IMG/VR virus record: IMGVR_UViG_2703718836_000007
Length of the DNA: 19,161 nucleotides
Strand: one strand, 5' to 3'
Origin: a virus
Taxonomy: Duplodnaviria > Heunggongvirae > Uroviricota > Caudoviricetes
Shown here: one piece after another, positions 1 through 19,161 of the stretch
Position numbering within the stretch: the stretch's first letter is position 1
Layout of the letters: each line of letters begins with the position of its first letter
Notes under the pieces: generated by a model
The model's input: the letters and a program-made list of their open reading frames with translations, nothing else
Told to the model about the DNA's origin: nothing
The model's database searches: none
Program-made: the position numbers and the translations under genes

Positions 1-405
1 ATGGATCAGGTCGTTGTTTTTCAAAAGATGTTTGAGCAAGTGAGAAAAGAGCAAAACTTCTCCTGGTTTTATTCAGAATTAAAACATCACCGTATTGCAC
101 ATTACATTTATTATCTGGCTACGGATAACATCAGAATTATTACTCACGATGATACGGTTTTGTTATTAAGAGGAACCAGGAACCTGTTAAAAGTTAGTAC
201 GACCAAGAACCCTGCTAAAATAAAAGAGGCCGCATTGCTCCATATTTGCGGAAAATCTACATTTCGGGAATACTGTTCAACACTGGCAGGCGCGGGCGTT
301 TTCCGGTGGGTTACTGATGTTAATCATAACAAACGCAGTTACTACGCCATTGATAATACGCTTTTATATATTGAAGATGTAGAAAATAATAAACCATTAA
401 TCTAG
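1..405 (+). CDS. ycgX: YcgX-like small protein (DUF1398-type), host/island flank
   Basis: 134-aa ORF starting at window base 1, directly upstream of iraM in the order I recall for E. coli (ycgX beside iraM). Identification is by remembered length and context, not a search. Confidence 0.5.
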   Translation: MDQVVVFQKMFEQVRKEQNFSWFYSELKHHRIAHYIYYLATDNIRIITHDDTVLLLRGTRNLLKVSTTKNPAKIKEAALLHICGKSTFREYCSTLAGAGVFRWVTDVNHNKRSYYAIDNTLLYIEDVENNKPLI

Positions 406-616
406 CTAAAGTTGGATACTTAAGAAATGCTTCATAATTCAGTAAGGCATTAGCATAATGGAAATAAAAGTGCAGAGACTATCTCTATGGATGATTAATA
501 CTGTCTTTTTATTGTCACCCATAAATAATCACCAGACTAATACTATCAACTTGATATTTGAAATGTGATCACTTGACTTTTGATACGTTATTTTATAACG
601 GTTAACATATTTATAA

Positions 617-661
617 AAACAACGGCCGTGCCACACGTCCGTTTCAATACTTAACGCACAT
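617..661. repeat. Second copy of the icd-terminator-like hairpin plus about 20 bp of 3' flank
   Basis: aacaacggccgtgccacacgtccgtttcaatacttaacgcacatg closely matches 1485-1527 (aacaacgggcgtgttatacgcccgtttcaatatttaacacatg). GC hairpin followed by a T-rich run on the minus strand. Confidence 0.5.
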
Positions 662-1019
662 GTATTTTGGTTTAGTCATCATCCGGTTATATGTATTTTA
701 GCCAGGAACAGGTTAAATCATTCCTATATAACTCAAAAATTGAAACCTTATTCTCATGTCATGCTTATATTCATTATTATCGTTATATAAAAAGGCAACC
801 ATAATGTTTAGCAAATTGGCACAAAGTAGCATAAAGGCTATGTTTTAATTACAGGATGTTCAGTCATTTGAATGTATAACATTATAGCTAAACAAATCTA
901 AAACGAAGTCAATAATTTATTGCTTTCACAAAATCTCATTTTGTTTAACATCCATTGAGATTCCTTGCTTTAAATTTTATTTTATATAAGCCATCATTTT
1001 AATTAATTTATTTTTTTGA

Positions 1020-1028
1020 GGGGGGGGG
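1020..1028. repeat. G9 homopolymer tract about 80 bp upstream of the iraM start
   Basis: Uninterrupted run of 9 G inside otherwise very AT-rich intergenic DNA (tttttttgagggggggggtaatatact), next to -10-like tatact. Confidence 0.7.
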
Positions 1029-1105
1029 TAATATACTCATATGCAAAATCAAGAAATAAACATCCTAATGAACCATATTAAATACCGTGGGATAAGACAT
1101 AACAA

Positions 1106-1429
1106 ATGAAGTGGATAGTAATTGACACGGTAATTCAACCTACATGTGGTATATCTTTTTCAGCCATATGGGGTAATATGAAAATGATCATCTGGTATCA
1201 ATCTACTATATTTCTCCCTCCTGGCAGTATATTTACACCGGTTAAGTCTGGTATTATCCTTAAGGATAAAGAATATCCTATTACTATTTATCACATCGCA
1301 CCATTCAACAAGGATTTATGGAGTTTACTCAAAAGCAGTCAAGAGTGTCCTCCAGGAGAAAGCAAAATAACAAATAAATGTTTACATAATAGTTGCATTA
1401 TAAAAATATGCCCATATGGGCTCAAGTAA
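1106..1429 (+). CDS. iraM: Anti-adaptor protein IraM (RssB inhibitor, stabilises RpoS)
   Basis: 107-aa [15 protein letters not shown]...[11 protein letters not shown] matches my memory of IraM/YcgW in sequence and length. AT-rich, and adjacent to the icdC remnant in the expected orientation. Confidence 0.75.
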
Positions 1430-1484
1430 TGGGCTTCATATAAATATGCTCGATATGCTATTAATAATATCCACATAAATAAAA

Positions 1485-1512
1485 CAACGGGCGTGTTATA
1501 CGCCCGTTTCAA
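1485..1512 (-). terminator. Rho-independent terminator of the displaced icd 3' end, possibly bidirectional and also serving iraM
   Basis: Hairpin aacgggcgtgttatacgcccgtt lies immediately downstream (minus strand) of the icdC stop and is followed by a T-run on the minus strand. Confidence 0.55.
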
Positions 1513-1531
1513 TATTTAACACATGGAGAGA

Positions 1532-1692
1532 TTACATGTTTTCGATGATCGCTTCACCAAACTCTGAACATTTCAGCAGCTTAGCGCCTTCCATCAGACG
1601 TTCGAAGTCATAAGTTACGGTCTTGGCATTGATTGCGCCTTCCATACCTTTAACAATCAGGTCAGCCGCTTCAGTCCAACCCATATGGCGCA
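1532..1692 (-). pseudogene. icdC: icdC: displaced 3' fragment of isocitrate dehydrogenase left at the prophage attR junction
   Basis: Minus-strand translation reads [54 protein letters not shown], the Icd C-terminus. There is no upstream icd coding sequence, and similarity stops abruptly near 1692. Confidence 0.85.
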
Positions 1693-1885
1693 GCAGTATA
1701 TAAAAACCATGAATTCAAGTCATTGATATTTAACGATAAAAATTATTTTATTGTCTTTTTATTAGCCAAAATAAACTTTATTCAACCGTTTGATTTCATT
1801 GACGTTCGTTTTTATTTTGGGGAAAGGTTTTCTCTACCATTTATATCCAAATTACAAGTCTACATTTTATTAACATCTCAATACA

Positions 1886-1916
1886 TGTGAGGCCTTGCAG
1901 ACCTTTGTGAGACCTT
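1886..1916. promoter_or_regulatory. Two 11-bp direct repeats (tgtgaggcctt / tgtgagacctt) 20 bp apart, with a partial third copy between; candidate recombinase or Xis arm-type binding sites
   Basis: 10 of 11 bp identical, spaced two helical turns apart, in a 700-bp noncoding stretch about 200 bp inside the attR junction. Confidence 0.25.
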
Positions 1917-2396
1917 ATGTGTCTCTGTTTTGTCCCAACTTATGTTAAGAGGCACATAATTAAAAATAAGATAACGATGCCGCCAAGCAGTGCAAAACCT
2001 TGTTTACTCCACGACTGTCTGCCCCATTATCTGCATACATAATTATCCTCCATAACTGAGATAAATGTCGGTTATGAGCGAACAACAGACGTTTAGTTTA
2101 TGATGGCTGTGTCTATACATTAAACATAACATCCATTACCGGCACCGCTTATTAATTGCTATCTGATATTGTCACTAAAAAAATAGGCATTCCCCGATAT
2201 AATAATCACAAAGAAGCTTTTGGTGCTGGCAATCGGTATACCTCATAGTGGACTGCGACTTTCCGGGCACGACAAGGATATATCAATGTATGAGCAGGAA
2301 AATTAGACCGTGGTGCGTCATATGATGACTAAGCACGGATAACAGCTACTTAATTGAAACTATTGATTATATTACAGCCAGTGCCTTATAGGATGG

Positions 2397-3518
2397 TTAG
2401 TCATCAACCGCGACTCCTGCACAATCATGGGCTATTGCCAGCAATTGTTTTTTAATTGCTTTAGCATCTACCGTCATATCTACTGTAGCAAAATGGATCT
2501 TATGTCCCTGAGTGACAACATACTCATTAAGCATATAGCCAACAGCTGGATGAAGTAGAAGACCAGCGGCATTGAGCGAAAGCGGATCCGTCTTGTTCTC
2601 CTGTGTTCTAAGGTAGGTATATAGCTGATAAATATAGCCATTACGTAGTGATTGCTCCCGATGCCAACCCTTTGTCAGAATCGAATTAAATTTGGTATCG
2701 ATAATAATACGCCGCTGGGCAGTCTTGTGTTCCAGAATAATGTCTGACTTCATTGTCGGGAAAATCTCTGCACTACCTGCACTTTGATCGCTCAACGCCC
2801 ATTTCAGCTCTTTCCCTGCAGAGACCTGCCAAGTTGTTTTGGCAAGGTGTACACGATATAAGCCAGCGATACCTTTTTCAAATAGTCTTCTCATCCAGTA
2901 AAGGTTATTTGAGGGCGCAGGTAAAAGATATTGGCCTTGATCTTCGGTCGGCATCAGCAGTTCAAAAGCTAATCGTGCGGCATCGACCATCGGTTTATCT
3001 GCGGCATCATGGCGTCCAAAACGCCACACTGAGGGTAATTCGCGGGGGGCAGGATATCCTCCATTTATCCCCTCACGGCGAAGTGATATTGCCATAAAAT
3101 GGCAATCTGCCGCCAAAGACGGTTTCACTATGATTGAGGCCAGACGTTCTAACGCACAGCGAACATAGCGATTTCGGGGGGTGTTGAGGGTTATGTCTTG
3201 AAAATGGCAGGCAACCTGTCCCCGTTCCAGCAGTTGATGACTGGCAGTATACAGTATGTCAATGCGCCCTCTCACCCGGTTCAGGGCCGCATGACAAGTT
3301 TGGTATCCCATATTTAAATTGCGACGTCGGCGCAGCGTAATCTCATGAAGGAGGATTGTCGCCACCAGGTCGGGGATTTCTGCTGGGTTATCTTCTACTG
3401 CGATCTGATTGCGCCCTAACTGGCGAAACAGATCTGAAGCGTACAGCATCAGCATCCAGATATTTCGCATGGGAATACGTGATGCTGTATGTTGCTCACT
3501 CCCGGTTATTGTCGTCAT
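2397..3518 (-). CDS. McrC-family nuclease subunit of a McrBC-type modification-dependent restriction system
   Basis: 373 aa. N-terminus IPMRNIWMLMLYA resembles E. coli McrC IPVRNIYYMLTYA. C-terminal PD-(D/E)xK-like core SDIIL...RRIIIDTKF...YIYQLYTYL...GLLLHPAVG. Its start overlaps the stop of the upstream McrB-like gene (translational coupling). Confidence 0.8.
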   Translation of the reverse strand: MTTITGSEQHTASRIPMRNIWMLMLYASDLFRQLGRNQIAVEDNPAEIPDLVATILLHEITLRRRRNLNMGYQTCHAALNRVRGRIDILYTASHQLLERGQVACHFQDITLNTPRNRYVRCALERLASIIVKPSLAADCHFMAISLRREGINGGYPAPRELPSVWRFGRHDAADKPMVDAARLAFELLMPTEDQGQYLLPAPSNNLYWMRRLFEKGIAGLYRVHLAKTTWQVSAGKELKWALSDQSAGSAEIFPTMKSDIILEHKTAQRRIIIDTKFNSILTKGWHREQSLRNGYIYQLYTYLRTQENKTDPLSLNAAGLLLHPAVGYMLNEYVVTQGHKIHFATVDMTVDAKAIKKQLLAIAHDCAGVAVDD

Positions 3519-5497
3519 TTTGCTAATAACACTTTTCTGGCTTCATCGACTTTATTTGGAGCATCGAACCAATATTCGGCGAGCAAAGGGCAGATCTCTG
3601 TATCAACGACTTGTTCATACCAAGCCTGGGCATCGTTGATTTTTTGGCCGATAGCTGGGGTGACATAGCTGTGACCGATACAAAACTGTGGTCCTAAGGT
3701 AACATCTTTTGCCAGCATATCGTTTAATACCGTCAGTCGAGATTTGATGAATGCTAACATGTCAAAATCAATTGCGTAATTATAATTTACCCAGTTTCTC
3801 CACGCGTCATTAAAAGCTGGCTTTAGATCGATAAACGCGAAACGACGGCGCAGCGCTAGGTCAAGTAGTGCGAGTGAGCGGTCTGCAATATTCATCGTAC
3901 CGATGATATATAGATTCTCAGGAATGTATATTTTTTCATCAGCATTTTTAGGATAGGAAAGAGATAATGCCTCAGTCGGCGTGCGTTTATCTGCTTCCAT
4001 CAACGTGAGTGTTTCACCGAAGATTTGCGCCGGATTGCCACGATTAATCTCTTCAATTATCACCACATATTTCGAGGTAGGATTATTGACTGCAGTTTTG
4101 ATTGCATTTACAAAAGGTCCATCAATTAGCGTCAATTGCCCTTCTTTACCTGGACGCCAGCCTCGAATAAAGTCTTCGTAAGAGAGGTTCGGGTGAAATT
4201 GCACCGCGCTAATACGCTCAGGTGCTTTTTCTCCCATCAAGCAGTACGCCAGACGTCGCGCTAACCAAGTTTTTCCAGTTCCGGGTGGTCCTTGTAATAT
4301 CAGGTTTTTCTTGTCGATCAGGCGCTGAAGTGTGAGTTGGATCTTAGCCTCTTCCAAGAAACAGCCATCCTGCACCAGATGACTGATGTCATAAGGAACG
4401 TGGGTGAGTTTTGGCAACAGCGCACTCTCTTCGACAGTTTCCTCAGTTATCGTCTGGGATTCGTTTTTCTCAAAATTCAGGTATTCATAATTTCCGGACT
4501 CGAGGGACTTTAACTCATCATCATTGCATAGTTTCTGTAGATAAAAGTAGATTGAGCTTGTAACAGTTTTGCTCTCAGGATGCTCTACCTTGAATACGTC
4601 CAAGTAGTTTTCTTCCAACTCCGAAGCAGTGAAATAAGGGCCATTTTTTTTCAGGCATAACGCCTTAATTTTATTCAGTAAAGAGGCTTTCCACGTTCTA
4701 TTTGCCACCTCATCTTTAGACTGGCTAAGATCTGTATTCCACGCTGATAAGGAAAGTTCTGGGAAAGAATGAACCGGATAGTTTGGTTGGGTAAAGACCT
4801 CGTTCAGCGCCCGCATAAGACTCAGGTAACTTTGTCCACTACAGCGACCTTTTGCCCCGTTTTTAATGATCTTAATGTTTAACACTGTCTGAATGTAATA
4901 CTGCGACTGGCTATCTAAAGTGGGGTAGAACCAAGGACGGGTCCAGTACAACCCCATGGTGAGATTCCAACCGACATTCATTACTGTAGAAGCGATGTCA
5001 TATGCGGCAGTGAAGTCTGCAGAGTTAGTATTCTGGTTATCCGCAAAGATCATTGCCTGTGAGAACATTTCCCACAAGCATTCAATGTCATTAGGGTCGC
5101 GTGACTTTTCATAACCAAAGAACCAAGATTTTTGGTTATTCAACAGAGGGATTCCGGCAAAGGAGTCAGGAATCGGTTCGTTCACGCCCAACAAATTCGC
5201 TAGCTTGGCAGCAATAATTTTGCGATTGCTGTCGGTCAAGTTACGATTGAACAAGCCCATAGTAGTAAACGGACAAATGTCTTTTAAGGGAAAGATCTCT
5301 CCCATAATAGATTTGTCCTGCAGATGGGACATTCCTTCCACACCCGAGGCAATTAGATGAATACCTTTGACTAATTCATCTCTACGATTTCGCCAAGTCA
5401 GTAACGCGTTGGCAAAAGCCTCATAAAAACTAGCCCAAGCAAACTTGCCATCATGTTCTGCTGTATCCACGGGAACTCCATTATACTTGTTGAGCAA
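3515..5497 (-). CDS. McrB-family AAA+ GTPase with a long (~390 aa) non-canonical N-terminal domain
   Basis: 660 aa. The C-terminal ~270 aa align with E. coli McrB: LILQGPPGTGKTWLARRLAYCLMGEKAP, VVIIEEINRGNPAQIFGETLTLME, YIPENLYIIGTMNIADRSLALLDLALRRRF, CIGHSY, PLLAEYWFD. The N-terminal 390 aa (W/Y-rich) do not resemble the ~160-aa McrB DNA-binding domain. Confidence 0.85.
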   Translation of the reverse strand: MLNKYNGVPVDTAEHDGKFAWASFYEAFANALLTWRNRRDELVKGIHLIASGVEGMSHLQDKSIMGEIFPLKDICPFTTMGLFNRNLTDSNRKIIAAKLANLLGVNEPIPDSFAGIPLLNNQKSWFFGYEKSRDPNDIECLWEMFSQAMIFADNQNTNSADFTAAYDIASTVMNVGWNLTMGLYWTRPWFYPTLDSQSQYYIQTVLNIKIIKNGAKGRCSGQSYLSLMRALNEVFTQPNYPVHSFPELSLSAWNTDLSQSKDEVANRTWKASLLNKIKALCLKKNGPYFTASELEENYLDVFKVEHPESKTVTSSIYFYLQKLCNDDELKSLESGNYEYLNFEKNESQTITEETVEESALLPKLTHVPYDISHLVQDGCFLEEAKIQLTLQRLIDKKNLILQGPPGTGKTWLARRLAYCLMGEKAPERISAVQFHPNLSYEDFIRGWRPGKEGQLTLIDGPFVNAIKTAVNNPTSKYVVIIEEINRGNPAQIFGETLTLMEADKRTPTEALSLSYPKNADEKIYIPENLYIIGTMNIADRSLALLDLALRRRFAFIDLKPAFNDAWRNWVNYNYAIDFDMLAFIKSRLTVLNDMLAKDVTLGPQFCIGHSYVTPAIGQKINDAQAWYEQVVDTEICPLLAEYWFDAPNKVDEARKVLLAK

Positions 5498-5601
5498 TGA
5501 TAATTTATCTGTGTGAGTTTTAACATATTACTATCAGTTATAGAAAAATTTAACTATCCGATACAGAGAGCGGAATGCTGAATTTGACCTGACTTGCTTC
5601 C

Positions 5602-5636
5602 AACCAATTAAAATCAACTTATTTATCAATTGGTTA
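5602..5636. promoter_or_regulatory. Perfect 8-bp inverted repeat (aaccaatt ... aattggtt) with 19-bp spacer between tfa and the McrB-like gene; candidate operator or weak terminator
   Basis: Palindrome seen directly in the sequence. No U-run follows on the minus strand, so it is not a classical terminator. Confidence 0.25.
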
Positions 5637-5694
5637 TTTTGGCACATGGCGGTCATCAAGGCAATATCGCGTTGTCATAAGGTGTCGAGGCTCG

Positions 5695-5717
5695 GAGGTT
5701 CAAATCCTCTCATACAA
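5695..5717 (+). other. tRNA 3'-end-like fragment (T-arm ggaggttcaaatcctct), resembling the tRNA-Pro T-arm; not a functional tRNA
   Basis: Contains the GGTTCAAATCC T-loop signature flanked by a 5-bp stem. D-arm, anticodon arm and CCA acceptor end are absent. Confidence 0.35.
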
Positions 5718-5830
5718 AAAATAAATAAAATTAATGACGGTTGGAAATTATTCAATACACTCTCGAAAGTACATCAGCCAACCGCAGCACGTTATTGCAT
5801 ATAACGTTTCTGCGGCATATCACAAAACTA

Positions 5831-6415
5831 TTATTCCATAACAGGGATTGCAGGCCACTCAATATCAGGTGCAGTTGATGTATCAACACGATTCAGCAAC
5901 ACCCGATACTTCTTCCAGGCTTCAAGCAACGAGGTTTCTTCCTCCGTTGCGATTTCCAGATCTGCAGCATCCTGAAGCGGGGCAATATGCTCACTGGCTA
6001 CCTGCATCAGGCTGTTTTTTGTTTCTTCCGCCTCCCGGATCCGGAACAGTTTTTCTGCTTCCGTATCCTTCACCCAGGCTGTGCCGTTCCACTTCTGAAA
6101 CTCCCCTTCCGGGGATAACCAGGTGATATTTTCCGGTAGAGGTCCGAGTTCAGAAATAAATAACGAGTCGCCGGAAGCCACGTCATAGACGGTTTTTCCC
6201 CGATGATCTTCAACGAGATGCCACGATGCCTCATCACTGTTGAAAACAGCCACGAAGCCTACCGGAATATCTGGCGGTGCAATATAGGTACTGTTTGCTG
6301 GCAGACCTGTATGAGGCGGAATATATGCGTCACCTTCACCAATAAATTCATTAGTTCCGGCCAGCAGATTATAAATTTTTATGGTCCGTGGTTGTTCACT
6401 CATTCTGAATGCCAT
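5831..6415 (-). CDS. tfa: Tail fiber assembly protein Tfa (lambda Tfa-like)
   Basis: 194 aa, [31 protein letters not shown]...[11 protein letters not shown], near-identical to lambda Tfa as I recall it. Start overlaps the stf stop. Confidence 0.9.
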
Positions 6416-9267
6416 TATGCAAGCCTCACAATGTAGTTAAATGCGATGTTTTTGACGGTGTTTTCCGCGTTACCAGCAGCGTTAACGGTGATGGTGTGTC
6501 CATGTGAGCCAATCGCAACGGAGTGCGTATGAGCACCAATACCGACAGTATGTGCATGTGCGCCTGCGCTTGCAGCAGTGCCGGACAGCGAGTGGGTATG
6601 AGCACCATCTGATGATGTCTTCCCTGCATTACGAGTCTGGCCACTACCGCTTGTTGTGCTCATAATCCCCGCGCTTAGATTTGAAATCGCGGTATAACCA
6701 TTAGGGAAAATGCTCGTGTTCGTGCCACCAAATGCACCGGAACTCTTGTGTTGGTGCGCACCGGCACTATTTGCGGTCCCGCTAATACTATGGGTATGCG
6801 CCCCGGTGTTATTCGTGGATTTGGTTCCGTAATCAAACGACGATGTGGTTTTCGTCCCCAAATCCGTACTGGATGCGCTGGCGCTGTGGGTGTGCGATTT
6901 AATGCCGTCCTGTTCCTGAGACAATACGGCCCGACCACTGGCAGGTTTGCCCTTAATCGTCCAGCCACGCATATCAGGGATCACGCCTGACGGATAAGCG
7001 GCTGCAAGTTTCGGGTAAGCAGATTTGTCAAAAGTCTGCCCCTGCATCAGGGCATAACCAGACGGAACGGTATCTGATGGCCACGGGATTGGTGCGCCGA
7101 CTGGGTAGCTTTCTGGTGGAAGATTTTTCGAGGTATAAACTTCTGCCCAGCCTTCCTCAAAACCATAACCGTCTCTTGAAGAACGGTAGAACAGACCACC
7201 ATTTCTGTAATGCGCCTTCATCTGCAGGGTCCGGCAACTTCCGACTCCGGTATAGAAGTTAACCAGAATATAGCTGTCGCCAGAGCGGGTGACATTGTAA
7301 GCGCCTGATTCGGCATTCCAGGGAACGCCACCATCCGCATCGGCATATGTATCCGTTGCCCTTCTGGCAAAAGCAGCCACATGCGCGGCGGTTAAAGTAA
7401 TATCTTTGGAACCATCAAATGGAACACCGGATATTTTTCTTGCAGTCTGGAGTTTTGTAGCAGTTGCAGCATTACCAGTGGTGTTCTGATTACCCGTAGT
7501 GTTTACACCTGGAAGGTTAATATTTGCAGAACCGTCGAAAACAACTCCACCGATAGATCTTGCCGTCTGCAATTTCGTGGCTGTACTTGCATTACCATTC
7601 AATGAACCAGTTAATCCACCTGTAACAGACAACGGACCTGAAACTGTTCCTCCGGTTGTTGGCAGTGCTCCAATATCTGATGGTGTAGGTTTCTGATGTG
7701 AGCTATACATCGTATAAACAACACCATAGGTAACGCTGGAAGGCTTACTCGCTGAATATGTTGGCGAGGTATAAACAGAAACTGACGCATTTGCAGTACA
7801 ATCCCAATGGATATTTACACTCGTCGCATAATTGCCAATCTCAACGTAAATATCATATGTATCGCCGGATGTGTTGATCCAGGCGAAATTCGTTAATCCG
7901 ACGGCTGTACGCTTCCACAAAGCCCCGGTAATTCCTTTGGGGTTTCCATTGCCTGCTCGTAGAACCAGTTCTGAAATGCCTGCCTGATGTGGGGAACCGA
8001 CGTTGTAACCAGCGCCACCAATCAATGCGATGTAAACGATGGAACTCGCTTGTGGCATGGTAACCGTAGCCAGTTTGAACCACCCAGCCCCGCCAGAGAA
8101 AGACATCGTTACTGAATTTAAAGTACCAATATCTTTCGGCGTTAATGTTATATCCGCAGTCAGTGCTTTTCCGTTAACTTTTCGGTTAGATGGCACCCTG
8201 CTATTCGCATTGTCATTGGCTGCTTTAACTGCTTTTGGCGTTGCGGCCAGCGATTCACTGGTGCTATCAACAGCACTGCTAAGTTTCACAACACCTTTAG
8301 TTGTAAGGCTTGCGTCTTCCATCGCAACTGCACCGGCAATCTCTTCAGCACGATCAGCAGCAGCTTCCGCACGGGTCGCAGCGGATTCAGCAGTAGTTTT
8401 GCTCTGAGATGCCGCCGTCGCACTGCCAGCTGCCTCTGTCGCCTTCGTGGATGCTGTCGTGGCGCTGCCTTTCGCTGCTGATGCCTGTCTGCTCGCCTCA
8501 TCTTTTGAAGCAGACGCAGATGATGCCGATGACGCCGCCGAACTGGCGGACGATGCAGCTGCCATTTTTGAGGATTCTGCACTGGTTTCCGAGGCTTTCG
8601 CGTTCGTTTCGGATGTCTTCGCTGCGGATGCAGACCTCGCTGCTGCGCTGGCCTGTTCAGCGGCTTCGCCAGCCTTCGTTGTGGCTGTTGAAGCAGACGA
8701 TGCGGCGCTTTCTGCCGATTTTCCGGCGGCGGTGGCACTGGCTGAGGCCTGCCCGGCACTTGTTGACGCGGCACTGGCAGACGACGCAGCCGCTGTTTTT
8801 GAGCCTGCCGCAGCCGAGGCGCTCTGTCCCGCTGCCGTTTCAGAAGACCTGGCGTTTGTCTCAGACGTCTTTGCCGCCTTCGCGGAATTGCCTGCCGCCG
8901 TTGCCGAGGAAGCGGCACTACTGGCGCTTGATGATGCGTTCGTTTCTGATGATTTCGCTGCCTCTTTTGAGGCCGCCGCATCCCGGGCTGAGGTGGCTGC
9001 TTCTGACGCCTTCGTGGTCGCGGCGGATGCAGAAGTGGCTGCTGATTGTTGTGACGCTGCCGCATTCGTTTCTGACGTTTTCGCCGCACCGGCACTGGTA
9101 GCTGCCGCGCTTTTTGAGGACTCTGCAGCAGCAGCACTTTTTGCTGCTTCACGGGCCTTTGTCGATGCCGTTCCTGCGCTGGAAGACGCTGACTGAGCCG
9201 ACGACGCGGCCTGTCCGGCTGACGTGCTGGCGGCACGTGCTGAGCCTGCAGCATCGGTTATTACCAC
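6415..9267 (-). CDS. stf: Side tail fiber protein Stf (lambda/Rac-like), N-terminally truncated at a deletion junction; probably non-functional
   Basis: C-terminus [31 protein letters not shown] and the HxH-rich region match lambda Stf. Long Ala/Ser/Thr-rich reiterated segment (KTSETNA units). The ORF opens with GTG at the junction; the canonical Stf N-terminal ~140 aa are missing. Confidence 0.75.
8370..9265. repeat. Reiterated low-complexity coding repeats (Ala/Ser/Thr-rich, recurring KTSETNA units) inside stf
   Basis: Direct reading of the stf translation. This segment generates three long spurious shadow ORFs in other frames. Confidence 0.7.
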
Positions 9268-10117
9268 TTCCCGGATCGCTATACGCTATTCCGTTAAAGA
9301 TAATGGGCGGAATAATGATTTGACGGTCAAAGTTATGATCATCGCTGATGGTGACTGTAACCGTCCCGTTTGGTGTTTCCGTATTACCCCACGTACCAGC
9401 CTGTTTCGGGAATGATTTGGATACAGCTTTAACGAAGTCACCTCTGACCTGAGTCGCCTCCAGCATGCCCTTAATCGTACAGTTTTCATTTACCGTGACA
9501 TTGTTGAGCGTCCCGGCGTTCGCATTCACACTGCCACTGATATCCGCATTTTTAGCGGTCAGCTTTCCGTCCGGTGTCAGGGAAAATGCCGGTGGATTTC
9601 CACCGCTGGTAATGGTGGGGGCCGTCAGGCGTTTCAGGAACACGTCGTTCATGAATATCTGATCGCCCTGACCAACAAACATCGGTTTTGTGTTGCCATT
9701 CGCAGGATTAACCATCGCAATCCTGTCCGCCGCCAGCAGCACCTGACTCTGCATGCCGTCAGGGGTGTTCTCAATATCCACGATGGCCTCTTTTTCCGGT
9801 ACATGCTGCACGGCGGTGATGGCATACGTGCCGTCGTCGTTCTCACGGATACTCACGCAGCGGAACAGGCGCTGGCGCAACGTCGGCAGCTTCAGCCCCC
9901 ATACGCTGTATTCAGCAACGCCGTCAGGAACACGGCTCACTTTCACCTTCACGCCGTCGGTGACGGACTGAACCTCCACGCTGACCGGACTCCCCTGCCC
10001 GTCAACCAGGCTTATCAGCGTGGTGCCGGAAGATGGCAGCGTGATTTCACGGTCGAGCGTCAGCGTCCGGGTCTGGCTGTTTACCGCCAGCACGCGCCCG
10101 CCGGTGCGGATACCCAA
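9149..10117 (-). pseudogene. Fragment of the lambda J-like tail tip host specificity protein
   Basis: Translation [25 protein letters not shown]...[15 protein letters not shown]...[43 protein letters not shown]...DDHNFDRQI matches internal and C-terminal J segments. J is over 1100 aa and only about 270 aa are present. The frame then runs out of register across the stf 5' end. Confidence 0.8.
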
Positions 10118-10335
10118 GCTGGAGTGGCGAACGTTTTACCCTTGCTGATGAGGTATTCACTGATTTCGCTGTACCACATGTGGCTGAGTGCATTCTGGGA
10201 AAGACTGCGTCTCTCGCGCCACGGTTTAAGCACCATGCGAAAGCATTTGCCGTCCTCCAGATAAGGCTGGATCTGCCGACCGATAGCGGTGAAGTTACCG
10301 CGATGCAATTTGATACCATCTTGTGGGAGGTTCAC
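10081..10335 (-). pseudogene. NinB/YbcN-family protein, N-terminal fragment fused by deletion to the J fragment
   Basis: 84-aa ORF with RSLSQNALSHMWYSEIS, resembling the NinB RSLDQN motif and YbcN-like N-termini. Homology ends at about 10095, where J homology begins. Confidence 0.55.
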
Positions 10336-10529
10336 GCTTCACCTCCGCAGAGATCAAACGCTGGATGCAAAATATCGCAGGTGCATTTCTGCATCTGTGA
10401 ATGGAGAAGAGAGGTTGGATTGTATGTGCGCATAAACGTCCCCGTTTAGCGCAGAAGTCACCGGAGTTGTTCAGGCCCCAATGGCATGATTATGGCTGGT
10501 TGATTATTGGAAATCAAATGTGCTGAAAA

Positions 10530-11039
10530 TTAGTCTGCCAAGTCTTCCTCAGTCGCAACTGGGTAATTCCAAATATCAAAAAAAGCTATAGCCTCCTGCC
10601 ATTTGCTCCATAAGTTATCAAGTACTTGTGTAGGTTCCGTACTTTTAAAAACAGAATCAGCCGCATCACCGTTATGAACTTCCTCGTACAGTTCCATTAT
10701 TAGCAGATTAACAAAGTACTGTTTCAACATTAATGCCTGATTACCTTCTTTCTGCTGGCTATCCTGCTTGATGATCTCCATCGCCCGTACTAGGCACCTG
10801 ATGATATCCGCTGCATCATTAACGCTCCATTCAGATCCGCGCTTATCTTTAGCTGATGAATTGGCTCTCTCAGCGCAAGCCTTTAAAGACTCATAAAGGT
10901 AAACTCTATTTTGTAGCTGCAGCGCTTTTTTTGACGTGTACCAACTTGCAAGCGCCGACCCCGCTGCGGCTAATGTGCCAAACGCAGAAATACCTGCTGC
11001 TATTGCACTTAAGTCGGCACTGTCAAAGTTCCACATCAT
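10530..11039 (-). CDS. Uncharacterised protein with a single predicted N-terminal transmembrane anchor
   Basis: 169 aa. Hydrophobic segment LSAIAAGISAFGTLAAAGSALASWY at residues ~10-34, followed by an acidic soluble domain. SD-like aaggtg upstream and an AT-rich promoter-like region at 11040-11297. No homolog recognised. Confidence 0.55.
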   Translation of the reverse strand: MMWNFDSADLSAIAAGISAFGTLAAAGSALASWYTSKKALQLQNRVYLYESLKACAERANSSAKDKRGSEWSVNDAADIIRCLVRAMEIIKQDSQQKEGNQALMLKQYFVNLLIMELYEEVHNGDAADSVFKSTEPTQVLDNLWSKWQEAIAFFDIWNYPVATEEDLAD

Positions 11040-11297
11040 CGTTACACCTTATATAAATACCCCTCAGTAATATCCAATAAGGTATGTGCACAATCAATAT
11101 AATTTTATCCGTATCGGCACATAGCGATTTGAACGCTACTGGTAATGGTATATTTTAGATTATATCGTCCAGTTTACAGCACCCGTATTTTATGAAATGG
11201 ACTCGCATATTACCCAAAAAATGCCAGCACTTCCGTCATCGTAGAATGCTGGCAGTATTTCTAACTAGTGACTTTATTGGAACAGATTCTGACGGAA

Positions 11298-11597
11298 TTA
11301 TGGTAACACTCGACTCCACTTATCATCCAGCCACGGCTGGAATTTTACATGTGCCGTTTCTCTGGCGAGGATTGCTCGCGCTCTGTTGAGTATCTGGGGA
11401 TATTCTTGCTCGATAGAAGTAAAGCGGCCGGCTTCGCGGTGCTCCGCAACCTGAAGTAGTGGAGTAACGTTCTGGCAGGCAGTTAACATCACATCACCTG
11501 CTCGCCATAACCAAGCACGTGCACAAAGTTTGTTATCAGTGAATTGTTTTGTGATTGGGTATTGTTGAACTGCTAGAACGAGAACGCCAGCATCCAT
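11298..11597 (-). CDS. Hypothetical protein, 99 aa
   Basis: ORF with a moderate RBS. Sits where DLP12-type prophages carry ybcL/ybcM. No recognisable motif; could be a gene fragment. Confidence 0.35.
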   Translation of the reverse strand: MDAGVLVLAVQQYPITKQFTDNKLCARAWLWRAGDVMLTACQNVTPLLQVAEHREAGRFTSIEQEYPQILNRARAILARETAHVKFQPWLDDKWSRVLP

Positions 11598-11708
11598 TGG
11601 CAGTCCCTATAGTAAAACCATAGCTCAGGACGCTTCGTTCAGGATAGATAATTTTATTGTACTTACCTAACTTTCTTACTATAGCACGGTTGAAAAAGTG
11701 ATTATTAC

Positions 11709-13235
11709 TCAAAAATAAACCTCACCATCAACCATATATTTGAGAGTACTTATCGCCTGCTGGGCGGATATTGTTTTCATTAAAGGATAGTGTTTAAAAA
11801 CAATGCCATTCATAAAATAGATATCACAGGTTTTATTATCTGTATTGATTATGATTTTTTCGAATGTTTTATAGGCAAGTGTACGACATAGCTCTCGCCC
11901 ATTTTTACTGGTTAAGTCAATAGCATGAAAATCACCAAGTGAACTCACCGCTTTACTCTTCAAAGTTTTTAATGATACAGAAGCCCTTCGTAATTCCTTA
12001 TCTAATACTCTGATTTTTTCTGCTATAGCGGTAACTTCAGGCGCAACAGATAATGCAGCAATTAAATTATTAATTTTCATCTGGAGCTCAATAATTTTCA
12101 ACTCTAAAGTTTCATTAGCATCTTTCTTGTTTTCAACTGGTTGGATTTTACTACAATTAAAAAGCAACTCATTAATGATATTATAATCAACCAAATCTCT
12201 CTTTATTGATGGCCTGTCACATCGATGCAGTCTTCTCATCGGACAAACATAATAGCCATGCAAACTTCCAGATACCGCATGAACAATCATGGTATTACCA
12301 CAAGCCTCGCACTTCATAACTGTTCGAAGTAGATTTATCAACATAGGATTTTTGCTACTATTGCTAATACCAAAAGGTGCCAACCGAATTTCCTGCACAG
12401 CGTAAAACAAATCATCTGATATGACTCTGGGATAATAGCCAGCGATTTCACTTATTCCTTTACCTCTTGCACGATATGAAGGTACGCATATACCTATCAG
12501 AGCTTTATTCGCTAATAATTTTTCAATTACAGAAGGTCCCCATGCACTTTCTTTTCCTGAGAAATTCTTTACAGCATGATCATTTAAATACTTGGCTATT
12601 GCATTCAATGAGCGCCTTTCCATCCTGAGTTTAAAAATTAGCTCAATAGTTTTCACCCTGTCGGGGTCTGGAACAAAAGCCGTTCTTTTGTCATCCAATG
12701 AGAGCCATCTCGGACAAGACGCCGTCATAATCGTGCCTGACTCCAGTGCATCCTGCCGTTTTTTCTTCCATGATAATTTAACCCGACTTGACTTTATCTC
12801 GCTTTCTTCATTTGCCCTTTGTGCTATAAGTATGGCTTTTATTAATGAATATGGCTCATTCAATGAGTCAATATTATAGACTGTATTATCGCAAAGAGTT
12901 ATAACATCAATACCGTGATTCAAAATCAATTTCAGACGCTCAATCGCCTCACCGACTTTTTCTCTTGAAAGTCTGTCCAGACTTTCAACTAACAATGTAG
13001 TCCCTGGCAATATATAACCATGTTCTATAGCATCTAAAAATTCCGAAAAAGCTCCTGATTGTGCATGCTTTCCATTGAATGCGCTTAACCCCAAATCTTC
13101 ATACGTTACGGTATCAAGGTAATAATCACTATTTACCTTTAGCCATTCAGTAATAAGCCTTCTCTGGCGGTTTAATGAATCACCAGACATCTGACTTGGT
13201 GATGAAAATCGCATATATGCTATGGCTTTTTTCAT
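11709..13235 (-). CDS. ybcK: Large serine recombinase (YbcK-like, resolvase/invertase N-terminal catalytic domain)
   Basis: 508 aa. N-terminal AIAYMRFSSPSQ serine-recombinase catalytic motif. Low GC. Downstream of emrE, as in the DLP12 emrE-ybcK arrangement I recall. Confidence 0.75.
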   Translation of the reverse strand: MKKAIAYMRFSSPSQMSGDSLNRQRRLITEWLKVNSDYYLDTVTYEDLGLSAFNGKHAQSGAFSEFLDAIEHGYILPGTTLLVESLDRLSREKVGEAIERLKLILNHGIDVITLCDNTVYNIDSLNEPYSLIKAILIAQRANEESEIKSSRVKLSWKKKRQDALESGTIMTASCPRWLSLDDKRTAFVPDPDRVKTIELIFKLRMERRSLNAIAKYLNDHAVKNFSGKESAWGPSVIEKLLANKALIGICVPSYRARGKGISEIAGYYPRVISDDLFYAVQEIRLAPFGISNSSKNPMLINLLRTVMKCEACGNTMIVHAVSGSLHGYYVCPMRRLHRCDRPSIKRDLVDYNIINELLFNCSKIQPVENKKDANETLELKIIELQMKINNLIAALSVAPEVTAIAEKIRVLDKELRRASVSLKTLKSKAVSSLGDFHAIDLTSKNGRELCRTLAYKTFEKIIINTDNKTCDIYFMNGIVFKHYPLMKTISAQQAISTLKYMVDGEVYF

Positions 13236-13427
13236 GGTGACACCTGCTAAAGTATGCTTTTATAAACCTTAGTGGTGAGATATGATTTTTGTTTAATTTT
13301 TATTTAAAAAGACAATTAAGGTCACATTATCTTGAATATACAACAATAATCGTATTGCAATTTTCTTACACCATAATCTTGAAAGCACAAAAGAATGAAT
13401 AAAAACTAAAGACATTAACAAAAAGCA

Positions 13428-13462
13428 TAAAACGAGGCCCATATAAATATACGAGCCTCCAT
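13428..13462 (-). terminator. Candidate rho-independent terminator downstream of emrE
   Basis: Imperfect hairpin (gaggc...atat / atat...gcctc) followed by a U-rich tract on the minus strand. Confidence 0.3.
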
Positions 13463-13490
13463 ATTTTAGTCGTTTAAAAACAAATTATTT

Positions 13491-13823
13491 TTAATGTGGT
13501 GTGCTTCGTGACAATAAATTAATAACCAACACACCGGCACAAATCAACATCATGCCTATAATGGCTGGCAGGTCCAACCGTTGGCCGAAAAATCCCCATG
13601 ATAGTAAGCTAATCAGGACAATACCGACTCCTGACCAGATAGCATAAGCAATCCCTGTAGGAATATAAGCCAGCGTCTGAGCTAATAACCAGAATGATGC
13701 ACAATAACAAATAATTGTACCAACAGATGGCCATAACCGTGTAAAACCTTCTGAAAACTTCATTAAGGTTGTACCAATGACCTCTGCAAGTATTGCACCA
13801 CCAAGATAAATATAAGGATTCAT
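13491..13823 (-). CDS. emrE: Small multidrug resistance (SMR) efflux transporter EmrE
   Basis: MNPYIYLGGAILAEVIGTTLMKFSEGFTRLWPSVGTIICYCASFWLLAQTLAYIPTGIAYAIWSGVGIVLISLLSWGFFGQRLDLPAIIGMMLICAGVLVINLLSRSTPH, 110 aa from the internal Met, which has an aggaaag RBS. The longer ORF-track start is an artefact. Confidence 0.9.
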   Translation of the reverse strand: MNPYIYLGGAILAEVIGTTLMKFSEGFTRLWPSVGTIICYCASFWLLAQTLAYIPTGIAYAIWSGVGIVLISLLSWGFFGQRLDLPAIIGMMLICAGVLVINLLSRSTPH

Positions 13824-13890
13824 AGCATATTCTTTCCTGTTCAAACTGGAGAGAATTGTACTACAGTTTGAACTCAACTCACCTGTTTCA

Positions 13891-14193
13891 TCATTGTGTA
13901 CCCATTGATGTTCTTTTATATACCCTCAATACCCGTTTCATCGCGGCACTCTGGCGACACTCCTTAAAAATCAAATTCGTGCTCACCTTTCCTTCCCATT
14001 CTTCTCTGGTAGCGAACCGATAATACACCGTTCGCCAGACCTTACCATCAACGACTAGGATTCCTGCCCGCGCCATTTTAGCCGCAGCCTGATTTATGCT
14101 GGTTACCGTTGCGCCTGTTACCGCGGCAACGTCCTGCGCACAGAATTTCTTATGAGTCCCCAGGTAATGAATAATTGACTCTTTGCCCGTCAT
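13891..14193 (-). CDS. ren: Ren protein (lambda Ren-like, Rex exclusion escape)
   Basis: MTGKESIIHYLGTHKKFCAQDVAAVTGATVTSINQAAAKMARAGILVVDGKVWRTVYYRFATREEWEGK... matches lambda Ren. Start overlaps the P stop. Confidence 0.85.
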   Translation of the reverse strand: MTGKESIIHYLGTHKKFCAQDVAAVTGATVTSINQAAAKMARAGILVVDGKVWRTVYYRFATREEWEGKVSTNLIFKECRQSAAMKRVLRVYKRTSMGTQ

Positions 14194-14891
14194 ACCCTTG
14201 CTCCTTTCAGCCCAAACTTAGCTTTGATTTCTGCGATCTTCGCCAGAGCCTGTGCACGATTTAGAGGTCTACCGCCCATGACAGGAAGTTGTTTTACTGG
14301 TTCAGGTATAGCCTCACCACGGTTAATTCGTGCGGTCATACAGGACAGTTCATCGGCAGCCTTGCGCCGTAATTCCGCGTCAGTCAACGCATTGGCCCGC
14401 ATGTTCTGATACAGGTTGGTAACCAGCCAGTAGTGCGCGTTTGATTTCCACGGATAAGACTCTGCATCCGGATACAGCCCGCGCTTCCGGCAATACTCGT
14501 AAACCATATCAACCAGCTCGCTGGCGTTTGGCAGCCCGGCGGTAACGGATGCTTCTTCCCGGCACCAGGCGACAAACTGCCCGGGTGATGGCAGGAATGG
14601 TCGATTCTGCCGACGGGCTACGCGCATTCCAGCGTTAACCTGTTCCATTGTGGTGATCCCGTTTTCCCGAAAAGCCAGCACCCACTGGCGGCGGATTTCG
14701 TTCAGTTCATTCTGGTCACGGTTAGCCAGGCTCGCCGGGAAAGTTGCCAGTAACTGGCTGAACACACCGTTGATGATCTGCGCTACCTGCTGTACCTGTG
14801 GCTTTTCGTCGTACTGTTCCGGCATGTTGTTGGCGATCCGACGCATCTGCTCACGGTCAAAGTTAACCATCTGTGCGGCGATGTTTTTCAT
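14190..14891 (-). CDS. P: Replication protein P (DnaB helicase loader), full length
   Basis: 233 aa, MKNIAAQMVNFDREQMRRIANNMPEQYDEKPQVQQVAQIINGVFSQLLATFPASLANRDQNE..., near-identical to lambda P. Confidence 0.9.
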   Translation of the reverse strand: MKNIAAQMVNFDREQMRRIANNMPEQYDEKPQVQQVAQIINGVFSQLLATFPASLANRDQNELNEIRRQWVLAFRENGITTMEQVNAGMRVARRQNRPFLPSPGQFVAWCREEASVTAGLPNASELVDMVYEYCRKRGLYPDAESYPWKSNAHYWLVTNLYQNMRANALTDAELRRKAADELSCMTARINRGEAIPEPVKQLPVMGGRPLNRAQALAKIAEIKAKFGLKGARV

Positions 14892-15120
14892 AGATCCACC
14901 CCGTAAATCCAGTCAGTGTTTGTCAGGTCGAGTTTTGGTTTGCCGACTGTCACGCCAGCCTGTTGCTTGTTCCGGTTGATTTCGAGCTGGGTCCACTTGT
15001 CGCGGAGTTTGGCCGGACTCAGCACGTTACCGGACCAGAAGTTGTCCTGGCAGGCCCAGCGGAACAGTACACACATGTCGCGGTGGTTACGTCCATCACG
15101 TTCACGCATCAGACGGATAT
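14888..15120 (-). pseudogene. Replication initiator O, C-terminal fragment only (N-terminal origin-binding domain and ori deleted)
   Basis: Translation ends ...[15 protein letters not shown], overlapping the P start as in lambda. The upstream part of the ORF-track ORF is just antisense of exo. The upper boundary is approximate. Confidence 0.6.
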
Positions 15121-15121
15121 C

Positions 15122-15778
15122 GTTACCGGGATCGACGTGAGAGCTGTCGAACAGGGGGATGATGCGTGGCACAAATTACGGCTCGGCGTCATCACCGCTT
15201 CAGAAGTTCACAACGTGATAGCAAAGCCCCGCTCAGGAAAGAAGTGGCCTGACATGAAAATGTCCTACTTCCACACCCTGCTTGCCGAGGTTTGCACCGG
15301 TGTGGCTCCGGAAGTTAACGCTAAAGCACTGGCCTGGGGAAAACAGTACGAGAACGACGCCAGAACCCTGTTTGAGTTCACTTCCGGCGTAAATGTTATT
15401 GAATCCCCGATCATCTATCGCGACGAAAGTATGCGCACCGCCTGCTCTCCCGATGGTTTATGCAGTGACGGCAATGGCCTTGAACTGAAATGCCCGTTTA
15501 CCTCCCGGGATTTCATGAAGTTCCGGCTCGGTGGTTTCGAGGCCATAAAGTCGGCTTACATGGCCCAGGTGCAGTACAGCATGTGGGTGACGCGAAAAGA
15601 TGCCTGGTACTTTGCCAACTATGACCCGCGTATGAAGCGTGAAGGCCTGCATTATGTCGTGGTTGAGCGGGATGAAAAGTACATGGCGAATTTTGACGAG
15701 ATGGTGCCGGAGTTCATCGAAAAAATGGACGAGGCACTGGCTGAAATTGGTTTTGTATTTGGGGAGCAATGGCGATGA
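15122..15778 (+). pseudogene. exo: Lambda exonuclease (Red alpha / Exo), 5'-truncated at a deletion junction with no native start codon
   Basis: [85 protein letters not shown]...[15 protein letters not shown] matches lambda Exo from residue ~10 to the end. The first ~9 codons are replaced by antisense O/P sequence. Confidence 0.8.
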
Positions 15779-15929
15779 CGCATCCTCACGATAATATCCG
15801 GGTAGGCGCGATCACTTTCGTCTACTCCATTACAAAGCGAGGCTGGGTATTTCCCGGCCTTTCTGTTATCAGAAATCCACTGAAAGCACAGCGGCTGGCT
15901 GAGAAGATAAATAACAAACAGGAGGATAT

Positions 15930-16994
15930 ATGAGTCAGGTTGGTAATCATTCATTCGAATTTCCGGCATCGCAAGGTGTACAGGGTGGTACTGTTACACT
16001 CTTCCTTACCATACCAGGAAGATCGCTGGCTCGTTTCCTCGCTTCAGATAATTACGGCCATACACTGGAACGCTCTCAGCGAGAAATTAATCCAAATCGA
16101 GTACGAAAATTTTTAAATTATCTCACTAACGCAGACTCAAGAAATGAGCCTTTTATCATTCCCCCTCTCGTAGGTAACTGTGATTCGAATATAGAATTTG
16201 TACCGTTTGGCAACACAAATGTTGGTATAGCCAGAATTCCCCTCGACGCCGAAATAAAACTTTTTGATGGTCAACATCGTGCAGCTGGCATTGAGATATT
16301 TTGCCGAAGTTCCCCATCAACGCTCATGGTTCCCATGATGCTTACAATGAATCTGCCGCTAAAAACCCGGCAGCAGTTCTTTTCGGACATAAATAACAAC
16401 GTTTCTAAGCCATCAGCGACCATCAATATGGCGTATAACGGCCGGGATGATATTGCTCAGGGAATGATATCCTTCCTGACCCAACATACTGTATTTGCCG
16501 ATATAACCGATTTTGAACACAACGTAGTGCCATTAAAAAGTAATATGTGGGTGAGTTTCAAGGCACTCACTGATGCAACGTCAAAGTTCGCTAGGAACGG
16601 CAATCAACAACTTGAAATGGGATATATAGAATCTGTCTGGGAGGCATGGATTACACTAACTCAGATTGACTCAATCCGACATGGTGTACACCACGCTACG
16701 TACAAGCGCGATTATATTCAGTTCCATGGAGTAATGATTAACGCTTTCGGTTTTGCGGTTCAACAGATGATGGTTAATCATTCCATCGCAGAAATAACTT
16801 CTATGATCGAAAAACTATGTGCAACTACCAGCTCTGCAGAAAGAGAGGATTTTTTTCTGATGGATAACTGGGCGGGGATCTGCACGAAAGCCAGCCAGGA
16901 AAAACTATCTGTTATTGCCAATGTGGCAGCGCAGAAAGCAGCAGCAAACAGACTGATACAAGCTTTTACCAAAGGAAGTCTGGAAACAACTTAA
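15930..16994 (+). CDS. DGQHR-domain protein (DndB-like, ParB/Srx-fold), orphan
   Basis: 354 aa carrying the diagnostic motif in IKLFDGQHRAAGIEIF. Strong SD (caggagg) 7 nt before the ATG. AT-rich relative to the neighbouring lambda genes. No dndCDE, dpd or ssp partner genes in the window. Confidence 0.75.
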   Translation: MSQVGNHSFEFPASQGVQGGTVTLFLTIPGRSLARFLASDNYGHTLERSQREINPNRVRKFLNYLTNADSRNEPFIIPPLVGNCDSNIEFVPFGNTNVGIARIPLDAEIKLFDGQHRAAGIEIFCRSSPSTLMVPMMLTMNLPLKTRQQFFSDINNNVSKPSATINMAYNGRDDIAQGMISFLTQHTVFADITDFEHNVVPLKSNMWVSFKALTDATSKFARNGNQQLEMGYIESVWEAWITLTQIDSIRHGVHHATYKRDYIQFHGVMINAFGFAVQQMMVNHSIAEITSMIEKLCATTSSAEREDFFLMDNWAGICTKASQEKLSVIANVAAQKAAANRLIQAFTKGSLETT

Positions 16995-17071
16995 TGAATC
17001 AACATTGTCTCATATCAGCATGCTGTACGGCGTCTTTAAGGAACGGTGAGCATGAAAAACAAAATCATCAT

Positions 17072-17092
17072 GGAGCTACAGGCTCCTTTTTT
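17072..17092 (+). terminator. Rho-independent terminator downstream of the DGQHR gene
   Basis: ggagc-tacag-gctcc hairpin followed by tttttt. Confidence 0.5.
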
Positions 17093-17147
17093 ATTATTCG
17101 CATTCACCCTCAAGCGTATTAACCAACAATTCAGGGATTAATGAAAG

Positions 17148-17366
17148 ATGGCAGACATCATTGATTCAGCATCAGAAATTGAAGAATTACAGCGCAACAC
17201 AGCAATAAAAATGCGCCGCCTGAACCACCAGGCTATATCTGCCACTCATTGTTGTGAGTGTGGCGATCCGATAGATGAACGAAGACGCCTGGCCGTTCAG
17301 GGTTGTCGGACTTGTGCAAGTTGCCAGGAGGAGATCGAACTTAAGAACAAACAATGGGGACTGTGA
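17148..17366 (+). CDS. TraR/DksA-family C4 zinc finger protein (lambda exo-xis region orf73-like)
   Basis: 72 aa with CCECGDPIDERRRLAVQGCRTCASCQEE, a CxxC...CxxC arrangement like TraR (CEACGNPIPEARRK...CVECQ). Confidence 0.75.
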   Translation: MADIIDSASEIEELQRNTAIKMRRLNHQAISATHCCECGDPIDERRRLAVQGCRTCASCQEEIELKNKQWGL

Positions 17367-17413
17367 TGGCTTCAAAGCAGCAAATTTCAACATCGTCCAA
17401 CTGAGGTGTAAAA

Positions 17414-17653
17414 ATGTTCAGAATCATTTTTCCTAACACCTGGTACGTCGACCACCACGGCACTCCCTGCAAAATCCTGCGTTCTACCCACAACAAAGTT
17501 CACTACATCCGAAAAGGCAGAACATGTATCGCCAGCATGTTCCGCTTTAATCATGACTTTGAACCTGTGAATAAAGCTGATGCAGATCGGATAGCAGAAG
17601 AGATCGAAACGGCAGAACACATTAAGAAGTTACGTGCCATACGCAGGAAATAG
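17414..17653 (+). CDS. Small phage protein of the exo-xis region, function unknown
   Basis: 79-aa ORF with SD gaggtg upstream, between the TraR-like gene and xis. Confidence 0.45.
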   Translation: MFRIIFPNTWYVDHHGTPCKILRSTHNKVHYIRKGRTCIASMFRFNHDFEPVNKADADRIAEEIETAEHIKKLRAIRRK

Positions 17654-17792
17654 AAAAATTGATAAATTCAATACTGCATTACTCAGCATTAAATTTATCT
17701 CTATGACCAGTCAAGAGATGTACCTGCCATGAGCTTAATATCATGTCAGATATATCGGTCACAAACTCCCTCAGCAGCTAAGAGGAGGACAA

Positions 17793-18029
17793 ATGTCTCG
17801 ACTAATCACTTTACAGGACTGGGCTAAAGAAGAATTTGGGGACTTAGCACCAAGTGAGCGAGTTCTGAAAAAATACGCGCAAGGGAAAATGATGGCCCCA
17901 CCCGCTATAAAAGTTGGTCGCTACTGGATGATTGACCGAAATTCCCGTTTTGTAGGAACGCTTGCAGAACCGCAACTCCCAATAAACGCAAACCCAAAAC
18001 TCCAACGGATAATCGCTGATGGCTGCTAG
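17793..18029 (+). CDS. xis: Excisionase (Xis), lambda-type
   Basis: 78 aa, MSRLITLQDWAKEE...VLKKYAQGKMMAPPAIKVGRYWMIDRNSRFVG. Strong SD (aagaggagg). Stop overlaps the int start. Position and orientation are typical of xis-int. Confidence 0.75.
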   Translation: MSRLITLQDWAKEEFGDLAPSERVLKKYAQGKMMAPPAIKVGRYWMIDRNSRFVGTLAEPQLPINANPKLQRIIADGC

Positions 18030-19161
18030 ACCCCGATCTCACAAAATCTCTATACCCAATTTATATTGCAAATTAGATAAGCGAACCGGAAAGGTATATT
18101 GGCAATACAAACATCCACTATCCGGTCGTTTTCATAGCTTAGGAACTGATGAGAATGAAGCAAAACAAGTTGCTACTGAAGCAAATACCATTATTGCTGA
18201 ACAACGTACCAGACAAATATTAAGCGTCAATGAGCGTCTGGAAAGAATGAAAGGCAGGCGCTCAGACATTACGGTGACAGAATGGCTTGATAAATATATT
18301 TCTATCCAGGAGGACAGGCTGCAACATAATGAACTAAGACCCAACTCCTATCGGCAAAAAGGCAAACCCATTCGTCTTTTCCGTGAGCATTGTGGAATGC
18401 AACACCTCAAGGATATTACCGCACTTGATATTGCCGAAATAATTGATGCTGTAAAGGCTGAAGGTCATAACAGGATGGCGCAAGTCGTGAGAATGGTGTT
18501 GATCGACGTCTTCAAAGAAGCACAACACGCAGGACATGTTCCGCCAGGATTTAACCCTGCGCAGGCAACAAAACAACCGCGAAATCGAGTAAACCGCCAA
18601 AGATTGTCACTGCTCGAATGGCAGGCAATATTTGAAAGCGTAAGCAGACGGCAGCCCTATTTAAAATGCGGCATGCTACTTGCTCTTGTTACTGGACAAC
18701 GTTTAGGCGATATCTGCAATTTGAAATTCTCTGATATATGGGACGACATGTTGCACATTACTCAGGAAAAAACCGGTTCAAAACTTGCTATTCCGCTTAA
18801 CCTGAAATGCGATGCTCTGAATATTACCCTTCGTGAAGTTATATCTCAGTGCAGGGATGCTGTTGTTAGTAAATATCTGGTCCATTACCGTCACACTACC
18901 TCTCAAGCAAACAGAGGAGACCAGGTTTCTGCAAATACTCTGACAACGGCTTTTAAAAAGGCCCGGGAAAAATGTGGCATAAAATGGGAGCAAGGAACTG
19001 CGCCCACATTTCATGAGCAGCGATCTCTCTCAGAACGGTTATATCGGGAACAGGGTCTGGATACGCAAAAGTTGTTAGGCCATAAATCCAGAAAAATGAC
19101 CGACCGATACAATGATGATCGTGGTAAAGACTGGATTATCGTAGATATCAAAACAGCATAG
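18019..19161 (+). CDS. int: Tyrosine site-specific integrase, lambda family, icd-targeting type (e14 / phage 21-like)
   Basis: 380 aa. Catalytic signature LALVTGQRLGD (Arg), TFHEQRSLSERLY (His-x-x-Arg), LLGHKSRKMTDRYNDDRG (His...Tyr). C-terminus resembles lambda Int LLGHKSDTMASQYRDDRGREW. The stop codon ends exactly at 19161. Confidence 0.9.
   Translation: MAARPRSHKISIPNLYCKLDKRTGKVYWQYKHPLSGRFHSLGTDENEAKQVATEANTIIAEQRTRQILSVNERLERMKGRRSDITVTEWLDKYISIQEDRLQHNELRPNSYRQKGKPIRLFREHCGMQHLKDITALDIAEIIDAVKAEGHNRMAQVVRMVLIDVFKEAQHAGHVPPGFNPAQATKQPRNRVNRQRLSLLEWQAIFESVSRRQPYLKCGMLLALVTGQRLGDICNLKFSDIWDDMLHITQEKTGSKLAIPLNLKCDALNITLREVISQCRDAVVSKYLVHYRHTTSQANRGDQVSANTLTTAFKKAREKCGIKWEQGTAPTFHEQRSLSERLYREQGLDTQKLLGHKSRKMTDRYNDDRGKDWIIVDIKTA

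Follow-up and report, generated by a model that had tools for sequence, protein, structure and literature searches.

How did iraM, whose product stabilises RpoS under low magnesium and which is reported to be PhoP-regulated, come to lie between two near-copies of the terminator of icd? We consider it probable that the two repeats are two generations of the icd terminator, left behind by serial site-specific integration into the icd 3' end. The window, by which we mean the whole stretch of 19,161 nucleotides that was analyzed, begins, at its left end, with the chromosomal DNA of E. coli that lies downstream of icd, the strand shown being the one opposite to that gene. Its features are given below, with the two near-copies called copy A and copy B and with "deep lineage" standing for a deep-branching Escherichia lineage that is described further on.

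1 to 405, plus strand: ycgX, encoding a DUF1398 protein (ORF; Pfam DUF1398, E = 1e-47; RefSeq annotation ycgX), the left neighbor of the repeat structure
406 to 615, no strand assigned: flank L, the sequence found directly downstream of the icd terminator in iraM-less strains
about 458 to 568, within flank L: the small ORF ymgL (coordinates carried over from the RefSeq annotation)
616 to 658, plus strand, hairpin at 621 to 643: copy A, a probable relic icd intrinsic terminator, degraded by three substitutions in the window's lineage
659 to 1105, plus strand: AT-rich (28% GC) noncoding DNA upstream of iraM, a putative remnant of the old island
804 to 848, within that remnant: ymgK
1020 to 1028, within that remnant: a variable poly-G tract
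1040 to 1074, within that remnant: what is left of the start of a YmgB/AriR-like gene
1106 to 1429, plus strand: iraM, an anti-adaptor gene of phage-moron type, 107 aa (ORF; RefSeq annotation)
1430 to 1480, plus strand: iraM 3' flank, homologous to the deep-lineage iraM 3' flank up to 1467
1481 to 1523, minus strand, hairpin at 1486 to 1508 and then GTTTTATTTA on the minus strand: copy B, an intact icd intrinsic terminator
1532 to 1699, minus strand: displaced icd 3' end, an icdC-type pseudogene of the last 50 to 55 codons, 164 nt (ORF; RefSeq partial isocitrate dehydrogenase)
1696 to 19161, no strand assigned: later icd-integrated island (ORFs; prophage remnants, including tail-fibre)
2397 to 3518, minus strand, in the island: McrC-like gene, 373 aa
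3515 to 5497, minus strand, in the island: AAA ATPase, 660 aa
18019 to 19161, in the island: lambda-type integrase (Pfam Arm-DNA-bind_1 and Phage_integrase)

The DNA between the copies has a GC content of 30%, compared with 46% in the icd fragment, whose homology to icd stops at 1695. On the island side, the McrC-like gene and the AAA ATPase probably form an McrBC-type restriction system, and the pair stands at the icdC-proximal end of the island, the place that mcrA takes in e14.

The repeat itself is real and short. A repeat search of the window returned a single direct-repeat family, 616 to 658 against 1481 to 1523, the two members of which agree at 36 of 43 positions (84%) and stand 865 bp apart. 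When copy B was scanned over the whole 19-kb window, copy A was the sole outlier at 36/43 and the next best places scored 23 to 27; the best of 200 Markov shuffles in the same whole-window scan reached 28, and shuffles within 1 to 2400 had a mean of 26 and a maximum of 30. The first-pass annotation had described a duplication of about 45 bp in the same orientation with iraM in between, and the pairwise alignment, set against these shuffles, bears this out. The similarity spans the left A-tract (AAAACA), the 23-nt hairpin, and about 15 nt to the right (TTTCAATAYTTAAC), and since it reaches into both the A-tract and the right flank, it is more than a generic GC stem; the alternative that had been raised at the outset, a generic GC hairpin without flank conservation, thus fails. 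Left of the A-tract and right of about 655 to 664, the flanks of the two copies show no further similarity (z = -1.6 and -1.1), and we ruled out a leftward extension of the repeat given that the left flanks of A and B are unrelated.

Copy B scores as an intrinsic terminator on the minus strand, which is the icd strand, with 9 pairs (6 of them GC) followed by the T-rich tract listed above, and with a fold of -20.7 kcal/mol (z = -4.9). In other strains, intact icd has an identical terminator beside it, and the hairpin core recurs in other Escherichia and Citrobacter. Judged by these features, copy B is probably a working, bidirectional terminator used by icd and by the convergent iraM. It had initially been called the native icd terminator, at 1485 to 1527: an icd terminator it is, but one attached to the 164-nt icd pseudogene and not to a working icd. 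The view of the other copy as a near-duplicate terminator region likewise holds in part, given that the repeat is genuine but copy A in the window's strain is degraded, with three extra substitutions that break the stem and leave one of 5 pairs (-10.5 versus -17.9 kcal/mol). Four sampled loci of other E. coli lineages carry a copy A of AACGGGCGTGCCATACGCCCGTT and then TCAATACTTAAC, with a perfect stem and about 93% likeness to copy B; apart from the loop (CC for TT), a single T>C change, and the right edge, the two are identical. The degraded form, which belongs to the K-12-like lineage that includes the window, was found in about 1440 genomes, and about 2400 genomes fall in the band of 90 to 95% identity to the window 61-mer, which we read as perfect-stem copy A on the basis of the four sampled loci. 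Copy A is probably a relic that is decaying in the K-12-like lineage, and in other lineages it might serve to end ycgX-ymgL transcripts. Nearer to icd, the stretch of roughly 25 nt that separates the icd stop from the terminator hairpin comes in several distinct versions (TTTCAATATTTAACACATGTAGAG, TTATAATATTTAACACATGTGGTA, TTACCGTTTTTAACACATGCAGAA, and others, in loci L001, L036-L038, and L011-L025), a variety in keeping with an icd 3' end that element-borne copies have replaced repeatedly.

The distribution of iraM offers a view of the site without the insert. The iraM segment (662 to 1480) is present in one copy in 3944 of 5426 complete E. coli genomes (73%) and absent from 27%. In 1037 of the 5426 genomes, the left flank of copy A, one B-type copy, and icd are contiguous, which is the single copy that the first-pass annotation had suggested looking for in strains lacking iraM. 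Empty-site strains include N1420, Nissle 1917, and ATCC 11775; we inspected five such sequences (L001, L018, and L036-L038), further B2 strains are named in the match list, and the roughly one dozen strains inspected or named are all B2-type. Two of the inspected empty-site loci have sitA just past the icd fragment. Larger rearrangements account for about 445 other iraM-less genomes; O157:H7, for example, lacks iraM and also gives no ycgX match, and in ET650 an IS1 stands in place of everything from ycgH up to a point about 40 nt short of copy B. In other strains (including L010), the short ycgX-iraM-icd interval is a recurrent site of IS200C and IS1 insertion. None of the 5426 genomes holds a single copy that is an A/B hybrid, the empty sites all being pure B-type in a test that is blind to crossovers in the leftmost 15 nt, and a B2 lineage that never had the insert fits this as well as its loss by crossover within those 15 nt. 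The gene still lies beside an intact icd in strains that have neither e14 nor any other island there (strain 167 and e14-free K-12) and is therefore not part of e14. Contrary to the statement that iraM lies on the e14 prophage (PMC4045071), it sits outside e14, in an older and separate scar.

More of the history is preserved in the deep lineage, which was found through a search for ycgX orthologs, is labeled E. coli, and comprises 17 complete genomes, of which we use loci L047-L050. In rluE, nudJ, and mnmA, which are core genes, it shares about 96% identity with K-12-like strains, compared with 98 to 99.6% for O157 and 90 to 94% for E. albertii. The ycgX and iraM genes of the lineage, at 89% and 81% identity (the latter at the nucleotide level), are far more diverged than these flanking core genes, suggesting that the interval may have been exchanged between lineages, which weakens arguments from parsimony. 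We rejected ycgX-like proteins of other species as outgroups, given that those of Escherichia sp. E10V10 (77%) and E. albertii (70%) are paralogs in other contexts, namely, the fli-yed region and a lambdoid prophage.

The deep-lineage interval is 6.3 kb long and, in L048, L049, and L050, runs from ycgX through flank L, copy A, an IS3-like fragment, a YmgB-like gene, and iraM to the terminator of iraM, trkG, a transposase remnant, a 455-aa ORF that matches no Pfam family, an e14-type arm (TTTTGATAAAATTTTGATAACCGTTAGC), a terminator, and intact icd. Window positions 1 to 654, flank L included, align to L048 at 80.6%. Right of the deep-lineage copy A come about 200 nt resembling an IS3-family transposase gene and then a region homologous to 711 to 982 of the window; 1040 to 1074 is homologous to L047 and L048 as well, and there the complete YmgB/AriR-like gene comes next (84 to 86 aa in L047-L050, Pfam YmgB), of which the window keeps the first 35 nt or so. 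The copy A of L048 and the icd 3' flank align colinearly for 67 nt (local-alignment P = 0.012), a stretch with an exact 13-mer, ACATATTCTTGAT, that spans the icd stop codon together with the last four codons; by BLAST, this copy A has 84% identity over query positions 3 to 64 to the icd 3' end of many genomes. The presence of the stop codon and the last four codons makes copy A a stranded icd 3' end and not a mere terminator look-alike. The copies A of the deep lineage and of E. coli share CAATACTTAA, at which the B-type copies examined have T (ATATTT or AGTTTT); from the sequences, we read this as a derived change and the two copies A as orthologous.

At the interval's opposite end, the e14 attL of K-12 carries the same arm sequence as the deep-lineage icd flank, the sharing with e14 extending over only about 38 nt beyond the terminator. 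Repeats of the e14 type, TTTTGATAA, stand beside the icd-proximal terminator in the deep lineage and in the K-12 e14 attL and are absent left of copy B in the window; they are putative integrase-binding sites. The first reading in the first-pass annotation, that iraM was brought by an earlier icd-targeted integration, thus gains support from the single-copy empty site and from the icd codons and e14-type arm of the deep lineage. The left flank of copy A (TTTTATAACGGTTA) also bears a likeness to the e14 arm (TTTTGATAACCGTTA), with z = 1.8 and P = 0.06, which is suggestive only and on which we do not rely.

Set against this interval, E. coli proper misses three pieces: about 215 nt right of copy A, including the icd remnant; the greater part of the YmgB-like gene; and a stretch of about 4.8 kb that runs from the terminator belonging to iraM as far as the arm. 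The last gap closes at an AAAAC that is present at both ends, and in the window the iraM 3' flank, beyond 1467, joins the icd terminator at this tract. Residual icd coding sequence beside copy A in E. coli proper was considered and rejected, given that the 200 nt to its right aligned with the icd 3' end below the shuffle mean; no icd coding sequence was found there. The crossover core, about 165 nt into icd, is absent from copy A everywhere, the deep lineage keeping only the stop and the last four codons. No integrase, excisionase, or recognizable phage gene besides iraM lies between the copies in any genome examined, the window ORFs there being only iraM and ymgK. Since an e14-type crossover core lies about 165 nt inside icd, a repeat of 40 to 47 nt cannot itself be a functional att site, and because it has neither the core nor an integrase, we speak of a scar and not of an attachment site. 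In L047 (GCA_009898965.1), a single deletion has removed flank L, copy A, and the IS3-like fragment (L047 9186 to 9283 versus L048 10405 to 10926), which indicates that the scars themselves are being erased.

The gene between the copies has phage relatives. The iraM family is essentially restricted to Escherichia, and all of the sampled homologs (55 to 73% identity) belong to lambdoid prophages, in which they lie between nanS-p and either the Q antiterminator or stx2AB, read from the opposite strand, and bring a hairpin terminator of their own. This is the arrangement of a classical moron, and the chromosomal iraM is a gene of phage-moron type, with a putative promoter. The deep-lineage iraM terminator, GCCCCTTCGTAGAGGGGC followed by GCATGGTGC, resembles those of the phage iraM morons (GCCCCTyCGnAGAGGGGC followed by GCATGGTGC). 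DNA similarity between the chromosomal iraM and the phage copies stops at the coding sequence, the flanks being unmatched, and the 444 nt upstream of iraM (662 to 1105) have no match in 50,697 phage records; a phage origin of the insert flanks is thus unsupported. IMG/VR held no intact icd-targeting element carrying iraM, all six matches being the same E. coli chromosomal locus inside prophage predictions. Our Pfam scan of IraM did not recover PF11183, although precomputed tables assign this family to IraM homologs, and a relationship to PmrD is therefore not relied on.

The surroundings of iraM provided further observations. Genes for DUF1398 proteins, the ycgX family, also occur as lambdoid-prophage morons beside the lysis cassette or terminase genes (L033 50 to 529; L043 5001 to 5405), in L033 about 5.5 kb from an iraM homolog that is encoded on the same strand; ycgX, too, may thus be a prophage remnant, and an even older one. 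The window has a run of nine G (1020 to 1028) some 80 nt upstream of where iraM starts, in a region of 28% GC; it aligns with the place at which the YmgB-like gene, intact in the deep lineage, has its ribosome-binding region, and it is 9 G long in the window, L003, and L039, 8 in K-12-type L021 and L026, and 5 in L009. The genes phoP-phoQ lie about 5 kb from icd on the side away from iraM (L039 22950 to 25081), making near neighbors of regulator and target, a closeness that may be coincidence.

Taken together, these findings are best explained, in our view, by the following sequence of events. Elements of the e14 and phage-21 kind would bring their own icd 3' end and terminator and push the resident ones to the far side. 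The ancestral order would have been ycgX, flank L, terminator, and icd. An e14-family element with iraM as a moron, a YmgB-like gene, trkG, and others would then have entered icd, stranding the old terminator and old icd 3' end beside flank L as copy A; its integrase would have been of the e14 type, if the arm is a guide. The element would subsequently have decayed, and an IS-related event would have shortened the icd fragment left behind. Three deletions in E. coli proper would then have removed the rest of this fragment, the YmgB-like gene, and the roughly 4.8 kb from the iraM terminator to the arm sites, bringing the island down to 0.8 kb, and the last of them would have joined the iraM 3' flank, at the AAAAC microhomology, to copy B, which was the icd terminator of that time; the direction and order of these deletions are what we infer from the comparison with the deep lineage. 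Finally, icd in the window's strain would have received a second element, equipped with a lambda-type integrase, which would have displaced copy B together with 164 nt of icd. As expected of a scar left at an integration site, the direct repeats around compositionally distinct DNA come from the target gene's 3' end, and there is an empty-site allele with one copy and the same outer flanks.

The main competitor holds that an iraM cassette of about 865 bp entered the icd terminator in a non-B2 ancestor and duplicated about 45 bp of target, with B2 keeping the untouched ancestral site and the deep-lineage island arising as a later elaboration; possible routes are a Campbell-type single crossover of a small circle with a terminator homolog, or gap repair. 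The empty site, clean, single, and pure B-type without one A/B hybrid in the 5426 genomes, speaks for such an insertion, as do the sharp repeat boundaries in E. coli without an icd coding remnant and the frequent placement of B2 as an early-branching phylogroup. We nevertheless judge it unlikely, given that the deep lineage has an orthologous copy A, the upstream region, and iraM within a larger island, with icd codons in copy A, a phage-like iraM terminator, and an e14-type arm abutting icd. The YmgB-like gene start in the window points to deletion and not to a minimal insert, and there is no known mechanism by which a 0.8-kb insert without a recombinase would duplicate about 45 bp of target. 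Moreover, ycgX is 99% alike in B2 and K-12, with the deep lineage the outlier at 89%, which makes loss in B2 more parsimonious than gain, subject to the caveat on exchange raised above. Insertion of a transposon or IS does not fit the site: the insert ends have no inverted repeat, there is no transposase ORF, and the duplication is about 45 bp, compared with 2 to 14 bp for IS elements.

A mobile or dispersed repeat, REP/BIME-like or a self-spreading terminator, that fell by chance on both sides of iraM was the second reading of the first-pass annotation, and we rejected it as very improbable. The unit is a GC-rich hairpin within an AT-rich intergenic region, and IS200C has inserted in the same interval in some strains, both of which might be expected of mobile DNA. 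However, a 61-nt query around copy A matched 1 to 4 places per genome, with a median of 2, in 5402 of the 5426 genomes, compared with the tens to hundreds of dispersed copies of REP/BIME elements. Every repeat copy examined sits at an icd 3' end; L039, for instance, has exactly three (copy A, copy B together with its icd fragment, and the one at the current icd), so that icd ends account for them all. A hairpin scan of one genome per bacterial species returned 15 stretches, 14 of which directly adjoin the icd stop codon and come from Escherichia, Shigella, Citrobacter, or contigs carrying such DNA; the fifteenth is an unrelated hairpin in an Aeromonadaceae genome. Rfam gave no family above threshold over window positions 1 to 2600. 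Less credible still, to the point that we give it hardly any weight, is that two independent terminators came to resemble each other by chance or convergence. Intrinsic terminators do have a common general architecture, but 36/43 exceeds the shuffle maxima of 28 to 30, the identity continues into flanks outside the stem and rises to about 93% in the sampled loci of other lineages, and the copy A of L048 runs on into icd coding sequence.

If serial integration at icd is accepted, a broader picture is conceivable, which we put forward tentatively and with more doubt than confidence: the icd 3' end would be a layered archive in which the order of terminators (A, B with the icd fragment, and current icd) records successive integrations, iraM would be a domesticated moron sharing the bidirectional icd terminator, and in some lineages, or in most of them, copy A would insulate the iraM promoter from ycgX-ymgL. 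The presence or absence of iraM would then be a by-product of recombination at scars that contributes to lineage differences in RpoS control. Serial integration at icd would by itself explain where a studied regulator came from and why it is patchily distributed, iraM being found in nearly three-quarters of the genomes and absent from all B2-type strains inspected or named, and it would offer a worked example of an integration hot spot that gathers nested att-derived repeats and of a phage moron wired to a host terminator. Our literature search found no description of the older, shorter duplication around iraM. The scar is an ordinary one, previously undescribed, in which a known process acts at a known hot spot, and it calls for no new mechanism.

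Among the closest known systems is e14, whose icd/icdC duplication in K-12, with attL and attR, is textbook knowledge (Hill, Gray & Brody 1989, in the form in which the passages on e14 in PMC6379469 and PMC13626634 cite it). In e14 as in the iraM scar, the target is icd, the incoming icd 3' end and terminator leave the old end stranded, and direct repeats surround foreign DNA; an e14-type arm adjoins icd in the deep-lineage iraM island too. The two differ in repeat length, about 40 to 47 nt for the iraM scar versus about 165 nt plus the terminator for e14, and the repeat in the window, unlike that of e14, contains neither icd coding sequence nor the crossover core. Being 0.8 kb long and without an integrase, the iraM scar, unlike e14, cannot excise site-specifically; it lies outside e14 and persists where e14 is missing. 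The window's own island, with its lambda-type integrase, which is also found in O157:H7, is a second and younger case of the same process, having displaced 1481 to 1699, and we take it to be phage-21-like. Unlike the iraM scar, this island keeps its integrase, has an excisionase in relatives, and has a long icd duplication, and its arm repeats are TTTTGGGGAA, compared with TTTTGATAA in the e14 type. In the related strain of locus L039, the same type of integrase stands directly beside the third terminator copy and intact icd.

Outside the enterobacteria, the CIME-type remnants of streptococcal ICEs arise where integrative elements accumulate in tandem at a single att site and decay, and like the icd locus they have several generations of direct att-derived repeats, the older pair of which encloses cargo that has decayed. 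The att sites of CIMEs remain functional and allow mobilization in trans, whereas the older icd repeat has lost its recombination core. The cargo, in turn, can be compared with the morons of lambdoid phages, among which are the iraM homologs next to stx2 and IraL of CFT073 (PMC4045071). Like these, iraM is small, AT-rich, oppositely oriented, self-contained, and of the same family, and in the deep lineage it has a moron-like terminator; unlike the phage morons, iraM on the E. coli chromosome no longer has a terminator of its own and adjoins that of the host gene icd.

Follow-up and report, generated by a model that had tools for sequence, protein, structure and literature searches.

The locus considered here raises two linked questions: how a 3' fragment of icd came to lie near one end of it, and what kind of prophage stands between that fragment and the integrase gene at the other end. 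The stretch of DNA analysed (19,161 nucleotides, hereafter the window) is Escherichia coli chromosome, 100% identical over all 19161 bases to strain NCTC9100 (NZ_LR134239.1, 2570689-2589847), and at least 80% of it is contained in 17 complete genomes. We are highly confident that the fragment, at 1532-1695, represents the 3' end that the chromosomal icd originally had, displaced to attR by the integration of a phage 21-type lambdoid prophage that has since undergone deletion.

Attachment-site junctions at icd

The five features on which this reading turns lie within the first two kilobases of the window.

1-1480, plus strand: chromosomal flank with ycgX (1-405), ymgL, ymgK and iraM (1106-1429), assigned by identity to K-12.
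1486-1508, minus strand: intrinsic terminator of icd, kept downstream of the displaced fragment, assigned from stem, T-run and fold energy.
1532-1695, minus strand: what we read as the displaced host icd 3' end, equivalent to icdC and forming the B' side of attR, from its identity to icdC and NDM2 and the RefSeq pseudogene call.
1668-1695, no strand: crossover interval common to attB, attP, attL and attR, TGCTGCGCCAYATGGGTTGGACTGAAGC, from four-way comparison.
1696-1950, no strand: P arm of an attP of the phage 21 type, containing a single exact Int site of the arm type, from identity to the attP of phage 21 and Perceval.

The homology to icd covers 164 nt on the minus strand, corresponding to the last 54 codons and the stop, and the minus-strand translation of 1532-1699 encodes the Icd C-terminus; RefSeq records that same interval, on the same strand, as an incomplete isocitrate/isopropylmalate dehydrogenase pseudogene. 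The first-pass annotation of this DNA had placed an Icd C-terminus with its terminator at 1532-1692, and both are indeed present, with the true end 3 nt further, at 1695. It had also considered that the fragment might belong to an intact icd extending upstream. The match of the window to K-12 icd is confined to 1481-1695, and hence 1532-1695 is not the tail of a longer icd. The fragment shows no mismatch over its 164 positions either to K-12 icdC or to the icd 3' end of NDM2, in which icd is free of any insert, whereas 13 of the same 164 positions differ from the 3' end that the phage has supplied to the intact icd of NCTC9100. The terminator that follows, a 9-bp stem with six G-C pairs and then a T-run on the minus strand (fold energy -22.6 kcal/mol, z = -4.2), is identical to that of the unoccupied site in NDM2.

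Past 1695 the resemblance to icd ends, while the match to the attP of phage 21 and Perceval continues to about 1950; over 1479-1950, the arm included, the attP regions of the two phages are 90.5% (phage 21) and 92.6% (Perceval) identical to the window. Within the arm, an arm-type Int site, CTTTCCCCAAAA, is found exactly at 1815-1826 on the minus strand, and it fits the attP consensus annotated in the phage 21 GenBank record, which also annotates a 165-bp ICDH-like pseudogene, a terminator and attP itself. Here the shared core links a phage 21 P arm to the 3' end of the host icd, as belongs to an attR of this type. The earlier proposal that the fragment marks the attR junction of an icd-integrated prophage is thereby borne out, the fragment lying at the int-distal end of the element with a P arm on one side and host-type B' on the other.

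The opposite junction and the intact icd lie beyond the window and were read from the 100%-identical NCTC9100. An intact icd had been predicted just beyond the integrase, and it is there: 416 codons, 114 bp beyond int, with a product 99% identical to K-12 Icd. This gene is completed by a phage-borne 3' end and terminator beside int, which is the feature expected of attL, and its encoded C-terminus reads FGDAIIKNM, the same as in phage 21 and Perceval.

Comparison of the attL and attR cores, also suggested at first pass, gives phage and host halves as expected. The attB of NDM2 reads ...GAGATGATGCTGCGCCATATGGGTTGGACTGAAGCGGCTGACC; on the left the attR of the window is phage, ...TATATACTGCTGCGCC, and from there on it is host-type throughout; and the attL of NCTC9100 has a host left side followed by phage-type substitutions starting at GCCGCAGACC. 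In the orientation of icd, attR is thus phage-like to the left of 1695 and host-like to the right of 1668, where attL is phage-like, and the crossover must therefore fall inside the shared interval at 1668-1695. This four-way arrangement is the classical Campbell pattern. Since attL and attR differ within the shared interval at one position (CAC versus CAT), sequence locates the exchange to the interval and not to an exact base. Excision of e14 changes codon H366 from CAC to CAT (PMC13626634), which puts the exchange in e14 within the first 10-11 nt of the interval, and the present element may share that position.

Junctions of this kind are common. A 511-nt probe spanning the phage 21-type right junction (1440-1950, at least 80% covered) is found in 1463 of 5426 complete E. 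coli genomes, about a quarter, and an equivalent probe for the e14/mcrA junction in 342 of the same 5426.

Integration module and relationships of the prophage

The prophage end next to the fragment, and the modules behind it, comprise the following.

2397-5470, minus strand: predicted McrBC-like type IV restriction cassette, with McrC at 2397-3470 and a McrB-like GTPase at 3515-5470, from NCBIfam, Pfam and a match to EcoKMcrB.
5831-10112, minus strand: eroded tail-fibre end, with tfa at 5831-6415, stf at 6415-9267 and two joined J fragments at 9255-10112, from RefSeq and Pfam.
10111-10518, minus strand: nin-region fragment fused directly to the middle of J, matching Perceval 42842-42435 and DLP12 ylcH/ybcN.
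11709-15124, minus strand: ybcK (11709-13235), emrE (13491-13823), ren (13891-14193), P (14190-14891) and a C-terminal fragment of O (14888-15124), from annotation.
15124-15125, no strand: O'/exo' deletion junction, whose neighbouring bases map about 5.9 kb apart in Perceval.
15119-19161, plus strand: early-left and integration end, with exo (15119-15778), DUF1317, a DGQHR/DndB-like gene (15930-16994), TraR (17148-17366), DUF4222 (17414-17653), xis (17793-18029) and int (18019-19161), from Int/Xis identity and domain hits.

From the icd fragment onward, the RefSeq order is mcrC, AAA ATPase, tfa, tail-fibre gene, J fragment, ybcK, emrE, ren, P, O fragment, exo, DGQHR protein, TraR, DUF4222, xis and int. 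The lambda-type tfa, stf, J, P, ren and exo that had been recognised at first pass, together with emrE and the YbcK-like recombinase, are all recovered by RefSeq annotation and Pfam, J as a fragment. The lambdoid order (int-xis-exo / O'-P-ren-nin / J'-stf-tfa-cargo-attR) is retained and is collinear with Perceval, phage 21 and lambda except at the deletions.

The integration module identifies the class of the element. Of the two integrases that had been named as references, phage 21 Int shares 99.7% identity over 380 aa with the Int encoded here and the IntE of K-12 e14 no more than 60%, and Xis is identical to phage 21 Xis at 78 of 78 residues. Insertion at the icd attB is common to this element and e14, and the markers of e14 membership (IntE, the e14 arms, lit, pin, mcrA and the ymf genes) are absent; nor does the element belong with DLP12, lying as it does in icd with phage 21 Int and not at argU with IntD. 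Having lost the repressor, the origin, Q, the lysis and head genes and most of the tail genes, the element is not a complete inducible phage genome. The element is a defective phage 21-type lambdoid prophage in icd, a deletion derivative that is a member of neither e14 nor DLP12; it has its attB in common with e14 and one module in common with DLP12 through the shared lambdoid gene pool.

Local BLAST maps of the prophage portion (1696-19161) match Perceval over 48%, phage 21 over 30%, lambda over 27% and DLP12 over 24%. The same map finds no e14 DNA in 1696-19161, only the icd copies being shared, and the original impression of a content unlike that of e14 was therefore correct. Phage 21 (OL657228) resembles the element in Int, Xis, the P arm of attP, the arm-type site and lambdoid order, and in carrying within attP the last 165 bp of icd with the terminator. 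It differs in that only about 30% of the prophage DNA matches, in having sitABCD beside attR where the McrBC-like cassette lies here and orf61/63 where the DGQHR gene lies here, and in retaining the immunity, origin, lysis, head and tail genes that are deleted here. Perceval (OV696612), a complete phage of 50 kb, carries phage 21-type int-xis together with O, P, RenD, EmrE and a YbcK recombinase, and its matches to 48% of the prophage DNA are at 91-99% identity; in contrast to the remnant of about 17.5 kb in the window, it is complete and has sitABCD, and the two differ in cargo and in tail-fibre genes.

It might be supposed instead that the element is a hybrid produced by exchange among resident cryptic prophages, DLP12-like modules having moved into an element at the e14 site, and the first-pass annotation had indeed taken the gene content to imply module exchange between cryptic prophages that normally occupy different sites. 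DLP12 of K-12 does share the P'-ren-emrE-ylcJ-ybcK block at about 94-96% identity, the ybcK-emrE-ren portion (11670-14104) matching at 95.8% and the adjacent P and exo segments at 93.7% and 97.7%, and it, too, has lost the immunity region from between exo and P, although it sits at argU with IntD and its deletions have other end points. The figure for ybcK-emrE-ren is, however, equalled by Perceval, in which the larger ybcK-emrE-ren-P-O' segment (11428-15125) is also 95.8% identical and is physically linked to the same int-xis; Perceval also matches the int-proximal region (17014-19161), at 98.8%. In the phage collection, the DNA is likewise matched best by deposited phages such as 4A7, 1W, 3W, Lambda_4C10 and D2, and these five have the same integrase at 99.5% and the YbcK gene among their matched features. 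With phage 21-type int-xis and P-ren-emrE-ybcK already together in a sequenced phage, exchange between cryptic prophages is not needed to account for the content. Given also that the integrase is phage 21 Int, not IntE, and that e14 DNA is absent, we consider a hybrid very unlikely, and regard the earlier claim as one framed too closely around the prophages of K-12. Mosaicism is real in this element, but it is of the general lambdoid kind.

Still less probable is a divergent e14 that has lost its characteristic genes. The attB is the same, the displaced fragment is identical to the icdC of K-12, and both elements have a gene for restriction of modified cytosine beside attR (mcrA in e14, the McrBC-like pair here). 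Against this stand an integrase only 60% identical to IntE, a P arm that differs from the e14 attR and matches phage 21, the absence of lit, pin, mcrA and the ymf genes, and the lack of any prophage DNA in common. A chance or segmental duplication of icd with no link to phage integration has nothing in its favour but the existence of the duplicate, and it can be dismissed given that the duplicate stops at the exact base that marks the edge of the homology to phage 21 attP and that the opposite copy adjoins int.

Phage 21-type integration thus remains our reading of the fragment. Integration of phage 21 and e14 at one icd attB, with duplication of the 3' end, is classical, and the phage 21-type arrangement was described in the 1990s. 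For e14, the case (Hill 1989) is summarised in PMC6379469 and PMC13626634. The junction type is already known and the pseudogene already annotated in RefSeq; the value of the present analysis lies in filing the element correctly, among defective phage 21-type prophages instead of among e14 variants or hybrids of K-12 prophages, and there is little in it by way of discovery.

Deletions and cargo of the remnant

Two large deletions account for much of the erosion. At the O'/exo' junction, bases 15124 and 15125 are neighbours in the window, and their counterparts in Perceval, 37361 and 31438, stand about 5.9 kb apart; lost with the intervening DNA were bet, gam and kil, the immunity region (cI, cro, cII) and the N-terminus of O with the origin, and pL and cII are consequently gone from the prophage. 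The second, from nin to J, has its junction at 10111-10114 and removed about 24 kb, including Q and the lysis, cos, head and tail genes. The two J pieces map to Perceval 18681-18177 and 17313-16974, a further deletion being internal to J. Strain E94 carries a less eroded relative that has the same two ends and still holds genes lost in the nin-to-J deletion, and in BH100N icd is occupied by a phage 21-type prophage that is full-length (46 kb) and has the int-xis module in common with the element. What is left of the tail-fibre end matches the Pfam families Collar, Phage_fiber, Phage_Tail_Tip and Ig_GpJ_C, and 5780-6552, which spans tfa, shares 93.5% identity with lambda across tfa and the end of stf; the ybcK region has Pfam serine recombinase domains.

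We propose that a lambdoid phage with the phage 21 module would have entered icd by Int-mediated site-specific recombination, its attP supplying a separate copy of the final 164-165 bp of icd and a terminator. With a crossover near the 5' edge of the icd homology, inside TGCTGCGCCAYATGGGTTGGACTGAAGC, the host icd would be completed by phage DNA at attL and remain functional, and the host's own 3' end and terminator would be left at attR as a silent pseudogene. Some 30 kb would later have been lost in at least two large deletions (immunity/origin and nin-to-J), with int, xis and both junctions kept. We infer this order of events from what can be read directly in the DNA, namely the junction anatomy, the identity of the modules, the deletions and the intact icd of an identical genome; it is also possible that the remnant can still excise.

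Next to attR, the genes at 2397-5470 are predicted from sequence to form a McrBC-like type IV restriction pair. McrC scores 356 bits with the NCBIfam equivalog NF007277, above the cut-off of 338, and is also matched by Pfam McrBC. The McrB-like protein matches EcoKMcrB over its GTPase (AAA+) domain only (residues 369/378-654), where residues 369-652 match EcoKMcrB structures at E of about 1e-75, and as a whole it scores 262 bits against a cut-off of 637. Its residues 1-368 match nothing in Pfam or among PDB sequences, and an N-terminal DNA-binding domain of the EcoKMcrB type was thus not found; with Pfam E values of up to 5, only a non-significant DpnI_C appears there (E = 0.15). None of phage 21, Perceval and lambda contains the DNA at 1951-5693. 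E94 has the cassette at the same place, and 289 genomes cover at least 80% of window 1-5600, which runs from ycgX to the McrB-like gene. The cassette takes the position held by mcrA in e14 and by sitABCD in phage 21. The icd-proximal end of these prophages is thus a common spot for defence cargo (mcrA, McrBC-like, sitABCD), which may be of use to surveys of defence islands.

Other features of the remnant deserve brief mention. The DGQHR/DndB-like gene (15930-16994, plus strand) stands alone in the early-left operon between DUF1317 and TraR, in place of lambda orf61/63 and with no further dnd genes nearby; the gene is kept in the E94 relative and is split by IS1 in strain Z1323PEC0012. RefSeq calls a hypothetical protein of 245 aa at 8447-9196 on the plus strand, opposite the 950-codon stf frame (6415-9267, minus strand), and shortens the tail-fibre gene accordingly. 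The region has 61% G+C and a strong AT skew, and the opposite-strand call is probably an annotation artefact. Within tfa, 5874-6072 on the minus strand matches Rfam IS009 at 214 bits.

The iraM flank and the second terminator copy

The flank on the host side of attR is itself of some interest. Positions 1-1698 are 99.8% identical to K-12, and the icd terminator occurs in this flank twice, as direct repeats that are 84% identical: the intact copy at 1481-1523 and a degenerate one at 616-658 (repeat D1), whose fold is no better than that of shuffled sequences. Between the two copies lies an iraM-ymgK segment of 865 bp (an island at about 665-1480), with 29-36% G+C as against 29-37% for the whole flank (1-1600). 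The segment is present in 3942 of 5426 genomes and absent from about 27%, and the absence falls exactly between the repeats (for example in BH100N, locus L016); in BH100N and in contig L012, a single terminator is joined straight to the ymgL flank.

IraM regulates the stability of RpoS, and homologues of it with 65% identity are cargo of Stx2 lambdoid phages. Its gene has been placed on e14 (PMC4045071); the segment is present in NDM2, which is free of the prophage, and iraM therefore lies outside e14, contrary to that assignment. We tentatively suggest that the icd 3' end is a landing site that has been reused serially, leaving nested scars, and that iraM is the domesticated relic of an earlier phage integration and part of neither e14 nor the core chromosome, a possibility to which we would give rather less than even weight. 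Loss of the segment by recombination between the prophage-borne terminator and the distal repeat fits equally well as an older insertion. Alignment of 659-860 with 1524-1700 scores no better than shuffles, and decayed icd coding sequence was thus not found beside the second terminator, which indicates that only the terminator and 3'UTR were duplicated. No homologue of IraM or IraL was found on the phage 21-type prophages of BH100N, Perceval, phage 21 and E94.

A scan of genome contigs for the terminator pattern, made for outgroup states, returned seven loci, of which those of E. albertii and Escherichia sp. show phage 21-type attL junctions only; another locus (L009) is, on our reading of its sequence, interrupted by an IS1-like element. 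The iraM-less allele was also considered as the ancestral state, a candidate weakened by the fact that the attR fragment of BH100N is itself phage 21-type. That fragment (L020 48520-48687) ends in FGDAIIKNM and has 10 mismatches to the fragment in the window, implying that in the BH100N lineage phage-derived sequence had already replaced the icd 3' end once before.

We note finally that ycgX, at the outer edge of the flank, encodes a DUF1398 protein, like ybcV of DLP12. The low G+C content of the flank suggests that this nominally chromosomal side of attR also goes back to an old horizontal acquisition.

What the first reader, a model, noticed from the sequence alone, without database searches (positions are those of the whole stretch)
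2397..5497. McrBC-type restriction module with a long, unrecognised McrB N-terminal domain in the attR-proximal cargo slot
The GTPase core of the 660-aa protein and the whole 373-aa partner align convincingly with E. coli McrB and McrC, and the two genes are translationally coupled. The first ~390 aa of the McrB-like protein are more than twice the length of the canonical McrB reader domain and share no motif with it that I can see. In McrBC systems the N-terminal domain determines which DNA modification is attacked, so this may be a restriction system with a new target specificity. It sits between tfa and attR, the slot where e14 of K-12 carries mcrA.
Basis: partly seen in the sequence, partly recalled or inferred. 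Interest (0 to 1): 0.7.

Follow-up and report, generated by a model that had tools for sequence, protein, structure and literature searches.

The report
McrBC variant with DUF8425–winged-helix reader
A defective E. coli prophage carries a two-gene McrBC-type restriction system whose DNA-recognition end is not the classical one but a catalogued domain of unknown function (DUF8425) followed by a DpnI-like winged helix; this architecture has been noted in the literature but never tested, so it is a good experimental target rather than a new kind of system.

Summary
Window 3515..5497(-) and 2397..3518(-) encode an McrB-type AAA+ GTPase and an McrC nuclease. The GTPase is 47% identical to EcoKMcrB over 282 aa. 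McrC passes NCBI's equivalog cut-off. The genes overlap by ATGA and lie between tfa and the e14 right end (attR, ~nt 1698), the slot that holds pinE-mcrA in K-12.

The "long unrecognised N-domain" is two domains plus a linker:

The architecture "NTD-wH-NTPase + McrC" was described bioinformatically in 2024 (PMC11037411) and left uncharacterised.

The genes are intact in 289 E. coli genomes and under purifying selection (17 synonymous vs 4 non-synonymous differences).

Most likely this is a working type IV restriction system whose target is not Dam-methylated GATC. The actual target is unknown. I rate it a new member of a known kind, of moderate interest.

The parts
3515..5497 (-). McrB-like gene. 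Longest ORF is 660 aa from TTG 5497. The likely start is GTG 5470 (651 aa, RefSeq WP_000379040.1 'AAA family ATPase').
4736..5449 (-). DUF8425 domain (Pfam PF28527), residues ~17-254. Mostly helical. Conserved motifs include DICPFT (73-78) and FNR (83-85). Function unknown.
4478..4702 (-). DpnI_C-type winged-helix domain, residues ~266-340. Recognition helix SSIYFYLQ at residues 314-321 (nt 4535-4558).
4367..4477 (-). Acidic, low-confidence (disordered) linker, residues ~341-377.
   Evidence: pLDDT 45-46 over residues 351-370; pI 4.5
3518..4366 (-). McrB-type AAA+ GTPase plus lid (Pfam AAA_5 and McrB_lid), residues 378-660. Walker A at nt 4268-4291, Walker B at 4040-4066, NxxD motif (MNIADRS) at 3875-3895, Arg fingers at 3839-3853.
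2397..3518 (-). McrC nuclease subunit, 373 aa. PD-(D/E)xK residues D259 and D274-x-K276 (nt 2691-2753).
3515..3518 (-). ATGA stop/start overlap between the two genes (translational-coupling arrangement).
1532..1698 (-). icd' pseudo-3' end and prophage right boundary (attR). Homology to K-12 ends at nt 1698.
5831..6415 (-). Tail-fibre assembly gene (tfa), which bounds the cargo slot on the phage side.

Best explanation
This is a functional type IV (modification-dependent) restriction system of the McrBC family, carried as cargo at the attR end of a defective e14-like prophage.

The large subunit has four parts: DUF8425, a DpnI-like winged helix, a flexible linker, and an McrB AAA+ GTPase with its lid. 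The small subunit is McrC, a PD-(D/E)xK nuclease.

Inferred mechanism, by analogy with EcoKMcrBC:
1. The N-terminal module binds foreign DNA that carries a chemical mark.
2. The GTPase assembles into hexamers and McrC plugs into them.
3. GTP hydrolysis drives DNA translocation.
4. McrC cuts both strands when complexes stall or collide.

Inferred from sequence: the fast-evolving winged helix is a specificity determinant. Its recognition helix has lost DpnI's m6A/GATC-contact residues. The target is therefore not Dam-methylated GATC, which would be lethal in Dam+ E. coli. It is some other mark, for example adenine methylation in another sequence context or a phage hypermodified base.

DUF8425 is the only N-terminal domain in many relatives. 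It is probably the conserved DNA- or target-binding core of this McrB branch.

Shown here: the domain architecture, the catalytic motifs, the gene arrangement, conservation and purifying selection. Inferred only: the DNA target, the role of each N-terminal domain, and GTP-dependent cleavage.
For: - The GTPase core is 47% identical to EcoKMcrB and has Walker A, Walker B, NxxD and Arg-finger motifs.
- McrC passes the NCBIfam equivalog cut-off and its catalytic D...DxK residues are aligned.
- The two genes overlap by ATGA.
- The same gene pair, DUF8425-McrB then McrC, occurs in Enterobacter and in an unrelated MAG, both inside defence-gene neighbourhoods.
- Recognition-helix positions equivalent to DpnI E228/K229/R231/Q232 are S/S/Y/F here, and they vary among close orthologues (DpnI contacts from PMC3424567).
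- The winged helix is the fastest-evolving folded domain. Against P0017 identities are NTD 73%, wH 57%, GTPase 85%.
- DUF8425 is found in 1,948 clusters, and 51 of 55 long members carry AAA_5. The minimal architecture is DUF8425-linker-GTPase.
- The cassette is intact in 289 complete E. coli genomes, and 288 have the same icd'-mcrC-mcrB-tfa arrangement.
- The two E. coli alleles differ by 17 synonymous and 4 non-synonymous changes.
- No DNA methyltransferase is annotated in the window.
Against: - There are no experimental data for this protein or its subclass. The only reported attempt to purify one failed (PMC11037411).
- The winged helix of this particular protein scores below the Pfam cut-off (14.8 vs 23 bits).
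- That winged helix is acidic (pI 5.8, against 9.35 for the DpnI fragment), so it may bind DNA weakly or do something else.
- DUF8425 has no structural or sequence relative of known function and the family is acidic on average (median pI 5.1). Its DNA-binding role is a guess.
- The Walker B motif reads EE instead of DE. This is conserved across the clade.
- No consensus sigma-70 promoter was found on the coding strand upstream of the operon.
- PADLOC has no specific model for it.
Confidence: 0.7

Rival explanations
1. The winged helix reads Dam-type G6mATC as in DpnI. The system would then be a 6mA-dependent McrBC that is kept silent, or tolerated, in Dam+ E. coli.
For: The closest structural relative of the domain is the DpnI winged helix, which binds fully methylated G6mATC. 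Several winged-helix fusion nucleases were shown to be toxic in Dam+ cells (PMC11037411).
Against: The DpnI residues that form the methyl pockets and read GATC (E228, K229, R231, Q232) are S, S, Y, F here. None of 20 family members aligned carries the DpnI motif. According to PMC11037411, only ~10% of winged-helix fusions carry that motif. The cassette is intact and under purifying selection in 289 Dam+ E. coli genomes and in other Dam+ enterobacteria (Dam status is from general knowledge).
Confidence: 0.05
2. DUF8425 is not a DNA reader. It would instead be a regulatory or sensor domain (for example autoinhibition, or sensing of a phage protein or small molecule), with DNA contact coming only from the winged helix and the GTPase ring.
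For: The family is acidic (median pI 5.1). It is better conserved than the winged helix, whereas readers under arms-race pressure usually vary. It has no similarity to any known nucleic-acid-binding fold. It occurs in tandem copies interleaved with TPR repeats, and once with a KAP NTPase.
Against: In many relatives DUF8425 is the only domain N-terminal to the GTPase. In those proteins nothing else could select the target, unlike all characterised McrB homologues. The EcoKMcrB reader domain is not basic either (pI 6.6).
Confidence: 0.2
3. The system is not modification-dependent. It would recognise unmodified DNA sequences or structures, like LlaJI-type McrB relatives, with the host protected by a methyltransferase located elsewhere, for example Dam.
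For: Some winged-helix domains sense unmethylated sites (introduction of PMC11037411, abstract). All enterobacterial hosts of this clade share housekeeping Dam and Dcm (general knowledge).
Against: No methyltransferase lies next to the genes, either here or in the two relatives inspected. The cassette moves on a prophage, independently of any modification gene. No characterised McrBC system with a stand-alone B+C gene pair that I know of is other than modification-dependent (general knowledge).
Confidence: 0.07
4. The cassette is a decaying, non-functional remnant of a cryptic prophage.
For: The prophage is defective and mosaic: it has no head or terminase genes and carries several pseudogenes. 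Some strains carry IS insertions in or beside the cassette.
Against: Both ORFs are full length with all catalytic motifs. They are at least 99% identical in 305 genomes. Differences between the two alleles are 17 synonymous against 4 non-synonymous.
Confidence: 0.08

Closest known systems
EcoKMcrBC (E. coli K-12 mcrB-mcrC)
   Same: AAA+ GTPase core with Walker A/B, NxxD signature and Arg fingers (47% identity over 282 aa). McrC partner with PD-(D/E)xK residues (24% identity, end to end). Gene order B then C, with overlapping stop and start codons.
   Different: The N-terminal 5mC-flipping reader (DUF3578/ADAM, ~160 aa) is replaced by DUF8425 + winged helix + linker (~378 aa), with no detectable similarity. 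Walker B reads EE rather than DE. It lies in a prophage rather than the immigration control region.
'NTD-wH-NTPase + McrC' class of Helbrecht et al. 2024 (PMC11037411)
   Same: [quoted passage not shown]
   Different: The paper names no members that I could match to this protein, and the supplements held no list. Identity of its 'NTD' with DUF8425 is therefore inferred, not shown. The class has not been characterised experimentally.
R.DpnI C-terminal winged-helix domain (Pfam DpnI_C; PDB 4esj/4kyw)
   Different: Residues that read the methyl groups and GATC, EKIRQQLQ, are SSIYFYLQ here. The domain is acidic here (pI 5.8 vs 9.35). It is fused to a GTPase motor rather than directly to a nuclease.
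Thermococcus gammatolerans McrB (YTH-McrB) and other McrB homologues with swapped readers
   Same: The same principle: a conserved GTPase motor with an exchangeable N-terminal modification reader (PMC11037411 introduction; PMC11090510).
   Different: Here it is a winged helix, which in DpnI does not flip bases, plus DUF8425.
EcoKMcrA in e14 of K-12
   Same: A type IV restriction gene in the same cargo slot, between the tail-fibre module and attR/icdC.
   Different: An unrelated single-chain HNH enzyme. There is no sequence similarity between the two prophage ends.

Membership tests
McrBC type IV restriction systems | McrB-type AAA+ GTPase with Walker A, Walker B and the NxxD signature motif | tested here: met
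   GPPGTGKT 403-410, VVIIEEINR 478-486 (EE instead of DE), MNIADRS with N536..D539. E 5.6e-76 to the EcoKMcrB structure.
McrBC type IV restriction systems | Separate McrC subunit with a PD-(D/E)xK nuclease site, encoded immediately downstream | tested here: met
   NCBIfam McrC equivalog 356 bits, cut-off 338. D259 and D274-x-K276 align with the K-12 catalytic residues. ATGA overlap.
McrBC type IV restriction systems | GTP-dependent cleavage of modified DNA | not testable with these tools
   Needs biochemistry or plaque assays.
EcoKMcrB equivalog (NCBIfam NF008457) | Full-length match above the curated cut-off, including the 5mC reader domain | tested here: not met
   262.5 bits against a cut-off of 637. 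Only profile positions 176-452 match. hhalign of DUF8425 vs EcoKMcrB residues 1-170: probability 0.2%.
Pfam PF28527 (DUF8425) | Match to the family model | tested here: met
   Precomputed Pfam hit on the 651-aa RefSeq-start form (P0001, 99.7% identical) and on all close relatives. Family name given. The model is absent from the local Pfam copy, so I did not score it myself.
Pfam PF17726 (DpnI_C winged helix) | Score above the gathering cut-off (23 bits) | tested here: not met
   14.8 bits, E 0.034, over model positions 2-69 of 70 for this protein. Orthologues at 83%, 67% and 49% identity score 26.7, 31.4 and 48.6 bits, so homology is transitive.
Pfam PF17726 (DpnI_C winged helix) | Winged-helix fold closest to DpnI | tested here: met
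DpnI-type G6mATC readers | Recognition-helix residues E228, K229, R231, Q232, Q235, which form the methyl pockets and read GATC | tested here: not met
   The aligned residues are S, S, Y, F, Q. Only Q235 is kept.
HhH-GPD DNA glycosylases (considered for DUF8425) | Significant fold or profile similarity; HhH motif and catalytic Asp | tested here: not met

The most novel reading that the evidence does not exclude
DUF8425 is a modification reader, or other non-self sensor, with a fold that has no solved relative. Together with a re-tuned DpnI-like winged helix, it would direct this E. coli McrBC against a DNA mark that the known E. coli type IV enzymes (McrA, McrBC, Mrr, GmrSD) do not cover. Candidates are adenine methylation outside GATC, Mom-type adenine adducts, 7-deazaguanines or glucosylated hmC. 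That would also assign a function to the ~1,950-cluster DUF8425 branch of the McrB family.
Probability: 0.3. Interest if true: 0.65.

Novelty: new member of a known kind. Interest (0 to 1): 0.4.

Why it matters
McrBC is the textbook modification-dependent restriction system, and what each homologue attacks is set by its N-terminal reader. This one sits in about 5% of complete E. coli genomes (289 of 5,426), in a genetically tractable host. It represents a large McrB branch (DUF8425) whose reader has no known function and no solved structure.

Finding its target would have three uses. It would extend the map of which phage DNA modifications are policed by which enzymes. It would explain why e14-like prophages swap different type IV genes into the same slot. 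It could also yield a new modification-specific reagent.

It does not change the known framework: the architecture has been noted in print and in Pfam.

Tried and rejected
- EcoKMcrB-type reader: rejected (BLASTP; hhalign).
- EVE/PUA/SRA/YTH or other Pfam readers in residues 1-378: no hits even at E<=10, apart from weak DpnI_C.
- Sequence search of a DUF8425 profile against all PDB chains: nothing at E<=10.
- DUF8425 fused to other effectors: essentially not. 51 of 55 long members carry AAA_5. The exceptions are one KAP NTPase fusion and TPR-interleaved tandem copies that still end in AAA_5. Most 'DUF8425-only' hits are truncated or frameshifted gene calls.
- Remnant of the extra ~150-aa N-terminal domain that many relatives have: none upstream of the gene (tblastn). 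That domain itself has no Pfam or PDB match.
- tRNA or known RNA in the 330-bp upstream spacer: none.
- Sequenced phages carrying the cassette: none. Only GTPase-core matches were found.
- Literature searches for WP_000379040, PF28527 and DUF8425 returned nothing.
- The supplements of PMC11037411 held no list of NTD-wH-NTPase members.
Full report
**Source and context**

The window is 100% identical to E. coli NCTC9100. Nucleotides 1-1698 are 99.8% identical to K-12 from ycgX to icdC. The similarity stops exactly at the annotated right end of cryptic prophage e14. From there to the integrase at 18019-19161 lies a defective, mosaic lambdoid prophage. It has xis, a YqaJ-type exonuclease, a DndB/DGQHR protein, replication protein P, ren, emrE, a large serine recombinase, tail-fibre genes and tfa, but no head or terminase genes. 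No DNA methyltransferase is annotated in it.

**Checking the observation**

The two ORFs are present as described.

Residues 378-654 of the 660-aa product match the McrB GTPase by every measure:
- Pfam AAA_5, E 8e-27.
- The C-terminal 60% of NCBI's McrB model, 262 bits.
- The EcoKMcrB cryo-EM/crystal chains, E ~1e-76.
- K-12 McrB, 47% identity over 282 aa.
- Walker A, Walker B (EE rather than DE, as in the whole clade), the NxxD signature and the arginine fingers are all present.

The 373-aa product passes NCBI's curated McrC equivalog cut-off (356 vs 338 bits). It aligns end to end with K-12 McrC, with the catalytic Asp and DxK in register.

The stop of the first gene and the ATG of the second overlap as ATGA. 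In K-12 the two genes overlap by one base.

Two details differ from RefSeq:
- RefSeq starts the large gene at GTG 5470. That start has a GGAG 5 nt upstream and is probably correct.
- RefSeq starts McrC at an internal ATG (3470).

The location claim is right. The cassette lies between tfa (5831-6415) and attR (~1698). K-12 e14 has pinE-mcrA in that slot.

**What the N-terminal 378 residues are**

The local Pfam copy finds nothing there. There is no similarity to the EcoKMcrB reader domain. However, the large protein database carries hits from a newer Pfam release. The 651-aa RefSeq-start form of this protein (P0001, 99.7% identical) and all its relatives have PF28527 and PF28529. The context look-ups name these families DUF8425 and McrB_lid, and give the order DUF8425 - DpnI_C - AAA_5 - McrB_lid.

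AlphaFold2 with a 76-sequence alignment gives a confident model of residues 1-378 (pLDDT 85.5). It has three parts:
- a mostly helical domain, residues ~17-254;
- a winged helix, ~266-340;
- a disordered acidic linker, ~341-377.

**The winged helix**

- This protein scores 14.8 bits on Pfam DpnI_C, below the 23-bit cut-off. Orthologues at 83%, 67% and 49% identity score 26.7, 31.4 and 48.6 bits over the same region.
- The winged helix of one relative hits the DpnI sequence directly (E 3e-7).
- In DpnI the recognition helix EKIRQQLQ (E228, K229, R231, Q232, Q235) forms the pockets for the two N6-methyl groups and reads GATC (PMC3424567). The aligned residues here are SSIYFYLQ.
- None of 20 family members aligned keeps the DpnI motif. 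These positions vary even among enterobacterial orthologues.
- The winged helix is the fastest-evolving folded domain. Against P0017, identities are NTD 73%, wH 57%, GTPase 85%.
- It is acidic (pI 5.8), unlike the DpnI fragment (9.35).

**DUF8425**

- Modelled alone, it is very confident (pLDDT 92.2, pTM 0.90).
- It has no significant neighbour among predicted viral proteins (best E 0.66).
- A family profile finds no PDB sequence even at E<=10.
- HhH-type DNA glycosylases recur among the sub-threshold hits in both structure libraries. Profile comparison with E. coli AlkA and Nth gives no support, so this is only a weak lead.
- A single-sequence HMMER scan of 1.84 billion cluster representatives finds 1,948 clusters at E<=0.001 and 1,343 at E<=1e-10.
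- Of 55 long members, 51 carry AAA_5.
- The commonest minimal architecture is DUF8425, a ~70-aa linker and the GTPase. Others add a ~150-aa N-terminal domain, a winged helix (DpnI_C, Mrr_N or HARE-HTH) or tandem DUF8425 copies.
- McrC follows directly in both relatives inspected. Both sit among other defence genes.

DUF8425 is therefore a conserved hallmark of a large McrB branch. It is not a feature peculiar to this prophage.

**Literature**

Helbrecht et al. 2024 (PMC11037411) surveyed DpnI-like winged-helix fusions. [quoted passage not shown] They made one failed purification attempt and left the class uncharacterised. They also note two points relevant here:
- only ~10% of winged-helix fusions carry the DpnI 6mA/GATC motif;
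- the specificity of the rest is unknown, and conflict with Dam must be avoided by a different specificity or by tight control.

The McrBC census of Bell et al. (PMC11090510) does not discuss this domain. Nothing is indexed under WP_000379040, PF28527 or DUF8425.

**Is it functional?**

- The coding region is at least 99% identical in 305 complete E. coli genomes and full length in 289.
- 288 genomes have the same icd'-mcrC-mcrB-tfa arrangement. Only 17 share the whole 19-kb prophage, so the cassette persists while the rest of the prophage varies.
- The two E. coli alleles differ by 17 synonymous and 4 non-synonymous substitutions across both genes. That indicates strong purifying selection.
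- A few strains have IS insertions in or next to the cassette.

**Most likely mechanism**

By homology, the complex should work as EcoKMcrBC does. The N-terminal module binds marked DNA. GTP-bound hexamers recruit McrC. GTP hydrolysis drives translocation, and McrC cuts when complexes stall. These steps are inferred, not shown.

The host and all close relatives' hosts are Dam+ (general knowledge), and the recognition helix lacks the DpnI contact residues. The target is therefore unlikely to be G6mATC. Which modification is read is open, as is whether DUF8425, the winged helix or both read it.

DUF8425 is the only N-terminal domain in many homologues. I think it binds the target. Its acidity and its lack of any known relative leave a regulatory or sensor role as a serious alternative.

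**Verdict**

The claim of an 'unrecognised' domain needs correcting. The region is a catalogued domain of unknown function plus a known type of reader, in an architecture already pointed out in print but never characterised.

It is a new member of a known kind, with moderate interest as a tractable E. coli entry point to a large uncharacterised McrB branch.

Noticed in passing
window 15930-16994 (+): A stand-alone DndB/DGQHR-domain protein (Pfam DndB, 158 bits) sits in the prophage early region next to the exonuclease gene. No dnd or dpd partner genes are in the window.
   Followed up: no
window 11500-13900 (-): A low-GC stretch (0.32-0.38) holds a 508-aa large serine recombinase (annotated ybcK) and an SMR transporter (emrE), followed by ren and replication protein P. 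This is a DLP12-like block inside an e14-site prophage, so the element is a mosaic.
   Followed up: partly
window 5874-6072 (-): A full-length match to Rfam IS009 (RF02111; 214 bits, gathering score 117) lies entirely inside the tfa coding sequence.
   Followed up: no
window 3470/3518 and 5470/5497: RefSeq start codons differ from the longest ORFs. McrC is annotated from an internal ATG, although homology to K-12 McrC extends upstream of it. The McrB-like gene is annotated from GTG 5470, which has a GGAG 5 nt upstream.
   Followed up: partly
L004 8001-11083 (Enterobacter hormaechei contig JALLPX010000004.1): The 67%-identical orthologous pair is not in a prophage. It lies next to a SymE toxin gene and a ScoMcrA-like SBD-HNH gene, which recalls the K-12 immigration control region (mcrBC-symE-hsd).
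   Followed up: no
relatives P0023-P0038, P0056, P0065 and others, residues ~1-150: Many DUF8425-McrB relatives carry an extra ~150-aa N-terminal domain before DUF8425, with motifs YWFVGA...IAIK...REWYF. It has no local Pfam or PDB match. It is absent from the window protein, and no remnant lies upstream.
   Followed up: partly
P0123, P0218, P0225 (relatives): Rare DUF8425 architectures: two or three tandem copies interleaved with TPR repeats ahead of AAA_5, and one fusion to a KAP-family P-loop NTPase instead of McrB.
   Followed up: partly
window 1699-2396: About 700 bp of AT-rich sequence with no annotated gene lies between attR and the mcrC stop. In strain FORC 064 an ISCro1 (IS66 family) element is inserted here. 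In strain ML35 an IS3 element interrupts the McrB-like gene.
   Followed up: no

Follow-up and report, generated by a model that had tools for sequence, protein, structure and literature searches.

The window analysed here is the whole 19,161-nt stretch of the Caudoviricetes record IMGVR_UViG_2703718836_000007. Between ybcK and a truncated ninB it carries two ORFs on the minus strand, of 169 and 99 aa, and an earlier sequence-only reading had placed both of them correctly. The features of the locus are listed below, and we are highly confident of this anatomy.

10111-10335, minus strand: ninB/ybcN remnant (residues 2-75 of 151), fused to tail-tip fragments
10332-10433, minus strand: ylcH-like small ORF
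10111..10433, minus strand: downstream flank as a whole (ylcH-like ORF and ninB/ybcN remnant)
10522..11301, minus strand: exchangeable p169 cassette (terminator, promoter and CDS), as delimited by phage Turner
10530..11039, minus strand: 169-aa ORF ("p169"), an intact gene (RefSeq WP_000990013.1, PHROG 1779)
11045..11050, minus strand: Shine-Dalgarno sequence AAGGTG, read directly from the sequence, 5 nt before the first p169 ATG
11057..11085, minus strand: inverted repeat around the -10 element, with arms ATACCTT (11079-11085) and GGGGTAT (11057-11063)
11069..11097, minus strand: predicted sigma-70-type promoter, with -35 TTGATT (11092-11097), a 17-nt spacer and -10 GATATT (11069-11074)
11216..11254, minus strand: intrinsic terminator (10-bp G+C-rich stem and U6) between the rha' stop and the p169 promoter
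11298..11597, minus strand: 99-aa ORF (rha'), remnant of a Bro-N + P22AR_C ("Rha") gene (PF10548, E 9e-13)
11598..11708, minus strand: 3' flank of ybcK and its junction with rha'
11709..13235, minus strand: upstream flank ybcK, a large serine recombinase (Resolvase + Recombinase + Zn ribbon)

The exact protein sequences of both ORFs are found on at least 1000 public contigs, and thus neither arose by chance. The usual ybcL/ybcM cargo has indeed been replaced, as had been proposed: homology to the K-12 prophage DLP12 stops at window position 11670 and restarts at 10518, and window 10519-11669 substitutes for the ybcL-ybcM block (L007 4471-6283), which accounts for 1.8 kb of DLP12. The junction between ybcK and rha' is common to phages Turner (100%) and 4A7-like (86%). 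Rfam gave no match anywhere in the p169/rha' region, and in the literature neither ORF turned up in any paper under its accession, PHROG number, gene names or hotspot terms.

The 99-aa ORF had been described as devoid of recognisable features, but this description does not hold. It matches Pfam PF10548 (P22AR_C) over profile positions 3-73 of 73 (48.6 bits against a cut-off of 22.4) and PHROGs 245 and 377 ("anti-repressor Ant"), and its RefSeq annotation is likewise antirepressor. Its full-length relatives, in phages PhiR26_1 and PhiR5_1, are "Rha" proteins of 202-249 aa composed of Bro-N and P22AR_C (PF02498 + PF10548). With these the 99-aa ORF shares the complete P22AR_C domain, but it has neither Bro-N nor the last 8 residues. 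It aligns solely with the C-terminal half of the 202- and 249-aa relatives (83-88% identical), the alignment leaves out about 100-146 N-terminal residues, and a TAT to TAA change ends the frame 8 codons before the native C-terminus. Bro-N is present in the L002 and L003 proteins, but was not found in the 99- or 107-aa ORFs. The first 12 or so codons of rha' are highly diverged where the gene meets the ybcK flank. In strain 55989, a sister lineage, rha' has a different nonsense mutation and is marked "internal stop"; one of these two independent mutations is present in 13 of 18 ybcK-linked loci, and a nonsense mutation in p169 is present in none of the 18. In phage 4A7 only the first 170 nt or so of the rha' remnant are left. 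What is left in the 99-aa ORF is a decaying remnant, dead or dying, of an antirepressor-like gene of the Bro-N + P22AR_C type. This is the very outcome that the sequence-only reading had named as counting against its proposal, namely a piece of a larger gene that has been disrupted. The DNA-binding half of the rha gene was lost when an old rearrangement brought ybcK upstream, and the allele of the window acquired its premature stop afterwards.

The sequence-only reading had implicitly treated the two ORFs as one co-transcribed cargo module whose products work jointly. Such a module would fit the finding that in every E. coli copy p169, the intergenic region and the sequence coding for P22AR_C are contiguous, and also the position of the Rha-p169 block of PhiR26_1 between 104-bp direct repeats. 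However, a strong intrinsic terminator separates the 99-aa ORF from p169, and the former is truncated, with nonsense mutations that are lineage-specific. Each gene also occurs alone, since phage Turner has rha' without p169 and other genera have p169 homologues without a Rha gene, and between arrangements the divergence is 13% in rha' but 0.2-0.6% in p169. A joint module is therefore highly improbable and already largely refuted; the 99-aa and 169-aa ORFs are two unrelated things, not a pair.

p169 is a real gene. Comparison with diverged homologues gives a dN/dS of 0.09-0.31. The loci that were retrieved, from annotated records of E. coli and phages and from IMG/VR contigs, contain 46 near-identical copies with that of the window itself included, and every one is intact. 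Because copies from cryptic prophages and from active phages are only 0-8 nt apart, this intactness may be due to recent exchange and not to selection in the host. Among 5,426 complete E. coli genomes 181 (about 3%) carry the gene, O104:H4 and 55989 being two of these, and so do just 2 of 50,697 GenBank phage records. Its product matches the phrog_1779 profile from end to end (E 1.2e-102, residues 1-169 on profile positions 1-169 of 169), and the same profile is matched by 28/28 family members scanned. p169 is thus a full member of PHROG 1779, a small family of enterobacterial temperate phages that carries no annotation, and an intact gene of that family. An exhaustive HMMER search of 1.8 billion proteins yielded 35 representatives, none of them annotated. 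For the locus search a broad p169 alignment had no block that was conserved enough, and a narrower alignment succeeded.

The statement that neither ORF could be assigned to a known family fails for the 99-aa ORF, which has P22AR_C, but stands for the 169-aa product, whose sole significant profile match is the function-unknown PHROG 1779. Neither Pfam nor NCBIfam contains a match to p169, PADLOC gave none, and the 28 family members run against Pfam returned scattered noise at most. Beyond phrog_1779, the PHROGs gave one non-significant match (E 0.29) to another family of unknown function. The family profile found nothing below E 6.8 among PDB sequences, and PHROG 1779 lacks a model in Pfam or NCBIfam as well as any solved or similar structure. 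Described Sie, Abi and defence families, as represented in PADLOC, PHROG and Pfam, include no match to p169.

The Shine-Dalgarno sequence and AT-rich promoter-like region attributed to the 169-aa ORF are both present, the former as AAGGTG and the latter as an element conserved in divergent homologues. A GAGG or AGG motif lies at the matching position in the homologues. Since PhiR5_1 and STEC388 read ATA ATG at the start, translation may begin at the second ATG (11036) instead. The promoter element, with an A+T-rich tract upstream of it, matches 8/12 consensus positions and for this reason escaped the consensus scan. Nevertheless, TTG and GATATTA are invariant in 7 p169 loci whose proteins are just 50-84% identical and whose upstream genes differ; the promoter core is 50-86% identical, as against 35-56% at third codon positions, and the TTGnnn-N17-GATATT element was found upstream of p169 homologues only. 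Conservation of this kind suggests that the promoter is active. In relatives the inverted repeat around the -10 element extends up to a perfect 10-bp form, AATACCCTGA-N12-TCAGGGTATT, and 79% of its cells are paired, compared with 34-52% in slid controls, while the hairpin test gave no significant covariation. It is a candidate operator, or else a hairpin in read-through RNA, and the two roles are indistinguishable because pairing is conserved without covariation. The terminator upstream (dG -20.3 kcal/mol, z -3.2) is kept in PhiR26_1 and PhiR5_1; the pattern scan missed it because its loop exceeds 8 nt. Between the p169 stop and ylcH/ninB the pattern scan found no convincing terminator. Terminator, conserved promoter, Shine-Dalgarno sequence and CDS make p169 a self-contained cassette, with the promoter's activity judged from its conservation.

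Several alternative cargos occur at this lambdoid hotspot, which lies directly upstream of ylcH/ninB, and the p169 cassette is one of them. The site is a cargo (moron) slot of the DLP12-type prophage, as had been supposed; it is filled differently in K-12, Turner and 4A7, all three of which share its right edge (10518-10521). Phage Turner has both ybcK-rha' and ylcH-ninB (homologous to window 13300-11302 and 10521-10111), with a different 847-bp insert encoding a 118-aa ORF between them; direct comparison rejected a relationship of this cargo to p169. In phage 4A7 the slot holds an esterase. The ybcL-ybcM cargo of K-12 DLP12 shares with p169 the slot upstream of ylcH-ybcN and its right boundary (window 10518), but its genes, for periplasmic YbcL (by RefSeq name) and the putative DNA-binding transcriptional regulator YbcM, are unrelated. 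Together with emrE, ybcL/ybcM show that non-defence cargo also occupies the hotspot. In PhiR26_1 and about a dozen IMG/VR contigs, the defence gene for SNIPE (PD-lambda-1) lies upstream of Rha-p169 in the same ren-ninB interval. The neighbours of p169 differ between genera, and the promoter-like element moves with the gene. A conserved partner gene was considered and rejected, as neighbours vary from genus to genus.

In all contexts examined p169 is co-oriented with phage early operons, sometimes among early-left accessory genes and near theta/HOT homologues. This arrangement would fit an early lytic function just as well as a defensive one. p169 might thus be an early-expressed accessory protein serving the phage's own lytic or lysogenic development, possibly in host take-over, inhibition of cell division or replication, counter-defence, or control of a membrane protease. 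In that case its transcription would come mostly from the early operon, through antiterminated read-through, and the protein would have no role in this cryptic prophage. The gene follows replication genes or, in L067, lies within an ERF/SSB early region beside int, and it adjoins or overlaps theta/HOT homologues in three distant contexts. In lambdoid phages the "nin" region is under N/Q antitermination, and terminator-like hairpins before p169 would fit this logic; the cytoplasmic domain also shares its acidity with some anti-restriction proteins. We nonetheless regard an early accessory role as rather unlikely, given the conserved promoter-like element that accompanies p169, its intactness beside decaying neighbours and its optional, more moron-like occurrence, since most lambdoid phages do without it (2/50,697 records).

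A single N-terminal transmembrane helix and an acidic C-terminal domain had been read from the 169-aa product, and both descriptions agree with its composition: there is one hydrophobic segment, at residues 11-33 or so and conserved in position (as judged by hydrophobicity), and the C-terminal half has a pI of 4.05. The best 19-residue Kyte-Doolittle mean is 1.59, in a family range of 1.5-2.5. Membrane insertion is not certain, because the E. coli segment is the weakest of the family by this measure and has a crude Hessa sum of +2.7 kcal/mol. In nearly all members the segment has an acidic N flank and a basic C flank. Upstream of it, a 288-aa homologue carries three additional putative transmembrane segments (read by eye from its sequence), which would give the p169 segment the same out-to-in orientation. 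From hydrophobicity, flank charges and this homologue, p169 is predicted, with reasonable probability, to be an N-out/C-in single-pass membrane protein. Its AF2 model is all-alpha (pLDDT 84.8) and gave no informative fold match. The C-terminus (...TEEDLAD) belongs to an acidic D-x-D-L-x-D tail that is conserved in the family and in which we recognise no known host-binding motif. No catalytic-type residues are conserved in the family; this, the all-alpha model and the lack of domain matches lead us to infer that p169 is non-enzymatic.

In the predicted helix, 17 of 22 residues (77%) at positions 11-32 are G/A/S/T. Small residues are at least 96% conserved at positions 18, 21, 22, 24-26, 28, 29 and 32 (S32 is invariant), and a lone ridge of bulky residues is formed by positions 20, 23, 27 and 30. 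Such an Ala/Gly/Ser-rich segment could act as a SAR/pinholin-type helix or form an oligomeric pore, which would make p169 a membrane-damaging or lysis-related protein: a toxin, an abortive-infection effector or a modulator of lysis timing, with the cytoplasmic domain as sensor. The best PDB sequence match, at the non-significant E of 6.8, is a designed transmembrane coiled-coil peptide. By contrast, no holin, antiholin or toxin profile matches p169, which lies upstream of ninB or among early genes and never in a lysis cassette; the holin and lysozyme genes are located elsewhere. In addition, the predicted orientation is opposite to that of SAR endolysins, a basic N-terminus is missing, and there is no conserved antitoxin-like partner gene. 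Membrane damage is accordingly an improbable function.

The best explanation overall, which we favour tentatively and at rather less than even odds, is that of a rha' remnant beside a p169 cassette with a role in exclusion; for p169 itself an exclusion or defence role is possible though doubtful. p169 would be made in the lysogen from its own promoter and would insert in the inner membrane, leaving some 10 residues outside. The conserved helix of small residues (Ala/Ser/Gly; residues 11-33 or so) might pack against its own copies or against a host membrane protein. The cytoplasmic domain would be an all-alpha, non-enzymatic unit of about 135 residues, and the acidic tail a protein-binding peptide. 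Positioned at the cytoplasmic face of the membrane, the protein might act through superinfection exclusion or abortive infection against competing phages or phages coming in, a possibility that the sequence-only reading had raised too, and would do so by binding or sequestering a partner, without catalysis.

T4 Imm, P22 SieA/SieB, HK97 gp15 and lambda RexB are small inner-membrane superinfection-exclusion or Abi proteins of phages. The likeness of p169 to them is that of a small prophage-borne, predicted membrane protein on an optional, apparently self-promoted cassette, but PHROGs, Pfam and PADLOC reveal no similarity to any of these proteins at profile level. None of them is known to us to have a large, conserved, helical domain in the cytoplasm that ends in an acidic tail.

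SNIPE, which occupies the same ren-ninB cargo region and lies 1.7 kb from p169 in PhiR26_1, is a membrane-bound nuclease, cleaving phage DNA as it is injected (bioRxiv 10.1101/2025.11.03.685801; Vassallo et al. 2022, PMC9519451). It has been found by experiment to be an N-out, TM-anchored defence protein that faces the cytoplasm (bioRxiv 10.1101/2025.11.03.685801). An N-terminal TM anchor with cytoplasmic domains is thus experimental for SNIPE, whereas the same topology is a prediction for p169. Unlike SNIPE, p169 has neither DUF4041 nor a GIY-YIG nuclease, is one third the size and has no conserved catalytic motif; a relationship between the two was rejected (BLASTP against PhiR26_1 SNIPE, E 4.1). 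More speculatively, and with low probability, PHROG 1779 might constitute an unrecognised exclusion family of the lambdoid ren-ninB hotspot that is single-gene, non-enzymatic and membrane-anchored. Its small-residue TM helix would dock on a host inner-membrane protein or self-assemble, and its cytoplasmic helical domain, with the invariant acidic tail, would either bind part of an incoming phage or cause the membrane to fail, by a mechanism distinct from those of SNIPE, Sie, Rex and the other systems known.

The present result is mostly clarifying, in that one ORF is a pseudogene remnant and the other a conserved "known unknown" with well-defined limits. Should p169 prove to exclude phages, the known defences would gain a tiny membrane-anchored family that works without catalysis. 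The site upstream of ylcH/ninB, where SNIPE is already found, would then be a lambdoid hotspot of defence cargo comparable to those of P2 and P4.

The window, 100% identical to E. coli strain ML35 over the region, is a cryptic E. coli prophage of mosaic make-up. On its minus strand the genes run in the order ren, emrE, ylcJ, ybcK, a 99-aa ORF (rha'), a 169-aa ORF (p169; WP_000990013.1), a ylcH-like ORF and a ninB/ybcN remnant, of which the following concern us here.

11709-13235, minus strand, ybcK
11298-11597, minus strand, 99-aa ORF (rha'), a P22AR_C remnant
10530-11039, minus strand, 169-aa ORF (p169)
minus strand, ninB/ybcN, broken off after residue 75, where tail-tip fragments follow

Homology to the K-12 prophage DLP12 ends 39 nt beyond ybcK, at 11670, and restarts at 10518; thus, the K-12 ybcL-ybcM block has been replaced by window positions 10519-11669. 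Gene order and the DLP12 comparison bear out the sequence-only reading, in which two ORFs stand in place of ybcL/ybcM between ybcK and the ninB remnant. Near 10111 an abrupt fusion joins ninB residue 75 to tail-tip (J-like) fragments, and the late region from mid-ninB to J has therefore been deleted. In the ML35 annotation a second abrupt fusion, at about 14785-14795, links a fragment of replication protein P to an e14-like element's YmfQ/baseplate block. A full-length match to Rfam IS009 (RF02111, 214 bits) lies at 5874-6072 (minus strand) within the annotated tail fibre assembly gene. In other frames, several long ORFs run across the Ala/Ser-rich repeats of the tail fibre gene (6415-9267, minus strand), to which a 245-aa “hypothetical protein” (RefSeq; about 8459-9196, plus strand) is antisense; all are probably artefacts of repetitive, GC-rich sequence. 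Adjoining the tail fibre end of the prophage (about 2546-5470) are an McrB-family gene and mcrC, with an IS3 element and a truncated ORF between them (ML35 annotation).

The 99-aa ORF had been described as having no recognisable features; it matches Pfam P22AR_C (PF10548, E 9e-13) as well as antirepressor PHROGs. In PhiR26_1 and PhiR5_1, lambdoid phages that can be induced, this DNA forms the 3' half of a gene annotated “Rha” (202 or 249 aa), which at full length encodes Bro-N and P22AR_C. Alignment of the window ORF covers only the C-terminal half of Rha, so that the larger disrupted gene whose discovery was to count against the sequence-only reading does exist. A TAT to TAA change stops the window copy 8 codons before the end of the 107-aa form of other strains, the 55989 lineage has a different, internal nonsense mutation (“internal stop”), and in phage 4A7 the first ~170 nt remain and the rest is gone. 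Given the loss of Bro-N, the early stops, and the partial survival in 4A7, the ORF is a decaying gene fragment; compared with the Bro-N/P22AR_C “Rha” family it is a known kind of gene, but broken, without Bro-N or an intact frame. The junction between ybcK and rha' is shared with phage Turner (100% identical) and 4A7-like phages (86%), and is old. One or other of the two nonsense mutations occurs in rha' at 13 of 18 ybcK-linked loci, and the adjacent p169 has no nonsense mutation at any of the 18. That the two ORFs form a single two-gene module is essentially refuted.

Phage Turner contains both ybcK-rha' and ylcH-ninB, with a different insert of 847 bp between them, and in K-12 the cargo of the same slot is ybcL/ybcM. 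Turner, 4A7 and K-12 all rejoin the window at 10518-10521, 9-12 nt past the p169 stop codon. This common rejoining point, together with the Turner insert, sets the bounds of the p169 cassette.

10522-11301, p169 cassette (terminator, promoter and CDS)
3920-4766 of L073 (phage Turner), alternative cargo, an uncharacterised 118-aa ORF
3789-5169 of L074 (phage 4A7), alternative cargo of 4A7-like phages, an esterase gene on the reverse strand

The Turner 118-aa protein was ruled out as a relative of p169 (hhalign probability 0.3). In PhiR26_1 and many IMG/VR contigs, the membrane-bound defence nuclease SNIPE (PD-lambda-1), a validated defence gene (bioRxiv 10.1101/2025.11.03.685801; PMC9519451), is found on the opposite strand upstream of Rha. 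Because alternative cargos, SNIPE among them, fill one site, the site is a cargo hotspot where one or more validated defence genes occur, as do cargos of other kinds. On either side of the Rha-p169 block of PhiR26_1 lie direct repeats of ylcH-upstream sequence, 104 bp long and 89% identical (4653-4756 and 6587-6690 of its locus, L002; 10356-10453 in the window), which suggests that the block entered or moves by recombination there. Within this hotspot p169 is a discrete, exchangeable cassette.

Public contigs encoding the exact p169 protein number at least 1000, and of 5,426 complete E. coli genomes 181 have it, O104:H4 and 55989 among them; p169 occurs in just 2 of 50,697 GenBank phage records. 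Its family is small (at 90% identity it forms 15 clusters, and at 50% its representatives among 1.84 billion proteins number 35), the named records are enterobacterial (Escherichia, Scandinavium, Enterobacter and Phytobacter), and the fetched contexts look temperate-phage-like. PHROG 1779 (function unknown) takes in all 28 of the 28 members tested, and p169 is a bona fide member of it, a “known unknown”. No sequence or fold relative was found in Pfam, NCBIfam, PADLOC, PDB sequences or a fold search. Against diverged homologues dN/dS is 0.09-0.31, and p169 is a real, intact gene under purifying selection. Between E. coli arrangements p169 differs at 1-8 of 510 nt (<2%; 0.2-0.6% against the commonest arrangement with full-length Rha), far below the 13% of the adjoining rha' segment and the 4-5% of the intergenic regions. 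This points to recent cassette exchange, which limits what the intactness of p169 alone can prove.

Upstream of p169 lie the following elements.

11254-11216, minus strand, intrinsic terminator, a 10-bp G+C-rich hairpin followed by U6 (dG -20.3 kcal/mol, z -3.2), starting 44 nt past the rha' stop codon
11097-11069, minus strand, promoter-like element TTGATT-N17-GATATT, ~120 nt beyond the terminator
11057-11085, minus strand, inverted repeat around the -10 hexamer (also 1235-1262 of L053, 5957-5983 of L008 and 3955-3982 of L057, loci of relatives)
11050-11045, minus strand, Shine-Dalgarno sequence AAGGTG, then the p169 ATG

The promoter-like element matches the sigma-70 consensus at 8 of 12 positions and was not called by a consensus scan, so its function is argued from conservation. 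Seven loci that encode proteins 50-84% identical to p169 behind unrelated upstream genes share TTG, the 17-nt spacing and TGGATATTA with essentially no variation; every pair is 50-86% identical over the 50-nt core, versus 35-56% at CDS third codon positions. The element was seen nowhere else in these loci or the window. This cis-element travels with the gene, and p169 may be transcribed from its own predicted promoter in the lysogen. In relatives the inverted repeat, known only upstream of p169 homologues, reads AATACCCTGA-N12-TCAGGGTATT and is in some perfect over 10 bp; it is 79% paired, versus 34-52% in slid controls, with no significant covariation. A candidate operator and a hairpin in read-through RNA are equally possible. 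In the distant loci L063, L064 and L065 a CCCC/GGGG hairpin resembling it directly follows a TATAAT.

The sole hydrophobic segment of p169 (residues ~11-33) is conserved in position family-wide, with a best 19-residue Kyte-Doolittle mean of 1.5-2.5, the window allele (1.59) being the weakest. In nearly all members the N-terminal flank is acidic and devoid of Lys/Arg and the next 15 residues are basic; by the positive-inside rule p169 is predicted to insert in the inner membrane N-out/C-in. A 288-aa family member (P0042; 5001-5867 of L069) has ~135 extra N-terminal residues with, on our reading, three predicted transmembrane segments before the conserved helix, which would give that helix the same orientation. 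Gly, Ala, Ser and Thr account for 77% of the helix, conservation of small residues reaches 96% or more at positions 18, 21, 22, 24-26, 28, 29 and 32 (S32 being the single invariant residue of the family), and bulky residues occupy one ridge only (20, 23, 27 and 30). Since this conservation exceeds the needs of a passive anchor, it suggests that the small-residue face may mediate helix-helix packing. In an AlphaFold model (28-sequence alignment, pLDDT 84.8) the membrane segment continues, within a single 57-residue helix (7-63), into a bundle that this helix forms with four others. The C-terminal half is acidic (pI 4.05) and most members finish in T/S-D/E-x-D-L-x-D. No conserved catalytic-type residues were seen in the family alignment; the conserved polar positions are Q43, E50, R58 and N60. 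The cytoplasmic part is thus best read as a non-enzymatic binding domain with an acidic C-terminal peptide. Set against the families described for Sie, Abi, defence, holin and SNIPE proteins, p169 has no profile match, none of the SNIPE nuclease domains and no place in a lysis cassette. The likeness goes no further than size, predicted membrane anchoring and moron-like packaging, apart from the Gly/Ala/Ser/Thr-rich helix that p169 has in common with SAR-type lysis proteins. A role as pore, SAR-like protein or toxin is improbable.

In every fetched context p169 homologues have the orientation of a temperate element's early genes, and they usually lie directly upstream of ninB or DUF1367 and past the replication genes; other settings are an ERF/SSB early-type region near int, and an element with an Ogr/Delta-type regulator and integrase. 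That p169 in these contexts always points the same way as the early operons, in surroundings rich in terminators, favours the main rival explanation, an early accessory function serving the phage itself, which we consider possible if doubtful. The upstream neighbour varies, being Rha in E. coli only and elsewhere DUF551, Dam methylase, theta/HOT homologues or hypothetical genes. Across the family, the fetched contexts show no conserved partner gene, so p169 acts by itself or together with proteins of the host or phage that are encoded elsewhere. Next to distant homologues lie DNA polymerase III theta (HOT-like) genes (5567-5824 of L064/L065, 4756-5004 of L066, 4028-4270 of L067), and that of L066 shares 4 nt with the homologue's start, an overlap suggestive of translational coupling.

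Based on the anatomy and expression argued for p169, and with SNIPE as precedent, we tentatively propose a prophage-expressed phage-exclusion or abortive-infection factor. Made in the lysogen from its own predicted promoter and inserted N-out/C-in, p169 would pack helix against helix through its small-residue face, bind a partner through the non-enzymatic domain and acidic peptide, and exclude phage or abort infection at the cytoplasmic face of the membrane. SNIPE occupies the same hotspot, and the topology predicted for p169 has been established experimentally for SNIPE (bioRxiv 10.1101/2025.11.03.685801); the proteins themselves have no homology. We rate p169 as optional membrane-protein cargo of lambdoid prophages, in a well-delimited cassette that is carried by notable pathogens.

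What the first reader, a model, noticed from the sequence alone, without database searches (positions are those of the whole stretch)
15930..17092. Orphan DGQHR (DndB-like) gene as a self-contained unit in the exo-xis variable region
A 354-aa protein with the DGQHR motif sits between a truncated exo and a TraR-like gene, with its own strong SD and its own terminator, and lower GC than the lambda backbone. DGQHR proteins are normally read as components of phosphorothioate (Dnd) or 7-deazaguanine (Dpd) modification clusters, but none of those partners is here. A standalone copy in a phage early-region variable slot suggests an independent role, either prophage-encoded defence or anti-defence against host modification-based immunity.
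Basis: partly seen in the sequence, partly recalled or inferred. Interest (0 to 1): 0.7.

Follow-up and report, generated by a model that had tools for sequence, protein, structure and literature searches.

The report
Mobile-element DndB-like NTPase, no Dnd partners
The gene is real and encodes a DndB-like, ParB-fold protein from a clade found on phages and conjugative plasmids, not in phosphorothioation clusters; it sits in the genes expressed first on DNA entry and often just upstream of DNA methyltransferases, so it more likely helps mobile DNA establish or escape restriction than defends the host.

Summary
The 354-aa ORF (15930-16994, +) is real. It is a full-length DGQHR/DndB-family protein with a ParB/Srx-fold N-domain, but only 23% identical to E. 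coli DndB. It fails the DndB and DpdB equivalog models.

The window is an E. coli cryptic lambdoid prophage at icd whose immunity region and pL are deleted.

The gene is not self-contained. It is a precise cargo swap in the slot after orf60a (DUF1317), and its ATG overlaps the orf60a stop (ATGA). The "own" terminator is backbone sequence shared by phages that lack the gene.

In 141 related loci (1.9 Mb) there is no DndD/E/F/G/H and only one DndC-like gene. Close relatives lie in leftward early operons of temperate phages. Relatives at about 42% identity occur on 1,062 plasmids (880 conjugative). In the IncL/M (pOXA-48-family) example examined, the gene sits in the leading region beside an antirestriction gene and ssb.

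In 11 of 39 dereplicated lineages a co-directional DNA methyltransferase, from five families, lies one to three genes downstream.

Best reading (confidence 0.4): an entry-phase, NTP-gated DNA-handling accessory tied to self-modification and anti-restriction. No experiment exists, and this copy may be silent.

The parts
15119..15778 (+). lambda exo, lacking about 9 N-terminal codons and fused head-to-head to a truncated replication gene O (deletion of the immunity region and pL)
   Evidence: RefSeq annotation of the near-identical NCTC9100 locus. blastn homology to phage exo starts at window 15124, which corresponds to codon 10.
15769..15933 (+). orf60a / DUF1317 gene; its TGA overlaps the DGQHR ATG (ATGA)
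   Evidence: Pfam DUF1317 E 4.4e-31; sequence.
15918..15923 (+). AGGAGG Shine-Dalgarno, 6 nt before the ATG, inside the 3' end of orf60a. Other cargo genes in this slot have a purine-rich stretch at the same position.
15930..16994 (+). DGQHR/DndB-family gene, 354 aa (RefSeq WP_000084449.1). N-terminal ParB/Srx-fold NTPase-like domain and a helical C-terminal domain.
15934..17013 (+). Cargo segment absent from lambdoid phages 4A7, PhiR30_1 and SfI: the ORF plus 19 nt. It replaces orf63 and most of orf61.
   Evidence: blastn junctions and junction alignments
17052..17141 (+). Conserved backbone 29-codon ORF (MKNKIIMELQAPFLLFAFTLKRINQQFRD) that contains the hairpin
17072..17092 (+). Terminator-like hairpin (6-bp stem, 3-nt loop) followed by T6. 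This is backbone sequence shared with phages lacking the gene.
17148..17366 (+). TraR/DksA C4 zinc-finger gene of the exo-xis backbone
   Evidence: Pfam zf-dskA_traR; annotation

Best explanation
The gene encodes a mobile-element clade of the DndB/DpdB (DGQHR) family, a ParB-fold NTPase with a helical C-terminal domain.

Proposed mechanism (inferred). The protein is made in the first transcription wave after the element's DNA enters or is induced: the pL delayed-early operon in lambdoid phages, and T-strand-oriented leading-region genes in conjugative plasmids. There it binds NTP, dimerises and engages DNA, as proposed for DpdB and ParB. In that way it assists, gates or substitutes for DNA-modifying enzymes that protect the element from restriction. 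The enzymes concerned are orphan methyltransferases and, rarely, a DndC-like enzyme.

In this window the gene stands alone. It is one of several interchangeable DNA-modification-type cargoes in the slot after orf60a. The prophage has lost pL, so this copy may be poorly expressed or silent.

Shown: family and fold, independence from Dnd, cassette anatomy, genomic contexts, and the methyltransferase linkage.

Inferred: NTPase activity, DNA loading, and the anti-restriction outcome.
For: Family and fold:
- DGQHR and DndB models are passed.
- The motifs RSQRE, FDGQHR and RQQFFSDINNN are invariant or nearly invariant in 33 homologues.

Not a Dnd component:
- Identity to E. coli DndB is 23%. The DndB equivalog scores 106.9 against a cutoff of 328.
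- No DndD/E/F/G/H occurs in 141 loci.

Entry-phase position:
- The same allele in strain KOr019 sits downstream of cI, kil, gam', bet, exo and orf60a.
- Serratia, Tatumella, Salmonella SPN1S and Klebsiella phage homologues sit between the recombination genes and xis/int.
- 1,062 plasmids carry a homologue, 880 of them conjugative.
- In IncL/M the homologue lies in the array RadC, HTH, DGQHR, DUF4942, Hha, antirestriction, ssb, all pointing towards mobC/oriT. This is the orientation typical of leading-region anti-defence genes (PMC7736820, PMC11541004).
- PsiA, ArdB/KlcA-type antirestriction and RadC are neighbours in other elements.

Link to DNA modification:
- 11 of 39 dereplicated lineages have a co-directional methyltransferase at +1 to +3. 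The families are MT-A70, D12, PF05869 (strong and weak matches) and C5. N6_N4 plus C5 arrays also occur.
- Of 25 nearby methyltransferase genes, 7 are at +1, 3 at +2 and none at -1 or -2 (binomial P about 2e-5).
- Vibrio phage Va_PF430-3_p42 has DGQHR followed directly by a C5 methyltransferase.
- An IncHI2 plasmid has DGQHR followed by a DndC-like gene.
- The same lambdoid slot holds a Dam-type methyltransferase in PhiR30_1.

Precedents:
- DpdB is a DNA-stimulated ATPase required for DpdA to modify DNA (PMC10164549).
- ParB-fold/methyltransferase fusions are enriched in prophages, and a DndB-like protein binds ATP and GTP (bioRxiv 10.1101/2025.10.10.680097).
Against: - No experiment exists on any member of this clade.
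- The E. coli allele cluster (32 loci) never has an adjacent methyltransferase.
- About 70% of lineages have none within three genes. The linkage could therefore reflect co-location of early accessory genes rather than a physical partnership.
- Methyltransferases normally need no ATPase helper.
- The C-terminal domain has no recognisable DNA-binding or partner-binding fold.
- Some plasmid copies sit next to partition genes rather than in a clear leading region.
- The copy in the widespread 63.6-kb pOXA-48 plasmid is split by IS1, so the gene is dispensable there.
- In this window no promoter-like site precedes the gene and pL is deleted.
Confidence: 0.4

Rival explanations
1. It is an entry-phase DNA-binding regulator. 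Like DndB (a repressor) or the F-plasmid ParB-like protein HerB/YfjB, it would bind specific host or element sites and reprogram transcription to ease establishment or bias the lysis-lysogeny decision, without involvement in DNA modification.
For: - DndB is a sequence-specific repressor (PMC4507180).
- HerB is a zygotically induced ParB-like CTPase that binds chromosomal sites and alleviates the cost of plasmid acquisition (PMC13370423).
- In Buttiauxella and Dryocola elements the gene lies directly upstream of psiA. From my own recollection of the F plasmid map, which I did not check with these tools, yfjB/herB sits in the same ssb-psiB-psiA neighbourhood.
- Other exo-xis genes modulate lysogenisation and induction (PMC6213356, PMC3824215).
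Against: - No HTH is detected by Pfam.
- No TACGN10CGTA operator occurs near the gene; the window has 3 one-mismatch matches against 4.5 expected.
- DndB Cys29 is replaced by Ile.
- The gene occurs on very different elements and hosts, which argues against one shared specific operator.
- This reading does not explain the one-sided methyltransferase adjacency.
Confidence: 0.2
2. It is a defence or exclusion factor. Either it is a prophage- or plasmid-borne ParB/Srx-fold NTPase that acts against competing phages or plasmids, as Osa does, or it is a modification sensor like SspE, DndI or GmrSD.
For: - The gene stays intact in 282 of 284 E. coli genomes that carry it, including this decayed prophage, which also retains an McrBC-like pair.
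- PADLOC recognises it as DndB.
Against: - No nuclease domain is detected.
- The clade motif DFEHNVVP resembles EHxxP, but the His is Asn in two close homologues and K/R/N/Q across the family.
- The gene lies inside the repressor-controlled early operon and has no promoter-like site.
- The plasmid copies examined lie among anti-defence genes in the transfer-early orientation.
- No known single-gene defence model matches it.
Confidence: 0.12
3. It is a specific counter-measure against Dnd, Ssp or Dpd immunity. As a DndB/DpdB mimic it would repress or mis-regulate the host modification genes, or titrate their partner proteins.
For: - It has full-length homology to DndB over 292 residues.
- It is expressed early.
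- Phages are known to antagonise DndFGH by other means (JSS1_004, cited in PMC11662687 and PMC13645617).
Against: - Identity to DndB is only 23%, and there is no DpdB model hit.
- No DndB operator is present, and Cys29 is not conserved.
- Its hosts (E. coli, Klebsiella and Enterobacter plasmids) mostly lack Dnd. Only 568 of 31,478 genomes carry dndBCD (PMC11662687).
- Shutting off host modification would not protect an incoming unmodified phage.
Confidence: 0.08

Closest known systems
DndB (dndBCDE phosphorothioation clusters; TIGR03233)
   Same: Same length and full-length architecture, and the same Pfam family. It shares the RxQR, DGQHR and QQxFxDxN motifs. Like dndB, it sits directly upstream of DNA-modifying enzyme genes in many elements.
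   Different: Identity is 23% and the equivalog cutoff is not reached. The clade motifs differ: LFDGQHRA/RSQRE here against INDGQHRR/RAQR in DndB. There is no dndCDE linkage, no operator, and Cys29 is absent. It is carried by phages and plasmids.
DpdB (Dpd 7-deazaguanine system; NF041060)
   Same: It is a ParB-fold NTPase with a helical C-terminal domain lacking a nuclease motif. DpdB is a homodimeric, DNA-stimulated ATPase needed by a separate DNA-modifying enzyme with which it forms no stable complex (PMC10164549). This is the closest functional model for an accessory to a modification enzyme.
   Different: The window protein gives no hit to the DpdB model. No dpdA or dpdC is nearby. The likely partners, where present, are methyltransferases.
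ParB-fold/DNA-methyltransferase fusion proteins of prophages and plasmids
   Same: They combine a ParB-fold NTP-binding module with a DNA methyltransferase on mobile elements, and an anti-defence role has been suggested for them (bioRxiv 10.1101/2025.10.10.680097).
   Different: Here the two functions are separate genes and often not even adjacent. The ParB-fold module is of the DGQHR/DndB type, not the canonical ParB N-domain.
[quoted passage not shown]
   Same: It is a ParB-fold NTP switch encoded among leading-region genes and made immediately after DNA entry (PMC13370423).
   Different: HerB is 652 aa, a canonical CTP-binding ParB with an HTH and a novel dimerisation domain. I did not test it for sequence relationship to the window protein. 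Its role is host transcriptional reprogramming.
SspE / DndI / GmrSD-BrxU (DUF262 plus HNH/DUF1524)
   Different: Those proteins carry a C-terminal nuclease domain and act as restriction effectors. The window protein has no conserved nuclease motif.

Membership tests
DGQHR domain family (TIGR03187) / Pfam DndB PF14072 | Score above the curated cutoff of the domain models | tested here: met
   TIGR03187 scores 188.8 bits against 58.85. PF14072 scores 158.2 bits against 29.1.
DGQHR domain family | DGQHR motif and the flanking NTP-binding-type motifs are conserved | tested here: met
   FDGQHR 112-117, RSQRE 48-52 and RQQFFSDINNN 147-157 are invariant or nearly invariant in 33 homologues.
ParB/Srx fold superfamily | N-terminal domain adopts the ParB/sulfiredoxin fold | tested here: met
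DndB sensu stricto (TIGR03233 equivalog) | Equivalog model score above cutoff | tested here: not met
   106.9 bits against a cutoff of 328. Bona fide E. coli DndB scores 462.
DndB sensu stricto | Encoded with dndC, dndD and dndE (with or without dptFGH) | tested here: not met
   tblastn with E. coli DndC/D/E and DptF/G/H against the window and 140 related loci gives no hit except one DndC-like gene in an IncHI2 plasmid.
DndB sensu stricto | Autoregulatory operator TACGN10CGTA near the gene, and Cys29 needed for DNA binding (PMC4507180) | tested here: not met
   The window has 3 one-mismatch matches against 4.5 expected, none near the gene. The Cys29 position is Ile.
DpdB (NF041060 equivalog) | Model hit and linkage to dpdA/dpdC | tested here: not met
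   No DpdB hit at E<=1 for the window protein. No dpd genes are annotated in the window.
GmrSD / SspE / DndI type restriction NTPase-nucleases | C-terminal DUF1524/HNH nuclease with a conserved (D/E)HxxP catalytic motif | tested here: not met
   No DUF1524 or HNH Pfam hit. The His of DFEHNVVP is not conserved in the clade or in the wider family.
Canonical ParB / HerB-type CTP switches | ParB N-domain with GxxRxxA box II, plus an HTH DNA-binding domain | tested here: inconclusive
   The fold is shared, but no ParBc or HTH_ParB Pfam hit was found. Nucleotide specificity and clamp formation cannot be tested with these tools.
Leading-region / early-operon anti-defence genes (operational class) | Located in the first-expressed region of the element, co-oriented with known anti-defence genes | tested here: met
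   Phage early-left operons. IncL/M leading region with an antirestriction gene and ssb, all oriented towards oriT. PsiA, ArdB-type and RadC neighbours.
Leading-region / early-operon anti-defence genes (operational class) | Demonstrated inhibition or evasion of a defence system | not testable with these tools
   This needs plating-efficiency and conjugation assays. No publication was found.

The most novel reading that the evidence does not exclude
The DGQHR clade may be a previously unrecognised, widespread class of establishment factor on phages and conjugative plasmids, including pOXA-48-family IncL/M plasmids. In this reading it is a DndB/DpdB-type NTP-gated DNA clamp that makes whichever DNA-modifying enzyme is available act fast enough on incoming or replicating element DNA to outrun host restriction. 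The enzyme could be any of five or more orphan methyltransferase families, a DndC-like enzyme, or possibly a host enzyme. That would make it a generic 'modification accelerator', and DndB and DpdB would be domesticated versions of it.
Probability: 0.25. Interest if true: 0.8.

Novelty: new variant of a known kind. Interest (0 to 1): 0.55.

Why it matters
DndB-family proteins are treated as parts of Dnd or Dpd restriction-modification systems. This analysis shows a large sister clade that never travels with those systems. It rides on temperate and virulent phages and on more than a thousand sequenced plasmids, mostly conjugative and including the IncL/M pOXA-48 family. In the cases examined it sits where anti-defence and establishment genes sit.

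If the clade boosts or gates protective DNA modification, it would explain why ParB-fold modules keep appearing next to, or fused to, methyltransferases on mobile elements. It would give DpdB and DndB a common mechanistic ancestor. It would also add a target for limiting phage escape or plasmid spread.

The hypothesis is directly testable with existing phages (SPN1S, lambda knock-ins) and plasmids (IncL/M with an intact or an IS1-split copy).

Tried and rejected
1. A nuclease idea. The clade motif DFEHNVVP, in a predicted strand-loop-strand-helix stretch, resembles the EHxxP nicking motif of SspE. I rejected this because the His is Asn in two close homologues and K/R/N/Q/T across 134 family representatives, and the spacing differs.
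2. A DndB-like autoregulator. No operator-like palindrome occurs near the gene, and no significant repeats occur in 15000-17700.
3. PDB sequence searches with the single protein and with a 33-sequence profile found no relative. Foldseek against the PDB gave nothing significant. The afdb50 library was not available.
4. The Tgt/DpdA identity of the phage SfI slot occupant could not be confirmed. It has no Pfam or NCBIfam hit, so I use it only as an annotation.
5. DUF4942, which lies downstream in IncL/M plasmids, might be a methyltransferase. I found no literature on it and no clear catalytic motif, so this is left open.
6. A cross-tabulation of the gene against dnd clusters over all 5,426 E. 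coli genomes was not possible, because at most 60 rows are listed per search.
7. Supplementary tables of the leading-region study list only a 7-member family annotated DGQHR.
8. Literature searches for DGQHR, DndB-like, DndB+prophage, DndB+leading region and pOXA-48+DndB found no study of this clade.
Full report
**1. What is in the window**

The window matches E. coli NCTC9100 (NZ_LR134239.1) over its whole length, with two bases of length difference. It spans ycgX-iraM, a duplicated icd fragment, and a roughly 17-kb lambdoid prophage remnant integrated at icd.

On the minus strand the remnant carries:
- an McrC gene plus an AAA-ATPase gene
- tail-fibre remnants
- ybcK, emrE, ren and P
- a truncated O gene

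On the plus strand it carries exo, orf60a (DUF1317), the DGQHR gene, a TraR/DksA zinc-finger gene, DUF4222, xis and int.

Truncated O and exo meet head-to-head. exo lacks about 9 codons. The region from cII, cro and cI through N, gam and bet, which includes pL, is therefore deleted.

**2. The observation**

The ORF at 15930-16994 (354 aa) is a real gene:
- Pfam DndB E 3.8e-46
- TIGR03187 DGQHR 188.8 bits
- PADLOC DndB 126 bits
- PHROG 7901 (unknown function) 717 bits

It is present at 99% identity or more in 284 of 5,426 complete E. coli genomes, and covers at least 80% of the query in 282 of them.

The AGGAGG Shine-Dalgarno and the hairpin plus U6 at 17072-17092 exist.

First, orf60a lies between exo and the gene, and its TGA overlaps the ATG as ATGA.

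Second, comparison with lambdoid phages lacking the gene puts the cargo boundaries at about 15933 and 17013. The phages compared are 4A7, PhiR30_1 and SfI. The cargo is the ORF plus 19 nt.

Third, the hairpin lies in backbone sequence that is nearly identical in all of these phages, inside a conserved 29-codon ORF. It is not the gene's own terminator. No promoter-like site precedes the gene.

GC is 42.9%. That is lower than exo (52.4%) but about equal to the downstream backbone (44.0%).

**3. A swap slot**

At the same two junctions, other phages carry different cargo:
- 4A7 carries orf63 plus orf61.
- PhiR30_1 carries a PF05869 Dam-type N6-adenine methyltransferase plus orf61.
- SfI carries a 250-aa gene annotated as queuine tRNA-ribosyltransferase. 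I could not verify this annotation, because the protein has no Pfam or NCBIfam hit.

In strain KOr019 the same DGQHR allele sits in a different lambdoid prophage at argU, with a different integrase and an intact immunity region. The order there is cI, kil, gam', bet, exo, orf60a, DGQHR, TraR, int. The natural setting is therefore the pL delayed-early operon. According to the exo-xis literature, the exo-xis genes of that operon are among the first transcribed on infection (PMC10869804, PMC4195576).

**4. What the protein is**

It aligns with bona fide E. coli DndB over 292 residues at 23% identity, with the same overall length and shared motifs. It nevertheless fails the DndB equivalog (106.9 against 328 bits) and gives no DpdB hit.

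No solved DndB-family structure was found by sequence search or by Foldseek.

A full scan of 1.84 billion representative proteins gives 822 clusters at E<=1e-3. Those with the motifs LFDGQHR/RSQR/RQQ(F/A)F form a group distinct from the INDGQHRR/RAQR DndB-type sequences.

**5. Where relatives live**

I gathered five sets of related loci:
- 41 genome loci
- 80 IMG/VR viral loci
- annotated phage records
- contigs found from the protein collection
- plasmid records

tblastn with E. coli DndC, DndD, DndE and DptF/G/H against all 141 loci (1.9 Mb) found one hit only. It is a 669-aa DndC-like PAPS-reductase-family gene, two genes downstream of the DGQHR gene on IncHI2 plasmid p680_1. The clade is therefore independent of Dnd.

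Close relatives (55-74% identity; Salmonella, Klebsiella, Serratia, Tatumella, Enterobacter and others) always lie in the leftward early operon of temperate phages. They sit between recombination genes and xis/int. The recombination genes include exo, RecT, RdgC, an Rv2179c-like exonuclease and DUF2303.

Relatives at 36-43% identity occur on 1,062 PLSDB plasmids, of which 880 are conjugative. In the IncL/M plasmid examined the array is RadC(JAB), HTH, DGQHR, DUF4942, Hha, DUF1380, antirestriction, ssb, then mobC/oriT/mobA-traI. All of these genes point towards oriT. That is the orientation described for leading-region genes transcribed from the entering strand (PMC7736820, PMC11541004).

In other elements the neighbours are PsiA, ArdB-type antirestriction, RadC and DUF1281.

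Not every plasmid copy fits this picture. Two of the examined copies sit near parAB/korB.

**6. Link to DNA methyltransferases**

After dereplicating the DGQHR proteins at 90% identity, 39 lineages remain. Eleven of them have a co-directional DNA methyltransferase one to three genes downstream, often with overlapping stop and start codons.

Five labelled families occur: MT-A70, D12, PF05869, a weak PF05869 match, and C5. Arrays of N6_N4 plus C5 also occur. Within one DGQHR lineage the methyltransferase type changes while the DGQHR gene stays. A small 154-aa HTH/Cys-rich protein, or a 179-aa HTH-repeat protein, often lies between the two genes.

Of 25 methyltransferase genes near lineage representatives, 7 are at +1, 3 at +2 and 1 at +3. 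None is at -1 or -2, and the rest lie 9-17 genes upstream in the nin-type region. The binomial P is about 2e-5. Shared ancestry among lineages weakens this figure.

Vibrio phage Va_PF430-3_p42 adds a further case of DGQHR followed directly by a C5 methyltransferase.

The E. coli allele cluster, which includes the window copy, never has an adjacent methyltransferase.

**7. How it most likely works**

Known relatives supply the mechanistic frame:
- DpdB is a homodimeric, DNA-stimulated ATPase without which DpdA cannot insert preQ0 into DNA. Its model shows a closable tunnel wide enough for duplex DNA (PMC10164549).
- DndB binds DNA and limits phosphorothioation (PMC4507180).
- A DndB-like protein binds ATP and GTP, and ParB-fold/methyltransferase fusions are enriched in prophages (bioRxiv 10.1101/2025.10.10.680097).
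- HerB/YfjB shows that a ParB-fold switch in a leading region can act at entry (PMC13370423).

Combining these with the contexts above, the best-supported reading is an NTP-gated DNA-handling accessory. It would be made in the first wave after entry or induction, and would support protective DNA modification or otherwise shield the element. I put this at confidence 0.4. The enzymatic steps are inferred, not shown.

The rival readings are:
- a HerB- or DndB-like regulator (0.2)
- a defence or exclusion factor (0.12)
- a specific anti-Dnd/Dpd mimic (0.08)

Because pL is deleted here and no promoter-like site precedes the gene, this particular copy may be silent, although its ORF is intact.

**8. 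Novelty and verdict**

RefSeq names the protein only as "DGQHR domain-containing protein", and its PHROG family has no assigned function. I found no paper on this clade. The leading-region survey lists only a 7-member family annotated DGQHR.

It is a new variant of a known kind: a mobile-element, Dnd-independent branch of the DndB/DpdB family. Interest 0.55.

Noticed in passing
window 14888-15172: A truncated replication gene O (minus strand) and an N-terminally truncated exo (plus strand) are joined head-to-head. The whole immunity and early-regulatory region, including pL, pR, N, gam and bet, is deleted from this prophage.
   Followed up: partly
window 2397-5497 (-): RefSeq annotates an McrC gene plus an AAA-ATPase gene (McrBC-like, modification-dependent restriction) at the far end of the same prophage remnant, next to the duplicated icd fragment (about 1532-1699). 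PADLOC gives no McrBC-model match, only weak REase_II and other ATPase-type hits for the ATPase and nothing for McrC.
   Followed up: partly
window 5874-6072 (-): Rfam IS009 (RF02111) matches at 214 bits inside the tail-fibre-assembly gene region.
   Followed up: no
L056 (NZ_CP068885.1, 63,589-bp IncL/M pOXA-48-type plasmid) 2989-5048: The plasmid homologue of the DGQHR gene is split by an IS1B insertion in many near-identical plasmids of about 63.5 kb from Klebsiella, Enterobacter and E. coli. Other IncL/M plasmids keep it intact at 427 aa.
   Followed up: partly
L060 (NZ_CP038659.1, IncHI2 p680_1) 7983-11505: A DGQHR gene is followed, after a 90-aa ORF, by a 669-aa PAPS-reductase-family protein that is 30% identical to E. 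coli DndC over 307 aa. There is no DndD or DndE, so this may be a minimal Dnd-like pair on a plasmid.
   Followed up: partly
L106 9065-9529; L103 9046-9585 (IMG/VR prophage contigs): A small protein sits between DGQHR and the methyltransferase in many phages. It is either a 154-aa HTH/Cys-rich protein with no Pfam hit or a 179-aa HTH-repeat protein. The latter has weak, sub-threshold similarity to sigma-70 region 4 and to GcrA. It may be a third module component.
   Followed up: partly
L008 (phage SfI) 2731-3483: The occupant of the same lambdoid slot is annotated as queuine tRNA-ribosyltransferase but has no Pfam or NCBIfam hit. It may be a divergent DpdA-like enzyme or a mis-annotation.
   Followed up: partly
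L052 (E. coli NADC 6564 dnd island) 8108-9268 (-): A second DGQHR gene lies between dndE and dptH. It is TIGR04172-like at 339 bits (below the 450 cutoff) and is annotated as two ORFs, so it may be disrupted.
   Followed up: no
window 11709-13877 (-): ybcK (serine recombinase) and emrE are modules typical of the DLP12 prophage at argU, but here they sit in an icd-integrated element. This indicates mosaicism between cryptic lambdoid prophages.
   Followed up: no
window 8250-10250: This stretch is 58-63% GC within tail-fibre remnants and carries several long overlapping ORFs on both strands. RefSeq annotates a hypothetical protein antisense to the tail genes.
   Followed up: no
window 405-1106: The window is two bases longer than the NCTC9100 record in the intergenic region between ycgX and iraM, so the match is not strictly identical.
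   Followed up: no
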